Shown piece after piece: positions 1 to 64,000 of a stretch of 64,000 bases of DNA. The stretch's first letter is position 1; every line of letters begins with the position of its first letter. Origin of the DNA: an uncultured delta proteobacterium (GTDB lineage Bacteria; Myxococcota_A; Polyangia; Fen-1088); contig CAVYGB010000001.1 of the NCBI GenBank assembly GCA_963767925.1, forward strand, positions 295,085-359,084, given 5' to 3'. Below the pieces are notes generated by a model, which saw nothing but the letters and a program-made list of their open reading frames with translations, made no database searches and had not been told where the DNA came from. Made by a program: the position numbers and the translations under genes.

Positions 1-1
1 C

Positions 2-1327
2 CGCGCCTCCACCGGCGCGCTCGACAACCAGCCCCTCATCCTGGCCACCTTGCGCCTGCGGCGGGAAAAGGCCCGCCTGCTGGGGCTGGCCAGCTACGCC
101 GAGCTGAGCCTGCGGCGCAAGATGGCCCGCTCGGTCGCCGCGGTGGACGCCCTGCTGGGCGAGCTGCGCCGGGCCAGCCGCCGCCACGCCGAGAAGGAGC
201 ACGAGGAGCTGCGCGCCTTCGCCCGCGGCAAGACCGGCGACCCGAGCTTCGAGCTCGCTCTGTGGGACGTCGGCTTCTGGGCCGAGCGCCTGCGCGAGGA
301 GCGCTACGCCTTCCGGGAGGAGGAGCTGCGCCCCTACTTCCCCCTGCCGGCGGTGCTCGAGGGGCTGTTCGGGGTGGCCCGACGGCTGTTCGGCGTGGTG
401 ATCACCCCGGCCGACGGCAAGGCCCAGGTCTGGCACCCCGACGTTCGCTTCTTCGAGCTGGCCGACGAGGACGGCACCCCCCGGGCGGCGTTTTACCTCG
501 ACCCCTACAGCCGCCCGGCCGACAAGCGGGGCGGCGCCTGGATGGGCACCTGCCTCGACCGCAAGCGGCGGCCCGACGGCAGCCTGCGCCGCCCGGTGGC
601 CTACATGGTGTGCAACCAGGCCCCGCCGGTCGACGGCGCGCCCTCGCTGATGACCTTCCGCGAGGTCGAGACCCTGTTTCACGAGTTCGGGCACGCCCTG
701 CAGCACATGTTGACCGAGGTCGACGAGCCGGAGGCGGCCGGCATCAACAACGTCGAGTGGGACGCGGTCGAGCTGCCGAGCCAGTTCATGGAGAACTGGT
801 GTTACCACCGCCCGACGCTGCTCTCGTTCGCCCGCCACCACCAGACCGGGGCGCCGTTGCCGGCCGAGCTGTTCGACAAGATCGCCGCCGCCCGCACCTT
901 CCGGGCCGGCTCGCAGTTCCTGCGGCAGCTCCACCTCGCCACCCTCGACCTCGCCCTGCACGGCGGGTTCGATCCGGACAGGGACGACCTCGACGCGCTC
1001 CGGGCCCGGGTGGCGGCCGAGAACACCGTCTTGCCGCCGCTGCCCGAGGATCGTTTCCTGTGCAGCTTCTCGCACATCTTCGCCGGGGGCTACGCGGCCG
1101 GCTACTACAGCTACAAGTGGGCCGAGGTCCTGTCGGCCGACGCCTTCGCCGCCTTCGAGGAGGCGGGCCTGGACGACCCGGCCGCCCTGGCCGCCACTGG
1201 CCGCCGCTTCCGCCAGACGGTCCTCGCTTCGGGCGGCAGCCGCCACCCGACGGAGGTGTTCACCGAGTTCCGCGGCCGCGGGGTCCGCACCGACGCCCTC
1301 CTCCGCCACGCCGGCCTGTCCGGCTGA
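2..1327 (+). CDS. prlC: Oligopeptidase A / M3-family zinc metallopeptidase, 5'-truncated by the window edge
   Basis: The frame is open from base 2. It has the zinc motif HEFGH ([12 protein letters not shown]) plus the blocks '[18 protein letters not shown]' and '[15 protein letters not shown]' that are typical of M3A peptidases. Confidence 0.9.
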
Positions 1328-1426
1328 CCGGCGCGCGGCGCGTTGGAGGGCGCGCGCACGCGGGCGACGAGGTGGGTGCCAGGGGGACCTTGACGACACC
1401 CCCTTGCCGGTCCCATCGTTGCCTAC

Positions 1427-1711
1427 ATGCGCGACCTCGCCCGGGTCTTCTTGAGCAAGCTGCGCGCACCCGTCCTGATGGCAGGCATCGTCCCGGTCTC
1501 GTTCGGCGCCAGCAGCGACGCCGTGCCGTTCGTGTTTCTGGGAAAGGTCTGGGGCGTTGCCATGGTGTTCTGGGGAGCCTGCCTGGTCCTCGTCGCGGCC
1601 GGCGCGCTCATCCGGCACCTGTCGACCGACTCGCCCGACGAGGTCGGGCGCCTCCACACCCGGATCCGCCGCTTCCGTTTCACCCGCCCGACTCCCGCGC
1701 CCCGACCCTGA
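1427..1711 (+). CDS. Small hypothetical membrane protein (two predicted TM helices)
   Basis: ATG-started 94-aa ORF with two hydrophobic stretches (VLMAGIVPVSFG; VWGVAMVFWGACLVLVAAGALI). No family was recognised. Confidence 0.3.
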   Translation: MRDLARVFLSKLRAPVLMAGIVPVSFGASSDAVPFVFLGKVWGVAMVFWGACLVLVAAGALIRHLSTDSPDEVGRLHTRIRRFRFTRPTPAPRP

Positions 1712-1792
1712 AGAAGTTCCCGGCATATCCCGCGGTGAATTCCGGGGTGACGGCGGGCCGCCGCTGAACGCGGCGGGGGTATAGTGCCGGGC

Positions 1793-2866
1793 ATGCGGTG
1801 GCCAGCGTGTGCCTGCGTGGCAGGCTTGCTCCTTGGTGGTGCTGCGGGCTGCGGGCCGCAGATGGTCGCGCCCGGCGGTCCGCCCGACGCCGCGCCCGTG
1901 GCAGGTGAACCGGACGCCAGCCCGGTCTCCTTCCCCGGCCTGATCCCGCCCGCGCCCGGTCCGACCAGCGGGGGAACCGGTCCGTCGATCGTCTGCCCCG
2001 GCACCGACACGGGCGAGCCGGCGAGCTGCGCCAGCATCGGGGTGGCGCTGGCTCCGCCCTTCGACACCCGCTACACCTGCTTCGACCTGGGACCGATCCC
2101 GGGCGTGACAACCACGAAATACGGCGGGCTCAGCCTCACCTCCGAGGCCTGCAGCTCGACGTTGCTGATCGGGGTGAACGCCAACGCGTCGACCGCCCTG
2201 CTGCACGCGGTGGACATCACCCGCGACAGCGGCGGGCACGTGAACGGCTTTCGCGGAATGGCCCGGCCGCTGATCGATGCCCCCTACCACGACGGCGGGG
2301 TGGCCTATGGACCGGGAGGCGTCCTGTTCATCACGCGCTGGCCGGTCAACGAGATCCAGCAGACCCTCCCGGGGAGCACGGTCGCCGACAAGGTCACGGC
2401 CCTGGCGCCGCTCGGGGTCGTCCGCTCGGCCTCCAGCCTGAACTTCGTGCCGCCGAGCATGCCCGGTGGGGGGGCGCTCAAGCTTGTCACCTACAGCACC
2501 GGCGACTGGTACACGCTGCTCCTCAGCCCGGATGGGCTCGGGACCTACGACATCGTGGGCGCCAAGCGGGAGCGCGCCTTGACCGGAGGGCCCGAGGGGT
2601 TCGTCTACGTCGCCGCGGGCAGCCCGCAGATCCCGGTCCACTCGCTGCTCGTGTCGGAGTGGTCGGCCCGGCGGATCAGCATCTACGAGACGGACCAGAA
2701 CGGGAACCCCCGGGTCGACACGCCCCGGGACTTCATCACCGGCCTCAACGGCGCCGAGGGCGCCTACCGCGATCCCACCACCGGCGACTTCTTCTTCTCG
2801 ACCTGGGGCCACGCCAGCGGGGACCGGGTGATCGTCGTCCGCGGCTTCGCCCCGATCATCGACTGA
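1793..2866 (+). CDS. Hypothetical lipoprotein
   Basis: Lipobox signal 'MRWPACACVAGLLLGGAAGC', then a Pro/Gly-rich linker and a globular domain. The ATG at 1793 lies inside a GTG-started track ORF (1784). Confidence 0.6.
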   Translation: MRWPACACVAGLLLGGAAGCGPQMVAPGGPPDAAPVAGEPDASPVSFPGLIPPAPGPTSGGTGPSIVCPGTDTGEPASCASIGVALAPPFDTRYTCFDLGPIPGVTTTKYGGLSLTSEACSSTLLIGVNANASTALLHAVDITRDSGGHVNGFRGMARPLIDAPYHDGGVAYGPGGVLFITRWPVNEIQQTLPGSTVADKVTALAPLGVVRSASSLNFVPPSMPGGGALKLVTYSTGDWYTLLLSPDGLGTYDIVGAKRERALTGGPEGFVYVAAGSPQIPVHSLLVSEWSARRISIYETDQNGNPRVDTPRDFITGLNGAEGAYRDPTTGDFFFSTWGHASGDRVIVVRGFAPIID

Positions 2867-2881
2867 CGCCCGGCCCGGCCG

Positions 2882-3607
2882 CTACCGGCACATGCTGGTG
2901 CTGCGGTAGACCAGCAGGGCGGCGGCGCAGAGCGGGTCGGTGGGGAGGACGGTGAGCTGCGCCTGGCAGGTGGCGCGGCCGGCGGCGGGGAGGCTGTCGC
3001 AGCAGCGCTGCAGGTCGGCGCAGGTGCCTTCCAGCCGGACGTCCGGGCGCGGGCCGTCGGGGGTGGGGGCGTCGGGCGGGGCGTCGGAGGCGGCGGCGTC
3101 CAGGCGGGCCGGGCCGACCACGACGCTGATCGTGTCGGGGCGGATCACGTCGGGGGGGGCGGCGTCGGGAGGGGGTTCGTAGCAGGCGGGGCGGACGCAG
3201 CCGCTGCTTGTCAGGCACTGGGCGACCGCCTGGCCGCAGGCCAGGCAGGCGAAGGACGGGATGCAGGCGGCGCGGCAGGTGAGGTCGGTGCAGCTACAGC
3301 GGGTCGTGCATTCGACCCAGCCCTCGCAGGGGCACAGCTTCAGCGCGGCCTCGCAGCGGTCGAGCAGGCAGCGGTTGTAGGTGGTGACCTCGCTCGGCGC
3401 ACAGGTGGCGCCGCCGGCGGGGCATTGCCAGCTCAGGCTCGCGCCGAAGCCGCCCGCCTCGATCGCATCGGCGGCGGGGGCGTCCGGGAGGGCGGCATCG
3501 CGGCCGCCCGCGTCGGCCGGGGCCACCGGCGCCGGGGCCTCGTCGCCCGAGCAGCCGAGCGCCGCGAGCCCAGCGGCGATGCCGAGAACCGGGACCAGCT
3601 TGCGCAT
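2882..3607 (-). CDS. Cysteine-rich secreted lipoprotein, unknown function
   Basis: The internal ATG at 3607 gives the lipoprotein signal 'MRKLVPVLGIAAGLAALGCS'. The mature part has more than 20 Cys in repeated C-x-C / C-x3-C spacing and Pro/Asp/Ala-rich linkers. Confidence 0.6.
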   Translation of the reverse strand: MRKLVPVLGIAAGLAALGCSGDEAPAPVAPADAGGRDAALPDAPAADAIEAGGFGASLSWQCPAGGATCAPSEVTTYNRCLLDRCEAALKLCPCEGWVECTTRCSCTDLTCRAACIPSFACLACGQAVAQCLTSSGCVRPACYEPPPDAAPPDVIRPDTISVVVGPARLDAAASDAPPDAPTPDGPRPDVRLEGTCADLQRCCDSLPAAGRATCQAQLTVLPTDPLCAAALLVYRSTSMCR

Positions 3608-3810
3608 CGATGTCGTGTCCTTTCCCGCCAGGAAGGGGGGCCGTTTGCGCCAGTCTTGGACGAGCGCGGCGGGGCTGGCAAGAGGCTTCCCCGCGGTCCG
3701 GTCAAACCTCGTGGCAGAGGACGATTTCGTCGGCCAAGGTTTCATGGACTTCTTTTCGCTCAGGCCCGATCATCTTCGTTCCGATACTCAAAAGGAGAGG
3801 CGGCGTTTAC

Positions 3811-3939
3811 ATGGGTGATAAATCTCCGAAGGCCAAGGACAAGGCCAAGAAGCAGGACAACGCAGACAAGAACCAGAAGCGCGCGGCGGCGGCGGCCAAG
3901 GCTGCTCCGCCGATCTCGGGGGCGAAAAAGGGACGCTGA
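3811..3939 (+). CDS. 42-aa lysine-rich small protein (MGDKSPKAKDKAKKQDNADKNQKR...)
   Basis: ATG at 3811 preceded by a strong SD-like 'AAAGGAGAGG' (about 3791-3800). The composition is atypical for a spurious high-GC frame. Confidence 0.4.
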   Translation: MGDKSPKAKDKAKKQDNADKNQKRAAAAAKAAPPISGAKKGR

Positions 3940-4005
3940 CGGGCGCCGCCAGGCGCCGGGCCGGCGGCTCCACGCCGCCCGCGCCCGCGCCGGCTGCGGC
4001 CGCGC

Positions 4006-7000
4006 TCAGGCTCCCTCGCCGCCGATCCGGACCTGGTGGGTCTGGCCGTCGTCCACGAGGGGGATGCGGCCGTCCGCGCGCCGGTGGCCATCTACAACCA
4101 CCGGCAGCGCCGCCCCGTCCGGGCGGGGGTGCACCGTGATCTGATAGGTGCTGCCGCCGTGGCGGTAGTCGATGCGGTAGTGGGACCAGGCGGCGGGGAC
4201 GCAGGGGCGCACCTCCAGGGTGTCCCCCCGCCGGGTCAGCCCCAGGATCTCCTCGAGCCCCACCCGGTACATCCAGCTCGCCGAGCCGGTGTACCAGGTC
4301 CAGCCGCCGCGGCCGACGTGGCCGGCGGCGTTGTACACGTCCGCCGCCACCACGTAGGGCTCCACCTTGTAGGTGGCGACCTCCTCGGGCGTGCGGGCGT
4401 GGGTCAGGGGGTTGAGCATCTGGTAAAGCTCGAAGGCCCGGTCGCGCTGGCCCAGGCGGGCGGTGGCGAGGACCGACCAGAGGGCGGCGTGGGTGTACTG
4501 GGCGCCGTTCTCCCGCACCCCCGGCAGGTAGCCCTTGATGTACCCGGGATCGTGGGTGGTCTTGTCGAAGGGCGGGTCGAGCAGGAGCAGCAGCCGGGCG
4601 TCCTCGCGCACCAGGTGCCGCTCGAAGGCGGCCATGGCCGTGACCTGGCGGGACTTCTCGCCGGCGCCCGAGATCACGCTCCAGCTCTGGGCGATGGCGT
4701 CGATGCGGCACTCGCTGGCGGTGGCGGTGCCGAGCGGTGAGCCGTCGTCGAAGAAGGCCCGCCGGTACCACTCGCCGTCCCAGGCGCTGGCCTCGATGGC
4801 CTCGCGGTAGGCCTTCGCCCGGGCGCGCAGGTCGGCGGCGACGCCGTCCCCGCCGCGCTCGTCCTTCGGGCGGGCGTCGACCTGCTCGGCGTAGGCCCGC
4901 AGGGTGGTCACGAGGAACCAGGCCACCCAGACGCTCTCGCCCCGCCCGGCCAGGCCCACCCGGTTCATCCCGTCGTTCCAGTCGCCGCTGCCCATGAGGG
5001 GGAGCCCGTGCTCCCCGGTGGTGCAGGCCCGGCGCAGCGCCCGCAGGCAGTGCTCGTGGACGGAGGCCTGCTCGTCGGCCACCTGGGGCAGGTCGTACAC
5101 CTCGTGCTCGTGTGGCTCGAGCGCGCGCATCGTGAGGAAGGGGACCGACTCGTCGAGCAGCGTGCGATCGCCGGTGACCCGCAGGTAGTGGTCGACGACG
5201 TAGGGCAGCCAGACCAGGTCGTCGGAGAACCGGGTGCGCACGCCGCGGCCGCTCTGGGGGTGCCACCAGTGCTGCACGTCCCCCTCGACGAACTGGCGCG
5301 CCGCCGCCCGCAGGATCTGGGTCCGGGCGATGGCCGGCTCGGCGTACAGCAGGGCCATGATGTCCTGGAGCTGGTCGCGAAAGCCGTAGGCCCCGCTGCT
5401 CTGGTACAGGGCCGAGCGGGCCCAGACCCGGCAGGACAGCGCCTGGTACAGCGTCCAGCGGTTGATCATCAGGTCGAACGACGGCTCGGGCGTGTGCACG
5501 GTGACAACCGAGAGCCGCCGTTGCCAGGCCGCCACGGTGGCCTCCACCGCCGCCTTGGCCGCCGCCACCCCGCGGTACGTGCGCGCCAGCCGGGTGGCCT
5601 CCTCGGTCCCCTCGCCGGCCCCCAGCAGCACCGCCAGCTCCCGGCTCTCGCCCGGCTGCAAGCTGATCGAGCAGCGCAGGGCCGCGCAAGGATCGAAGCC
5701 CGCCCCGGTGGTCCCGGCCAGCGCCGGCTGCTGCAGCCCGGCCGGATCGGCCAGCGAGCCGTTGCGCCCGAGGAACTCGTGGCGATCGCCGGTGTGCTCG
5801 CGGACCGCCTCGCTGAGGGTGTGGAACGCCACCTGATGGTCGAAGTCGGGCGAGAAGAAGTTGCGGGCGAACAGGGTCCCCAGGGCGCCGTCGAAGCGCG
5901 TCAGCACCTGGTGCTGGGTGTGCTCGCGCATGACCCCCAGGTTCCACTCGACGAAGGTCGTCACGGTCAGGCGGCGCGGCCGCCCCGACCGGTTGGTCAA
6001 GGTGAGCAGCGCGATCTTCACCGGGTCCTCCTCGGCCAGCCCCAGGGCCAGCCGGGAGCCGATGCCGGACCGTTCTTGCTCGAACGAGGAGAGCCCGGGC
6101 TCGTGGCGCACGGTGAAGGCCGCCTCCTTGCCGAGGGGGGCGGGCGTCGCGCTCCACAGCTCGTCGCTGTCCTCGTCGCGCAGGTAGATGACCTCGGTGG
6201 GCGGGTCGCTGACGGGATCGTTGTGCCAGGGTGTGAGCCGGTAAAAGTAGCTGCTCTCGGCCCAGGTGAAGCCGCCGCCCCGCTCGCTGACGACGAAGCC
6301 GGCGCGGGCGTTGGCGATGACGTTGACCCAGGGGGCGGGCGGCAGGCGGTCGCCGCGCACCGCGATCTGGTAGGCGCCGTCGGCGGTCACCCCGCCGAGC
6401 CCGTTGTCGAAGGCCAGCGCGCCGGCGGCGGCACCGACCGGATCACCCACCGGGGTGGGGTCGGCCGGGGCGGACGGCGCGGCGCTGCCCCGCATGGGGG
6501 TCGTGCGCACGAGGGGCACCCCTCGCAGCGGGGTCGGCACCACGTGCTGTCCCGATGCGGCCGCCGGCAGGCGCAGGGGGGCCTCCTCGAGCAGAGGGTC
6601 CTCCTGCCGCTCGAGGTCGGCACCCCGGGAGGCGCTGTCGAGGATGCGACCGAGGGGACGGCCGTCGCAGGGCACCACCACCCGGGCGGTGGCCCGCAAC
6701 ATGAGGAGGTCCTCGGGCTGGAGCAGATCCCGCTGCCGCAGGAACACCCCGCCGGGCTGGTCGGTCAGGCCAGCGTCGCCGGCGGCGAACCGGCTCTGCA
6801 TGATCCGCTCGTTGAGCTCCTGCAGGTAGGCCGAGGGGTGGTCGTTGATCACCACCAGATCGGCGGTCACCCCCCGCCGGCGCCAGTAGTGGTGGGCGGC
6901 GAAGAGCTGCTGCAAGGTGGGCAGCCCCTCGGGCGAGTCGATGGTGGCCAGCACGATGGGCCAGTCGCCCGAGATGCCGGCGCCCCAGAGCATCGGCTGC

Positions 7001-10000
7001 GAGCCGCGGTTGCGCAGCAGATCCGCCTGGGGCACGCGCAGGGCCGGGTTGGCGTAGAAGAGGTGGCCGGCCAGGTCCTGGAACACGGCCGCGTCGCGCG
7101 GGCTGATGCGCAGCTCGCCGAGCTCGATCTGGGAGGCGGTCCAGGCCAGATCGAGGGCCCGCTGGGCGGCGTGCAGATCGTCGTAGCGGTCGGCCAGCTC
7201 GAAGGCCCGCTCGCGGGTGGGGGCCACCAGGGTCGTGAAGGCGACCGACGCCGACTGGCCGGGCCGCAGCCGCAGGCGCGTGCGCAGGGCGAAGATGGGA
7301 TCCAGCACCGCCCCGGTGGTGTCGGACAGCGGCCCGTCCCCCTCGAGGGCCACCGGGTCGCGGGTCGTGCGCCCGCGGCCGATGAAGCGGGCCCGGTCGG
7401 TCTCGCAGCTCACCAGCCCCACCCGCTCGTCGCCGGTGGCCACCACGTGGACACACCACAGGGGCTTGTCCGTCTCGGAGCGGGGCCGGCGGGTGGCGGT
7501 CACCGCCGAGCACCAGTCGTGCCACTCGGTCTCGATGAACAGGTTGGCGAAGGCCGGGTGGGCCCGGTCGCTGTCGGGCGAGGCCAGCACGATCTCGCCG
7601 TAGCTGGTCAGCTCGATCTCCCGGGCCTTGCCGCCGTTGTTGGTGACGGTCACCCGCCGCACCTCGGCCGCGTCGGCCGGGACCGCCACCACCTCGGTGC
7701 GCGTCTCGATCTCGCCGTCCACCCGGCGGAAGGTCACCCGATCGGTGGCCAGCACCGTGCCGAACCAGTCGCCGGGGGCGCACACCGGCTGATGCGCCGC
7801 CGACCAGACCGCCCCGCTGGCCAGGTCCTTGAGGTAACAGAACTGCCCGGTCGCGTCGCGGGTGCCGTCCGCGCGCCAGCGGGTGACGGCCTGGTTCTCG
7901 TAGCGGCTGTAACCGCCGCCCCCCTGGCTGATCATGATCGTGTAGGGCACGTGGCCCAGCAGGGCGATGCGGGGGGTGGGCGTGAAGGGCGAGTCGACCG
8001 CGCGTTCGGCCGGGCGGTCGAGATCGGGATCGGGCAGGCCCTCCTCGGGGCGGGCCCGCTGCGGCTGGTTGAGGACGACCGCCCGAGGGATGCGCTCGTG
8101 CAGCAGCAGCTCGGCCGAGCGCACCAGCGGGTCGGCGTGAAAGCGGCGCTGCCACAGGTCTTCCTCGAGCAGGTTGGCCAGCGCCACCAGGCCCATGCCG
8201 ATGTGGTGGGCCATGTAGTTTTGCACGATGGCCTGGCGCTTTCCCGGCGCCGGGCGGGTGTAGTCGATGGCGTCCCGGAACCCGTAGGGGCCGAGGGCGC
8301 CCATCCGGTCGAGGGCCTGCAGGTTGGCCAGGGCCGGTCGGGGATGGACCATGGTGGCCAGCACCGCGGCGTAGGGCGCCACGACCAGGTCCCGGCCCAG
8401 CCCGCGCTTGAGGGCGAGATCCGGGACGCCGAAGGCCCGGTACTGGTAGGTGAAGTGGCGATCGCGCACGTTGTAGGCGCTCTCGCTGGTCCCCCAGGGC
8501 ACGCCGCGCTCGTCGCCGTAGCTGATCTGGCGGCGGACGGCGTTGCGGTGGGTCTGTTCGAGCAGGGTGAAGGGATAAGACCGCATCACCAGCACCGGCA
8601 TCAGGTACTCGAACATGCTCCCGCTCCAGGAGACCAGGGCGGTGCCGGCGGGAGCGTGGGTCAGGCTGCGCCCCAGGCGGAACCAGTGGTCGACCGGCAC
8701 GTCGCTCTTGGCGATGGCCACGAAGCTGGCCAGGCGCGCCTCGGAGGCCAGCAGGTCGTAGAACGATCCGTCGAGGGCGTGGCTGCTCTCCTGGTAGCCG
8801 ATGGCGAACAGCTTGCGCTCGCGGTCGTACAGGAAGGTAAAGTCCATGTCCATCGCCAGGCGATGGGCCCGATCGGCCAGGCTATGCAGGCGCTCGACCA
8901 GGGCGGCGGCGGCGGGCGCGCCGGCCGCCAGCTCGCGCCAGGAGGGTCCCACGCTGGCCGGGCCGGGCTCGCCCCCCAGATCCCGGAGCTGGGCGCTCTG
9001 GCTGGCGATCAGCGCGAGCGACAGGTCGATCCACTCGCTGACCGGCCCGGCGGGCCGGCCCCGCAGGGCGGCGCGCGCCCGGTCCATGTGCTGCTCGACC
9101 GCGGGGAGGAAGGTGCCCGGGCTGCCCGGCCGGGCCTCGCGGGCGACGAGGGCGGCCTGGGCGAAGCGCACCTGCCCGGCGGCCACCCGGAGCGCGGCGG
9201 CGTCGGGATCGGCGGACTGGCCCGCGACGAGCCGCTCGATCGACATGCCGAGGGCGGCGACCAGGCCGCGCCACACCCGCTCGTCGGCGGCGGGCTCGTC
9301 GACGATCTGCAGGCAGGCCTGGCGCAGGGCGATCAGGTGGCCGGCCAGGTTGCCGCTGTCGACGGTGGAGATGTAGGCCGGCTCCAGCACGCGCAGGTCG
9401 TGCAGGTCGTACCAGTTGTAGAAGTGGCCCCGGAACTTGCGCAGCCGGTCCAGGGTGGCGAAGGCCTGCTCGAGGCGGTCGACCATGACCGCGGTGCTGA
9501 TGAAGCCGAGCTTCTGGGCGCTGGCGGTGGCCAGGAGCGCCAGGCCCACGTTGGTGGGCGAGGTGCGCATCGCCAGCACGGGGGCCGGGTCGTCCTGGTA
9601 GTTGTCGGGGGGCAGCCAGCTGGTCTCGGCCCCCACGAAGCGGTCGAAGAAGCGCCAGTGCAACAGCGCGTACCGGGTGGCCTGGGCCCGGCTGGCCAGG
9701 CCCAGCCGCCGGCGCGGCGGCAACATCGGCGATCCGAGGTCGTGGGCCAGGGCCGGCGACAGGCCCCAGAGCAGGGCGAAAGGCAGGGCCACCGGGAGGA
9801 TCTCACCCAGCCGGTGGGCCGACGTCCCCTCGAGCAGCACGCCCCCCGCCACCGCCGCCGCCATGGCCAGCACCAGCAGCAGGCCCGGGCGCATGAGGCC
9901 CCAGACCTCCGCCGCCGTACCCCGGGCGGCGCCCTCGACCTGGCGGGCCGCCTGCCAGTCGAGCAGCCGCCGCCGGCTGACGAACAGCCGCCACCAGGTG

Positions 10001-12729
10001 CGGACGATGGCGTCGGCCGAGACCCAGGCCTGGTGGGGTAAAAAGGCGACCGCCAGGCTGACCTGCTGCACGCTGAGCCAGGCGTCCTGGGCCACCGTCG
10101 TGTAGTAGGCCCGGAAGGACTTGTCGACCGGGGGCCGGACCAGGGCCAGCAGCAGGGACACCAGCCAGGGGGCGGCGATCAGCCCGAGGCCCAGCAGGGT
10201 CCAGCGCAGGGGCGATCCGGGCAAAACGGTCCAGCCCGCCAGCAGGAACAGGAGCTGGGCCAGCTCGGTGGTGCTGCGCCGGAGGTTGTCGAGGATCTTC
10301 CAGCGCGACAGCACCGACAGGCGGTTGCGCTCGGGGCCGTCGGGGCCGGGCACGATCCGCCCCAGCCAGCCCAGGAGCTGCCAGTCGCCCCGGATCCAGC
10401 GGTGCTTGCGCCGGGTGAAGGTCTCGTAGCGGGTGGGGTAGTCGTCGTAGACGGCGATGTCGGTGGCCAGCCCGGCCCGGGCGTAGTTGCCCTCGATGAG
10501 GTCATGCGACAGGAGGGTGTTCTCGGGGAAGCGGCCGTGGGTGGCCTGCTCGAAGGCGTCGACGTCGTAGATCCCCTTGCCGGTGTAGCTGCCCTCGCCG
10601 TAGAGGTCCTGGTACACGTCCGAGACGGCGGCGGTGTAGGGGTCCACCCCGGGGTGCCCGGAGTAGATGGCCGCCAGGCGCGAGCGGCTCGCCGAGGGCA
10701 GCGACACGACAACCCGGGGCTGGATGATGCCGTAGCCGGCGACCATCCGCTGCGCCTCCGGGTCGTACACCGGGCGGTTGAGCGGGTGGGCCAGCGCGCC
10801 CACCAGGAGCTGGGCGGCCTCGGGCGGCAAGACCGTGTCGGCGTCGAGGGTGATGACGAAGCGGACCTTGCGAATGGTGGCGATGTCCCCGACGATGGTG
10901 CTGAAGGGCTCGGCGCTGGGCCCGGCCGAGCCGCCGCGCAGGAAGCGGTTGAGCTCGCCGAGCTTGCCCCGCTTGCGCTCCCACCCCATCCAGACCCCCT
11001 GCTGCGCGTTCCACAGGCGCGGCCGGTGAAACAGGTAAAAGGCGTCCTGGGTCTTCGGCGCGTAGCGGGCGTTGAGCGCGCGCACCCCCGCCACCGCGGT
11101 GGCCACGATCTCGGCGTCCTCGGGGCGGGTCTCGCTGGGGGCGTCCAGGAAGTCGCTCAGCAGGGCGAAGTGGACGTGGGCGCCCCGGTTGGCCAGGTAC
11201 AGCGCCTCGAGGTTCTCCAGCGCCTCCGGCACCGCCTTCACGCTCGGCAGCAGGGTGGGGACCACCACCGCCGTGCGCAGCTCGGCGGGGATGCCCCCGT
11301 TGTCGCCGAGGTCCAGCTTCGGCAAGGTGCGGGGGGGCAGGAAGATCGTCACGAGCTGACTGACCACGTTGACCGCCACGTCGAGGGCGGGCAGCAGGGT
11401 GAAGGCCAGCACCAGCAGGACCACCCAGGGCGATCCGGCGGCCGGGGCCAGGGCGGAGAGCGCCGCCAGGACGGTCGCCGTCCAGATCGCGATGCCCCCC
11501 ACGAACACCAGGTTGGGGTGGCCCAGCACGAACCGGTGCAGCGACTCGGTCAAGGTGGGGCGATAGCCCACCGCCCGCTCGAGCTCGGCCAGGCCGGCGT
11601 CGATGAGGAAGTAGCCCACGTGGGTGCGGCGGGGGTCTCCCCCTACCGCGGCGCGCGCCAGCTCGACCGCCTGCCGGGCCACCACCTCCTCGCGGCGGCC
11701 GGTGCGGCGGGCCAGCCGTTCGGCCACGTGCCGGTACTGGTCGCGGGTGGCGAAGGTCATGCGCGGGTAGGCCCCGGCCGGGTCCTCCTGCAGGGCGGCC
11801 TCAAGGCGGCTCTGCCGCTCGACGAAGCTGCGCCAGTCCCGGTGCGAGATGGCCCGCAAGCTCGTGATGCTGTTGGCCATCATGAGCTGGGTGTGGGCCA
11901 TGCGCTGACTCGACCGCGCCGCCGCCTCCTCGGCCCCCAGCCCCTCCTCGCCGATCCAGCTCTCCAGGCGCACCAGCGGCGGCAGCGAGCCGTGGGCGTG
12001 CCGGAGCCGCTGCAACACCCGGCAGATGAAGTCGGCGGTGAGCGGCTCGCGGCGCCCGACGAACTCGCTCAGCACCGAGTTGAGCGCGGCGACGTCCACC
12101 TCGGCCCCGCCCTGGATGCGCTCGGCCCAGCGGTCGGCCTCCTGGATCTCGTCGAGGCGCTTGACCGTGCGCAGGGACATGCGCCGGACGTTCTCGATCA
12201 GCCCCAGGCGCAACATGGCCGGCATGGCCCACAGCTCGCCGATCGACAGGGGGGCCACCCGCTGGAAGGCCTCGACGAACAGCTCGACGTTGCCGAGGTC
12301 GATGCGCCCCTCGGTGTGGGCGATCAGCGTGATCGCCAGCTCGTAGACCCGGGGGTAGCCCGCCAGCGGACCCCGGGTCAGCTCGGGGAGCTGCCGGTAG
12401 TACCCGCGCGGCAGGCTCTCGCGCACCTCGCGGATGTGCTCCTGGACGACGTGGTAGTTGTCGAGCAGCCATTCGCCGGCCGGGCCGACGTCGACCTTGG
12501 CGTCGGCGCTCAGCCGGGCGTGGGCCCGCTCGACGATGACCTGGGTGCTGTCGAGCCGGGCCAGCAGAGGGGTGCGCCGGCCCTTGCCGCTGGCGGCCAC
12601 TCGCCGCTCGCTGGCCAGCACGCGCGCGCGCTCGGCCAGGCCCTCTGCCCCGAGCAACTCACCCCTCAGGGGCACGGCGATCAGCTCCTCCCGTTCCGGG
12701 GGAGGGCGCTTGAATGGAAGGTTCAGCAA
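4006..12729 (-). CDS. ndvB: Cyclic beta-1,2-glucan synthase-like giant protein (membrane GT domain plus C-terminal GH94 glucan-phosphorylase-like domain)
   Basis: Uninterrupted 2,907-aa ORF with a central glycosyltransferase block ('ITLDADTVLPP', 'RKHRWIRGDWQ'), multiple TM helices, and a C-terminal cellobiose/chitobiose-phosphorylase-like block ('GSGDWNDGMNRVG'). Size and layout match NdvB/ChvB/Cgs. Confidence 0.85.
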   Translation of the reverse strand: MLNLPFKRPPPEREELIAVPLRGELLGAEGLAERARVLASERRVAASGKGRRTPLLARLDSTQVIVERAHARLSADAKVDVGPAGEWLLDNYHVVQEHIREVRESLPRGYYRQLPELTRGPLAGYPRVYELAITLIAHTEGRIDLGNVELFVEAFQRVAPLSIGELWAMPAMLRLGLIENVRRMSLRTVKRLDEIQEADRWAERIQGGAEVDVAALNSVLSEFVGRREPLTADFICRVLQRLRHAHGSLPPLVRLESWIGEEGLGAEEAAARSSQRMAHTQLMMANSITSLRAISHRDWRSFVERQSRLEAALQEDPAGAYPRMTFATRDQYRHVAERLARRTGRREEVVARQAVELARAAVGGDPRRTHVGYFLIDAGLAELERAVGYRPTLTESLHRFVLGHPNLVFVGGIAIWTATVLAALSALAPAAGSPWVVLLVLAFTLLPALDVAVNVVSQLVTIFLPPRTLPKLDLGDNGGIPAELRTAVVVPTLLPSVKAVPEALENLEALYLANRGAHVHFALLSDFLDAPSETRPEDAEIVATAVAGVRALNARYAPKTQDAFYLFHRPRLWNAQQGVWMGWERKRGKLGELNRFLRGGSAGPSAEPFSTIVGDIATIRKVRFVITLDADTVLPPEAAQLLVGALAHPLNRPVYDPEAQRMVAGYGIIQPRVVVSLPSASRSRLAAIYSGHPGVDPYTAAVSDVYQDLYGEGSYTGKGIYDVDAFEQATHGRFPENTLLSHDLIEGNYARAGLATDIAVYDDYPTRYETFTRRKHRWIRGDWQLLGWLGRIVPGPDGPERNRLSVLSRWKILDNLRRSTTELAQLLFLLAGWTVLPGSPLRWTLLGLGLIAAPWLVSLLLALVRPPVDKSFRAYYTTVAQDAWLSVQQVSLAVAFLPHQAWVSADAIVRTWWRLFVSRRRLLDWQAARQVEGAARGTAAEVWGLMRPGLLLVLAMAAAVAGGVLLEGTSAHRLGEILPVALPFALLWGLSPALAHDLGSPMLPPRRRLGLASRAQATRYALLHWRFFDRFVGAETSWLPPDNYQDDPAPVLAMRTSPTNVGLALLATASAQKLGFISTAVMVDRLEQAFATLDRLRKFRGHFYNWYDLHDLRVLEPAYISTVDSGNLAGHLIALRQACLQIVDEPAADERVWRGLVAALGMSIERLVAGQSADPDAAALRVAAGQVRFAQAALVAREARPGSPGTFLPAVEQHMDRARAALRGRPAGPVSEWIDLSLALIASQSAQLRDLGGEPGPASVGPSWRELAAGAPAAAALVERLHSLADRAHRLAMDMDFTFLYDRERKLFAIGYQESSHALDGSFYDLLASEARLASFVAIAKSDVPVDHWFRLGRSLTHAPAGTALVSWSGSMFEYLMPVLVMRSYPFTLLEQTHRNAVRRQISYGDERGVPWGTSESAYNVRDRHFTYQYRAFGVPDLALKRGLGRDLVVAPYAAVLATMVHPRPALANLQALDRMGALGPYGFRDAIDYTRPAPGKRQAIVQNYMAHHIGMGLVALANLLEEDLWQRRFHADPLVRSAELLLHERIPRAVVLNQPQRARPEEGLPDPDLDRPAERAVDSPFTPTPRIALLGHVPYTIMISQGGGGYSRYENQAVTRWRADGTRDATGQFCYLKDLASGAVWSAAHQPVCAPGDWFGTVLATDRVTFRRVDGEIETRTEVVAVPADAAEVRRVTVTNNGGKAREIELTSYGEIVLASPDSDRAHPAFANLFIETEWHDWCSAVTATRRPRSETDKPLWCVHVVATGDERVGLVSCETDRARFIGRGRTTRDPVALEGDGPLSDTTGAVLDPIFALRTRLRLRPGQSASVAFTTLVAPTRERAFELADRYDDLHAAQRALDLAWTASQIELGELRISPRDAAVFQDLAGHLFYANPALRVPQADLLRNRGSQPMLWGAGISGDWPIVLATIDSPEGLPTLQQLFAAHHYWRRRGVTADLVVINDHPSAYLQELNERIMQSRFAAGDAGLTDQPGGVFLRQRDLLQPEDLLMLRATARVVVPCDGRPLGRILDSASRGADLERQEDPLLEEAPLRLPAAASGQHVVPTPLRGVPLVRTTPMRGSAAPSAPADPTPVGDPVGAAAGALAFDNGLGGVTADGAYQIAVRGDRLPPAPWVNVIANARAGFVVSERGGGFTWAESSYFYRLTPWHNDPVSDPPTEVIYLRDEDSDELWSATPAPLGKEAAFTVRHEPGLSSFEQERSGIGSRLALGLAEEDPVKIALLTLTNRSGRPRRLTVTTFVEWNLGVMREHTQHQVLTRFDGALGTLFARNFFSPDFDHQVAFHTLSEAVREHTGDRHEFLGRNGSLADPAGLQQPALAGTTGAGFDPCAALRCSISLQPGESRELAVLLGAGEGTEEATRLARTYRGVAAAKAAVEATVAAWQRRLSVVTVHTPEPSFDLMINRWTLYQALSCRVWARSALYQSSGAYGFRDQLQDIMALLYAEPAIARTQILRAAARQFVEGDVQHWWHPQSGRGVRTRFSDDLVWLPYVVDHYLRVTGDRTLLDESVPFLTMRALEPHEHEVYDLPQVADEQASVHEHCLRALRRACTTGEHGLPLMGSGDWNDGMNRVGLAGRGESVWVAWFLVTTLRAYAEQVDARPKDERGGDGVAADLRARAKAYREAIEASAWDGEWYRRAFFDDGSPLGTATASECRIDAIAQSWSVISGAGEKSRQVTAMAAFERHLVREDARLLLLLDPPFDKTTHDPGYIKGYLPGVRENGAQYTHAALWSVLATARLGQRDRAFELYQMLNPLTHARTPEEVATYKVEPYVVAADVYNAAGHVGRGGWTWYTGSASWMYRVGLEEILGLTRRGDTLEVRPCVPAAWSHYRIDYRHGGSTYQITVHPRPDGAALPVVVDGHRRADGRIPLVDDGQTHQVRIGGEGA

Positions 12730-13164
12730 GGAGGGAGCGTTCTGGATCGGCGAACAGAGGGCCGCGCGGAGGGCCGTGCGGTCAGCGCGGAGGGTGCCGC
12801 GAAGGGCTGGCGAAGGCCAGGAAGGTCCGGGAAAGCTGGCGGGAAAGCCGGCATGATAGCCAACTTCACCCCCGGCGCGACGGAGACTGCCCCTTCCGGG
12901 GCGCGCGAGCCAGAGGCATGATGGCGCCGTCCCCGTTGCTTGGTGATAAGTATCGAGAAATGTTCGAGAACATCAGGCGCCTCGCCCGGGCGGCTCGAGC
13001 GAGCCGCTCGTTGCGGAGGGCCGGGCAGCACCGGCAAGCTCACCTCGGAGCTATGGGTGCGCGTCGACCGGCTGCCAACCGGCGGTCCGCGCGCCGCCGT
13101 CCTTGCCTCGCGGCAAAGTCGTCGCATGGTTGTGGGATGCCCGCGACCCGGAGGTGAGACCGAC

Positions 13165-14166
13165 ATGCGCCTCATCGGTGGAGGGCACCTCTCGATCAAG
13201 GACTTCGTCAGGCGGCTGTACCGGGCCTACCAGGACGATCTCCTCTTCGATAGCGCCGCCCAGCTCAGCTACTACTTCCTGTTTTCCCTGTTCCCGTTCC
13301 TGTTTTTCCTGGCGACCCTGACCGCCTACTTGCCCCTGGCCGAGCTGCTGGCCCGGTTGATCCCCCAGATCCGGATCTTCGCCCCCGTCCAGGTCTCGAT
13401 CTTCGTCGAGGAGCACCTGCACACCCTCACCGCCGAGCAGCGGCCCCGCCTGCTGGCCTTCTCCCTGCTGGGCAGCGTCTTCGCCGCCTCCCGGGGCATC
13501 GACGCCATCCGCCGGGCCCTCAACCTGGCCTACGACGTGAAAGAGTCGCGGCCGATGTGGAAGACCGAGCTCTCGGCCATCGCCCTGACCATCGCCGGGG
13601 CCACCTCGGTGATGTGCGGCGTGGCCCTGCTGGTGGCGGGCGGCGACGTCGGCTTCTGGATCGCCGAGCGGCTGCACGTCGAGACCACCTACATGCTCGT
13701 CGTCCGCCAGATGCGCTGGCCGGTCGCCGGGACGTTGATCGCGACCCTGGTCGCCACCGCCTACCACGTCTTGCCGGACGTGCAGCAGCGGACGAAGTTC
13801 CTGCTGCCGGGGGCTTTCATGGCCACCGGCCTGTGGCTCGTCGCCACCTGGGGCTTCGGCCAGTACGTGTCCGCCTTCAACACCTACAACATCACCTACG
13901 GCTCGCTCGGCGGCATGGTCGTCCTGCTGGTCTGGCTCTACCTCTCCGGCCTGCTCTTCGTCCTCGGCGGCACCGTCAACGCCATCCTCGAGCACGCCTC
14001 CGCCACCGGCAAAGCCCAGGGCGCCCGCACCGAAGGCACCCCCTCCCCCCCCCGCCCCGACCGCCCCAGCGCCTCCCCCCCCGGCGCCACCGTCAACGCC
14101 ACCGTCGCCGCCCGCACCACCGGCGTGCGAGAGCCCCCGGAGGAGCCCCCCGCGGGGAAGGGGTAG
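13165..14166 (+). CDS. YihY/BrkB (virulence factor BrkB / 'RNase BN'-annotated) family membrane protein
   Basis: 'FDSAAQLSYYFLFSLFPFLFFL' signature, about 6 TM helices and a Pro-rich tail. The ATG at 13165 was chosen over the long upstream track extension. Confidence 0.8.
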   Translation: MRLIGGGHLSIKDFVRRLYRAYQDDLLFDSAAQLSYYFLFSLFPFLFFLATLTAYLPLAELLARLIPQIRIFAPVQVSIFVEEHLHTLTAEQRPRLLAFSLLGSVFAASRGIDAIRRALNLAYDVKESRPMWKTELSAIALTIAGATSVMCGVALLVAGGDVGFWIAERLHVETTYMLVVRQMRWPVAGTLIATLVATAYHVLPDVQQRTKFLLPGAFMATGLWLVATWGFGQYVSAFNTYNITYGSLGGMVVLLVWLYLSGLLFVLGGTVNAILEHASATGKAQGARTEGTPSPPRPDRPSASPPGATVNATVAARTTGVREPPEEPPAGKG

Positions 14167-14267
14167 CCATGGTCAGTGTCGTGACCGCTGCTCCGGTTCA
14201 ATCGGGGGGCGGCTCGGGCTGAGGCAGGCAGAGCCCTCGACGGCGGGGAGCTCGGCGCCGCGGGCGC

Positions 14268-14498
14268 GTGCTTCGAACCGGGCCAGCACGGGAGTCCAAC
14301 CGCCTTCAATCAGGGTGCGCAAACACCTTCGTCGCCGGAACCAAGGCGCTCGACGGAGACGAGCTCGCCGGGTGCTTCTCGCAGGCGCTCGACCGCTCGA
14401 TCAGGTTCGTGAGCCTTCCCATCGATCGATTCGAGCAGGGTGTCGACGCCGCCATCGGTCCGGGCGCGGAGAGGTTTCAGCTTCTAGCCGGTCCGTAG
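14268..14498 (+). pseudogene. Possible C-terminal remnant of an NmrA-like/NAD(P)-binding protein
   Basis: 'DGDELAGCFSQALDRSIRFVSLPIDRFEQGV' resembles the C-terminal region of NmrA-family proteins. There is no N-terminal Rossmann part upstream. Confidence 0.3.
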
Positions 14499-14623
14499 GG
14501 CTTGTCGCGAAACAGGTTGCGGCAGAGGGTGGTCTTGCCGGACTGACGCGGTCCGGTAACGGTCACCACCGGGTACTGGGCGGCCAGGCTCCGGAGCACC
14601 GGCTCCGCGTTGCGCGGAATCAT
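14477..14623 (-). pseudogene. 48-codon N-terminal remnant of an AAA ATPase (DUF4143-type 'ATP-binding protein')
   Basis: My translation is 'MIPRNAEPVLRSLAAQYPVVTVTGPRQSGKTTLCRNLFRDKPYGPARS*'. It has a Walker A (GPRQSGKTT) in the usual position, and the rest of the roughly 400-aa protein is missing. Confidence 0.55.
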
Positions 14624-14644
14624 TCCGGTAGTTTAAGCGACTAT

Positions 14645-14677
14645 GCACCGATTGAAAGTTGGACTTTCAATCGGTGC
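14645..14677. repeat. Perfect 15-bp-arm palindrome GCACCGATTGAAAGT-tgg-ACTTTCAATCGGTGC
   Basis: Read directly from the sequence. It is AT-rich relative to its surroundings. A degenerate half-copy lies at 14293-14319. Confidence 0.9.
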
Positions 14678-14715
14678 GGCCCGGCGCGTTGCCGCGCAGG
14701 CGGCGGCGGGGGGCC

Positions 14716-15858
14716 TCAGTTCGGCGGGGGCTGGCGGCAGTCGCTGGTGGGGGTGGGGCCGGGGGTGATGGCGAAGTTGGCGAAGCGGACGATCTCGAGC
14801 TCGCGGGTGTTGGGGGAGATGCCGCGGTAGAGGCCCCACTTCGGGCGGACGTAGGAGCCCTGGCGCCACATGTCGATGCCCTTCTCGTCGACGGTGAGGA
14901 CGGTGGATCCGTCGGGGCGCTTGATGGTCACGAAGACGACGCCGTTGTCCTTGTATTCGATCCGGCAGACCACCTCGAGCCAGATGCCCTTGGCATCGGT
15001 GACCGGGGCGGTGGCCAGGGCCCGGACGGCGCCGCCGGCGTCGCCGATGTACTCGACGATCAGCTTGTCGGCGCCGCCGTTGGGGGCGACCTTGATGTTG
15101 ATCAGCGGGAGCTTGTCGTTGCCCCCGAACGACTTGAGCTGAAACATGGCGTTGAAGCGCGGCGAGTAGATCATCCCGGCGTCCATCTTGAAGCGCCAGG
15201 TATAGGTGACGGTCTCGCCGGCGGTGCCCTGCATGCTGTCGGCGGCGCCGGTGTGCACCTTGATCTCGAGCCGGTTCTTGCCGTTGTTGGTGCCGCGGTC
15301 GGAGTCGTTCTGGTGCACGTGGAAGGCGAAGTGGTGGCCGACCTCGGCGTCGGTGTCCTCCTGCACGTGGCGGAAGGGCGGGGTGTGGTCGCCGTCGGGG
15401 TTCTCGATGCAGTTCTTGCCGAAGATGCTCTCGAGCAGGGCGTAGGTGTCTTTCCCCCCGGCGCCGTCGGCGTTGATGCACACGGTGCTGCCGGCGGCCG
15501 GCGGGCTGGTGTCCGCCGCGCGGGCGTCGCCCCGGGGGCCCGGCCCCGCGGACCCATCGGCCCGCGTGCCGGCATCGGCCCCCGGGCTGCCCGCGTTGCC
15601 GCCGCTGCCCGCGTTGCCGCCGCTGCCCGCGGAGCCGCCGCTGCCCGCGACGCCACCCGTCCCGGCCGCCCCACCGGTCCCGCCGCTCGCGCCCGGGCGA
15701 CCGGCGGCTGGCTCCGGGCCTCCCGCACCGGCCGGGCCGCCTCCGCCCGTGCCGCCGGGCGGATCGCCGTCGCCCGAGCTGCAGGCCAGCGCCAGGGCCG
15801 ACGCGAGCAGCCAGACCTGCGGCCCGAATCGGCCGGGGAGGGGACGAACGATCTTCAT
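14716..15858 (-). CDS. Secreted lipoprotein with polysaccharide-lyase-like (jelly-roll, PF14099-type) domain
   Basis: Signal 'MKIVRPLPGRFGPQVWLLASALALACSS' followed by a Gly/Ser/Ala linker. The catalytic-domain blocks 'GKNRLEIKV', 'TYTWRFKM' and 'FQLKSFGG' resemble the heparin-lyase-I/PL-like family. The family call is tentative. Confidence 0.55.
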   Translation of the reverse strand: MKIVRPLPGRFGPQVWLLASALALACSSGDGDPPGGTGGGGPAGAGGPEPAAGRPGASGGTGGAAGTGGVAGSGGSAGSGGNAGSGGNAGSPGADAGTRADGSAGPGPRGDARAADTSPPAAGSTVCINADGAGGKDTYALLESIFGKNCIENPDGDHTPPFRHVQEDTDAEVGHHFAFHVHQNDSDRGTNNGKNRLEIKVHTGAADSMQGTAGETVTYTWRFKMDAGMIYSPRFNAMFQLKSFGGNDKLPLINIKVAPNGGADKLIVEYIGDAGGAVRALATAPVTDAKGIWLEVVCRIEYKDNGVVFVTIKRPDGSTVLTVDEKGIDMWRQGSYVRPKWGLYRGISPNTRELEIVRFANFAITPGPTPTSDCRQPPPN

Positions 15859-16096
15859 GGAGTTGGCCATCCCTAATACGTGTCGGTCGAAGCCTGCCGT
15901 CACATCCTATCCGCTGACCTCCTGCGTGACCGTCCCCGCGATCGGCGGCGCAGACGGGGGCCAGCGTCCGGGCCCGCGGCCGGCCAACGCGGAACGACAT
16001 CATCGGTGCCACCCTGTATCGGCGTCGGGCGGCGGTCGCGGGCGGGGCGATGCAGGTATCTCCCGGCAGCCCCGGAGCGCATGATGCCGGCGAGAC

Positions 16097-17167
16097 ATGG
16101 CCAGCGCGATCCCCACCGAGCCGATCGGAAGCATCCCCCGGCCCGCCTCGTTGATCGCGGCCATCGAGGCCACAGGGTCGGCGACGAGCCCCGCGCTCGA
16201 CTCGCTGTACGAGCAGGCCGTCTCCGATACCATCGAGCGCTTCGAGGCCACCGGCTCGCCGGTGGTGACCGACGGCGAGCAACGGAAGTATCACAACTTC
16301 TGGACCTACGGCGTCCACGGCCTGCCGAACACGTCCCCCGATGGCTTCAAGATCCCCTTCGCGGCCGGACACGTCCGCCGGATGCCACGCCTGACCGGTG
16401 GGCCCTTCCGCTACGTGCGCACCGCCGACGCCTATCTCGACGTGGCGTTGCGCTACGCCGGCAAGCCGGTCAAGCAGGCGGTCATCTCGCCGTCGGCGCT
16501 GTCGCTGATGTACCCGGCGGTCGAGCTGCCCGGCTACCCGCGCCAGCAGTTCCTGCGCGATCTCCTGCAAGAGCACGAGCGGGAGGTCCGGGCCTGCCTC
16601 GCCCGGGGGGCCCACGTGGTCCAGATCGACTTTACCGAGGGGCGACTGGCGGTGAAGCTCGATCCCGGCGGCGGCCTCCTGCGTAGCTTCATCGAGCTCA
16701 ACAACCTGGCGCTCGCGCGCTTCGGCGCCGACGAGCGCAAGCGGCTGGGCGTCCACACCTGTCCGGGGGGCGACCGCGACTCCACCCACAGCGCCGACGT
16801 CGACTACCGCGAGCTGCTGCCGAGCCTGTTTCAGCTCAAGGTGGGCAACTTCTACGTGGCGCTGGCCCGGGAGCCGGACCGGGTCCGGGTCCTCGAGATC
16901 ATCCGCGACCACCTCCCGTCCGACCGGCGGGTGTTCGTCGGCGTCATCGATCCGATCGATCCGCGGGTCGAGTCGCCCGAAGCGGTCCGCGACCGGGTCC
17001 TGGAGGCCGCCCGCTACATCCCCCTGGCCCAGCTCGGCACCACCGACGACTGCGGCTTCTCGCCCTTCAGCGACGACACCTCGACCAGCCGGGAGACCGC
17101 CTTCGCGAAGGTGCGGGCGCGGGTCCTGGGGACCGCCCTGGCCTCCGAGGTCCTCGCAGCACGCTGA
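16097..17167 (+). CDS. Cobalamin-independent methionine synthase II (MetE C-terminal-like) family protein
   Basis: 356 aa with 'HTCPGGDRDSTHS', 'VGVIDPIDPRVESPEAV' and 'TTDDCGFSPF', the zinc/cysteine blocks of the MetE-like UROD fold. Confidence 0.8.
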   Translation: MASAIPTEPIGSIPRPASLIAAIEATGSATSPALDSLYEQAVSDTIERFEATGSPVVTDGEQRKYHNFWTYGVHGLPNTSPDGFKIPFAAGHVRRMPRLTGGPFRYVRTADAYLDVALRYAGKPVKQAVISPSALSLMYPAVELPGYPRQQFLRDLLQEHEREVRACLARGAHVVQIDFTEGRLAVKLDPGGGLLRSFIELNNLALARFGADERKRLGVHTCPGGDRDSTHSADVDYRELLPSLFQLKVGNFYVALAREPDRVRVLEIIRDHLPSDRRVFVGVIDPIDPRVESPEAVRDRVLEAARYIPLAQLGTTDDCGFSPFSDDTSTSRETAFAKVRARVLGTALASEVLAAR

Positions 17168-20067
17168 TGGCGCCCGAGGACGACGAGGAGCGGCTGCTCC
17201 GCTCGGTGGCCCTGCAGAACGTCCAGATCATCCTGCAGGAGCGGCAGCGCATCGAGCGCGAGCTGGCTGCCGAGCGCGAGCGCCTCCGCATCACCCTGGC
17301 CAGCATCGGCGACGCTGTGATCAGCACCGACGCCGAGGGGCGGGTCGTCTTCCTCAACGGCGTGGCCGAGGCCCTGACCGGCTGGCCCCAGGCCGAGGCC
17401 GCCGGCCGGCCCCTGTCGGAGATCTTCCACATCGTCAACGAGGTCACCCGCCTGCCGGTCGACAACCCCGCCCTGCGCGCCCTGCGGGAGGGGCGGGTGG
17501 TGGACCTCGCCAACCACACCCTCTTGATCGCCCGCGACGGCCGCGAGCGGCCCATCGACGACTCCGCCGCCCCGATGCGCGACGATGAGGGGGCGACCAT
17601 CGGCGCCGTCCTCGTGTTCCGCGACGTCAGCGAGCGGAAGCGAGCCGAGGAGGCGCACCTCCGGCTGGCGGCCATCGTCGAGTCCTCCGAGGACGCCATC
17701 CTGAGCAAGACCCTCGATGGGATCATCCGCTCCTGGAACGTCGGGGCGGGGCGGCTGTTCGGCTACACCTCCGAGGAGGCGGTCGGGAAGCACATCACGC
17801 TGATCATCCCGCCCGACCGGCTGGAGGAGGAGGCGACCATCCTGGGCCGGCTGCAGCGGGGCGAGCGCATCGATCACTTCGAGACCGTGCGGGTGCGCAA
17901 GGATGGCCGCCGCGTCGACATCTCCCTCACCATCTCGCCGCTGCGGGATCACGAGGGGACGATCATCGGCGCCTCCAAGATCGCCCGCGACATCACCGGG
18001 CGCAAGCGGGCCGATGCGGCCCTGCGCGAGAGCGAGGGCCGGCACCGCGTCCTGGCCGACCTCGCCGCCGCCACCCAGGCCCTCGTCGAGCCCGGCGAGG
18101 TCATGGGGACGGCCGCCCGCATGCTGGCCGAGCACCTCGCCGTCGACCGCTGCGTCTACGCCGAGCTCGAGGACGAAGCGGTCCTGGTCGTGACCGGGGA
18201 GCACACCCGGTGTGGGCTCGGCCTCCTGGGGCGCTGGCCGCTGGCCGCCTTCGGCTCGGAGTACGCCCGGCTCATGGCGGCCAATGAGCCCTTCGTCGTC
18301 CACGACCTCGACCGGGATCCCCGGGTGGGCGCGGATCTCAGCGCCTACCGGCAGGCCAGCATCCGGGCGATGATCGCGGTGCCCATGCGCCAGGCGGGCA
18401 AGCTCGCCGCGACCATGATGGTCTACCAGGCCGCGCCCCGCGCCTGGACGCCCGCGGAGGTCGAGCTGGTGCAGACCGTGGGGGGGCGCTGCTGGGAGTC
18501 GATCGAACGGACCCGGGTAGGACGTGGCTTGCAGGCGGCGGCCGAGCGCCTCACGCTGGCCCTCGACGCCGCCCGCCTGGGCGACTGGAGCTGGCAGGCC
18601 GGGACCGACCGCCTGACCCTGTCCCCGCGCGCCGCCGAGATCTTCGGGGTCCCGCCCGGCGGGCCCCTCACCGCGCGCGAGCTGCAGGCCCTCGTCCACG
18701 AGGAGGACCGTGCCCTGGCCAGCCTGCCGGCGGATCGGGCGGCGACCGGGCCCGTCCTCTACGACGTGGAGTACCGGGTGCGACGCCCCGACGGGCGGGA
18801 GGTCTGGGTCTCGGCCAGGGGCCAGGTCGAATACGCCCCGGGTGGCGCGGTCCGGGGGATACTCGGCGTGTTCCAGGACATCACCGAGAAGAAGCACCTC
18901 GAGCAGGAGCTGCGCCAGCGGGCGGAGGAGCTGGCCGAGGCCGACCGGAAGAAGGACGACTTCATCGCGCTGCTGGCCCACGAGCTCCGCAATCCGCTGG
19001 CGCCCGTGTCGACCGGGCTGCAGGTGATGCTCCGGGCGCGCGATCCGGCGGTTGTGAGCCGGGCGGGGGTCATGATGGACCGCCAGCTCTCGCACATGGT
19101 GCGGATGATCGACGACCTGCTGGACGTCTCCCGGATCAGCCGCAACAAGCTCCACCTGCAAAAGGATCGGGTGTTGCTGGCGGAGGTGGTGAACCACGCC
19201 CTCGAGGTGGTCAACTCCGCGCTCGCGGCGGCGGGACACCAGCTCCACGTCTCGTTGCCGCCCGAGCCGGTCATGCTGGAGGGCGATCTGACCCGGCTGG
19301 CCCAGGTGTTCGGCAACATCCTCACCAACAGCGCGAAATACACCGAGCGGGGCGGCCGGATCTGGCTCGAGGCCCGGGTCGAGGGGGGCGAGGCGATCGT
19401 CTCGATCCGCGACACCGGCATCGGCATCCCCGCCCCGGAGCTGAGCCGCGTGTTCGACATGTTCTCCCAGGTCGGCCGCAGCGTGGAGCGGGTCACCGGG
19501 GGGCTCGGCATCGGGCTGGCCCTGGTGAAGGCCCTCGTCGAGGCCCACGGGGGCAAGGTGACCGCGGAGAGCCCGGGGCCGGGGGCGGGCAGCACCTTCA
19601 CCGTGCGCCTGCAGGTGGCGGACGCCCACGCGGGCGCCGCGGCGGCTGCGCCCGGGGAGCTCGCGGCGGCCGGCAGCCGGCTCAAGGTGGTGGTGGCCGA
19701 CGACAACCAGGACGCCGCCGCTTCGCTGGCCGAGCTGCTCGAGATGCTGGGCAACGAGGTGCACGTGGCCCACGACGGCGCGCAGGCGGTCGAGACGGCC
19801 GAGCGGGTGCGCCCCGACCTCGTGCTGATGGACATCGGGATGCCGAGGGCGGACGGCCTGACCGCCACCCGGCGGCTGCGAGAGCGCCCCTGGGCCCAGG
19901 GGGTGACCATCATCGCCCTCACCGGCTGGGGGCAACACGGCGATCGCGAGCGGACGCGCGCCGCGGGCTGCGACGACCACCTGGTCAAGCCGGTGACCTT
20001 GCCCCAGCTCGAGAAGCTGCTGGCCGCCCTGCGGCCCGCCCGCCGACCGGACGCACCCGCGCCGTAG
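17167..20067 (+). CDS. Hybrid sensor histidine kinase (multiple PAS, GAF, HisKA, HATPase_c, C-terminal receiver)
   Basis: H-box 'FIALLAHELRNPLAP', N/G boxes ('NILTNSAKYT', 'DTGIGI', 'GGLGIGLAL') and receiver 'LKVVVADDNQD...DLVLMDIGMP'. The start overlaps the previous stop (TGATG). Confidence 0.9.
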   Translation: MAPEDDEERLLRSVALQNVQIILQERQRIERELAAERERLRITLASIGDAVISTDAEGRVVFLNGVAEALTGWPQAEAAGRPLSEIFHIVNEVTRLPVDNPALRALREGRVVDLANHTLLIARDGRERPIDDSAAPMRDDEGATIGAVLVFRDVSERKRAEEAHLRLAAIVESSEDAILSKTLDGIIRSWNVGAGRLFGYTSEEAVGKHITLIIPPDRLEEEATILGRLQRGERIDHFETVRVRKDGRRVDISLTISPLRDHEGTIIGASKIARDITGRKRADAALRESEGRHRVLADLAAATQALVEPGEVMGTAARMLAEHLAVDRCVYAELEDEAVLVVTGEHTRCGLGLLGRWPLAAFGSEYARLMAANEPFVVHDLDRDPRVGADLSAYRQASIRAMIAVPMRQAGKLAATMMVYQAAPRAWTPAEVELVQTVGGRCWESIERTRVGRGLQAAAERLTLALDAARLGDWSWQAGTDRLTLSPRAAEIFGVPPGGPLTARELQALVHEEDRALASLPADRAATGPVLYDVEYRVRRPDGREVWVSARGQVEYAPGGAVRGILGVFQDITEKKHLEQELRQRAEELAEADRKKDDFIALLAHELRNPLAPVSTGLQVMLRARDPAVVSRAGVMMDRQLSHMVRMIDDLLDVSRISRNKLHLQKDRVLLAEVVNHALEVVNSALAAAGHQLHVSLPPEPVMLEGDLTRLAQVFGNILTNSAKYTERGGRIWLEARVEGGEAIVSIRDTGIGIPAPELSRVFDMFSQVGRSVERVTGGLGIGLALVKALVEAHGGKVTAESPGPGAGSTFTVRLQVADAHAGAAAAAPGELAAAGSRLKVVVADDNQDAAASLAELLEMLGNEVHVAHDGAQAVETAERVRPDLVLMDIGMPRADGLTATRRLRERPWAQGVTIIALTGWGQHGDRERTRAAGCDDHLVKPVTLPQLEKLLAALRPARRPDAPAP

Positions 20068-20075
20068 CGGCGGAG

Positions 20076-20094
20076 CTAGTCCCGGGGGGACTAG
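20076..20094. terminator. Candidate bidirectional hairpin between convergent genes
   Basis: CTAGTCCC-ggg-GGGACTAG (8-bp stem) lies 9 bp after the kinase stop and overlaps the stop of the minus-strand gene. There is no clear U-tract. Confidence 0.3.
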
Positions 20095-20714
20095 AAGAGC
20101 TCGACCTCGACCGAGTCGTCGGGGAGGCGGGCGCGGGCCCGGGCGGCGCGCTTGCGGCTGCTGGTCTTGCGGGCCTTGCCGACCGCGCGGGCCTTGGCCC
20201 GGGACATCGCCGAGGGGGCGGCCTTGCGGGCGGCGGCGGGCCGCGGCTCGTCGTCGTCGGCCTGGTCGTCGGCCTCCGGGACCGGCGCGGTGGGAGCGGG
20301 CACCAGCGAGCGGGTCTCGGGTAAAGGGCTTCCGCCGGTCCCCGACACCCGTTCGGACGCCTCCTGGTCGGCGGTCGAGCGGCCGAGCTTCCCCTGCAAC
20401 CAGCCGAGCATGCCGCGCGGGGGGGCCAGGGTCAGGACGATGCCGGCGGCGGCACCCAGCAGGACGGCGGCGGCGAGCACGTTCCGGCGCCGGTTGCCTC
20501 CGCGCTGCTGCCGCATGGGCGGCGGCCGCGACAGCCGCTGCGTCGACTCCGCATCGAGCAGCGGCTCGAGATCGAGGCGGTGCCCGATGATGGTCGGCAC
20601 TGGCTCACCGGGGTCCGGCGGGGCCGGCGCCCCGTCGTCTTCCGTCCGGAATTCCGCACGGTTTTCCGCACGGTCTTGCGCGCGATCTTGCGTGGGGCGT
20701 GAGTCCCGGCTCAT
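20091..20714 (-). CDS. Hypothetical single-pass membrane protein with low-complexity tails
   Basis: 207-aa ORF with a charged N-terminus, one TM helix ('VLAAAVLLGAAAGIVLTLAPP') and a basic Ala/Arg/Lys-rich C-terminus. Confidence 0.45.
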   Translation of the reverse strand: MSRDSRPTQDRAQDRAENRAEFRTEDDGAPAPPDPGEPVPTIIGHRLDLEPLLDAESTQRLSRPPPMRQQRGGNRRRNVLAAAVLLGAAAGIVLTLAPPRGMLGWLQGKLGRSTADQEASERVSGTGGSPLPETRSLVPAPTAPVPEADDQADDDEPRPAAARKAAPSAMSRAKARAVGKARKTSSRKRAARARARLPDDSVEVELF

Positions 20715-20842
20715 TCGACGTCACTATGGGTTCGGTGGCGGCGTCGTCTGACCGAGCGAGCAACCCCGAATTGGCGCAGAACACTATCTGGTGTCGAAGA
20801 GATATGCCATAAGAAAGCGAACACCCTCGGGATCCGCTCGGC

Positions 20843-21457
20843 TCAGGACTGACGCCACAGGACGAGGCGGTCGCCGCCCGCCCGCTCGGTGTGCACGCGC
20901 TCGAAGCCGTCGGGCAGGTTGCCCCCGAAGCCGTAGAAGGTGACAACGGCGGTGCCGGGGCGGGCGGTGGCCAGCTTCTCCTGGATGGTCTTCACGTAGC
21001 GGCGGTACAGGGAGCGCGAGCGCACCACCTCGCCGTCGATGGGGAGCACGCTGCGGTCGCCGAGCTGCTCGAAGAACGGATTGAAGAGATAAAAGCCGTC
21101 GAAGCCGGAAAAATCGAAGTCGACGATGTTGGCCCGGGAGAAGCGGACCCGGCGCACGCCACAGCGGGCGGCGGCGGCGCGGGCGACGTCGACGAGGTGG
21201 GGCCGCCGCTCGACCCCCACGAACGACGCCCCGGTGGTGAGGGCGCCAACGATGCAGAACTTCCCCGGCCCCGACCCCACGTCGAGGATCGAGGTGGCGT
21301 CCGCCTCGGTGAGCAGGGTGGCCGCCCGCATCGCCACCCGCACGGGAGTCCAGTGCTGGCGCGACAGGGCGCGCACGTCGGCCGGATACACCTGATCGAA
21401 GGCCCGGTCGCTCACCACCCCTCCGGCCTTCAACGTGACGGCGATCGTGCTGGGCAT
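20843..21457 (-). CDS. Class I SAM-dependent methyltransferase
   Basis: Motif I 'ILDVGSGPGKFCIVGA' and motif II 'VGVERRP'. Confidence 0.8.
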   Translation of the reverse strand: MPSTIAVTLKAGGVVSDRAFDQVYPADVRALSRQHWTPVRVAMRAATLLTEADATSILDVGSGPGKFCIVGALTTGASFVGVERRPHLVDVARAAAARCGVRRVRFSRANIVDFDFSGFDGFYLFNPFFEQLGDRSVLPIDGEVVRSRSLYRRYVKTIQEKLATARPGTAVVTFYGFGGNLPDGFERVHTERAGGDRLVLWRQS

Positions 21458-21621
21458 GGGCTCGGGCGGGACGGCGGGGCGACGGGACGATCCGGCCCCG
21501 GTATACGCCGGCGCGCGTCCGCGAGCCAGCGCCCGCTGCCCTGCGGGGCCCTCTCCCCTCGAAGGGTGCGACGCGCGAGGTCGCCGGGGGGAGCCGCGGG
21601 TGTTACCTTTTCCTGATCGCC

Positions 21622-23139
<1,518 letters not shown>

Positions 23140-23154
23140 ACGCTCCCCCAGATT

Positions 23155-23329
23155 CCTCACCCCTCCCTCTCCGCGCTGGCGCGGGGCGAGGGCGAACGAT
23201 GGGCGAGGAGCCTCGGTCGTCCCCGAGCGAGCGGATCCATGGCTCGGTTTCGCGCGATTTCGGCGCCCTGTTGCCCGTTCGCCCTCGCCCCGCGAAGCGG
23301 GGAGAGGGTGGGGGTGGGTGGGGGTGAGG
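23155..23329. repeat. Two inverted copies of a REP-like hairpin element flanking a 77-bp spacer
   Basis: The left arm (23155-23198) and right arm (23276-23329) share an 18-bp perfect inverted match (GCGGGGCGAGGGCGAACG) plus CCCTCTCC/GGAGAGGG and CCTCACCCC/GGGGTGAGG. Each arm has its own small hairpin. Confidence 0.7.
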
Positions 23330-23366
23330 GGGCTCCGGGGAGGAGGGCAGCCGGGTGGCTGTCGCT

Positions 23367-24737
23367 TCAGGGCGAGACGGCCGGGCAGCGGGTCGGGGGG
23401 CCGCGGACCTCGATCTGGGCGGGGGCGGTGTTGTCGCTCATGTCGGGGTCGCCGGACCACAGGGTCGCCTGGGCCTCGGGTTGCAGGCGGGTCCCCTCGG
23501 GCAGGCCGCAGGCCACCGTCGCGGTCAAGGTGACGACCGCCGTCTCGCCGCCGCCGAGCGCGGGGACGCTGACCGCGGGCAGGGGGCCGCCGGCGCAGGT
23601 GCCGAGGGTCGTGGTGCAGGCGGCGAGGGTGAGGCCGCGGGGGAGCGCCAGCTCGACCCGGGCCTGGCGGGCGCCCTCGGGGTGGCGGTTGGTGACCGCC
23701 ACCGACACGGTCACGGTCGTGCCGGGGGCGGCGATCGGCGGCGTCACCGTGGTGCGCACCGCCAGGTTGGCGCGGATGGACGCCAGGTAGATCGCCTCGT
23801 CGATCTCCGGCTCCTGCGACCGGGTCGAGCTGTCGCCGTCGATGAAGCCCACGCTGGTGTGGAAGGCGAAGCGCAGGTTGCCCCAGTCGTCCCAGCCGGT
23901 CAGCTCGGTGGTCTCCCGCGTGCCGGGGCGGAGGGTCTGCTGGTCGTCGCCCGCCGCCAGGGTGTCGCACCGGCGGTCGGGGCCGTTGGCGATGACAGCC
24001 CCGGCGATCACGTCGTCGCCGGCCGGGGCCGTGTCGAGGATCCGGTTGCGGCCGGGACCCACGCAGCGCCCGTCGCCGCTGGGGTCGCTCGCCACGCCGC
24101 TGTCGCCGCTGACCGCGTTGCAGTTCCAGTCGACCGGTGCGCCGCCCACGAGGGGATCCCGGCGGTAGTGGGGGCAGAAGTAGAAGGAGTGGTCCTCGCT
24201 GTCGCCGATCCCGGCCGGCTCGTGCAGGTAGGTCTCGAACAGGGAGGGCAGGGCCGCGCGCGAGAAGTCGATGCGGCCGCTGAGCGGCCCCGGCCCGTCA
24301 GGGTCGCGCGGAGGGATGCCGGCGAGCTGGAAGGTGTAGCTCATGATGCTGATGTAGTTGGGCTTGTCGTTGAGGTTGTCCCCGCCGCCGTGCCGCAGTC
24401 CGAGGGTGTGCCCGAGCTCGTGCACGAAGGTGCCGGCCTGCTGGGACACGGTGCCGACCATGGCGTCGGCCAGGCCGTCCTGGTCGAGGTCGGCGCCCTG
24501 GTTGCCGAAGCCCCCCAGCGACACGACGAAGTCGTTGCCCGGCAGCTCGCCACAGCCCGAGCTGCCGGAGCTGGGATGTTGCAGGTGGGAGAACAGGGCG
24601 TAGCGGTAGGCGAAGCGGCGCGGGTTCTCGGGGCCGAAGATGGCGGGGTCGGGTCCGTTTTTCCTGCTGCTCGGACGGAGCGAGCCAGGCGTCGAGATGC
24701 CCAGCATGAGCAGGCCCGTGCAGGTCGGCGGCATCAC
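23367..24737 (-). CDS. Zinc metalloprotease (HExxH...metzincin-like) with C-terminal DUF11-type repeat domain; no signal peptide, possibly 5'-truncated
   Basis: 'FVHELGHTLGLRHGG' and C-terminal 'TVTPPIAAPGTTVTVSVAVTN' repeats. The ORF is bounded upstream by an in-frame TAG at 24738-24740. Confidence 0.65.
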   Translation of the reverse strand: MMPPTCTGLLMLGISTPGSLRPSSRKNGPDPAIFGPENPRRFAYRYALFSHLQHPSSGSSGCGELPGNDFVVSLGGFGNQGADLDQDGLADAMVGTVSQQAGTFVHELGHTLGLRHGGGDNLNDKPNYISIMSYTFQLAGIPPRDPDGPGPLSGRIDFSRAALPSLFETYLHEPAGIGDSEDHSFYFCPHYRRDPLVGGAPVDWNCNAVSGDSGVASDPSGDGRCVGPGRNRILDTAPAGDDVIAGAVIANGPDRRCDTLAAGDDQQTLRPGTRETTELTGWDDWGNLRFAFHTSVGFIDGDSSTRSQEPEIDEAIYLASIRANLAVRTTVTPPIAAPGTTVTVSVAVTNRHPEGARQARVELALPRGLTLAACTTTLGTCAGGPLPAVSVPALGGGETAVVTLTATVACGLPEGTRLQPEAQATLWSGDPDMSDNTAPAQIEVRGPPTRCPAVSP

Positions 24738-25053
24738 CTACGGTTCCCTGAACCTCGTCCTCGACCCCCTCGGCCTCATCCGCCGATCGCAGCCCTGAGC
24801 AGCAGGCGGGCTCCGGACGTGCGCCCGCTGCCAGTCCCCGGCGGTGGCGTGGTCGACGGCGTCGAGGAGCCGCTGGTCCACGCTGCTCATTCACGAAGCG
24901 TACCGCTCTGCGGGGCACCGAAGTAGTGCCCTTTTCAAGCTGCGCGGCGGCGCTCGGGTGGGGCACCTCCGTCGGGACGCAACGTCGAACCCGGCGGGTA
25001 GCATCGACGTCAGTGACCCGCAGCTGCGATCCCGGGCGATCACCCCGGGCGGG

Positions 25054-25806
25054 TCACTCCGGGCAGGTGCCGGCGGGGCAGCTGGTGGTGCCGGGTTCGC
25101 CTTCGAGGCCGGGGCAGCCCAGGTCGGGGAGCTCGTAGCGGGTGCCTTCGCAGGTGAGGATGAGGCGGTCGGTGGTCTTGTTCCAGGTGCCGGTGAGCAG
25201 GACGGCGCCGGTCGGGGCGGTCCAGGCCAGCGTCTCGATGTTGCTGGCGTCGGTGCCGCTGACGTCGAGGGTGTAGCAGGCGCTGCCGTCCTGGCGGGAC
25301 ACGCGCATGCTCGTCATGTAGCCCGTGTCGGTGGAGGTGGCGATCGACAGCTTCTTCACGCCGTTGGCGAGGCAGTAGTTGGTGCGGACCACCTCTCCCT
25401 GGGTGACGATCTGCGACTGGCACATCTCGTCGTCGCCGATGCAGGCGGCGGCGGCCAGGAACAGCCCCTGGCAGGGGAGCTGAAAGCAGGAGGTCGCGAC
25501 GACGACGCCGGGCTCGGGCGGCAGGCGGGTGTCGGGCGGCACCAGGTCGCGGGCCTGGGGCGGTCGGTCGGGCGGCAGGTCGGGCGCGAGATCGATCGGG
25601 CGATCGACGAAGACGGCGCTGCTCGCGTCGACGATCTGTCCGCCGCGGCCGCCGTTGCCGCTGGGCCCGCTCGTGCCGCCGGCGCCCCCTTCGCCGCCGT
25701 CCTCGGGGGACGTCGGTTCGAGCGCCGGGGAGCCGCCACAGGCGGCGAGCGCTCCGGCGAGGAGCAGCAGGATCGGGTGACGGAAGGACGAAGGCAGGCG
25801 TGTCAT
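25054..25806 (-). CDS. Hypothetical lipoprotein
   Basis: Signal 'MTRLPSSFRHPILLLLAGALAACGG' with a Gly-rich linker and a Cys-containing globular part. Confidence 0.6.
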   Translation of the reverse strand: MTRLPSSFRHPILLLLAGALAACGGSPALEPTSPEDGGEGGAGGTSGPSGNGGRGGQIVDASSAVFVDRPIDLAPDLPPDRPPQARDLVPPDTRLPPEPGVVVATSCFQLPCQGLFLAAAACIGDDEMCQSQIVTQGEVVRTNYCLANGVKKLSIATSTDTGYMTSMRVSRQDGSACYTLDVSGTDASNIETLAWTAPTGAVLLTGTWNKTTDRLILTCEGTRYELPDLGCPGLEGEPGTTSCPAGTCPE

Positions 25807-25883
25807 CAGAAGTGTTTCCTCTCCCTACCCGCGGGTAGTCTAGGAGACGCCCCCCATGCGGCAACGGCAGACCGCCGCGCGGT

Positions 25884-26052
25884 GGGGCCGTTCGCGGGTT
25901 TTCGCCGCCTGCCCCTCCCGCGCTAACGCGGAGCCGCCGGGGGCCGTTCGCGGGTTTTCGCCCGCCTGCCCCCTCCCGCGCTAGGCGAGCCGCGCGGGGG
26001 GGCCCGTACGCGGGTTTTTCGCCCGCCAATCCCCCTCCCGCTGACGCGGGTC
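25884..26052. repeat. Intergenic tandem repeat, about 55-57 bp x 3
   Basis: Unit: GGGGCCGTTCGCGGGTTTTCGCC(C)GCCTGCCCC(C)TCCCGCGCTAnCG... The copies start at 25884, 25939 and 25996, and the third is the most diverged. Each unit contains CGCGGG...CCCGCG. Confidence 0.8.
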
Positions 26053-26348
26053 GCACGGATTGCAGGCGGTACCGCCCGGGCGACGGCTGGTCCGCATGAA
26101 CGTGCTGATCCAGCAGATGCCAGCCTCCTCCAGTCAGGGAGCGGGATGGTCCGCATACGGCCCGGTTCGAGTCGGGTGGTGCGCGGAGACACGAAACTCG
26201 GCACAGAGATGAAATCTTTCCGAGATCGAGGCGTTGTGAAGTTGACCCACACGAGACTGGGTCGATGATCGGACTCCTGTGACGCCTGGCGGCCGCCAGG
26301 TGCCGGACGCTCCCGGAACCAGCCACGCCCGCGAAAGGCACTGCCGTC

Positions 26349-28772
26349 ATGCCGAGACCACGCACGCGTATCCTCCTCCCGCTCCTGGTCGCGCTCGCCC
26401 CGCTGGCGCAGTGTCAAGGGCCCGCCTCCGACGGGGAAGAGTCGGAGCTGGTGGCCCAGCAGGCGCTGACCGCCTTCGCGCCCGCGGTGGCGGTGGTGCT
26501 GTGCCGGGAGAGCTACGATGCCTCCCCGCGCCCGTCGCAGATGAGCAGCCAGGCGCTGGTCGGCCTGGCCGGGCTGGTCGGGACGCCCTACGACACCGTG
26601 ACGCTCGATCAGCTCCTGGCGCTCCCGGCCGGCTCGCACGCCAGCATCTGGCTCAGCCAGTGCGCGGTCCTCTCGGACGGCAAGCTGGACGCGCTGGCCG
26701 ATCGCCTGGCCGACCAGCTCGAGCGGGGCGGCTCGGTGCTGCTCGACGGGCCCGTCGGCACCTACCGCCCGGGGTCCAGCGGTCCGACCTTCCGGGGCTC
26801 GGGCGACACCGAGGACATCTTGCAGGTCGAGGCGCGCGGGTGGGCCAGCGTGGGGGGCTTCACCGTCCGCACGGCCGAGGGATCGCACCCGCTGGCGTCG
26901 CTGCCCGGCTGGACCGCCGGCACCACCTTGACCCAGGGGCTGGACGAGGGGAGCGAGATCCTCGGCATCAACGGCGGCTCGCAGCCCGGCGCCCACACCC
27001 TGCTCCAGCTCGCCAGCGGCTCGACCCGCCACCCCTACGCCGTGATCACCCGGCCGGACGCCGGGCGGGTGCTGGCCATCTCCGGCTACGGCCACGACGC
27101 CGGTCCGGCCAGCCCGTTTCGCAACGATTCGCCGCGCGGGTTCTTCGACAACCTGCTGTTGCCCCGCCTGATCGACGCCACCACCTGGCTGCTGGGCGGC
27201 GGCGCCCCCACCGTCGGGCTGCAGCTCTCCCACGCCCCGATGACCGCGGTCGTGCGCCTCGACGGCGACGTCAGCGGATCGCCCTCCAGCAGCGAGGCCA
27301 CCGTCGACTACCTGGTCGACCTGGGCCGCCAGACCGGCGTCACGACCGCCTACGCCATCGTCAGCGACCTGGCCGAGGGCGTCGACTGGGACGGCTTCTC
27401 CTCGTCGCAGATGAAGGAGCTGGAGCGCCTGGGCGGCTCGATCGGCTCGCACTCGCACACCCACGAGAACGACATGAGCAACGAGCTCGACGCCGCCGGC
27501 TGGGACGCCGAGGTCCGCCAGTCGCTGCAGATCATCCGCGCGCACTTCACCAGCGGGTCCTTCCGCCCCGCGGTCGACGTGTTCATCAACCCGGGCGACA
27601 CCATCGCCTGGCACGATTACCGCCGCTTCTTCAAGGACATCCGGGCCTATTTCACCCACGGCTTCGAGCTGTCGGCCCCCTACACCTCGGGCGTCTCGGG
27701 CTTCGATCTGCCCGCGGGGACCGCCCCGGTGGCCATCTTCGGCAACACCCCGGTGCCCGACTTCCACTGGTTCTACGATCCCACCTGGAGCTTCGGGCTG
27801 GCCGAGGCGACCGACCTGCAGCGCAAGATCCTCGGGTACTTCCAGCGCCGGGTGGGCCGGGGCGCCCTCTACAACCAGATGTGGCACGACTACGGCATCG
27901 CCGGCAGCCCGCCCGACCACAACCCCGAGGGGGGACCCTTCGACGCGTTCTACGACGCCGTCCGGGCCCACTTTGCCAGCGAACGCGTGTACGCCCCGGC
28001 GATCGCCGAGGTGATCAGCAAGCTGGCCCTCGCCCAGCGCAGCCGCTTTTCCGCCCAGTGGAACAGCAGCAACACGGTGGTGACGACGAGCCTGGATCTG
28101 TCCCGCCTGTCGTCGGCCGATCGCCTGCACCTGGCCGGCATGGGCCTGCGGGTGAACAAGCCGGGCGCCACCATCATCGCCGCCCAGGTCGACGGCGCCG
28201 CCCACCCCGCCTTCACCGCCGACACCGTGATCCTCCCGCCGCGGACCAGCGCGACCTCCCTGGTGACGATCACGACCGGCGACCCCGCCGCCGCCGCCCG
28301 CCCCCGCCTCACCTACCTCTCCAAGGCGCCGGCCGCGATGACCGTGTCCGGCGGCAACCTGCGCGTCCAGCTCGCCCGGGCGGGCCTGCCCACCCGCTTC
28401 TGCCTGGTCCCTCCCACCCGCCACGTCCTCATCGGCGCCGACCGCTACGCCCCCGAGGCCGCCGAGACCTGCGGCCGCCTGGTCGACGGCTCCTCCTCCA
28501 CCGCGATCGAAGCCCGCACCCTCGCCGTCACCGCCGACCTGTCGATCACCGCCGCCGACCGCCGCATCCTGTCCCACAGCGCCAGCAGCTCCGAGCTCAC
28601 CCTCGAGCTCGCCGCCGGCAAGAGCGAAGACCGCCTCACCTTCCGCGCCACCCGCGCCCCCGAGGCCGTCTACGTCGACGACGAGGAGGTGACCCCCAGC
28701 GCCCAGTCCGGCGGCGTCTACACCATCCGCCTCGACACCTTCTCCGCCACCTCCGTCACCATCGAGCTCTGA
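26349..28772 (+). CDS. Large secreted protein with polysaccharide-deacetylase (NodB/CE4)-like core
   Basis: Signal 'MPRPRTRILLPLLVALAPLAQCQG'. 'VRLDGDVS' and 'GSHSHTHEND' resemble the CE4 D-D and H-S-x-x-H metal motifs. The remaining domains are unassigned. Confidence 0.6.
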   Translation: MPRPRTRILLPLLVALAPLAQCQGPASDGEESELVAQQALTAFAPAVAVVLCRESYDASPRPSQMSSQALVGLAGLVGTPYDTVTLDQLLALPAGSHASIWLSQCAVLSDGKLDALADRLADQLERGGSVLLDGPVGTYRPGSSGPTFRGSGDTEDILQVEARGWASVGGFTVRTAEGSHPLASLPGWTAGTTLTQGLDEGSEILGINGGSQPGAHTLLQLASGSTRHPYAVITRPDAGRVLAISGYGHDAGPASPFRNDSPRGFFDNLLLPRLIDATTWLLGGGAPTVGLQLSHAPMTAVVRLDGDVSGSPSSSEATVDYLVDLGRQTGVTTAYAIVSDLAEGVDWDGFSSSQMKELERLGGSIGSHSHTHENDMSNELDAAGWDAEVRQSLQIIRAHFTSGSFRPAVDVFINPGDTIAWHDYRRFFKDIRAYFTHGFELSAPYTSGVSGFDLPAGTAPVAIFGNTPVPDFHWFYDPTWSFGLAEATDLQRKILGYFQRRVGRGALYNQMWHDYGIAGSPPDHNPEGGPFDAFYDAVRAHFASERVYAPAIAEVISKLALAQRSRFSAQWNSSNTVVTTSLDLSRLSSADRLHLAGMGLRVNKPGATIIAAQVDGAAHPAFTADTVILPPRTSATSLVTITTGDPAAAARPRLTYLSKAPAAMTVSGGNLRVQLARAGLPTRFCLVPPTRHVLIGADRYAPEAAETCGRLVDGSSSTAIEARTLAVTADLSITAADRRILSHSASSSELTLELAAGKSEDRLTFRATRAPEAVYVDDEEVTPSAQSGGVYTIRLDTFSATSVTIEL

Positions 28773-28909
28773 CCCCCACGCCGTCGTCCAGGAAGAGCTG
28801 GCCCGCCCCCCGGATTCTTGCTGCGTTGCACCGTCCGGTGCCCGGATTCGGGCCCGAGCAGGTGGGCACCCAGGGCGATATAGCTGGGTGGTCCCTCGAG
28901 GATGCGCCG

Positions 28910-29308
28910 GTGGCCACGATCGAAGACAAATTGCGGGATTTCTTCGGGCCGAGCGCGCCCGGCATCGCGGCCGTCTACCTGTTCGGCAGCGTGGCCCGAG
29001 GAACCGCCCGTGCCGACAGCGATGTGGACGTGGCGGTGCTCTACGAGAAGGATCCGCCCCCCACCCTCGAGGGACTTCCGCTCGATCTGGAAGGCGACCT
29101 GGAGCGACTGCTCGGCCTCGCCGTCGACGTCGTCGCGCTCAACCGAGCGCCGGTGGATCTGGTCCACAGGGTGCTACGGGACGGATTGCTGGTCGTGGAC
29201 GCCGATCGGCAAGCGCGCATCCTCTTCGAGGTGAAGGCCCGCAACGAATACTTCGACCTCCTGCCCACCCTCGAGCGGTACCGCCGCATGGAGGGCCAGC
29301 TCCGATGA
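28910..29308 (+). CDS. mntA: MntA-type nucleotidyltransferase (type VII antitoxin family); start uncertain (GTG 28910 or 28862)
   Basis: 'AVYLFGSVARGTARADSDVDVAVL' (GS-x9-DxD) in the last part of a long spurious track ORF. The stop overlaps the next ATG (ATGA). Confidence 0.75.
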   Translation: MATIEDKLRDFFGPSAPGIAAVYLFGSVARGTARADSDVDVAVLYEKDPPPTLEGLPLDLEGDLERLLGLAVDVVALNRAPVDLVHRVLRDGLLVVDADRQARILFEVKARNEYFDLLPTLERYRRMEGQLR

Positions 29309-29439
29309 CGGAAGCGCATCTCGTCGCCAAGAAGCTCGCGCTGATCGAGACCTACCTGCGCGAGCTCCGCAGCGAGGGACGACCGGAGCTCATCACCAAG
29401 GACCTGCGCGAGCTCCGTTTCACCGAACATACGTTGCAG
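29305..29439 (+). pseudogene. hepT: HepT (DUF86/HEPN) toxin, N-terminal 45 codons only
   Basis: 'MTEAHLVAKKLALIETYLRELRSEGRPELITKDLRELRFTEHTLQ' matches the N-terminal helix of DUF86. The R-x4-H-x-Y catalytic region is absent, and the frame then runs into antisense of selO. Confidence 0.6.
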
Positions 29440-29456
29440 AGGCCTGCCGGGTCCGG

Positions 29457-31087
29457 TCAGGAGCTGCAGGAGAGCATCGAGCAGCCGGCGCGGTGGCGGG
29501 CCCATTCGGGGCGCTTGCGCGGCGAACGCCTCGCGGCCGGGTTGCGTCGTCGTAGGGGTGGCGCAGGACCTCGAGAGCTCTGCTCGAGGCGGGCGTAGTC
29601 GCCCTGCTCGGCGTCGTCGATGGCCAGCTGGGCCAGGTAGTTGCGCAGGACGTAGCGCGGATTGACGGCGTTCATGCGCGCACGGCGGCGGTCGTCGGGC
29701 AGGTCCGCCGCTGCGCACCCGGTCGCGGTAGCGGCGCAGCCAGCGCACCGTCGCCTCGCGCTGGACCGGGCCGCAAGGCCGCGGCGACGTAGTAGGCCCC
29801 GGCCAGCGGGGCCAGCAGCGCCTCGTCGGAGGCCTCGCCGCCGACCGGGGCGACCGCCAGCGGCAGGTCGGCCAGGCCCCGGAAGAACAGGGTCATGTCG
29901 GTCTCGACCACGGCCAGCAGCTCGCAGCAGATCGTCGCCCAGGACGCGGTCCTGCGTCGCGCTCGGCCACCGGGCGGTGATCCTGCCCGGGCTTCGATCA
30001 GCCCGAGCTTGGCGGCCAGCATCGCCTCCTGCGCCGCCTCGAACGGCTCGGCGTAGGCGTCGAGCGCCTCCTGCAACGGCTGGCGGTCTCCTCGGTCAGC
30101 GGCAGCAGGGCGTTCGCGAGCCGGACCAGGTTCCAGTGCGCCACCCGCGGCTGCTCGCCGAAGCGGTAGCGGCGGCCGCTGGCGTCGGTGGTGTTGGGCG
30201 TCCAGCCCGGGATCGTAGTCCTCCAGCCAGCCGTAGGGGCCGTAGTCGATGGTCAGCCCCAGGATCGACATGTTGTCGGTGTTCATCACGCCGTGGACGA
30301 AGCCCACCCGCATCCAGTGCACCATCAGCTCGGCCGTCCGCCGGCAGACCTCGGCGAACCAGCGGCCGTAGACCTCCTTGCCCGGCGGGCCCAGGTCGGG
30401 AAAATGGGTGGTGATGGTGTAGTCGGCCAGCGCCCGCAGGATGTCGCAGCTCGCCGCGGGCGGCGAAGATCTCGAAGTTGCCGAAGCGGACGAACGAGGG
30501 GGCCACCCGGCAGACGATCGCGCCCGGCTCGGGTCGCGGGTGGCCGTCGTAGAACATGTCGCGCACCACCTGCTCGCCGGTGGCCACCAGGCTCAGCGCG
30601 CGGGTGGTCGGCACGCCCAGGTGGTGCATGGCCTCGCTGCACAGGAACTCGCGCAGCGACGAGCGCAGCACCGCCCGTCCGTCGGCGCGTGCGCGAGTAA
30701 GGCGTCGGCCCGGCCCCCTTGAGCTGCAGCTCCCAGCGCTGCCCGCCGCGGCTCGAGGACCTCGCCCAGCGTGATGGCCCGCCCGTCGCCGAGCTGGCCG
30801 GCCCAGCTGCCGAACTGGTGCCCGCCGTAACAGGCGGCGTAAGGCGACATGCCCGGCAGCAAGCGGTTGCCCGCGAACACCTCGGCGAAGGCCGGATCGC
30901 GCCAGTCCTCCTCGGTCAGCCCGAGGCTGCTGGCCACCTCGCGCGACACGGCGCCCAGCCGCGGAGCGGTCACCGGGGTGGGATCGACCCGGCTGTAAGC
31001 GGCGCCGGGCACCTGGCGCACCCGGTTGCCGGACACGGGATCGGCGGGCAGGGCGCGGATGAAGCTGTCTTCGAAGTGGAGGCGCAT
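29457..31087 (-). pseudogene. selO: SelO/YdiU protein adenylyltransferase, multiply frameshifted
   Basis: SelO blocks are spread over all three minus-strand frames: '[19 protein letters not shown]', 'WELQLKGAG', '[31 protein letters not shown]', '[33 protein letters not shown]', 'NPRYVLRNYLAQLAID', 'KRPEWARHRAGCSMLSCSS*'. Confidence 0.85.
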
Positions 31088-31223
31088 CTGGCGCTCGTAT
31101 CTGTAGCAGGCTGGCGCCCCACCGCCCGGACGGCAGTTGCGGAGCGAGGACGCGCTGCGCGAAGGGAAATCGCGGTCAACGCCGCCGCGAACCTGAGGGG
31201 GGCTCGTCCGTCCGACGGGGTGC

Positions 31224-32522
31224 CTACGACGGCGACCAGGTCGCGTCGAGCGAGGGGCCGGGGCGGGCGAAGTGATAGCCCTGCATGAGATCCGCCCCCA
31301 GCTCGAGCAGCGCGTTCCGCTCCTCGGCGGTCTCGACCCCCTCGGCCACCACCTGGATGCCGAGCTCGTTGAACGCCTCGTAGAGCGAACGAACCAGCCG
31401 GATCCGGCTGCGGCTCTCGTGCAGCCCCCGGATCAACGACATGTCGAGCTTGACCACCTCGGGCTCGAGGTGGGCGAAGGCGCTCAGGCCAGCGTAGCCC
31501 GCGCCGAGATCGTCGATCGCGACGCGGAACCCGAGCGCGCGCAGGCGGGCGATCCGGGCGCTCGTGTCGGGGATGCTGTCGAGCGCGGTCCGCTCGGTCA
31601 GCTCCAGCACCACCCGGGTGGCCTCCCGGGACAGGGGCGCGTCGCTCGCGAACAGATGTTCGTCCAGCAGGTCCTGGGCGCTGAGGTTGACGAACATGGT
31701 GTCGCTGCGACCGGCGACGTCTCGCGCCACCTGGTCCCGGATCCGCTGGCCGAGGTCGAATTGCGTCCCCAGCCGTTCGGCGGCCTCGATGACCGCTCCG
31801 GGGTTGGGGAGGGAGGCCTCGCGCGTCCGCAGCAGGGCTTCGAAGGCGTGGATCCGGCGAGCCTGCCAGCTCACGATGGGCTGGTACGCCATCCAGAGCG
31901 AGTCGAGCGCGCGCTGGAAGCTGGCCTCGAGGGCGGTCCGGTCGCCGATGCCGCGGGCGCCCGTCTCACCGCTGAGCGCCAGGGCCTGGCGCTTCAAGCG
32001 GGCGATGTGGTGCAGGCGAGCGGCGGTCCGGACCGCCCGGTGCAGCGTCTCGGGATCGACCGGCTTGACCAGGTAGCGGAGCGCGCCGCACTCGACCGCG
32101 TTCACGGCCGTCTCCACGTTTGGCATGCCGGTCATGAGAATGACCGGGACGTCGACGTCGCGCAGGCGGATCGCGCGCAGGAGCTGCAAGCCGTCGAGGC
32201 CAGGCAGGCAGATGTCGCTGACGATCACGTCGAAGTTGCGCTGCTCGAGCAGGCTCGTAGCGGCCGCCGCGTCGCCCGCGACCAGGACCTCGTAGCCCAC
32301 CCGGGTCAAGGAGCGAGAGTACGCGCGCTGGATCATGTCGTCGTCGTCGACCAGGAGCACCGCGATGGGCCGCTGGCCCCACTCGGCGATGGGATCCTTC
32401 TGGGCGACGCTGGGCGGGTCCTTGCTCGCGGGGGCCGTGGTCGGATCGGGCACGGGACAATTGTGCGCGTCGAGAAACTGGCCCGAAAGCGGGACGATTC
32501 TGAATGACGCCACGGATATCAC
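31224..32522 (-). CDS. Response-regulator receiver + EAL domain protein (putative c-di-GMP phosphodiesterase)
   Basis: REC '[12 protein letters not shown]...[15 protein letters not shown]', EAL 'HAFEALLR', 'VNLSAQDL', 'LELTER', '[10 protein letters not shown]' and 'KLDMSLIR'. Confidence 0.85.
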
Positions 32523-32596
32523 CCGGTGGTATCGTCACGTTTTGTCCTACAAAACATCAGGCCCCGACGCCGCCTCGATATTACGACCCATTACAC

Positions 32597-32619
32597 GGTA
32601 CCCGCCGGTGGTACCCGCC
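32597..32619 (+). promoter_or_regulatory. Direct repeat GGTACCCGCC x2 (13-bp period) abutting a TTGACA hexamer (32622-32627)
   Basis: Read from the sequence about 90 bp upstream of the NarL-type regulator gene. The embedded TACCCGC resembles the NarL heptamer TACYYMT. Confidence 0.3.
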
Positions 32620-32709
32620 CGTTGACAGCGGGCCCGGTCCCCCGGAACACTCGGGAGCGCCGGCTCGATGCCTGCCCTTGCGAATCGTACTGCTGCCGAG
32701 ACGAACCCT

Positions 32710-33345
32710 ATGCCCCTGCGCATTCTGCTGGCCGACGACCACGCGGTCGTCCGGCGGGGCATCCGGTCCCTGCTGGCCGAGGAGTTCCCGGACGCCGAGT
32801 TCGGGGAGGCGGAGAACGGCGCCCAGGCGGTCCAGCAGGTCGATCAGAACCGGTGGGATCTGGTGCTGATGGACGTGGGGATGCCGCAGCGGGGGGGGAT
32901 CGAGGCCCTGACGGAGATCCACAGCCGCCACCCGCGGCTGCCCCTGCTGGTGCTCAGCCAGCACGACGAGGACCAGTACGCCTTCCGGGCGCTGCGGGCC
33001 GGGGCCCTGGGATACGTGACCAAGCAGATGGCGCCCGAGGAGATCGTCGCCGCCGCCCACAAGGCCCTGGCCGGTCGCCGCTATGTCAGCCCCGTCCTGG
33101 CCGAGGCGCTGGCCGCGCGGCTGGGGGCCGACTGGGCCGGGCCGCTGCACGCCTCGCTGTCCAATCGCGAGTTCCAGATCCTGCGCCTGCTCGCCTCGGG
33201 AAAGAGCTCCAAGGAGATCGCCGCCGTGTTGTGCCTCGGCGCGAAGACCATCGGCACCTATCGATCGCAGATCTTCAAGAAGATGGGGATGAAGACCAGC
33301 GCGGAGCTGATCCGCTACGCCCTCAAGACCGGGCTGTGTGACTGA
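32710..33345 (+). CDS. NarL/FixJ (LuxR-HTH) family response regulator
   Basis: 'MPLRILLADDHAVVRRGI', 'DLVLMDVGMP' and the C-terminal LuxR HTH 'LSNREFQILRLLASGKSSKEIA'. Confidence 0.9.
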   Translation: MPLRILLADDHAVVRRGIRSLLAEEFPDAEFGEAENGAQAVQQVDQNRWDLVLMDVGMPQRGGIEALTEIHSRHPRLPLLVLSQHDEDQYAFRALRAGALGYVTKQMAPEEIVAAAHKALAGRRYVSPVLAEALAARLGADWAGPLHASLSNREFQILRLLASGKSSKEIAAVLCLGAKTIGTYRSQIFKKMGMKTSAELIRYALKTGLCD

Positions 33346-34547
33346 TGACGGAACCTGGCGAACCCCGCACGAGCGCCGGTGCCGAGGCGGCCTCGATCGT
33401 CGAGCACGCGCTCGTGCGCGCGCAGACCGCCTTGCGGGCGAGCGAGGACCGGCTGCGCCGGCTATGGCAGTCCGACGTCATCGGGCTCGTCATCGGCACC
33501 TTCGACGGCCGGGTGATCGAGGCGAACGATGCCTACCTGCGGCTGGTGGGCTACACCCGCGACGAGCTGGAGCGCGGCGAGCTGAACTGGCGTCGCATCA
33601 CGACGCCCGAGACCATCTGCGGGGGGGAGACCGCCATCGCGAACCTGTCTCGATCGGGCGCCGCGCCCACCTTCGAGAAGGAGTACATCCGGCGCGACGG
33701 CACGCGGGTGGCGGTCCTGATCGGGGCGGCCCTGCTGGAGACCACGCCCGGGTGCGCCATCTCCTTCGTCCTCGACAACTCCCAGCACAAGGCCGCCGAG
33801 GCGGCGGTGGCGCAGCTCAACCGCGAGCTGGAGCAGCGGGTCCAGACCCGCACCGAGGAGCTGCATCAGACCGAGCAGCGGATGCGCGCCCTGGCCGCGC
33901 ACCTGCAGACCGTGCGGGAGGAAGAGCGGACGGAGCTGGCGCGGGAGATCCACGACGTGCTCGGGCAGGAGCTCACCGGGCTCAAGCTGGACGTGGCCTG
34001 GACCCTGCGCAAGCTCGGCCAGCAACCGACCGCCCTGGCCCCGGTGGTCCAGCGCCTCGAGTCCATGCAGCAGCTCATCGACTCGACAATCGGCACCGTC
34101 CGGCGCATGGCCACCGACCTCCGGCCCGGCGTGCTGGACGACCTGGGGCTGGTGCCGGCCCTCGAGTGGCAGGCCCGTGAGCTCGAGCGGCGCGCCGGAC
34201 TGCCCGTCCGGTTCCAGGCGTCGGCCGACGACATCCCGCTCGACCGGGCCCGGGCCACCGCCATGTTTCGCATCTGCCAGGAGCTGTTGACCAACGTGGC
34301 CCGCCATTCCGGCGCCCGCGCGGTCGCCATCGACGTGCGCCTGGAGGACGGGGCGGTCGTGCTCGAGGTGACCGACGACGGCCGCGGCTTCGAGGAGCGG
34401 GACTGCTCGACCAGCAACTCCCTGGGCCTCCTCGGCATTCGCGAGCGGGCGGCGGTCTTCGGCGGTTCGGTCGCCATCCGCTCGGTCGAAGCCGGTGGCA
34501 CCAGCGTTGTGGCGCGGCTCCCCTTGCCCCTGCCCGACCCGAGCTGA
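33345..34547 (+). CDS. PAS sensor histidine kinase, HisKA_3 (NarX/DegS-type)
   Basis: PAS 'GLVIGTFDGRVIEANDAYLRLVGYTRDEL', H-box 'ELAREIHDVLGQELTGL' and the ATPase blocks 'NVARHSGA' and 'DDGRGF'. The ATGA overlaps the regulator gene. Confidence 0.9.
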   Translation: MTEPGEPRTSAGAEAASIVEHALVRAQTALRASEDRLRRLWQSDVIGLVIGTFDGRVIEANDAYLRLVGYTRDELERGELNWRRITTPETICGGETAIANLSRSGAAPTFEKEYIRRDGTRVAVLIGAALLETTPGCAISFVLDNSQHKAAEAAVAQLNRELEQRVQTRTEELHQTEQRMRALAAHLQTVREEERTELAREIHDVLGQELTGLKLDVAWTLRKLGQQPTALAPVVQRLESMQQLIDSTIGTVRRMATDLRPGVLDDLGLVPALEWQARELERRAGLPVRFQASADDIPLDRARATAMFRICQELLTNVARHSGARAVAIDVRLEDGAVVLEVTDDGRGFEERDCSTSNSLGLLGIRERAAVFGGSVAIRSVEAGGTSVVARLPLPLPDPS

Positions 34548-34652
34548 GCGCGGCACCCGCCCGCTCGCTGGATCGGCAAGGACGCCCTCGCCCAGCTCTC
34601 CCCGCGCTCGAGACGATGACCCGCGAGCAGTTCGGTCGGCGACCGCTTCACC

Positions 34653-37600
34653 TCAGGACAGGAGCATCTCCAGGGTCTCGCGGTCCAGGCCGCGGACGAA
34701 GCCCTGGTCCTCGTTGATGATCGACTCGGCCAGGCCGCGCTTCGACTCCTGCAGCGCTGCCACCTTCTCCTCGACGGTGTCCCGGCAGAGCAGGCGGTAG
34801 ACGAAGACCTGGCGCTGCTGCCCGATGCGGTGGGTGCGGTCGACGGCCTGGGCCTCCACCGCCGGGTTCCACCAGGGATCCAGGATGAAGACGTAGTCGG
34901 CGGCGGTGAGGTTCAGCCCGGTGCCGCCGGCCTTGAGGCTGATCAGGAACAGCGGGCAGTCGGGATCGTTCTGGAAGCGGGTCACCCGGGCCGCCCGGTC
35001 CTGAACCTGCCCATCGAGGTATTCGTAGGTCACCCCCTCGGCGTCCAGCCGCGCCCGCACCAGCGCCAGGAAGCTCGTGAACTGCGAGAACACGAGGGCC
35101 TTGTGCCCCTCGGCCCGCAGCTCCGCCAGCCGCGGCAGCAGCACCTCCAGCTTGGCGCTGGGCTCGTTGGCCCGCGCGGGGTCGATCAGCCCCGGATGGC
35201 AGGCGGCCTGCCGCAGGCGCAGCAGCGCCTCCAGCACCTGGATCGCGTTCTGCTTCCCCTCGCCGCCGGCGCCAGCGCCGGCCCCGGTCTCCTTCAGCAG
35301 GCGGGCCCGGTAGTGGTCGCGCAGCTCCCGGTAGTGCTTGGCCTGCGCCGGCTCGAGCTCGCAGAAGATTGTCTCCTCGTGTTTGGGCGGCAGCTCCGGC
35401 GCGACCTGGGCCTTGGTGCGGCGGAGGATGAACGGCCGCAGCGCCCGCGCCAGGCCGATCAGGGACTCCTCGCCCGGGCGCCCGCGCCCGGTGATGGCCT
35501 CGAAGGCGCGGGTCGACCCCAGCATGCCCGGGTTCAGGAACTCGAACAGCGACCACAGCTCGCCCAGGTGGTTCTCCACCGGGGTGCCCGACAGGGCCAG
35601 CCGGTGCTGGCCGCGGAGCAGGCGCGCCGCCTTGGCCGACTCCGACGACGGGTTCTTGATCGCCTGGGCCTCGTCGAGGATGAGGTAGTCGAACTCCATC
35701 CCGGCCAGCAGGCCGACGTCGCTGCGCAAGATCCCGTAGGTGGTCAGGATCAGGTCGGCCCCGGCCAGGCCCTCCAGCCGGGGGGTCCTCCCCGGCCCCA
35801 CGTGCGCCAGGCAGCGCAAGCTGGGGGCGAAGCGGGCCGCCTCCTGCTGCCAGTTCCAGACCAGCGACTTGGGCACCACCACCAGCGAGGGCGTCTTCAC
35901 CTCCGTGCGCCGCTGCTCCAGCAGGGCCAGGATCTGGATGGTCTTGCCGAGGCCCATGTCGTCCGCCAGGCAGCCCCCGAACCCGAAGCGGCGCAGGAAG
36001 CTGAACCACCCCACCCCCACCTCCTGGTAGGGACGCAGCTGGCCGAGGAAGCCGGGCGGGGCCGGCTCGGCCGCCACCCCCTCGAAGCGGGCCACCTCCT
36101 GGCGGGCGCGCGCGAAGATCTCGTCGACCTGCGCCTCTGGCTGGGCCGACACCAGGGCGTCCAGCAGGCCGGTCTGGCTGCGCTTGAAGCGGAGCTGATC
36201 GCCGTCGATGGTGCCCATCTCCGCCAGCAGCCCGTACCGGGCCAGCCACTCCTCGGGCAACATCCCCAGGCTGCCATCGCCGAGCACCACGGTCTTCTCG
36301 CCCCGGCGCAGCGCCCGCAACAGATCCGGCAGCGAGGCGCTCACTCCGTCGAAGTCGACCCTGGCGCTGAGGTCGAACCAGTCGATCCCGCTCTGCACGC
36401 TGATGTCGAACCGGCCCGGCCGCCGGTGCAGGCGTCCCTGCGCGTGCACCTGCCAGCCCTCCGCCAGCAGGATGCGCACCACCGCCGGCAACCGCGAGGC
36501 GGCGATCTCGAACACCCCCTCGTCGTCATCGGCGTGATACGGGATGCGAAAGCCCAGCTCCAGCAGGCGCTCGGCGGCCGCCCGCTCCGCCGGGCGATCG
36601 CGCCGGATCAGCAGCCCCTCCTGGGGCACCACCATGCCCGCGCGACGGTCGCCGGCTTCGATGCGCCGCCCCTCGTAGGAGAAGGCCAGGTGAGCCAGCG
36701 GGCGCTCCCCCACGTTCCGGAGCTGCATCGTGCCCGGCCAGCGCACCGGCGGCTCGGCCTCCGGTGGCCGCACCGTGATCTCGGGCCGCGGCGCCGCCAC
36801 GACCTCGGTCATGGCCAGGCCTTCCGGGAGCGACAGCGGGGGCAGGGCGTGCTGGGTGAGCAGCTCCTCGAGGAACGGCTGCACCTCGGTGGCGGCCACC
36901 GGAATCGACTTCACCCGGCCCAGCAGCTTGGCCAGCGGGAAGGCCCCGAAGTCCCGGAAACGGGCCAGCCGGTCCCCCAGGATCATCCAGCCCTCCGGGC
37001 TGAGCATCTTGACCGCCGCCAGCTCCACCTGCTCCGCCTCCCGCCGCGCGCCCCCCAGCATGGCCAGACCATCGCCGCCCCGGTCCTCCATCTGCACGAC
37101 GAGCTCCCAGGGCGCACCCGGGTCGTAGCGCAGCGGCGACAGGGCGCGCCCCTCGGCCTCGATGAGAAAGAAGCGACCGGTCGCCGACACCAGGGGCATG
37201 AGCTGATCGGCCATGCTCACCGGAACCGGGATGGTGGTGAGGAAGTGGGCGCCGTCGCCGTAGCCCCCGGTGTCGGCGATCGTGGCCGCCCCCTGCAACA
37301 GGGGCAGCAGCCGGCGATCGTGCTCGTCCTCCAGCAGCGCGAGCGTGTCGAAAGGAATGCGCGCCGCCCCGGGCAGCGTACGCCTGGCCGGCCTGGCCGG
37401 CGCTGCCACCCGCCCCGGTTTTGCTGCCCTGGCCCGCTTGCGTCCCAGGATGCGCAGGGTCAGCGGTCCCACCCCACTCTGCATGGCGTCCACCGCATAG
37501 AGGATCTCACCCCGGAACGGCTTGCCGTGCCGGCGCGGCCCCTCCGCCCGCGAGCGGGCCTCGTCGAGCAGCTTCTTCCAGGCCGGTGGCGCCACCATCG

Positions 37601-37952
37601 ACGGAGGCGGCTGCGAGGCGCGGCCGCCGGCGCCGGGCGGGCGCTCACCGGGTCGCGGCCAGCGCTCGAACTCCGGCAGCCGCCGCAACAGCCCCTCGCC
37701 GTTGGCCGCCAGCACGGTGGCCCACAGGTGCTCGCAGGTGCCGGTCGCCCGGGAGGCGGCGCAGGTGCAAGCCAGGACGAGGTCGCCGCCCAGCACCTCG
37801 ATTCCGGTCTGCTCGATCGCCCCCCGTCCCACCTCCGCCAGCACGGCGTGCCCCGACGAATGGAGAATCTTCACCACCCCCGCCCGGTACAGCGCCGCCC
37901 CGGGCGCCCGCACCGCGCCCGGGAACTGGGCAATCAGATCGGCGAAGACCAC
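34653..37952 (-). CDS. SNF2-family helicase with N-terminal SWIM zinc finger
   Basis: SWIM 'CTCAASRATGTCEH', and helicase motifs 'LADDMGLGKT', 'LILDEAQAIKN', 'ALSGTPVEN', 'LVFSQFTSFL' and 'GGTGLNLTAADYVFILDPWWNPAVEAQAVDRTHRIGQ'. Confidence 0.9.
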   Translation of the reverse strand: MVFADLIAQFPGAVRAPGAALYRAGVVKILHSSGHAVLAEVGRGAIEQTGIEVLGGDLVLACTCAASRATGTCEHLWATVLAANGEGLLRRLPEFERWPRPGERPPGAGGRASQPPPSMVAPPAWKKLLDEARSRAEGPRRHGKPFRGEILYAVDAMQSGVGPLTLRILGRKRARAAKPGRVAAPARPARRTLPGAARIPFDTLALLEDEHDRRLLPLLQGAATIADTGGYGDGAHFLTTIPVPVSMADQLMPLVSATGRFFLIEAEGRALSPLRYDPGAPWELVVQMEDRGGDGLAMLGGARREAEQVELAAVKMLSPEGWMILGDRLARFRDFGAFPLAKLLGRVKSIPVAATEVQPFLEELLTQHALPPLSLPEGLAMTEVVAAPRPEITVRPPEAEPPVRWPGTMQLRNVGERPLAHLAFSYEGRRIEAGDRRAGMVVPQEGLLIRRDRPAERAAAERLLELGFRIPYHADDDEGVFEIAASRLPAVVRILLAEGWQVHAQGRLHRRPGRFDISVQSGIDWFDLSARVDFDGVSASLPDLLRALRRGEKTVVLGDGSLGMLPEEWLARYGLLAEMGTIDGDQLRFKRSQTGLLDALVSAQPEAQVDEIFARARQEVARFEGVAAEPAPPGFLGQLRPYQEVGVGWFSFLRRFGFGGCLADDMGLGKTIQILALLEQRRTEVKTPSLVVVPKSLVWNWQQEAARFAPSLRCLAHVGPGRTPRLEGLAGADLILTTYGILRSDVGLLAGMEFDYLILDEAQAIKNPSSESAKAARLLRGQHRLALSGTPVENHLGELWSLFEFLNPGMLGSTRAFEAITGRGRPGEESLIGLARALRPFILRRTKAQVAPELPPKHEETIFCELEPAQAKHYRELRDHYRARLLKETGAGAGAGGEGKQNAIQVLEALLRLRQAACHPGLIDPARANEPSAKLEVLLPRLAELRAEGHKALVFSQFTSFLALVRARLDAEGVTYEYLDGQVQDRAARVTRFQNDPDCPLFLISLKAGGTGLNLTAADYVFILDPWWNPAVEAQAVDRTHRIGQQRQVFVYRLLCRDTVEEKVAALQESKRGLAESIINEDQGFVRGLDRETLEMLLS

Positions 37953-38054
37953 GCGCTCACGGACCGGGACGTCATCGAACCGGATACCCTACCTCATCGC
38001 GCGCCGCTCACCCACGGGATGAGGCCGTTCGCAGCGGTTGAAACTGAAAGGCGG

Positions 38055-38480
38055 TCAGCCGGCTGGCGTCGCGTCGGCAGAGGCGGCCAGCTCGTCCAGG
38101 AAGCGGCTGGCGGCGGCGAGCCCGACGGGCGCCTCGCGCACCATCCGGACCGGATCGAGGTCCCCGTAGGCGTGGGCGATGCGGTTCCTGAGGGAGGAGA
38201 GCAGGGCCATGGCCCGGGCGGCGTCGGGCGTGATCGAGCCCGAGCGCGCCAGGATCTCGAAGGCCTCCCGGTGCGAAGCCGGGATCCCCAGGCCCCGCTC
38301 CGAGATGAGGTGGGTCGCCAGATCGAGCGCGTCCTGGACCAGGAGAAACAGGTTGAAGGCGATGAAGGCCTCCGTGCGCTCGTCCTCGAGGACCGCCTCG
38401 GCCCGGGCCGGCAAGGCCTTGCGGACCTTCTCGATGCGCTCACGGCATTGCAGCAGCTTGCGAAGGAGCAGCTCGTTCAT
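38055..38480 (-). CDS. hepT: HepT (DUF86, HEPN RNase) type VII toxin, intact
   Basis: 141 aa with the 'RNRIAHAY' (R-x4-H-x-Y) motif. It overlaps the upstream mntA by 4 bp. Confidence 0.85.
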   Translation of the reverse strand: MNELLLRKLLQCRERIEKVRKALPARAEAVLEDERTEAFIAFNLFLLVQDALDLATHLISERGLGIPASHREAFEILARSGSITPDAARAMALLSSLRNRIAHAYGDLDPVRMVREAPVGLAAASRFLDELAASADATPAG

Positions 38481-38923
38481 GCCCGGCGGGCCTCGGCTTC
38501 CCGGGCCAGGCGGCGGCGCACCCCTTCGGCGCAGCGGGTGACCATGGGAGCGAGATCGAAGTAGCGGAGCGCCGATTCGGCCCGGAAGCTGGTCCAGGTG
38601 GCCGGCTCGCGTTCGTGGAGCAACAGCCCGTCGCGCGCGATCTCGAACCGCAGCCAGTCAGAGGCGGTCTCCAGGCTCACCACGTGCGGCTCGCGCTCCA
38701 TCAACCCGCCCACCTCGGTGCCGACGTCGAGCTGCTCCCAGAAGCCGCCGCCCAGGACGCCCACATCGGCGTCGCTGTCCGGCCGGCCGCTGCGCCGAGC
38801 CAGCGAGCCGAAGAGGACCACCAGGCGCACGCCGGGCCAGCGTCCTGCCAGACGCGCCAGGGGAGCGGCCAGCTCGGAAGGCTCCATCGGCCCGAGGATA
38901 GCCTGCGCGGCACGCCTCTGCAC
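38477..38923 (-). CDS. mntA: MntA nucleotidyltransferase, type VII antitoxin
   Basis: 'LVVLFGSLARRSGRPDSDADVGVL' (GS...DxD). An alternative start is at MEPSEL (38887). Confidence 0.85.
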   Translation of the reverse strand: MQRRAAQAILGPMEPSELAAPLARLAGRWPGVRLVVLFGSLARRSGRPDSDADVGVLGGGFWEQLDVGTEVGGLMEREPHVVSLETASDWLRFEIARDGLLLHEREPATWTSFRAESALRYFDLAPMVTRCAEGVRRRLAREAEARRA

Positions 38924-39045
38924 GGCGGGCCGCCCGGCGGCGCCGGGCGGCTCCCTGGCCAGGAGCCGCCGGCGCGTTTCGCGGTCAGCTGCGGCAGAGT
39001 TCTACGACAGAGTCGCCGGGGCGCTCGGCCGCCGTGGTTGCCTCT

Positions 39046-42000
39046 TCAGGAGGGGGCGTGGGCGACCGAGAGGGGCGGGGTGCCCAGCGAGGCGCTCGGG
39101 GCGGCGGGGAGCCTCGCGCTGGGCCGCAGGGAAGGGGGCGTATCCAGGTGCGCCTCCACGCGCTTCTGACTCTGCAACCAGGCGTTGTCGGGCAGGGCCA
39201 GCGCGTTGACGAAAGGCGCGCTCTGCTCGGTGACGAACACCTGCTCGGGCGTGGGGGGCGGCTTGCGGTGGATGAACATCTCGATGAACGCGACAAGGAT
39301 CCCGACGATCGCCGCCACCACGCCGACGATCGGGATGGCGCTGAGGACCTCGATCCCGACCAGGGCGGCGATGCCGATGCCACCCTCCACCAGGAAGGCG
39401 ACCCCGTTGGCCACCTCGCCCAGGATGTCGAACACCTTGATCGCGGTCGGCTGGCCCGAGGCGAAGTCGGCCGCGATCTGGAAACCGGTCGCGACACAGG
39501 CCGCCCCCATGGCGATGATCGTGATTCCCCTGGCCATCACCTCGGTCACCTGGGCAAATTTGGTCCAGCGCGAGGCCGCCGCCGCCAGGCCCTCCGCGTT
39601 CGTGAGCGCCACGCCGGCGACCTCACCGGCCCGGGCCAGCGCGGGGGCCGCCAGGTCATCGAGCTCGATGTCCACCTGGACCGCGATCTTGTCTGCCGCC
39701 TCGGTCAGGCGGGTAAAATCGAGCTCGGTCTGGATCTGACCGGTGGCCTCCATGAGATCCTCGAGGGAGGAGGTGGCGGTCGCGAGCTTCTGGGCCGCGG
39801 TGTAGGTGACGACGTCGTTGAAGATGTTGATGGTGACGTCGAGGATCTGCGTGACGGTCTGCACCTGCTCCGCTGGCTTGAGCTGTCCCCAGCCGAGCAG
39901 CGCCTGGATCGACTGCCAGATCCCGAAGCCGTAGACCGCGATGGACAGGCTCCCGGCGATGAACTTGCTCTTGCGCGGGTTGTTGTCCGCCCAGACCTTG
40001 AGCCGCGCTGGCATGATCCCCTTGGCCGTCCGCAGGACGTCGACCATGTCGGCGATCATGTTGCCCATCCCGTCGACCAGGGCATTGACGTTGTCGACCT
40101 GGTATTCGGCCATGAGCGCCTGGAGGTCGGCGACCGCCTGACCCCGGATGGCGTCGCCCCACTTGCCGTCGACGAGCAGGGAGGCGAAGTACTGGCGGAA
40201 GAACTCGGTCAGGAACCCGACGAAGTCCTCCTTCGTGCCGGCGCCGACGAACTTGAGCACCTCGTTGAGGCGGTAGTCCATCACCCGCTCGTACAGCGAG
40301 GTGGCGTAGGAGACCGACTTTCCGTCGGGCTTGACCACGCGGGCGGCCGGGTCGAGCACGTGCAACAAGGTGGACAGGTGGGTGAGCCGCTGCCGGTTGT
40401 CGACGGTGTTCTGCAGGGCCAGGCCGGTGAGCTCGAGCGGGTCGGTGCAGTATTCGTACAGCTTCTGGGCCCAGCCGACCGGATCGCTTTGCAGGTACGG
40501 GGCGAGCTCCGGCACCGTGTCGGAGTAGGAGCTGTCGAGCAGCTTCGCGGTCACCTGGCTGTAGGCCTTGCTCTGGGAGAACGAGGTGGTGCCGTCGCCC
40601 TTCCAGAAGTAGCCGAGCTTGTCGTCGACGCTGGACAGCTTCGCGAACTGGGCCTGGATGTTCGGGTCGGTGCTCTTCGAGAACGCCTGGGTCAGGTAGC
40701 CGATGGCGAACTTGTCGACCAGGAACGCGTTGACCTCGTCGGTCTGCAACATCGCCGCGTCGCTGTCGCTGAGGGCCTGCCCCTGGCCGACCGCGGGCGC
40801 GGTCTCGCCGAACCACTGCAGCCACTGGGTGCCATTGGCGGCGTCGCGCTTGCTGAGGGCCAGCAGCATCAGGCTCTTCAGCTTGCCGAAGCTCAGCTCG
40901 TGCACGTTGGTCATGTCGGGCGGGGGCACCAGGAAGAGCTGCTCCGCGCTCATCGGCAAGGCGCCGGCGAGCTGCATGGCCTGCGCGATGGGGGCGGGGA
41001 CCGGCGCCGAGGCCGGGTTGGGGCGCAGCAGGGCGCTGTCGATGGGCTGGGCCAGCATCCGGGAGGTGGAGCCGGTCATCATCGCCTGCAGCTTTGCCAG
41101 GTCCTTGCAGGTGCCGTGCACCGCCACCCCGTCGCCGCGGAAGCCCGGCTTGGTCTGATCGAAGGGGTAGATGGTGCCGGCGAAGGCCCGGTAGTCCATC
41201 GTGAAGTCGAGCTCCGCCGCGACCCAGGCGCTGCCGCCGAACTGGCAGAGCTGGGGGTCGACGTTGAGCTCCGCGTGCAGCACGGTCAGCGACTGCTTGT
41301 TGGTGGCGACCGAGAACACGACGGTGGAATACTTCTGCAGGTTGGCGGTGGCGGTGGCGTCTCCGGGGACGGTCACCTCCCCGAGCGCGTGGAGCAGCCC
41401 CTTGTCGTCGCGGGTGAAGCCCATGTCGAACTCGTACCAGGGGGTGCGGTCGGAGCCGGCTTCGGTCGTGTAGCCGACCAGCCCGGCCGCCGTGAACAGC
41501 AGGGGGGCCCCGCCGTAGCTGACCGCGCCGTGGCCGAGCAGCCCGTGCGCCGCCAGGCGGAGCGCGCCGGTCTCCTCGACGCCGGAGTCGAGGCGCCGGT
41601 GCCAGTAGAGGTGGTCCCCGTCGGCGTGGCTGGCGACCGGCTCGCCGTCGACGAAGAGCCGGCCCTGGTAGACCCCGAGCTGGTCGAACGCCCGGCCGGG
41701 CGCGCTCGCCCCGTGCGCCTCGACCTTCATGGTCGGCAGGACCAGGTGGGCCGCGCCGGCGACCGCGCGCCGGCGCACCCCGTGGGCGTCGGTGTGGGCG
41801 GCCCGGGCGGCCGAGCGCCTGGGATCGCGCAGGGCGGAGGCGACCGCGCTCACCACGCCCTTGCCGAGGGCCTTGCTCAGCATCGGCTCGATCTCGCCGA
41901 GGGTGCGGCCGAAGGCGAGCTGCTCGGCGTTCGACATGTTCGAGACCATGTTCGACGTGATGTGCTGGACGGTGATCTCGGGGTAGTTGACCAGACAGCA

Positions 42001-43314
42001 GTAGCCGCGAGCGTGGTACGAGTGGTGCCCGCGCAGGTGCAGGTCGTAGCCCGTGGGCCCCTTGCCGGCGGCGAAGGTCTCGACGTTGATGCGCTCGACG
42101 ACGATCTTCTCGTACTCCGTGCGGTCGTCGCCCTTGCTGGCCAGGCGCCAGACGACGTCGCCCACGTCCAGGCGCTTGACCGCGTGGTGCGGGACGAAGC
42201 TCATCGTCACCTCGGGCGCCAGGCTGCACCAGCCCCGCTGGGTCATGACCGCGTGCTCGAACGACATGAAAGGCGGGTCGTCGTTGAAGCTGTACAGTCC
42301 GGTGAGCTGGTCGTTGACCACCAGCTCGGCCGAGCAGACCGAGACCGCCCCGCCGCCGCTGGCCACCTCGTCGCCCTCCTGCAGCCGCTCGACCGGCGTC
42401 GTCGATCCGTCCGCCAGCAAGATGGGTGTCCCCGCGCGCACGCAGCCGTTGCTCTGGCGGACGTCGGTGACGTTGCTGGGCGCCTTGCCCGACGCCAGGC
42501 CGAAGGCGGGCGGCCCCCCGCTCGAGTTGACCCACTGGACGACGCCGGCGCCGTAGGTCGTGCGCACCCAGGTGCTCAGCGTGCCGAACCCGTTCATGTC
42601 CGGCACGTCCCGCGAGTAGATCGTCTGCGCGCCACAGGCCACCGCGACCGCCTGGAACACGGCGCCGAAGGCCGGCGCGCCCTGGCGGAAGCTCGGCTCG
42701 ACGGCGTCGAGCCAGGGGTAGCGGTCGAAGCCCTCGAGGTCGGTGCTCCAGCGCGGGTTCACCACCCAGGCCTGGAGGACCCGCTTGAAGTTCGGCCCGT
42801 CGTTGTCCAGCAGCCGCAGGGTCAAGAGGAGGACCTTGGCCGGCAGGCTGGATCCGATGGTGTCGCACTCGACAAGGAGGCCGGTCAGGAAGTCGCTGCT
42901 GGCGGCCTCGTCGGCGATGGCCTTGGCGTTGGTTGCCCCGTCGGTGAAGAAGGGCCCCAGCACGCTCGGCTGCATCAGGTAGTCGGTGAAGATGTCCTGG
43001 CCGACCGTGTTCGTGTTGATGCTGAACCAGCTCTGGATCGTGCCGTAGGAGATGTTCTGGACGGTGGCGTTGAAGCCGAGGGAGGTGTTGGCCGAGAGCG
43101 CGAAGCTCAGGTACTCGACCGCCAGTTGCCGCAGGTTCTGGGCGTCAGCCGCCTCGTGTGTCGTCAGGAACGGCTCGACCGGCTGGCCGGCGAAGAACGT
43201 CGCGTGAACGCCGGCATCGGCGCTCGTCACCGCATCCAGCAAGCGCGCCTGCAGGAAGGTCTCCGGCGGCGACTTGATCGCCTTCACACTGTTCATGAAT
43301 TGGTCGAAGTTCAT
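39046..43314 (-). CDS. 1,422-aa orphan protein: unassigned N-domain / Hint (bacterial intein-like) domain / about 950-aa unassigned region ending in hydrophobic Gly-zipper helices
   Basis: The ATG at 43314 has a GAGG 7 nt upstream (the track ORF starts 26 codons earlier). The frame is uninterrupted and its composition is unlike spurious GC frames. See the findings. Confidence 0.8.
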   Translation of the reverse strand: MNFDQFMNSVKAIKSPPETFLQARLLDAVTSADAGVHATFFAGQPVEPFLTTHEAADAQNLRQLAVEYLSFALSANTSLGFNATVQNISYGTIQSWFSINTNTVGQDIFTDYLMQPSVLGPFFTDGATNAKAIADEAASSDFLTGLLVECDTIGSSLPAKVLLLTLRLLDNDGPNFKRVLQAWVVNPRWSTDLEGFDRYPWLDAVEPSFRQGAPAFGAVFQAVAVACGAQTIYSRDVPDMNGFGTLSTWVRTTYGAGVVQWVNSSGGPPAFGLASGKAPSNVTDVRQSNGCVRAGTPILLADGSTTPVERLQEGDEVASGGGAVSVCSAELVVNDQLTGLYSFNDDPPFMSFEHAVMTQRGWCSLAPEVTMSFVPHHAVKRLDVGDVVWRLASKGDDRTEYEKIVVERINVETFAAGKGPTGYDLHLRGHHSYHARGYCCLVNYPEITVQHITSNMVSNMSNAEQLAFGRTLGEIEPMLSKALGKGVVSAVASALRDPRRSAARAAHTDAHGVRRRAVAGAAHLVLPTMKVEAHGASAPGRAFDQLGVYQGRLFVDGEPVASHADGDHLYWHRRLDSGVEETGALRLAAHGLLGHGAVSYGGAPLLFTAAGLVGYTTEAGSDRTPWYEFDMGFTRDDKGLLHALGEVTVPGDATATANLQKYSTVVFSVATNKQSLTVLHAELNVDPQLCQFGGSAWVAAELDFTMDYRAFAGTIYPFDQTKPGFRGDGVAVHGTCKDLAKLQAMMTGSTSRMLAQPIDSALLRPNPASAPVPAPIAQAMQLAGALPMSAEQLFLVPPPDMTNVHELSFGKLKSLMLLALSKRDAANGTQWLQWFGETAPAVGQGQALSDSDAAMLQTDEVNAFLVDKFAIGYLTQAFSKSTDPNIQAQFAKLSSVDDKLGYFWKGDGTTSFSQSKAYSQVTAKLLDSSYSDTVPELAPYLQSDPVGWAQKLYEYCTDPLELTGLALQNTVDNRQRLTHLSTLLHVLDPAARVVKPDGKSVSYATSLYERVMDYRLNEVLKFVGAGTKEDFVGFLTEFFRQYFASLLVDGKWGDAIRGQAVADLQALMAEYQVDNVNALVDGMGNMIADMVDVLRTAKGIMPARLKVWADNNPRKSKFIAGSLSIAVYGFGIWQSIQALLGWGQLKPAEQVQTVTQILDVTINIFNDVVTYTAAQKLATATSSLEDLMEATGQIQTELDFTRLTEAADKIAVQVDIELDDLAAPALARAGEVAGVALTNAEGLAAAASRWTKFAQVTEVMARGITIIAMGAACVATGFQIAADFASGQPTAIKVFDILGEVANGVAFLVEGGIGIAALVGIEVLSAIPIVGVVAAIVGILVAFIEMFIHRKPPPTPEQVFVTEQSAPFVNALALPDNAWLQSQKRVEAHLDTPPSLRPSARLPAAPSASLGTPPLSVAHAPS
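41986..42444 (-). other. Hint / mini-intein-like domain (153 aa) inside the giant ORF
   Basis: Block A 'CVRAGTPILLADGSTTPVERLQEGDEV' (Cys codon 42442-42444), block B-like 'SFEH', and block F/G-like 'GYDLHLRGHHSYHARGYCCLVN' (Asn codon 41986-41988) followed by Tyr. Confidence 0.7.
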
Positions 43315-43513
43315 GGAAGTACCTCGGGATGTTCGCGACGGTGGGGGTCGGACGTCGGGGTCGGACGGACCTCGAGCGGCGCCATCGTACACCCTGGCGC
43401 GCTCGTCGCTCTCGCCAGTCGGGCCCGGCGCTGATCTCCGGGCAGGTCGCCGCTGCTCAGGCCCTCACGCGTTTTCGGCTTCGTGGTTCGGCTGCGTGGT
43501 AAAGAAGGCCCCC

Positions 43514-44227
43514 ATGTTGCCCGTGCGGACCATCGACAGCGTCCTCACGCCCGAGGGGCGGCTGGAGCTGCGGCAGCGGGATGATGGGCAGGCCTTCATC
43601 ACCATCGACGGGCGGGTGCTGATGACCAGCGCCGCCCACCGGTCGGAGACCGAGCTGGCCCGGCTGGCCTGCGCGCCCCTGGCCGGCCGCCCGCGCGCCC
43701 ATGTGCTGATCGGGGGGCTGGGCATGGGCTACACCCTGCGCGCGACGCTGGATGACCTGCCCGCCCGCGCGCGCGTGACGGTCGTCGAGCTGAACCCGGT
43801 CGTCGTCACCTGGTGCCGGGGACCGCTGGCCCGGCTCACCGGCAACGCCCTGGCCGATCCTCGGGTGAAGGTGATCGAGCGCGACGTCGCCCGGGTGATC
43901 GGCGACGCCGCCGGCGCCGCCGGCGCCGCCTTCGATGCCATCGTGCTCGACCTCTACGAAGGCCCCCACCAGGCGACAAACCGAGCGACTGACCCCCTGT
44001 ACGGCCGCGCCGCCCTCGAGCGGACCGCCAAGGCGCTGCGCCCCGGCGGCATCCTCGCCATCTGGTCCGAGGAGCCCGACCGCCCCTTCGAGGCCCGCCT
44101 GGCCGCCGCAGGCTTCGAGGTCCAGCGCCACGCCCGCGGCAAAGGCGGCCGCTCCCACACGATCTACCTCGGCGTCTTGCTCGCCGCCCCCCGCCCCCGC
44201 CCCACCCGCGGACGCCGATCGGGATGA
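43514..44227 (+). CDS. Spermidine-synthase-like SAM-dependent methyltransferase-fold protein
   Basis: 'VLIGGLGMGYTLRATL', 'VTVVELNP', 'FDAIVLDLYEGP' and 'LRPGGILAIW'. The ATG at 43514 lies inside a longer track ORF. Confidence 0.75.
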   Translation: MLPVRTIDSVLTPEGRLELRQRDDGQAFITIDGRVLMTSAAHRSETELARLACAPLAGRPRAHVLIGGLGMGYTLRATLDDLPARARVTVVELNPVVVTWCRGPLARLTGNALADPRVKVIERDVARVIGDAAGAAGAAFDAIVLDLYEGPHQATNRATDPLYGRAALERTAKALRPGGILAIWSEEPDRPFEARLAAAGFEVQRHARGKGGRSHTIYLGVLLAAPRPRPTRGRRSG

Positions 44228-44547
44228 CAGCGGCGATCAGGTACGAACAGGCCGTTCCATGCGACCTTCATCGTTCGACGGGCCTGACCGCCAGGTGCCC
44301 GTTCGGGACCGTGGATACGCTCCTGGCAGACGGCCGCCGGTTCCATAACGACCAACATATTGACCGTTAAAGCCGATATGAGCCTGTAGCGACCAGCATT
44401 TTGGCCGTTGAGTATGCCGGCGGCGACCCTCGCCGACCGCTTCAACCTTCTCGCGTCCGTCGCAGCCTGACTCGTTGTGTGGCCGTCGAATCGCATCGGC
44501 GCTCTCCACTCGCCCGCCAGCTCCGACCGCTGGCGATTTGCTGCGGC

Positions 44548-46769
44548 TCAGCCGCCGCGTGCGGCTGCCTTCACCCGTTCGAGGACGGCCACGAGATCCT
44601 TGACCTGGGTCTCGTTGAAGATCCCTTCCGGCCCCCGGGGCGTGATGTCGGTGAACGGCGACTCGTAGAGCAGCGACGGGGTCATCACACCGTGTTCGGT
44701 CAGGTGATCGACGATCAGGTTCACGAACACGATCTGATTGGCCCCTGGGGTCTTGCCGCTGAGAAAGCCGCCGAGCGCTTCCTTGGCTGCCTCCCGATCG
44801 AGGCCCACCAGCGAGCGTACGAAGAGTCCCAGTCCCTCCGAGGCGGTCCGGGCATGATCCAGATCCTCCCGGGGGCCGACGCCGCTCTCGGCCAGCATGC
44901 GCTCGAGCTCGACCAGATCCGCTCCGGTCAGCGGCCGGTTCATCCGCAGTTTGGCGATGGCCACGTGGTCGGTGTGAGCCCTCAGGAACACGCGGGCCTT
45001 GTCCCGGAACTTCTGAAGGTCCCCGGCGCAAGCAAAGACCGGCAGGGCCACTTCCACGCTGTCGCCCTGCTCGTCGGGGATATTCGTGTAGAGGACCGTG
45101 CGTTGTTGCTTCTCCAGGAGCTTGACCAGGCCGCGCAGGCGCCGGCGTACCCGCTCCAGCATGGGCACCGTGACGTCCTGCCACCACCCATCGGTCTGTA
45201 TCTCGGCGATGATCGGCAACTGCTCGCGGATCATGGGAATGCTCGACTGTCCCTCAAGCAGAACGGCGATTTCCTCGACTTGTCCCCTCAGGCGCGCGAA
45301 CGCCGGCTGGGCCTTCAATCGAGCCAGCATCAGGCTGAACATCAGCAGGTCGAAGCGCTTGGCCTCCTCGGGCTCGGAAGGTTGCTCGGACGGCAACCCG
45401 GCCACCTCTTTCGCCAGCTCGGCGCGGGCTTCGGCCGGCAACTTCACCCACGCAGCGCTATCACGATAGGCCTCGATAACGCGCCGGCGAGGCCGGACCA
45501 CGAAGTTGTCCAGGTTCATGGCGGCGACCTGACCGTGCAGGTCCATGGCGAGCGCATCCCGGACCTCCACGTCGGTCACGGGATCTCGGAGGGCGGCCAG
45601 GTCTGGCTCGGCTGCGCCGGCCGGGTGCTTGTCGCGCTCTCGCTTTCGATCGAGCTCGGCGATGACGTCCAGCCGTCTGGTGAAGAGCCGCTTGCCCAGG
45701 GATGGGCTCGCCGTTCCGTCGGTGGTCTCGGGATTGGCGCTGAAGAACTCCAGGTTCTGACAGTAGTCGAACAGATAGAAGAACTGCTTGTGCTCCCCGG
45801 GTCCGAACAGCTCCCGACAGAGCCGGGTCCCGCGGCCCACCATTTGCCAGAACTTGGTCCTGGACCGGACGATCTTGAAGAAGACCAGATTCACCACTTC
45901 CGGAACGTCGATGCCGGTGTCCAGCATGTCCACCGAGATCGCGATGTGCGGCGCCTTGCTGGGGGTCGAGAAGCTGTCGATCAGGCTCTGCGCGTACTCG
46001 ACCTTGAAGGTGATGACCCGGGCGAAGTCACCCTTCATCTTGGGGTAGTTGACGTTGAACCGATCCTCGATGAAGTCGGCGTGCTTCTGGTTCTTGGCGA
46101 AGATGATGGTCTTGCCCAGGCGATCGCCCCCGTCGACGTGGACCCCCCGGGTCATCAGGTGGGCCAGCGCCTTGTCGACGGTATCGGTGTTGAACAGCCA
46201 GGTATTGATCGCCTCGGCCTCCACCGCGTCCGGGGACCCGTCAGGGTCGTCCCATTCCAGGGCGTCCCACTGATCCTTGGCCTCCTCCGTTAGGTCGCTG
46301 TAGCGGATCCCCTCGCGTTGAAACTTCAGCGGGACGGACACCGCGCGGGTGGGCACCAGGAAACCGTCGCGCACAGCCTCGTCCAGGCCGTAGGCATCGG
46401 TGGGGACGCCTTTCTCCAGATCGAACAGTGTGTAGGTGTTCCGGTCGATGTCCTCCTTGGGGGTGGCGGTCAGGCCCACCAGCAGCGAGTCGAAGTACTC
46501 GAAGATTGTCCGGTACTTCTGGAAGACCGACCGGTGCGCCTCGTCGATGATCAGCAGGTCGAAGTGGCCCACGCCGAAGCGCCGCTGCGCCTCGTTCGCT
46601 GGCAGCCTGGCCTCGTTGATCATCCCCATCATGGTGGGGTAGGTGGACACGAAGACCCGGCATAGAAGCAGGCGGTCCGGGGATCGGCGCGAACCGATGA
46701 GGCCGCCTTGCTGGCCGCCTCGTGAACGTCCGGCCACTCCTCCCGGAGGAAGCTGAACTGGTCGCTCAT
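44548..46769 (-). pseudogene. hsdR: Type I restriction enzyme R subunit with internal deletion plus frameshift
   Basis: The ATG at 46769 gives 'MSDQFSFLREEWPDVHEAASKAASSVRADPRTACFYA', a typical HsdR N-terminus. At about 46659 the reading jumps frame directly to 'RVFVSTYPTMM...LLIIDEAHRS'. The nuclease domain and helicase motif I (Walker A) are missing, while the rest (motifs II-VI and the C-terminal domain) is present. Confidence 0.8.
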
Positions 46770-46845
46770 GCCACCACCCTCTCCTGGTCGTGCCGCCGGC
46801 CTTCACGCATCCGCTGATCTTGCGTCGCGGCAAGCCCTGGAGCCG

Positions 46846-46892
46846 TGTCGCAAGTTTTGGCGCAAGTTTGTCGCAAGTTCTGTCGCCAGTTC
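46846..46892. repeat. Four tandem 11-13-bp repeats (TGTCGCAAGTTTT / GGCGCAAGTTT / GTCGCAAGTTC / TGTCGCCAGTTC)
   Basis: Read directly from the sequence. They lie 77-123 bp upstream of the hsdR ATG, in the filler between the hsdS remnant and hsdR. Confidence 0.8.
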
Positions 46893-47076
46893 GGCGAGCG
46901 GCCTGGAGGGCCTGCACCCCGCCTTGTCGCGAGAGCCTCGTACAGGGCTGTTGCCGATGACCCCCTTTCCCGCCGCCTTCGGCTGGGACGTCCTGTCCGG
47001 TTCCGGCTCACCACTTGCCTTCGGGCAGATAGGTGAGGTTGTTGGTGTCGCCCTCGTGGCGGAGCGGGATCGGCCG

Positions 47077-47407
47077 CGCCGGGTTTCACCCTCAGTCGAA
47101 CAAGATAGCCCGCAAAAGCAAACTTTTCGTCTCGGTTCCAGACGCCCGTCTTACCGACGAGCTCGTGGCTGTTCGTACGATTGAAGAGGAGGTCTCCCCG
47201 TCGGACTGAATAGCGCTCCAGCTCACTATCAGGCAGCTCGACATGTTTCACGTCCCGGAGGTCAAGCGATCCCGAATACGTGATGTTGTTCATCCGAAGG
47301 ACCGGGACCCCCCGGCCCGATTCGTTCGCCTTTACCGATGTTCCGTACTGAGTGTCGTCGATGACGTCCCCGAGTGGCACGACAGGCCAGCGGCTGATAA
47401 GGCTCAT
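47077..47407 (-). pseudogene. hsdS: Type I R-M specificity subunit, first target-recognition domain only
   Basis: 'WPVVPLGDVIDDTQYGTS...VPVLRMNNI...RGDLLFNRTNSHELVGKTGVW...FAFAGYLVRLRV', after which homology is lost. The start overlaps the hsdM stop (ATGA). Confidence 0.7.
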
Positions 47408-48940
47408 GCGATCATCTCTCGGAGCTGATCCAGATCTCGCTTGATAGCCGCCTCGAGCTTGTCGAGATCGAGTATCAGGTCGCGGGGTGCTCGGTGCTCA
47501 ACCTCCTCGTGCACCACCTCCCTGTACCGGTTGATGCCCAGATAGTAGCCTTGGGCCACAAGGTCTGACTTTGACACGCAGAAGCTCTGGGCGGTCCGCG
47601 GCCGCTCCCGCTCCGGCCCATTCCGCTGTTCCCATCGCCCGAGAATATCTGGCAGGTTGTTCTTCGCGTGCTCCTCCTTCGTCAGGATCACGTCCGGAAC
47701 AGCGCCCAGCTTGTCCTCCCCCAGTAGCGGCGTGCGCTTGTCGTCCAGGCTCCAGCCGTCCGCGTCGCAGTCATAGAACCAGACGTGGTCGGTGCCGCCA
47801 GAGTTGGTCTTGCTGAAGAGGACGATGGCCGTGGAGACGCCAGCGTAGGGCTTGAACACGCCGCCGGGCAGGGAGATCACCCCCTCCAGCTTCTGCTCCT
47901 CAACCAGCATCCGGCGAAGCTCCTTGTGGGCCTTGCTCGACCCGAACAGCACACCGTCGGGCACGATCACCGCCGCCCGGCCACCGGGTTTCAGTAGCCG
48001 TAAGAAGAGCGCCAGGAACAGCAGTTCCGTCTTCTTGGTCTTGACGATCTGAAGCAGGTCCTTGGCGGTGTTCTCGTAGTTCAGCGAGCCGGCAAAGGGC
48101 GGGTTAGCCAGCACCAGGGTGTAGCGCTCCTCCTCGCCCGCGTGATCCTGGGCCAGCGAATCCTGGTAGCGGACGTCGGGGTTTTCCACCCCGTGCAAGA
48201 GCATGTTCATGCTGCCTATGCGTAGCATCGTGCTGTCGAAGTCGAAGCCGTGAAAGGCCTGCTGGTGGAAGTGCGCTTTCAACTCAGCGTCGCGCAGGAT
48301 CTCTGGGTGGCGCCGCCGCAGGTACTCACCGGCCGCCACCAGGAACCCGCAAGTGCCGCTGGCGGGATCGCAGATGACATCCTTGGGCTGCGGAGCAGTC
48401 ATCTCCACCATGAGGCGAATGATGTGGCGAGGGGTGCAACTGACCGTTCCTTCCAGCGCTGGCGATCTTGCCCAGCATGTACTCGTAGATGTCGCCTTTT
48501 GTGTCCCGGTCATCCATGGGAACGTCATCTAGAAGGTCCACCACCCTGGACAGGAGGGCCGGCGTGGCAATCGACAGCCGAGCGTCCTTCATGTGGTGTG
48601 CATACGTCGAACCATCGCCGCCCAGCGTTCTCAGGAAGGGGAAGACATGTTCTGCCACCAGGTTGTACATCTCCGCAGGGGGCATGTTCTTGAACCTCGA
48701 CCAGCGTAGATCTGCGTACGGACGTCCTTTCGAATCCTTCCCTTCCGGGAAGACCCTTCGCGCCATGGGCGTCTTCAAGGTGTTCGCCCTGTTCTCCTCC
48801 CTCAGCTGTTGCTCGTTGAGGCGTCGGAAGAAGATCAGATAGGTGATCTGTTCAATCACCTCCAGCGGGTTTGAGATGCCACCTGCGGCAAAAGCATTCC
48901 AGATAGCATCAACCTGATTCCGTAGCTCGCCGGTCAGCAT
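47404..48940 (-). pseudogene. hsdM: Type I R-M N6-adenine DNA methyltransferase subunit, one frameshift near 48438
   Basis: The N-terminal piece '...GDIYEYMLGKIASAGRNGQ' (track ORF 48326..48940) continues in another frame as 'TPRHIIRLMVEMTAPQPKDVICDPASGTCGFLV...LANPPFAGS' (47404..48528). Confidence 0.8.
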
Positions 48941-48964
48941 CCCGTGGTCTCCGTGTTGCCTTGC

Positions 48965-50488
48965 CTATACAGGCTTCGTGCCAGCTTTGACATCGTACCT
49001 TTGCAGCCAGTTCGTGAGGGTCTGGTAGCTGGGGAGCCCCAGCAGCCCGGCCGCGCGCGTCTTGTTCCCGTGGGCTTCCTCCAGGGCGCGAGACAGGTAG
49101 TGGCGGGCCACCCCGCTCATGAGGTCCTGAAGGTCCAGTCCCTCCCCCAGGCTCCGGCCCAGGATCTCCGGCGTGGCCGCTCGACCTACAGGCAACAGGG
49201 CCTCCCGGGCGTCCTCGGCCGAGATCGACTCCCCGTCGCTCCAGATGACAGCGCGCCGGAGGGTGTTGTGCAGCTCGCGCACGTTGCCCGGCCAGCCGTG
49301 AGCCAGCAGGACATTGCGCGCCCCTGCGGACAGCTTCTTCGGCCGCGCGCCCAGATCGCCTGCAGCCTCCTGGTTCAGTCGGTCGAGGATGTGGTCCACG
49401 AGCAGGCCCAGATCCCCGGTGCGTTCGCGCAGCGCGGGGATCTTCAGCACCGCCACCGCCAGCCGGTAGAACAGATCCTCGCGGAAGCGCCCGCCGGCGA
49501 TCTCCTCGGTCAGCGTGCGGTTGGTGGCGGCCAGGATGCGCACGTCCACCTTGTGTGAGCGGGTGGAGCCCAGTCGGACGATCTCCTTCTCCTGCAGCGC
49601 CCGCAGCAGCTTCACCTGGGCGGGCAGCGGTAGCTCTCCCAGTTCGTCCAGGAACAGCGTGCCCCCGTGGGCGTCCTCGAAGTACCCCTTGCGGGCCCGG
49701 TCGGCGCCGGTGAAGGCACCCCGGTCGTGACCGAACAGCTCCGACTCGATGAGCTCGGTCGGGATGGCGCCGCAGTTCACGGTGATGAAGGGCTGATCCT
49801 TGCGCAGGCTGGACTGGTGGATCGCTCGGGCCAGCATCTCCTTGCCGGTCCCTGACTCGCCCTCGATCAGCACCGGCACGTTGTGCACGGCCACCCGGCG
49901 GGCGCGCTGTACCAGCCGCTGCATCACCCGGCTGCGGTGCACGATGTCCGCGAACTCCGGCGTCGCGGGCGGCGCGGCGGCGCTGCCCTGACGCAGGCGT
50001 TCGTCCCGCTCACGCATCAGGTCGGGCAGGAAGTCCGCGGAGATCTCGAAGGGTACGGAGGCCACGCGAACGCCGTGCTCCTTCGATGACTCGATCAGGT
50101 CGGCAGGGTGGCGGGTTTTGCCGAGGATTATCCAGACTGCCGCCATGGCCGGCGTGCCGGGACTGAGGTGGAAGCAGAGCGACGTCTCCCGCGCTGGCCG
50201 TCCCCCGAGCGCTCGCGCGCAGCCGCGCAGAGCTGCTTCGTAGATCTCGCCGAAGTTGGTGGGGCCGGTCAGTCGTTCCGGGATGACCTCGAGGGGGACC
50301 TTGGTGCGTCCCTTCAGCCAAGAAAGGTAAGGCGTCACGAGCTCTTCCGCGTAGTCCGAGAGCAGGAAGATCTCGTCGAAGGGCAGGGCGCCGAGCGCCT
50401 GGGCTATCGGTCCGAGGCCCACGAGCGCGCCCTCCGTGGGCGCACGCAGGTCGGTCCGGCCAAGCCAGGCCAGGAGCACGCGGCGCAC
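48965..50488 (-). CDS. Sigma-54-dependent transcriptional activator with RtcR-like (CARF-type) N-terminal sensor domain
   Basis: Walker A 'GESGTGKE', the GAFTGA loop 'GHDRGAFTGA', 'FLDELGEL', 'WPGNVREL' and the C-terminal HTH. The N-terminal 165 aa carry 'FHLSPGTPAMAAVWIILGKTRHPADLIESS', which by eye parallels the E. coli RtcR CARF region. Confidence 0.85.
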   Translation of the reverse strand: MRRVLLAWLGRTDLRAPTEGALVGLGPIAQALGALPFDEIFLLSDYAEELVTPYLSWLKGRTKVPLEVIPERLTGPTNFGEIYEAALRGCARALGGRPARETSLCFHLSPGTPAMAAVWIILGKTRHPADLIESSKEHGVRVASVPFEISADFLPDLMRERDERLRQGSAAAPPATPEFADIVHRSRVMQRLVQRARRVAVHNVPVLIEGESGTGKEMLARAIHQSSLRKDQPFITVNCGAIPTELIESELFGHDRGAFTGADRARKGYFEDAHGGTLFLDELGELPLPAQVKLLRALQEKEIVRLGSTRSHKVDVRILAATNRTLTEEIAGGRFREDLFYRLAVAVLKIPALRERTGDLGLLVDHILDRLNQEAAGDLGARPKKLSAGARNVLLAHGWPGNVRELHNTLRRAVIWSDGESISAEDAREALLPVGRAATPEILGRSLGEGLDLQDLMSGVARHYLSRALEEAHGNKTRAAGLLGLPSYQTLTNWLQRYDVKAGTKPV

Positions 50489-50501
50489 GGATGAGAAGGG
50501 T

Positions 50502-50535
50502 ACAAGAAAACTTGTGAGGCCGCAAGACTACTTGT
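50502..50535. promoter_or_regulatory. Two related palindromes ACAAG-aaaa-CTTGT and CAAG-acta-CTTG(T), 20 bp centre-to-centre
   Basis: Read from the sequence in the 106-bp divergent intergenic region between the activator (ATG 50488) and the coiled-coil/nuclease-like gene. Confidence 0.4.
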
Positions 50536-50594
50536 CTCTCCCCGCAGGCGTCAGTTCGGGCAGGACGGCGAGCGTACGCCGCGCTTCTCGTGGC

Positions 50595-52310
50595 ATGGAA
50601 GGTGAAATGGGCACATCCATGACAAACCGAATACCGGGAGGCATCACCGTCTCCGTGGACTGCTCCGATGAGCTGGTCGCCGCCGAGGTCAGGGATCTCC
50701 GACCCGCCAGCATCACCCTGTTCGCCCACCTCGCCAGCGACCAGCGCGAGGAGCTGGCGCACGATGCCTGGACAATCGGCCTGCGCGCCCTCGGCAACGC
50801 TTACGCCGCAGGCCAGGAGGCGCGGCTGGCGGACGTGGGTGGCCAGCTCATCGCCGACATCGACCAGCAACTTCAGCGTCACATCCAGAGTCAGCAGCAG
50901 ACCATGACCTCGGTCATGGCGCGCTTCTTCGATCCCAGCGATGGCCAGGTCACCCAGCGGCTGTCGGCCTTCGTGGATGACCAGGGAGTCCTGGCGCGGC
51001 TGCTCGACCGGTTCCTTTCACCGCGGAATGGCGTCCTGGCCGAGGCGCTGGCGCGGCAGGTGGGGGAGAGCAGCCCTCTGTTCAAGAAGTTGAGCCTGAC
51101 CGACAGCGAGGGGCTGGTGAAGGTCCTCGAAGGGCAGCTCCGTTGCGTTCTTCACGAGGGCCGTGCGGAACTGGTGCGGGCTCTGGACCCGCTGGCGGAG
51201 GATGGCGCTGTCGGGCGCCTGCTCCGGAGTCTCCGGAACGAGATCGAAGAGGCGAACCACGACCGGTCGCGCCAGCTGGCCACCGCCTTGTCGGCTCTTG
51301 ACGCCAACGACGAGGAGTCGTTGCTAAGTCGCCTCATCCGGGAGACCAGCCAGGCCCGTCAGGAGGTTCTGAATGCCGTCAATCCCGAGTCACCGTTGTC
51401 CCCCATGGCCATCTTGAGGACCAGCCTCACCGCGCTGCTGAAGGAGCAGGGGGCTCTACAGCTGGACGCCATGCGCCAGCAGCGCGAGCGGCAGGAGCAG
51501 TTCGAGAAGGAGATCCGCGAAGCATTGGCCCGGATCGAGACCCGGCGGACTCAGGAGCGGAGGTCCACTTGGGGCGGCCTCGTCTTCGAGGATGCGGTGG
51601 TGCACTTCCTGGGCGACGTGACGAAAGGGGCTCCCTGCGTCTTCGAGGTCACCGGCTGCAGCGTGGGGGAGGTCGACCGCTGCAAGAAGGGCGACGCGGT
51701 CCTTCGCTTCACCGCCGAGAGCGCCTTCGCCGGCGCCGGCGTGGTCTTCGAGGCCAAGCGCGAGCACGGGTATACCGTGCAGAAGGCGCTCGACGAGCTG
51801 GACCTGGCTCGCAAGAACCGGAATGCCGTGGCCGGCGTGTTCGTCCTGGCGCGATCACACGCCGCCGAAGGGTTTCCCACCTTCGCCCGCTACGGTAGCA
51901 ACGTCCTCGTCACCTGGGACGACGACGACCCGGCGACCAACGCCTACCTGCGGGCTGCCACCCTGCTCGGCATGGGCCTTGTCACCCGGAATCGGAACAC
52001 GGGCGGCGCCAGTGACGTCACCGCCCTTCGCGACGTCGGAGGTCGGATCGAGGCGGAGGTGAACCGCCTGGAGAAGATGGACCGGTGCAACGCCGCCATT
52101 CGCCGGAACTCCGACGGCATCGGGGAGGAGACCCGCAAGGCGCGCAAGGCGCTCGACATCTTGCTGCGCAAGACCAAGGAAACCCTCCAGTCGCTGAACG
52201 TCGAGCTCCGGGACGAAGAAGCGGAGAGGAATTCACCGCTGACGCTGACCGAGTCGAGTCACCCAGCGCCAGCAGGTGTAGCTGATGACGACGAAGGCAA
52301 GGCGGCGTGA
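50595..52310 (+). CDS. Coiled-coil protein with C-terminal PD-(D/E)xK-like core (RmuC/DUF2130-like architecture); start uncertain (50595/50607/50619)
   Basis: The long helical N-part is followed by 'GGLVFEDAVVHFL...CKKGDAVLRF...GVVFEAKRE...AVAGVFVLAR' (nt 51564-51920), which has E/D...D...ExK spacing, and then a second coiled coil. Confidence 0.7.
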   Translation: MEGEMGTSMTNRIPGGITVSVDCSDELVAAEVRDLRPASITLFAHLASDQREELAHDAWTIGLRALGNAYAAGQEARLADVGGQLIADIDQQLQRHIQSQQQTMTSVMARFFDPSDGQVTQRLSAFVDDQGVLARLLDRFLSPRNGVLAEALARQVGESSPLFKKLSLTDSEGLVKVLEGQLRCVLHEGRAELVRALDPLAEDGAVGRLLRSLRNEIEEANHDRSRQLATALSALDANDEESLLSRLIRETSQARQEVLNAVNPESPLSPMAILRTSLTALLKEQGALQLDAMRQQRERQEQFEKEIREALARIETRRTQERRSTWGGLVFEDAVVHFLGDVTKGAPCVFEVTGCSVGEVDRCKKGDAVLRFTAESAFAGAGVVFEAKREHGYTVQKALDELDLARKNRNAVAGVFVLARSHAAEGFPTFARYGSNVLVTWDDDDPATNAYLRAATLLGMGLVTRNRNTGGASDVTALRDVGGRIEAEVNRLEKMDRCNAAIRRNSDGIGEETRKARKALDILLRKTKETLQSLNVELRDEEAERNSPLTLTESSHPAPAGVADDDEGKAA

Positions 52311-52452
52311 GTTGGCCTCGACAGGAGCGACGGCGCCGTATCGTCGTTTCGGGTCGGCGGTGCATGAGACGCGGCTCCGCCCCGTCGACCGCGCAGGAAC
52401 GCATACGGGGCCGGTCGAACGGAGCCTCGAAGGTGCAGGCCCGGGGAACGGG

Positions 52453-53163
52453 TCAGGGGAGGGGGCGGGTCGAGAGCTCGATCCAGCCGAGGATGCCGGG
52501 GGCGGCGCCGGCGGGTACGACGGCGAGGATGGGGTAGCGTTTCTGGCCGAGCTCGACGGTGTCGCCGGCCGCCAGGTCGACGTCGCGCTCGGCGCTGGTG
52601 AAGGTGCCGTCGGCGCGGACGGCGCTCTCGTTGACGTGAAAGCGGGCCCGGCCGGCCTCGATGGTGATGGCGCTGAACTCGAAGGGGGCCAGGCTGGCGC
52701 GCCCGCCGACCGGGAGCACGAGGCCGTCGGCGGCGAGGGTGACGCCGGGGGCGCTGACGGCGCGGCCGTCGAGGACGACGCCCGGGATGGGGCTGCCGCT
52801 GGCGGCGCGGATGTCGCCGACCTCGACCACCCGGTAGAGCCCGCCGCAGGCGAACAGGTCTCCCTTGCCCACCGTCTGGCGGCTTCCGCCGTTGCGGGTG
52901 CCGAGCAGGGTCGCCGCTCCGCCGCTCACCGAGACCACGCCGACCGAACAATCGGCCAGGCGTCCCTGGGTGCCCTGAAGGATCGCCACGGTGTTCGCTG
53001 GATCGAGCGCCCCGGAGGGCTGGGTTTCAGTCATCGGATTCTCCATCGCGCCTGCAGGGGTCATCGTCATTCGCGCCGGCTCGGCGCCGCAGCCGACCAG
53101 GCAGGCCGAGCTGCTGCAGGCGGCGACCAGGGTGGCCAGGGGAAGCAAGATCTGTCTCTTCAT
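52453..53163 (-). CDS. Hypothetical lipoprotein, co-transcribed with the calpain-like protease
   Basis: The ATG at 53163 gives 'MKRQILLPLATLVAACSSSAC'. There is an 11-bp gap to the upstream gene. Confidence 0.6.
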   Translation of the reverse strand: MKRQILLPLATLVAACSSSACLVGCGAEPARMTMTPAGAMENPMTETQPSGALDPANTVAILQGTQGRLADCSVGVVSVSGGAATLLGTRNGGSRQTVGKGDLFACGGLYRVVEVGDIRAASGSPIPGVVLDGRAVSAPGVTLAADGLVLPVGGRASLAPFEFSAITIEAGRARFHVNESAVRADGTFTSAERDVDLAAGDTVELGQKRYPILAVVPAGAAPGILGWIELSTRPLP

Positions 53164-53174
53164 GGCAGTCCTCA

Positions 53175-54176
53175 TCAACCGAAGATGCGCCCGAACGGGG
53201 CGCGGAACCGGTCGAGCAGGTGACTCTGCCCCACCTGCCAGCCAGCGACCACCCCGGAATCCACCAGCTTCTGGTAGGGAACCCAGCCGCCGTCGCTCTC
53301 CTTGGGGCTGCCCGGCTGCACGTTGGGGTCGTCGTCCCAGGGGTTGTAGAGCTTGACCATCGGCACGCCGTCGCGCACCTGCGCGTCGACAACCGAATAG
53401 CTGTGCCACCACACCAGATCCATGTCACCCAGGGCCTTCTGCTTCTTGTCGTCGGCGCCGCCCTTCGGGTCGGCGATCATGTCCAGCACCACCGGCGCGC
53501 TGAAGGCCAGCTTGCCCTGGAGCTGCTCGAACGAGAGATTCCGGGCCGGGGTGAAGGTGGCCTCGCGCCCGGTCAGCTCTTCCATGGCCGCCTCCGCGTT
53601 GCCGCCGTTGCCGATCTTCGAGTAGCCGCCCTTCATCTGGGCGTAGGCCTTCTCGATGATGCGCGGCCACAGCTCGGTCGTGCCGCCGACAACGTCGCCG
53701 GGCCCGGCCGCCTGCTGCGAGAAGCTGCTGGCGTCGACGACCTGATCCTTGCGCTCCAGCCGGCCCGAGGCCGGGTTGCGCTCGAACAGCTTGACGTTGA
53801 AGGTGCCGTCGCCGTTGTCGGTGATCATGTTCCGCACGAAGGTGGGGTCCGCCCTGGCCAGGGCCCCCATCGTGCCGACCAGATAGCAGTTGGACAGCCC
53901 TTCCTGGTCGATGTCGTCCCAGTCGACGACGTGCCCATCGCCGGCCCCGAGGACGAAAGCCGCCGTCGGCCCCGACACCGGCACCTGGACATCCTGCGGG
54001 GAGGGCGCCGCGGCCGCCCCGAAGGCCGCCCAGTCGATCTCGTCGAGCCACCGCGACGCCCCGCCCTCGTCCCGCTCGGTGACGGCCGGCGAGAAGCCCG
54101 TCGTGTGGTCGAAGTCTCCCGCAGGGGACGCCCCCGCAAACGGTTCATATCGAGACGAGATGGAATCCAGACGCAT
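53175..54176 (-). CDS. Calpain-like (peptidase C2) cysteine protease, no signal peptide
   Basis: 'DQEGLSNCYLVGTMGALA' (catalytic Cys), 'LWPRIIEKAYAQMKGGYSKIGNGG', 'HSYSVVD' (His) and 'VKLYNPWD' (Asn). GGAGAG lies 5-6 nt before the ATG at 54176. Confidence 0.8.
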   Translation of the reverse strand: MRLDSISSRYEPFAGASPAGDFDHTTGFSPAVTERDEGGASRWLDEIDWAAFGAAAAPSPQDVQVPVSGPTAAFVLGAGDGHVVDWDDIDQEGLSNCYLVGTMGALARADPTFVRNMITDNGDGTFNVKLFERNPASGRLERKDQVVDASSFSQQAAGPGDVVGGTTELWPRIIEKAYAQMKGGYSKIGNGGNAEAAMEELTGREATFTPARNLSFEQLQGKLAFSAPVVLDMIADPKGGADDKKQKALGDMDLVWWHSYSVVDAQVRDGVPMVKLYNPWDDDPNVQPGSPKESDGGWVPYQKLVDSGVVAGWQVGQSHLLDRFRAPFGRIFG

Positions 54177-54338
54177 GGGGCTCTCCTGCAGGCTGAGTGT
54201 CACCGGCCGTCGACGCGACCGTCCCCCCTGCTTCGGCCCCTCATCGGGCAAGTTGCGTATTCTTCGAGCCTCACCAGCTCCCCCCCGCCCAGCGTGTCCC
54301 GGCGCACGCCGCAGACTTGTCGATGAATGCTCGCGGGG

Positions 54339-55974
54339 CTAAAGCGCGGCGAGGAAGGTGTGGGCGCGGTGGAGCTGGGCGAGGGTGGCGATCCGTTCGG
54401 GGGTGGGGCCGTCGGTGGTGAGCAGGGCCGGGAGCTCGTCGCAGAGGGCGGCGAGGTGGGCGAGCTGGGGTTCGTCGAGGGCGTCGGCCAGGGGGTCGAG
54501 GCGGCTGGCGAGGGTGGCGGGGCGGTCCTCGTGCAGGGCCTTGCGGGCGGCCAGCGCGAGCTGCTCGAGGGGTGTCCGGGTCCGCGGCGTGGCGGCGGCG
54601 CTGGCGAGACGCGTGGCGACCCGCTCCACGGCGGCAGCGGCCGGACGCGACACCTCATCGTGGAGGAGCCGCCAGCCGATCCGGAATAGGAGGTCGCAGC
54701 TCAGCGCCTCGAGGCGTTTCACGGCGCTTGCTCCTGCCGGCGCGCGGCCGCCTTCGTGTTCATCCTTGCGTTCGCCGTCGCGACCCTGGCGCGGGTGGGG
54801 GTCGCTGAGCGCGTGCTCGAGGCCCAGGCTGCAGATCGCCAGCGCGGCCTGGGCGGCGTCGACCGGGCGCAGGCGCGCGCCGCGTGCGCCGACGCCGGCG
54901 AGGAGCACGTTGGCGAGGTAGCCGAGCTCGCGCATTCGATCGGCGTGGCGGTCGACGTCGCGCGCGGCGAGGTCGACGAGGGCCCGGGCGAGCAGGGTGT
55001 GCGCCCGCCGGCTGCTCTTCCCGTCCCGATTCGAGGAGCCGCGCCGCCGGCGCGTCGCCCGCCAGCTCGTCGAGCAGCGCGCGCAGGCTGGTAGGCTCGG
55101 GCGCGCTCGGTGCCGTGCCGGCCGACCGGGTGGTGGTGGCCGCGAGGGGCGTCGCCTGGTATTCGCGAAAGAACGCCGCCGTGACCGGATCGCGTGAGGG
55201 CGCCTGGAGCAGGCTCGCCACGTCGCCGGTGCGGGCCAGCGCGAGGAAGCTCCGGGCCGACGCCGCAGCGACGAATCCGGAGCGCGCGCGGCTGTCCTCG
55301 CGATCGGCGGCGGCATCGGCCTGGAGCATCTCCTCGGAGGTGAGCACCTCCCACAGGCCCCCCTGGCCGTAGACGTAGTCGCTCGTCACGCGCCACAGCC
55401 GCTCCAGCATCGGCTGCAGGGCGTTGCTGTGCCGCTCGTCGAGGGCGGTCAGCACGGTGGCGACCGCCTCCCAGCTGTCGGCGCGCCGCCCGATCACGCA
55501 GTAGTCACCGAGCTCGAGGTACGGACTGTCCTCGACGACCTTCTCCAGCGGCACCTGGCCTTCGCCCTCGGAGATCAGCAGCGCCAGCTCCTCGAGGCTG
55601 ATCACCAGGATGTGATGGTGCAGGGCGAGCTCGACCATCTCCTCGGGCAGCTCGGCCAGCTTGTCGGCGGCGAAGCGCTCGCCGGCCTCGAGCATGACCT
55701 CGAGCCACAAGGTGAAGCGCGCGGCGTCGAACCGCTCGTCCTCGCCGGGGCGCTCGCTGCGCCAGAGGTCCTCCTCGAAGACCCGGCGGAGCTGGTCGAC
55801 GGTGGCCAGCGCCACCAGCTCGCCCGCGTCTTCCAGGCCAATGCGATCGATGAGCCCCAGCAGCGCCGCGGGCGGCAGCGCCTGGACGGCGCCGACCAGG
55901 CCGGGCTGGTCGAGGATTCGCGCCAGCAGGTTCTGGGGATTCGCGGGCGTTCGCGGCGCCAGTGGTTTTGTCAT
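54339..55974 (-). pseudogene. Conserved hypothetical (possibly DUF6178-like) with a single frameshift near 55020-55045
   Basis: The N-part 'LLARILDQPGLVGAVQALPPAALLGLIDRIGLEDAGELVALAT...' (track 54760..55974) continues plausibly as '[37 protein letters not shown]...' in the frame of track 54339..55316. Confidence 0.55.
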
Positions 55975-56344
55975 GGGGTGGTACCCCGGAGGACCGGACA
56001 GAAGGGATCTCCGGGTACAGGTGCCTGTACTGCAGGGGCGCCAGCACTTTCAAGCTTCCGCCGGACCGAGCTTGGAGGTAGTCTTGCTGTCAGGTGGCGC
56101 GGTAGGCGCCGAACCTCGGCGCATCGGGGGAACCGACGTGACGGCGCCGCGGGCGTACACTGGACCGGCGATGGCCAGCAGCCCCACGCCCCCGCCTTCG
56201 CCCTGCGGGTGGTCTACGCCCAGCCGAGGCGCCGCACCTCGGTCAAGCTGCTCGCCTTCGTCGCGAGCTACGCCCTGCTCCTCGCCCTGACCCTGGCCGG
56301 CACGGCGATCTTCAGCGCGCTGTGATTATCTGGGGAGCCCCCGG

Positions 56345-57664
56345 TCACGGGGACAGGCGCTCGAGGTCGCGGGGGAAGGTGGTGGCGAGGCGGATGTTGG
56401 GGAGGCGGCAGAGCTGCATCAGCAGCCGTTCGAGGCCGATGGCGAAGCCGCCGTGGGGGGGCATGCCGTGGCGGAAGGCCGCCAGGTAGGCCTCGAACGG
56501 TGCCTGCGGAAGGCCCGCCCGCGCGAGGGCGGCCAGGTAGTCGGCGTGGCGGTGCAGGCGCTGGCCGCCGGTGACCAGCTCGGTGCCCCGGAAGAGCAGG
56601 TCGAACGAGTTCGAGTGCTCGGGCCGGGCCGGGTCGGGGTGGGTGTAGAACGGCCGCCTGGACATCGGGTAGCCCATCACGAACAGGAAGTCGCTGCCCT
56701 GGGTCTCCTTCGCCCATTGACCGAGAGTGCGTTCCTCCTGGGGCGACAGATCGGGCTCGGCGCGGCTGTCCACGCCCGTCAGGCGGAGCGTCAGCTCGTG
56801 CGCCTCGGTGAAGTGCAGGCTCGGGATCGTGGCCGGGACGGCAGGCACCTCGACGCCCAGCAGGGCGAGGTCAGCGGCGTGGTGCGCGGCCAGGCGGGCG
56901 AAGATGCCGGCCAGCACCTCGCGCAGCAGGGCCATGACCTCGAGGTGGTTTCGGATGAAGCCCAGCTCGACGTCGAGGCTCACGTATTCGTTGATGTGGC
57001 GGGTTGTGTCGTGGGGCTCGGCCCGGAAGACCGGAGCCACCTCGTACACCCGCTCGAACACCCCCACCATGATCTGCTTGTAGAACTGGGGGCTCTGCGC
57101 GAGGTAGGCGGTACGCCCGAAGTAGTCGACGGCGAACACGTTGGCCCCTCCTTCGGTGGCCGAGGCGACGAGCTTGGGGGTCTGGATCTCGGTGAAGCCG
57201 GCCTCGTCGAGCGTGGCCCGGAAGCCGGCCATCGCCCCGGCGCCCAGCCGCAGCAGCGCGCGCCGGGAAGGGTGGCGGTTGGCCACGACGGCGTGGTCGA
57301 GCAACACGGGCAGGCTCGCGCGCAGCTCACGCTTGTGCAGCGCCAGCGGCGGCAGCTCGGTGGCGAGCGAGAGGACCTCGATCTTCAGGTCGTGCAGCTC
57401 GGCGCCGCCGGGCGCCTGGGGGGCGGCCAGCAGCCGGCCCTCGACCTGGATCACCGTCTCCAGCGCGGCGCCGGCTTCGATCAGGACGTGCACCTCGGCT
57501 TCCGACTCGGCGACGGCCTGCACGAGGCCGCTGCCATCGCGCACCACCAGGAAGTTGAGGGCGCCCATGCGCCGCCAGGAATGCAGCCAGCCTTGTACGC
57601 ACACGCGCTGGCCAGCGTGCGTTTGCACCAGCGCGTACACCTCGGCCAACCGGACCCGTTCCAT
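56345..57664 (-). CDS. aspS: Aspartate--tRNA ligase, archaeal/eukaryotic-type (about 440 aa)
   Basis: 'LAQSPQFYKQIMV', 'FRAEPHDTTRHINEYVSLDVE', 'GGQRLH' and 'GMPPHGGFAIGLERL'. Confidence 0.9.
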   Translation of the reverse strand: MERVRLAEVYALVQTHAGQRVCVQGWLHSWRRMGALNFLVVRDGSGLVQAVAESEAEVHVLIEAGAALETVIQVEGRLLAAPQAPGGAELHDLKIEVLSLATELPPLALHKRELRASLPVLLDHAVVANRHPSRRALLRLGAGAMAGFRATLDEAGFTEIQTPKLVASATEGGANVFAVDYFGRTAYLAQSPQFYKQIMVGVFERVYEVAPVFRAEPHDTTRHINEYVSLDVELGFIRNHLEVMALLREVLAGIFARLAAHHAADLALLGVEVPAVPATIPSLHFTEAHELTLRLTGVDSRAEPDLSPQEERTLGQWAKETQGSDFLFVMGYPMSRRPFYTHPDPARPEHSNSFDLLFRGTELVTGGQRLHRHADYLAALARAGLPQAPFEAYLAAFRHGMPPHGGFAIGLERLLMQLCRLPNIRLATTFPRDLERLSP

Positions 57665-57679
57665 CGAGAGCCTCCAGAA

Positions 57680-57726
57680 CAGCGGGTCTGCCGTGGACGC
57701 GAGAAGACGCGCCGGCAGACCCGCTG
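57680..57726 (-). promoter_or_regulatory. 14-bp perfect-stem hairpin in the aspS leader, ending 15 nt before the start codon
   Basis: CAGCGGGTCTGCCG-19 nt-CGGCAGACCCGCTG. On the coding strand it is followed by TTCTGGAGGCTCTCGATG (SD GGAGG). Confidence 0.4.
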
Positions 57727-57894
57727 GTCAGGCGCGCTTCTCGAGATCGTCGTCGTCGTCAGGCATGTGTGTGCTCCGGCGAGAATTCAGAATAGCGCAG
57801 CCGCGGGAACGCGCGACTGTTTTTGAGGACGGATCCGGCCCGGCCGCGTGGGAAAAAGCAACAACTCGGCCGGCGCATCGTAATCATTGGGGTG

Positions 57895-59067
57895 ATGACA
57901 AGCGCTTCGCTGATGCGGCTGGTTACGGTATGTGCGCTCGGCTCCGGGCTGATCGCGCAGAGGGCACAGGCCCAGGAGAGCGCCGGCGCCGGAGCGGGCG
58001 CCGCGCTGAAGCCGGAGAGCGACCTCATGAAGCGCATCGACAAGGCCGTCGTGGGCGGCGGCTTCGAGATGGAAGGCTACTGGATCTGGTGTCCCACGGT
58101 GACCAAGGGGGACGACGGCCTCTTCCACATGTTCGCCTCGCGCTGGCCCAAGCGGTTGCCGTTCCACCCGGGCTGGATGGTGGCCTCCGAGGTGGTTCAC
58201 GCCACCAGCAAGACCGCGGAGGGGCCCTACCGGTTCAGCGAGGTGGCGCTGCCCGCGCGCGGGCCCCAGTACTGGGACGGGCGCTCGACCCACAACCCCA
58301 AGATCGTGCGCCACGGCGCCACCTGGGTGCTCTTCTACATGGGCTCGACCCACCCCTTCGACGAACCGAAGCCGGAGCAGCTCACGCTCGATTCGCACTT
58401 CACCACGCTGGCCCGGGCCAGCAAGCGGGTCGGGGTGGCGACCGCCCGGAGCCCCTTCGGCCCCTGGACCCGCAAGGACGTGCCGGCGCTGACCACCAGG
58501 CCGGGGACTTACTACAGCTTCCTCACCTCCAACCCGGCGCCCTGGATCGAGAAGGACGGCAGCGTGGTGATGGTGTTCAAGTCGCGCGCCTACAAGGACA
58601 AGTACCCCTTCCAGACGCCGATGAACCTCGGGGTGGCGCGCGCGCCCCACTTCGACAAGCCGTTTTCGGTGGTGACCGAAAAGCCCATCTTCGGCGTCGG
58701 CCACGGGGGTGAGGTCGAGGACCCGTACATCTGGAAGGACGGGCAGGGCTTCCACATGATCGCCAAGGACCAGCGGGGCGACGTCACTGGCGAGCGCCAC
58801 GGCGGCCTCCTGGCGCACTCTCCCGACGGCGTGGCCTGGAAGGTGGACCCGGCCCCCCGGGCTTACAGCAAGACGCTCACCTTCACCGACGGCAAGGTCC
58901 AGGTGATGGGTCAGCTCGAGCGCGCCTCGGTGCTGGTGCAGGACGGGGTTGTGACCCACATGTTCTTCGCGGCGATGGACGGCTCGGGCGGCTTCCAGAA
59001 CGGGACCCGCACCTGGGCCCAGGTGGTGCGCCTCAAGCCCCAGCGCCCGACCGCCGCCGCCCGCTGA
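57895..59067 (+). CDS. Secreted glycoside hydrolase, five-bladed beta-propeller type (GH43/GH117-like)
   Basis: Signal 'MTSASLMRLVTVCALGSGLIAQRAQA'. 'WIWCPTVTKGDDGLFHMF', 'HNPKIVRHGATWVLFYMG' and 'GEVEDPYIW' resemble GH43-clan blades. The family call is tentative. Confidence 0.6.
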   Translation: MTSASLMRLVTVCALGSGLIAQRAQAQESAGAGAGAALKPESDLMKRIDKAVVGGGFEMEGYWIWCPTVTKGDDGLFHMFASRWPKRLPFHPGWMVASEVVHATSKTAEGPYRFSEVALPARGPQYWDGRSTHNPKIVRHGATWVLFYMGSTHPFDEPKPEQLTLDSHFTTLARASKRVGVATARSPFGPWTRKDVPALTTRPGTYYSFLTSNPAPWIEKDGSVVMVFKSRAYKDKYPFQTPMNLGVARAPHFDKPFSVVTEKPIFGVGHGGEVEDPYIWKDGQGFHMIAKDQRGDVTGERHGGLLAHSPDGVAWKVDPAPRAYSKTLTFTDGKVQVMGQLERASVLVQDGVVTHMFFAAMDGSGGFQNGTRTWAQVVRLKPQRPTAAAR

Positions 59068-59268
59068 CGCCCTCGGGTTGACCCGGGTCGGGCGGGCACG
59101 GATCCTCGTCGGGAAGGACGGGGCGGGGATCGGGCGCGGTTGCTCCCCGGGGCGGTGGACGCCGGCTTCTCAGCGGTCATCCTTCGAGCGAGCATCCCCC
59201 ACGGGTTCGGCGGGAGTCTTGCTCCCCGTTGTCCGGGCGAGGAATTTTCGGTCAAGCCGTTCGGTGCG

Positions 59269-60102
59269 CTACGCGGCCTTGCGGGTGGCGGCCTGCTCGG
59301 ATTCGGCGACTTCGCGCAGGAACTTCAGGAGGCCGAGCTTGCGGGCGAGCCAGAGGGCCAGACGGGGGGACAGCACCCGGATCAGCAGCAGCGGGGTGGG
59401 GGGCTTGCCGCTGACGAGGATCTCGGGCGCGCGGGTGGCGAGGGCGCGCAGGACGCCAGCGGCGACGGCCTGGGGGGTCACCTCGCCGACGGCGCCGGGG
59501 GCCGGGCGGCCCTTGCGGGCGAACATCCCCGCGTCGCGCACGAAGCCCGGGCAGACCGTCGAGATCGCCACCCCGCTGCCGTCTAGCTCGCCGGTCAGCG
59601 AGGCCCCGAAGCCCACCAGCGCCGCCTTCGTCGCCGAGTAGACGCTGGCGAACGGCATCCCGAGGACACCCGCCATGGAGGCGATGTTGACGATGTGGCC
59701 GCGGCCGGCCGCGAGCATGTCGGGCAAGACCAGACGCGCGAGGTGCAGCGGAGCGGTCACGTTGGTGGCCACCAGCCCGTCGATGCTGGCCGGGTCCTGC
59801 TCGTGGAAGGGGGCCACCACCTCGAGACCGGCGTTGTTGATCAGCACGTCGAGGGCGCCGAACCGCTCGCGCGTGCGGGCCACCAGCGCGCGCCGCGAGC
59901 CCTCGTCGGTGACGTCGGTGGCGACGACCTCCACCTCGGCGCCGCCTGCGCGCAGCTCGGCGGCCACCGCTTCGAGCTTGTCGCGCGAGCGCGCCGCCAG
60001 CACCAGGCGCGCGCCCTGCCCGGCGAGCGCGCGGGCGATGAAGGGACCGAGCCCCTGCGAGGCGCCGGTGAGCACCACCACCTGACCGTTCAGCCTGGAC
60101 AT
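59269..60102 (-). CDS. SDR-family oxidoreductase
   Basis: 'VVVLTGASQGLG' (TGxxxGxG), 'NNAG' and 'YSATK' (YxxxK). Confidence 0.9.
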   Translation of the reverse strand: MSRLNGQVVVLTGASQGLGPFIARALAGQGARLVLAARSRDKLEAVAAELRAGGAEVEVVATDVTDEGSRRALVARTRERFGALDVLINNAGLEVVAPFHEQDPASIDGLVATNVTAPLHLARLVLPDMLAAGRGHIVNIASMAGVLGMPFASVYSATKAALVGFGASLTGELDGSGVAISTVCPGFVRDAGMFARKGRPAPGAVGEVTPQAVAAGVLRALATRAPEILVSGKPPTPLLLIRVLSPRLALWLARKLGLLKFLREVAESEQAATRKAA

Positions 60103-60395
60103 CGCCGCAGTCTAGCCCGCTGCGGCCGATCGACCTACGCGCCGTGTTCACTCCCGGCTTGGGGCGAGGGCGAGCGGAAAACGTGTCCACGAAGGGCGAG
60201 GTCACGAACAGGGCCCCTTCGCGGGCGCGACCACTCGTCGGGCGCCGACCGGGCGCGGGTGGGCCGCGCGGGTCCCGCGCTCGGGTCCTGACGGAGCGCG
60301 CGAACGTTTTTCCTCGGGCTTTTCCGGGGAGGTGGATTGGTCTAGTGTGCCCCCGGGGCCGGCCCCATTTTCGGGCTCCCCGGTGGAGGATTCAG

Positions 60396-61661
60396 ATGCG
60401 ACCAGTTGCACCGGTATTCGCTTCGTCTGTCCTGGCCGTCGCGGCCTTTGTCTGTTTGGGGGGGTGCTCCTCCGAGGCGGAGCCGGGGCCGGGTGGCACG
60501 GCTGGCACCGGCGGCGCGGGGGGCTCGGCCGGCTCGGCCGGGGGCTCCGGCGGCGCTACCCCACCGAGCGGCGGCGCACCTGCGCCAACTGCGGGAGCGG
60601 CCGGGGGCGCGCCGAGCCCGGGCAGCGGCGGCTCGGGCGGGGGCAGCGCCGGCAGCGGCGGGGGCAGCGCCGGCAGCACCGGCAGGGATGGCTCGTCGTC
60701 GGGGTCGCGGGCGGACGCAGGTGCGCGGGATGCCAGCGGCGGCGGCGCTGCCGACGGACCGGTGGCGGTGCCGGCCGAGGGGTGGATGGGATACAAGGGC
60801 GTGGCGGACCTGTCGGTCGTCGACAGGACCGCGGGCTGTGGCAAGCCGGCGGGCATCGGGCTCAACACCTTCGTGCAGTTCGAGACCAGGGTGGCCATCC
60901 CGATGAACCACAACGGGCCGGGTGGCGACGGGACGCGCCGGTACTTCGTCAAGCTGCCGCCGAGCTACGATCCCGCGAAGGTCTACAAGCTCGTGGTCAG
61001 CCCCTCTGCCTGTGTGAACCAGGCGACGCGCCCCGCGGGCATCGACTATTCGGGGGCGACAAACCCGTCGGGCGGGGTCATCCAGATCACCCCGATCGTC
61101 GAGCCGGGCGTCCTGCAGTTCGGCGACTACATCTGCTACGACGACCACGACACGAACTCGATCGAATACCCCCTGCTCGAGACGATGCTGAAGGAGGTCG
61201 GGGACAAGTTCTGCTACGACCGGAACAAGGTCTTCGTCCAGGGGCACAGCAGCGGCGGCTGGTACGCCAACATGGTCGGGTGCGTGTACGGCAGCACGCT
61301 GGTCCGGGCGGTCACCTCCAACGGCGGCGGCCTGGCGAACAAGGCCGGCGAAGCGCCCCCCTGCAAGGAGACGCCGACCGCCGGGATGTGGATCCACCCC
61401 ACCGGTGACGACGAGGAGCCGGACGCGACGAAGCGCGCGATCGACCGGGCCCTCAAGCTGAACAAGTGCGAGGGCGGCGGCGCCGCCGGGGCCTGGCAAT
61501 CGGCCCCCACCGAGCCCTACACCCTGGGCGGCGCGCGCAACTGCCGGAAGTACAAGTGCCCGGCCGCCTTCCCGGTCGTCTTCTGCGAGCCCCCCGGCGG
61601 CCACGCCCCCATCTCCTGGCACCCGGCCGCGGCCTGGGCGCTGTTCGACGCGCTCCCCTGA
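60396..61661 (+). CDS. Secreted lipoprotein esterase (PHB-depolymerase / CE1-like alpha/beta hydrolase)
   Basis: SD GGTGGAGGA before the ATG at 60396. It has the lipobox 'AAFVCLGGCSS', a long Gly/Ser/Ala linker, 'RRYFVKLPPSYDP' and the nucleophile elbow 'GHSSGG'. Confidence 0.7.
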   Translation: MRPVAPVFASSVLAVAAFVCLGGCSSEAEPGPGGTAGTGGAGGSAGSAGGSGGATPPSGGAPAPTAGAAGGAPSPGSGGSGGGSAGSGGGSAGSTGRDGSSSGSRADAGARDASGGGAADGPVAVPAEGWMGYKGVADLSVVDRTAGCGKPAGIGLNTFVQFETRVAIPMNHNGPGGDGTRRYFVKLPPSYDPAKVYKLVVSPSACVNQATRPAGIDYSGATNPSGGVIQITPIVEPGVLQFGDYICYDDHDTNSIEYPLLETMLKEVGDKFCYDRNKVFVQGHSSGGWYANMVGCVYGSTLVRAVTSNGGGLANKAGEAPPCKETPTAGMWIHPTGDDEEPDATKRAIDRALKLNKCEGGGAAGAWQSAPTEPYTLGGARNCRKYKCPAAFPVVFCEPPGGHAPISWHPAAAWALFDALP

Positions 61662-61693
61662 CGCGCGCGCGAAGCCAGGCATCCTCGACTGCG

Positions 61694-61743
61694 ACGGCGG
61701 CCGTCCTGCTGCACCCGGGCAGGACCGGCCGCCGTTTCGTTTC
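61694..61743 (+). terminator. Rho-independent terminator candidate after the esterase gene
   Basis: ACGGCGGCCGTCCTGC-loop-GCAGGACCGGCCGCCGT (one bulge) followed by TTTCGTTT. Confidence 0.55.
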
Positions 61744-61825
61744 CACGCGCGCCCCGCTTCTGCGAGAACGCGGGCGCCAGCGGCAGGTAATCCAATGGTT
61801 TTCCGGGCTGGCCCGAATATCAGGC

Positions 61826-63430
61826 ATGCGCCTCCGCCTGTCGCCGATCGCCGCTTCCGCATTCGTGTTCCTGGCTGCCGCGTGCAGCCCCGACCCCGGA
61901 GCGCCGATCGACCCGGGACCCGGCGCCGCCGCCCCGCCCACGCAGCCCGGACGGCCGGCTCCGACGCCCCCCGCGCCGTCCCCGGGCGACCCGCCCGAGC
62001 CGGGACCTTCCGGCCCTCCCCCGGGCGTCGCGCCGCCGGCACCCGACCCCGGCCCGCCGCCTCCCAGCACGACGCTGCCTCCCGGCCCGCCTCCGTCCGG
62101 CGCGCCGACCGACCCGCCCCCGGCTGCCCCGCCTTCCAACCTGGCGGCGACGCCCCCCGACGAGCCGTTGCCGCCTTGCAAGCGCACCGTCCAGGTCGGC
62201 GGCGGCGGCCTCGGCGGCGCGATCGCCGCGGCCGCGCCCGGTGACTGTCTGATCGTCGCCGACGGCAACCACAGCGCGCCGACCATCACCGCCAAGGGGA
62301 CCGCCGAGGCGCCCATCGTCATCCGCGCCGCCAACCGGCTGCAGGCGGTGTTCAACGCCGGCAGCCTGCAATTCTCGGGCTCCGCGTACGTCGTCGTCGA
62401 GGGGTTCCGCTTCAGCGGGGGCGGCGGCATCCGCTTCGACAACAGCCGGAGCTGCCGGCTGAGCCGCTCGCGCGTCACCCTCGGCGGCGGCCACTGGATC
62501 GTCGTGGACGGCAACAGCGAGGGCAATCGCATCGACCGCAACGAGCTCGGGCCCAAGAACAGCGACGGCAACATGATCGGACCCACCGGGCAGTCGACGA
62601 AGACCCGCATCGACAGGAACTACCTCCACGACGTCAGCCCCGGCGGCAACGGCCGCGAGACCTTGCGGCTGGGCTGCTGCGGGGCCCAGGCCGACGCCCA
62701 CGACACCTTCAACGTCGTCGAGCACAACCTGCTGGTCAACTGCAGCGGCGAGGCCGAGATCATCACCGTCAAGAGCTCGAGCAACACCATCCGCTACAAC
62801 ACCTTCCGCAACTCGCGCGGCAACGTCACCCTGCGCGCGGGCAAGCGCGGGACGATTCACGGCAACTTCATGTTCGGCAACGGGATCCGCCTCTACGACG
62901 AGGACCACAAGGTGTTCAACAACTACGTCGAGGGCTCGCCCGGCCCGGCGATCATCGTCGGCAGCGGCCAGCCGCCCACCAACGCCCAGACCCGGCGGGC
63001 CTTCATCGTGCACAACACCCTGATCGGCACGGGCGCCCTGTTCGGGCACGGGCGCCGGCCGCTCGGCGATCTCGACACGACCTTCGCCAACAACATCATC
63101 CAGGCGCCCGGCGCCGCCATCAGCTACGCCACCCCCTCGCTGAGCCCGAAGTACCTGGGCAACATCGTGTTCGGCGGTCCCGTCGGGGTGGAGGCCGGTC
63201 CCGAGGCCTTCCGCGTGATCGACCCGCAGCTCGCGATGGGCGCCGGCGCCCTCGCCCCCGGTGCCGGCAGCCCGGCCCTCGACGCCGCCAGCGTGACCTT
63301 CCCCTTCGTCACCGACGACGTCCACGGCCAGCCCCGCGCCCAGCCCGACGTCGGCGCCGACGAGCTCTCCTCCGCGCCCGGCTCCAGCCGCCCCCTCACC
63401 CCCGCCGACGTGGGCCCCGACGCCCCCTGA
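61826..63430 (+). CDS. Secreted lipoprotein, polysaccharide lyase family 6-like right-handed beta-helix (alginate/chondroitin-B lyase type)
   Basis: Lipobox 'VFLAAACSP' and a Pro-rich linker. 'NGRETLRLG', 'GEAEIITVKSSSNTIRYNTFRNSRGNVTLRAGK' and repeated 'IDRN' turns. Confidence 0.75.
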   Translation: MRLRLSPIAASAFVFLAAACSPDPGAPIDPGPGAAAPPTQPGRPAPTPPAPSPGDPPEPGPSGPPPGVAPPAPDPGPPPPSTTLPPGPPPSGAPTDPPPAAPPSNLAATPPDEPLPPCKRTVQVGGGGLGGAIAAAAPGDCLIVADGNHSAPTITAKGTAEAPIVIRAANRLQAVFNAGSLQFSGSAYVVVEGFRFSGGGGIRFDNSRSCRLSRSRVTLGGGHWIVVDGNSEGNRIDRNELGPKNSDGNMIGPTGQSTKTRIDRNYLHDVSPGGNGRETLRLGCCGAQADAHDTFNVVEHNLLVNCSGEAEIITVKSSSNTIRYNTFRNSRGNVTLRAGKRGTIHGNFMFGNGIRLYDEDHKVFNNYVEGSPGPAIIVGSGQPPTNAQTRRAFIVHNTLIGTGALFGHGRRPLGDLDTTFANNIIQAPGAAISYATPSLSPKYLGNIVFGGPVGVEAGPEAFRVIDPQLAMGAGALAPGAGSPALDAASVTFPFVTDDVHGQPRAQPDVGADELSSAPGSSRPLTPADVGPDAP

Positions 63431-63558
63431 TCGGCGGCCGGCCCGGGATCGCGGCGTCGAGGGGGCCGCCGCGCGCGCCCGGGTGGGGCGACCGGCTACT
63501 CACCGCCCCTCGGCCCGCCGGGCCATGTGCTCGTGGGTCCCGGCGGGGCGACCGACTT

Positions 63559-63984
63559 TCACGACCCCTCGGCCCGCCGAGCAGCGTGCTCGCGGAGCAA
63601 GGCCGCCGTCTCGGTGTGGCCCTTCTCCTCGGCGATGTCCAGGGCGGAGCGGCCGTCACCCGCCAGGCGGGCCGGATCGGCCCCGCCGTCGAGCAGCCGC
63701 CGCGCGAGGTGGGTCCGGCCCAGGTACGCCGACCAGTAGAGCGACGTCGACCAGGGCACGTGCCACTGATCGATCGCCCGGTCGACCGAGCCCGGATCTT
63801 CGGCCAGCCGCGCCTCGACGTGCTCGGGCAGGTCGAAGCAGACGGCGTCGTCCAGGTCGACCGGGCAGTGGGCCCGCATCCACGCCGCCGGCCGCAGCCC
63901 GGCCCGGTGCGCCCCCCGCAGCTCCCTGGCTTGCCGCCTGAGCTGCTCGAGATCAGGTCGCTCGGGAAGAGCACGAAGCGCCAT
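63559..63984 (-). CDS. Ankyrin-repeat protein
   Basis: 'GRTHLARRLLDGGADPARLAGDGRSALDIAEEKGHTETAALL' is a canonical ANK repeat pair. Confidence 0.7.
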   Translation of the reverse strand: MALRALPERPDLEQLRRQARELRGAHRAGLRPAAWMRAHCPVDLDDAVCFDLPEHVEARLAEDPGSVDRAIDQWHVPWSTSLYWSAYLGRTHLARRLLDGGADPARLAGDGRSALDIAEEKGHTETAALLREHAARRAEGS

Positions 63985-64000
63985 GTGCCGCTCCTTTCAC

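What the first reader, a model, noticed from the sequence alone, without database searches (positions are those of the whole stretch)
39046..43314. Orphan 1,422-aa protein with an embedded mini-intein-like (Hint/BIL) domain and a C-terminal glycine-zipper membrane module
**Seen in the sequence**
- In track-ORF numbering, residues 317-469 read 'SNG|CVRAGTPILLADGSTTPVERLQEGDEV...SFEHAVMTQRGW...VGDVVWRL...GYDLHLRGHHSYHARGYCCLVN|YPE'.
- This gives intein/Hint block A with the nucleophilic Cys, a block-B-like SxxH, and block F/G ending in Asn, within 153 aa and with no homing-endonuclease insert.
- The residue after the terminal Asn is Tyr, not Cys/Ser/Thr, so canonical splicing is not expected.

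**Established knowledge**
- That combination is what is described for bacterial intein-like (BIL) domains and for the HINT domains of polymorphic toxins. Both act as self-cleavage modules.

**Flanking parts**
- I could not assign the N-terminal region (about 290 aa) or the C-terminal region (about 950 aa) to any family.
- The C-terminal region ends in about 90 aa of Gly/Ala/Ile/Val-rich helices ('GITIIAMGAACVATGFQIAADF...VAFLVEGGIGIAALVGIEVLSAIPIVGVVAAIVGILVAFIEMFI', nt 39271-39537), with a further hydrophobic helix upstream ('FIAGSLSIAVYGFGIWQSIQALLGW').
- There is no signal peptide and no RHS/YD, PAAR or LXG-type feature that I can see.
- The amino-acid composition (rich in N/Q/S/T/K/F/Y) and the DNA look less GC-rich than the backbone.

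**Inference**
- This may be a horizontally acquired, self-processing, membrane-inserting effector or toxin of an undescribed type.
- No small immunity-like ORF follows it. The next co-directional genes are mntA-hepT.
Basis: partly seen in the sequence, partly recalled or inferred. Interest (0 to 1): 0.8.

Follow-up and report, generated by a model that had tools for sequence, protein, structure and literature searches.

The report
Self-cleaving Hint domain in membrane protein
This 1,422-residue protein does carry a genuine, probably active, intein-like self-cleaving (Hint) domain, but it is not an orphan toxin: it belongs to a large, unnamed protein family found in several bacterial phyla, fungi, a green alga and a sponge, and its function is unknown.

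Summary
ORF 39046-43314 (-) encodes a 1,422-aa protein with no Pfam or NCBIfam family. It has a 153-aa Hint-like segment (Cys291...Asn443|Tyr444) and a hydrophobic C-terminus.

**Hint domain.** It is real. A 31-sequence family profile matches the solved Tetrahymena BIL2 domain end to end (E=1e-7). It also matches C. thermocellum BIL, PRP8 and VMA inteins.

**Not an orphan.** A full HMMER scan with the C-terminal 911 aa finds 393 cluster representatives. Named ones come from Bacillota, ascomycete fungi, Volvox and a sponge; separate locus scans add Bacteroidota. All named members are annotated as "hypothetical" or "uncharacterized".

**Gene split.** In Bacillota the gene is split just after the Hint domain plus a ~55-aa helical tail. 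The layout of gene A resembles Hedgehog.

**Catalytic residues.** Cys1, the block-B His and His426 are kept in 45 of 46 representatives that carry the conserved N-terminal domain. They are lost together where that domain is absent or unrecognisable.

**Splicing.** It is excluded by an invariant Tyr-Pro at +1/+2.

**Best reading.** A thioester forms at Gly290|Cys291 and releases or transfers the N-terminal domain from a C-terminally membrane-anchored cytoplasmic body.

**Toxin or recent HGT.** Neither is supported. There is no signal peptide, immunity gene or conserved neighbour, and the N-domain has no catalytic residues. GC3 is 0.96.

The parts
39046..43314 (-). Whole CDS, 1,422 aa plus stop codon
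   Evidence: ORF list. The ATG start fits the homologues' N-termini. All seven family modules are mapped by local HMMs.
43322..43325 (-). GAGG ribosome-binding site 8 nt upstream of the ATG
   Evidence: Read directly from the sequence.
42514..43314 (-). N-terminal domain (res 1-267): all-alpha plus one beta-hairpin, with no known fold relative
   Evidence: AF2 pLDDT is about 90. Foldseek finds nothing against PDB (best E 0.45) or BFVD (best E 0.23). The domain is homologous in 45 of 53 N-regions of the family. Only hydrophobic positions are conserved.
42445..42513 (-). Flexible linker (res 268-290) ending in Gly290, with a conserved P279-x-N281
   Evidence: AF2 pLDDT falls at the end of the linker (blocks 261-280 about 87-92, block 281-290 about 61). 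Linker length varies and Gly runs precede Cys1 in homologues. The -1 residue is Gly in 39 of 61 segments. P279 and N281 are conserved in 76-78%.
41986..42444 (-). Hint (BIL-like) domain, res 291-443
   Evidence: Family profile against PDB: BIL2 (6y75/6tmm) E=1.1e-7 over the full length, 2lwy BIL 2.4e-4, PRP8 intein 1.6e-4, PI-SceI 2.6e-4. Pfam Hint-type families are hit below threshold in many members. AF2 failed on this segment (pLDDT 25-45).
42442..42444 (-). Cys291 codon, the predicted nucleophile (Hint position 1); the scissile bond is Gly290-Cys291
   Evidence: Invariant in the 12 closest members. Cys in 46 of 61 representative Hint segments, and lost only where the N-domain is absent or unrecognisable.
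42253..42264 (-). Block B, S351-F-E-H354 (TxxH equivalent)
   Evidence: Aligned to T-V-N-H of BIL2. His in 49 of 61 segments, Gln in the Cys-less members.
42001..42051 (-). Block F/G-like 'GYDLHLR...SYHARGY', including His426
   Evidence: Aligned to 'IYHIQVE-NNHNFFANG' of BIL2. His426 is present in 45 of 61 segments and is lost together with Cys1.
41980..41988 (-). Asn443 | Tyr444-Pro445 at the C-terminal Hint boundary
   Evidence: Asn in 46 of 61 segments but variable in the closest homologues. Tyr at +1 in 46 of 61 and Pro at +2 in 58 of 61. The penultimate residue is Val, not His.
41782..41985 (-). Helical tail after the Hint domain (res 444-511); its end is where the gene is split in Bacillota
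   Evidence: AF2 predicts helices 445-504 at pLDDT about 40-65. Gene A ends 53-59 aa after YPE in 14 split loci, L004-L007, L014 and L016-L024; in L026 it ends about 45 aa after.
41035..41757 (-). Beta-rich domain (res 520-760)
   Evidence: AF2 pLDDT is about 80. Only weak, non-significant Foldseek similarity to TbpB, LbpB and hemophilin barrels (E about 0.03).
40267..40959 (-). Helical domain A (res 786-1016)
   Evidence: AF2 pLDDT is about 75 over res ~790-960, falling to ~46-68 by 1010. This is the most widely conserved module of the family.
39547..40266 (-). Helical domain B (res 1017-1256), including the hydrophobic helix 1118-1142 (39889-39963)
   Evidence: Mapped by local HMMs. An equivalent hydrophobic helix passes the hydropathy threshold in several bacterial and eukaryotic homologues. 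Flanking charge is +4 before it, and -9 in the 118-aa loop after it.
39136..39546 (-). C-terminal membrane module (res 1257-1393): hydrophobic segments 1263-1284 (39463-39528) and 1301-1349 (39268-39414), then the 'HRKPPPTPE..FV..PF' motif
   Evidence: Hydropathy analysis. Conserved across the family, eukaryotes included.
39049..39135 (-). Non-conserved Pro/Ser/Ala-rich C-terminal extension (res 1394-1422)
   Evidence: Absent from homologues. GC is 0.83.

Best explanation
The gene encodes a member of a large, undescribed protein family. Each member has a big cytoplasmic body held in the membrane by a C-terminal cluster of hydrophobic helices, and a catalytically competent Hint domain of the BIL/Hedgehog type between a conserved about 270-aa alpha-helical N-terminal domain and the rest of the protein.

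**Proposed mechanism.**
1. Cys291, assisted by the block-B His354 and by His426, attacks the Gly290-Cys291 peptide bond (N-to-S acyl shift). This makes a thioester.
2. The thioester is resolved by water, a thiol or another nucleophile. The N-terminal domain is then released from the membrane-anchored remainder, or transferred to an acceptor.
3. Protein splicing does not occur, because the +1 residue is an invariant Tyr-Pro.
4. Asn443-dependent C-terminal cleavage is possible in this protein but is dispensable in its close relatives.

**Shown here.**
- Hint homology.
- Conservation and co-loss of the catalytic residues.
- The family's architecture, its gene split and its taxonomic spread.

**Inferred.**
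- The cleavage itself.
- The N-in/C-in four-helix topology.
- The biological role, which remains unknown.
For: **Hint identity.**
- The 31-sequence profile aligns the whole domain to BIL2 (E=1.1e-7), with blocks A, B and F/G in register. It also hits 2lwy BIL, PRP8 and VMA inteins (12-sequence profile).
- BIL2 is a Hint domain that uses the N-terminal thioester to transfer its N-extein (PMC8616854, section 2.4).
- Pfam Hint_2, Hom_end_hint, Vint and Hint are hit in 8-16 of 31 members, best E 1.3e-7.

**Catalytic residues under selection.**
- Cys1 is present in 46 of 61 segments, block-B His in 49 of 61 and His426 in 45 of 61.
- 45 of 46 N-domain-bearing representatives keep Cys and His. 13 of 14 without a recognisable N-domain have lost them. 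Fisher p=4e-11, not corrected for phylogeny.
- A metagenomic locus carries tandem paralogues. The one lacking the N-domain also lacks Cys1.

**Cleavage-site context.** The -1 residue is small, Gly in 39 of 61 segments. Gly runs and a variable linker precede it, and confidence falls at its end.

**Gene split.** It falls right after the Hint domain plus tail in Clostridium, Lachnospiraceae and Erysipelotrichaceae. The Hint domain therefore stays attached to the N-domain.

**No splicing.** Tyr at +1 in 46 of 61 and Pro at +2 in 58 of 61.

**Localisation.** No N-terminal hydrophobic segment appears in any member checked. Hydrophobic helices occur only near the C-terminus, in the fungal and algal members too. 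The charge distribution fits an N-in topology.
Against: - No experiment has been done.
- AF2 with an 8-sequence alignment did not fold the Hint segment (pLDDT 25-45), so there is no 3D confirmation.
- No Pfam Hint model reaches its gathering score.
- The penultimate His typical of inteins and A-type BILs is missing.
- A whole fungal clade keeps the domain without Cys or His, so the fold also has a non-catalytic role.
- The co-loss statistic counts cluster representatives, not independent events; roughly 3-4 events are likely.
- The fungal 'non-N-domain' regions start with a similar first helix and may be divergent N-domains.
- Nothing here says what the released domain or the membrane body does.
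Confidence: 0.6

Rival explanations
1. One reading: a secreted or delivered membrane-inserting toxin or effector. The hydrophobic C-terminus would form a pore or translocon in a target membrane, and the Hint domain would release the N-terminal domain as cargo. This parallels large clostridial toxins, which have an effector, an autoprotease and a translocation region.
For: - The order N-domain, autoprocessing domain, large region with Gly/Ala-rich hydrophobic helices resembles the order in those toxins (established knowledge).
- The window gene lies beside defence and toxin-antitoxin genes.
- One marginal hit links the C-terminal region to a diphtheria-toxin-like chain (7rb4, E=0.021).
Against: - The 7rb4 hit disappears with a broader profile and is replaced by generic transmembrane-helix matches.
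- The N-domain is conserved, not polymorphic, and lacks conserved polar residues.
- There is no signal peptide, no RHS, LXG or PAAR domain, and no PT-HINT match better than 1e-3.
- No immunity gene or secretion-system neighbour occurs in the roughly dozen distinct loci examined.
- Homologues occur in fungal, algal and sponge nuclear genomes.
- GC3 is 0.96.
Confidence: 0.1
2. The Hint domain is a catalytically dead structural module, and the protein works as one uncleaved polypeptide.
For: - A fungal clade and the forms lacking the N-domain retain the domain without Cys or His, so it has a non-catalytic role.
- The penultimate His is absent.
- The terminal Asn varies among close relatives.
Against: In the window protein and in 45 of 46 N-domain-bearing representatives the full nucleophile/His set is preserved, down to about 25-30% identity and across kingdoms. 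That is hard to explain without catalysis. A small -1 residue is also preserved.
Confidence: 0.12
3. An abortive-infection or cell-death effector. A trigger activates Hint cleavage, which removes an inhibitory N-domain and unleashes a membrane-disrupting C-terminal region, in the manner of gasdermin.
For: - In the window the gene sits between a decayed type I R-M system and mntA/hepT plus a DpdE/ZorD-like SNF2 helicase.
- In L006 it follows a large helicase and N6-adenine methyltransferase-like ORF of restriction-enzyme type, judged by reading the translation only.
- L015 has an SNF2 gene nearby.
- Bacterial and eukaryotic sharing is typical of immune and death modules (established knowledge).
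Against: - No PADLOC match.
- Most loci have ordinary metabolic or housekeeping neighbours.
- No sensor domain was identified.
- Hint cleavage is normally constitutive.
Confidence: 0.08
4. An ordinary mini-intein that splices out of a host protein.
For: Blocks A, B and F/G and a terminal Asn are present within 153 aa.
Against: - The +1 residue is an invariant Tyr-Pro with no nucleophile.
- The domain is present at the same site in every multi-domain member, and no Hint-free allele exists.
- Genes are split just after it, leaving no C-extein to ligate.
- Forms lacking the N-domain keep the Hint domain.
Confidence: 0.01

Closest known systems
BIL (bacterial intein-like) domains, especially Tetrahymena BIL2 (PDB 6Y75/6TMM) and C. 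thermocellum BIL (2LWY)
   Same: - These are the best sequence relatives among solved structures (E=1e-7 and 2e-4).
- They share Cys1, TxxH and the F/G block ending in Asn.
- Neither has a +1 nucleophile, and neither is inserted in a housekeeping extein.
- BIL2 chemistry starts from the same N-terminal thioester and passes the N-extein to a nucleophile (PMC8616854).
   Different: - The penultimate His is replaced by Val or Leu.
- The flanks are not ubiquitin-like or hypervariable secreted proteins. They are a conserved 270-aa helical domain and a roughly 950-aa membrane-anchored region.
- No Pfam Hint model reaches threshold.
Hedgehog/Hog autoprocessing domain (Hint plus SRR/ARR)
   Same: - The Bacillota gene A product has a three-part layout: an N-terminal domain, a Hint domain cleaving after Gly, and a roughly 55-aa helical tail.
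- Many family members, including the sponge, fungal and algal ones, have the exact G|C-F junction.
- The terminal Asn is not required.
   Different: - There is no signal peptide, so the protein is cytoplasmic rather than secreted.
- In the window protein the tail is followed by 900 more residues.
- Similarity to Pfam Hint (PF01079) is only sub-threshold (8 of 31 members, best 3.6e-4).
- No solved Hedgehog chain appears among the PDB hits at E<=0.01.
- Lipid or other adduct transfer is untested.
Pretoxin HINT domains of polymorphic toxins (PF07591)
   Same: Both are non-splicing Hint domains used as self-cleavage modules in large bacterial proteins.
   Different: - PT-HINT sits just before a variable C-terminal toxin, is followed by an immunity gene and is preceded by trafficking domains.
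- Here the cleaved part is N-terminal, conserved and non-enzymatic, and there is no immunity gene.
- PF07591 is hit in only 1-2 members at E>=1e-3.
Canonical mini-inteins
   Same: Same size, and blocks A, B and F/G with a terminal Asn.
   Different: There is no +1 Cys, Ser or Thr, no intein-free alleles, and the domain is a fixed part of the family architecture.

Membership tests
Hint superfamily (Hedgehog/intein fold) | Block A with a nucleophilic Cys or Ser as first residue | tested here: met
   Cys291 sits in 'G|CVRAGTPILLADG'. It is invariant in the 12 closest members and present in 46 of 61 representative Hint segments.
Hint superfamily (Hedgehog/intein fold) | Block B T/S-x-x-H | tested here: met
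   S351-F-E-H354. Ser or Thr in 54 of 61 segments and His in 49 of 61. Aligned to TVNH of BIL2.
Hint superfamily (Hedgehog/intein fold) | Significant sequence-profile similarity to proteins of solved Hint fold over the whole domain | tested here: met
   BIL2 E=1.1e-7, profile positions 3-156 of 167. Also 2lwy, PRP8 and PI-SceI at about 2e-4.
Hint superfamily (Hedgehog/intein fold) | Predicted or solved three-dimensional Hint fold | tested here: inconclusive
   AF2 with an 8-sequence alignment gave pLDDT 25-45 for residues 291-443.
Hint superfamily (Hedgehog/intein fold) | Pfam Hint-clan model above its gathering score | tested here: not met
   For the window protein, the five Hint-clan hits listed fall below their cut-offs. 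Across members, best E values are 1.3e-7 for Hint_2, 1.3e-5 for Hom_end_hint and 5e-5 for Vint; their bit scores were not returned, so whether any member passes a cut-off is unknown.
Canonical (class 1) intein | Cys, Ser or Thr at +1 of the C-extein | tested here: not met
   Tyr444-Pro445. Tyr in 46 of 61 segments and Pro in 58 of 61.
Canonical (class 1) intein | C-terminal His-Asn | tested here: not met
   Val442-Asn443. Asn is present here and in 46 of 61 segments, but is C, S, A, G or T in close homologues. The penultimate residue is Leu or Val.
Canonical (class 1) intein | Sporadic insertion in a conserved host protein, with intein-free alleles | tested here: not met
   Every protein mapped that has residues N-terminal to the beta domain carries the Hint domain there, apart from P0055 (N-domain followed directly by the beta domain). 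Forms lacking the N-domain keep it, and split genes end right after it.
Canonical (class 1) intein | Protein splicing activity | not testable with these tools
   Needs expression and mass spectrometry.
BIL domain (A-type) | Hint blocks A, B, F and G with a C-terminal Asn and no +1 nucleophile requirement; not in a housekeeping extein | tested here: met
   The exception is the penultimate His, which is missing.
BIL domain (A-type) | Occurrence in hypervariable or secreted bacterial proteins (as described by Amitai et al. 2003, cited in PMC2362128) | tested here: not met
   The flanks are conserved family-specific domains. There is no signal peptide.
Hog domain (Hedgehog type) | Gly-Cys-Phe cleavage junction | tested here: inconclusive
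   The window has Gly-Cys-Val. Many family members, including the sponge, fungal and algal ones, have G/S-C-F.
Hog domain (Hedgehog type) | Hint domain followed by a 60-70 aa adduct- or sterol-recognition region that ends the protein | tested here: inconclusive
   A conserved helical tail of about 55-60 aa follows the Hint domain and ends gene A in Bacillota. In the window it continues into 900 more residues. No similarity to SRR could be tested.
Hog domain (Hedgehog type) | Secreted precursor with a signal peptide | tested here: not met
   No N-terminal hydrophobic segment appears in any member examined.
Polymorphic toxin with PT-HINT | Hint domain directly upstream of a variable C-terminal toxin domain, with a downstream immunity gene and N-terminal trafficking domains | tested here: not met
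   The C-terminal region is a conserved 900-aa module. Neighbours are unrelated across loci. PF07591 is hit in only 1-2 members at E>=1e-3.
Known anti-phage defence systems (PADLOC) | Match to a PADLOC model | tested here: not met
   No families match the target.

The most novel reading that the evidence does not exclude
The family is a prokaryote-to-eukaryote Hedgehog-like adduct-transfer system. The Hint thioester is not simply hydrolysed. Guided by the conserved helical tail, and possibly by the following beta-barrel-like domain, it is attacked by a specific nucleophile such as a lipid, a small molecule or a protein side chain. The N-terminal domain would then leave with a covalent C-terminal modification. 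That would make this a cytoplasmic, membrane-associated relative, or a possible evolutionary precursor, of Hog autoprocessing, shared by bacteria, fungi, green algae and sponges.
Probability: 0.15. Interest if true: 0.9.

Novelty: new variant of a known kind. Interest (0 to 1): 0.68.

Why it matters
Hint domains are known as inteins, Hedgehog/Hog, BIL, Vint and pretoxin modules. This finding adds a further, sizeable class with these properties:
- It has at least 393 clusters at 50% identity.
- It has a fixed multi-domain architecture.
- It appears to have a cytoplasmic, C-terminally membrane-anchored setting.
- It is distributed across several bacterial phyla, ascomycetes, Volvox and a sponge.
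- Every named member is annotated as hypothetical or uncharacterized.

The Bacillota two-gene form places an N-terminal domain, a Hint domain and a short helical tail in one small protein. That is the same layout as Hedgehog precursors, and many members use the same G|C-F junction. The family therefore gives a bacterial, genetically tractable system for studying how Hedgehog-type autoprocessing and adduct transfer arose.

It also supplies three modelled domains with no detectable fold relatives and a conserved membrane module of unknown function. Some carriers are common human-gut bacteria, such as Sellimonas and Erysipelotrichaceae.

Tried and rejected
- **Whole-protein database scans.** Pfam, NCBIfam and PADLOC gave nothing significant.
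- **AF2 of residues 1-511.** The N-domain was confident but the Hint segment failed, so no structural search of the Hint domain was possible.
- **Foldseek of the N-domain.** No match against PDB or BFVD, best E 0.45 and 0.23.
- **Foldseek of the C-region.** Only weak TbpB, LbpB and hemophilin barrel similarity (E about 0.03, probability 0.5-0.8). I treat this as non-significant.
- **Diphtheria-toxin T-domain lead.** The hit (7rb4, E=0.021) vanished with a 26-sequence profile of the membrane module, which found only generic transmembrane helices such as acetylcholine receptor M2-M3 (E>=0.02). Rejected as compositional.
- **Conserved gene neighbourhood.** None was found across the loci examined. 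An SNF2 helicase recurs only in L015, which I read as coincidence.
- **Defence-island idea.** It holds only for the window, and possibly for L006.
- **Recent HGT.** Rejected on GC3. No tRNA genes occur in the window.
- **Word-index homologue searches.** They found only 8-9 relatives and suggested 'orphan'. The exhaustive HMMER scan overturned that.
- **Pfam on five long eukaryotic or metagenomic members.** Nothing beyond sub-threshold Hint_2.
- **Literature searches.** They found no description of this family.

Full report
**1. What is in the sequence.**

The minus-strand ORF 39046-43314 encodes 1,422 aa. It starts at an ATG with a GAGG 8 nt upstream.

All quoted strings are present:
- Gly290|Cys291-VRAGTPILLADG.
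- S351-F-E-H354.
- G422-YDLHLR...SYHARGYCCLV-N443|Y444-P445.
- Hydrophobic stretches at 1118-1142, 1263-1284 and 1301-1349.

Whole-protein scans of Pfam, NCBIfam and PADLOC give nothing significant. The isolated segment gives only sub-threshold block-A hits to Vint, Hint_2, Hom_end_hint and Hint, and to PRP8 inteins in the PDB.

**2. The Hint domain is real.**

Twelve close and Bacillota homologues keep Cys1, the S/T-x-E-H motif, the 'GYDLH.R' block and 'SY.A.G'.
- A profile of these 12 sequences hits Tetrahymena BIL2 (6tmm/6y75) at 8e-5, PI-SceI at 1e-4 and the PRP8 intein at 1.4e-4.
- A 31-sequence profile drawn from the wider family raises BIL2 to E=1.1e-7. The alignment covers positions 3-156 of 167, with blocks A, B and F/G in register.
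- The same profile adds the C. thermocellum BIL domain 2lwy at 2.4e-4.

BIL2 is a structurally solved Hint domain. Its Cys1 thioester passes the N-terminal ubiquitin-like extein to a lysine (PMC8616854, section 2.4).

Scanned member by member, Hint_2 (15 of 31, best 1.3e-7), Hom_end_hint (16 of 31), Vint (13 of 31) and Hint (8 of 31) recur. For the window protein, all listed Hint hits fall below their gathering scores.

AF2 with only eight sequences did not fold residues 291-443 (pLDDT 25-45). Three-dimensional confirmation is therefore missing.

**3. It is not an orphan.**

Word-indexed searches found just 7-8 relatives. An exhaustive HMMER scan of 1.84 billion representatives with the C-terminal 911 aa found far more:

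| E-value cut-off | Cluster representatives |
|---|---|
| <=1e-3 | 393 |
| <=1e-10 | 226 |
| <=1e-30 | 92 |

Local HMMs for seven modules (N-domain, Hint, tail, beta, helical A, helical B, membrane module) show these recurrent architectures:
- The fused roughly 1,400-aa form.
- 'Gene B only' proteins of 810-930 aa.
- Forms lacking the N-domain, about 1,100 aa.
- Forms of 1,500-2,100 aa.

Source names place the long forms in ascomycetes and in Volvox reticuliferus: Xylaria, Zasmidium, Lasiodiplodia, Aspergillus, Xylona, Monosporascus and Penicillium. A separate cluster comes from the sponge Corticium candelabrum. Its deposited 869-aa gene model is truncated: a 1,460-aa member of the same cluster has the N-domain and a 'GGGGG|CF' Hint domain.

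Bacterial carriers include the following:
- Taibaiella soli (Bacteroidota).
- A Clostridium MAG.
- Sellimonas intestinalis and other Lachnospiraceae.
- Erysipelotrichaceae, including Copranaerobaculum.
- Abyssisolibacter.

The window's own host is a high-GC bacterium. The best named relatives of its AspRS are Ktedonobacterales and Anaerolineae at about 70% identity.

Every named member is annotated as 'hypothetical' or 'uncharacterized'. Pfam finds nothing in five long members beyond sub-threshold Hint_2.

**4. The gene split.**

In a Clostridium MAG, three Lachnospiraceae genomes, ten further metagenome contigs and Erysipelotrichaceae, the protein is encoded by two adjacent genes.
- Gene A (about 487-508 aa) carries the N-domain, the Hint domain and a helical tail of about 45-59 aa.
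- Gene B carries the beta, helical and membrane modules. It either overlaps gene A by ATGA or has its own ribosome-binding site.

The Hint domain thus always stays with the N-domain, and no C-extein is left to ligate. The three-part gene A product mirrors a Hedgehog precursor, which has a cargo domain, a Hint domain cleaving after Gly, and a roughly 60-aa SRR/ARR (terminology from PMC2362128).

**5. Catalysis is tied to the N-domain junction.**

Residue counts across 61 Hint segments:

| Position | Residue | Count |
|---|---|---|
| 1 | Cys | 46 |
| Block B | His | 49 (Gln in 9) |
| 426 | His | 45 |
| -1 | Gly | 39 (otherwise mostly Ser, His or Ala) |
| Terminal | Asn | 46 |
| +1 | Tyr | 46 |
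| +2 | Pro | 58 |

An iterated search shows that 45 of 53 regions preceding the Hint domain are homologous to the window's N-domain. Of the representatives with a recognisable N-domain, 45 of 46 keep both Cys1 and His. Of those without one, 13 of 14 have lost them (Fisher p=4e-11).

These are cluster representatives, not independent events, and I estimate 3-4 separate losses. The fungal Cys-less clade may also carry a very divergent N-domain, because its first helix looks similar.

One metagenomic contig, L012, holds tandem paralogues. The first lacks the N-domain and reads 'PGG-VLADTP', with no Cys. The second has both the N-domain and the Cys.

This pattern is what is expected if the chemistry acts on the N-domain/Hint bond. 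Splicing is excluded by Tyr-Pro at +1/+2. Asn443 could in principle cyclise, but the residue is C, S, A, G or T in homologues at 45-56% identity, and the penultimate His is missing.

**6. The flanking parts.**

*N-domain.* Residues 1-267 model confidently (pLDDT about 90) as helices plus one hairpin. Foldseek finds no match in PDB or BFVD. Across 46 representatives only hydrophobic positions are at least 70% conserved: F41, F81, W183, V223, A226, G255, V258 and W261, plus P279 and N281 in the linker. No catalytic constellation is present, so the domain is probably a binding or structural module rather than an enzyme.

*C-region.* It models as three parts:
- A beta-rich domain (520-760, pLDDT about 80). 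It has only weak, non-significant resemblance to TbpB and hemophilin barrels.
- A helical domain (790-1010, pLDDT about 75).
- Low-confidence long helices.

*Membrane module.* A marginal hit to a diphtheria-toxin-like chain did not survive a broader profile. No member checked has an N-terminal hydrophobic segment. The hydrophobic cluster lies near the C-terminus in every member checked, in bacteria and eukaryotes alike.

*Topology.* The charge is +4 before helix 1118-1142, and -9 in the following 118-aa loop. 'HRK' follows the last helix. This fits a four-helix N-in/C-in topology, which is an inference only.

**7. Context and origin.**

In the window the gene lies between two groups of genes:
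- A decayed, lower-GC type I R-M cluster on one side.
- mntA/hepT plus a DpdE/ZorD-like SNF2 helicase on the other.

No neighbour is conserved across the other loci, several of which are plain metabolic or housekeeping regions. The gene's GC is 0.69 against 0.713 for the window, but its GC3 is 0.962, the highest locally. The lower GC therefore reflects amino-acid content, not recent acquisition. No tRNA genes are present.

**8. Conclusion.**

Three of its other claims are not supported: 'orphan', 'horizontally acquired' and 'toxin/effector with missing immunity gene'.

The most likely mechanism is thioester-mediated autoprocessing at Gly290|Cys291. This frees the conserved N-terminal domain from a cytoplasmic, C-terminally membrane-anchored body, or transfers it to an acceptor.

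The family is an undescribed, cross-kingdom variant of Hint-domain autoprocessing proteins. Its biological role is unknown. The least conventional reading still open is Hedgehog-like adduct transfer.

Noticed in passing
window 41986-42444 (family Hint domain, block-B half): The Pfam AXH module (Ataxin-1/HBP1, PF08517) matches the block-B region in 18 of 31 family members (best E 3.8e-7). Solved AXH chains (4j2j, 1oa8) match the 12-sequence profile over about 100 aa at E 0.005-0.014. They are not listed at E<=0.01 with the 31-sequence profile. This hints at an unrecognised AXH-Hint relationship.
   Followed up: partly
window 44548-48940 (-): A decayed type I restriction-modification cluster. 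HsdR lacks its N-terminal part. An HsdS-like fragment, named from its translation only, lies at 46766-47407. HsdM appears in two overlapping frames (47404-48528 and 48326-48940). GC3 of HsdR and HsdM is 0.81-0.84 against about 0.87-0.96 for the other genes measured, so this part looks more foreign than the target gene.
   Followed up: partly
window 38055-38923 (-): An mntA (nucleotidyltransferase) and hepT (HepT-like RNase) toxin-antitoxin pair with a 4-nt overlap. It lies 122 nt downstream of the target gene.
   Followed up: yes
window 34653-37952 (-); L015 8684-11353: A 1,099-aa SNF2 helicase with a Cys/His motif near its N-terminus matches PADLOC DpdE and ZorD models. An SNF2 gene also lies two genes downstream of the homologue in L015, but in no other locus.
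   Followed up: partly
L012 344-3772 and 3905-5494; L013 348-3818: Tandem paralogues in one metagenomic organism. The first copy lacks the N-domain and has lost Cys1 ('PGG-VLADTP'). The second keeps both.
   Followed up: yes
P0138 (1,755 aa, metagenomic representative): It has two Hint domains in tandem. The first has Cys and His. The second is degenerate.
   Followed up: no
P0047 / P0161 (Corticium candelabrum, XP_062503205.1): The deposited sponge gene model (869 aa) starts in the middle of the protein. A 1,460-aa member of the same 90% cluster has the N-domain and a 'GGGGG|CF' Hint domain, so the annotation is probably truncated.
   Followed up: partly
window 56348-57727 (-): Non-discriminating AspRS. 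The best named relatives are Ktedonobacterales and Anaerolineae at about 70% identity, and unnamed metagenomic ones reach 82-87%. The host therefore appears to be an uncultured high-GC, Chloroflexota-like bacterium.
   Followed up: partly
window 4009-12972 (-): A very large ORF (2,988 aa stop to stop, GC3 0.96). Not examined.
   Followed up: no
window 43274-44227 (+): A spermidine-synthase-like methyltransferase ORF. Its longest reading, from a TTG start, overlaps the target's first codons. The true start is probably further downstream. It also gives a weak PADLOC 'mad2' hit (6e-9).
   Followed up: no
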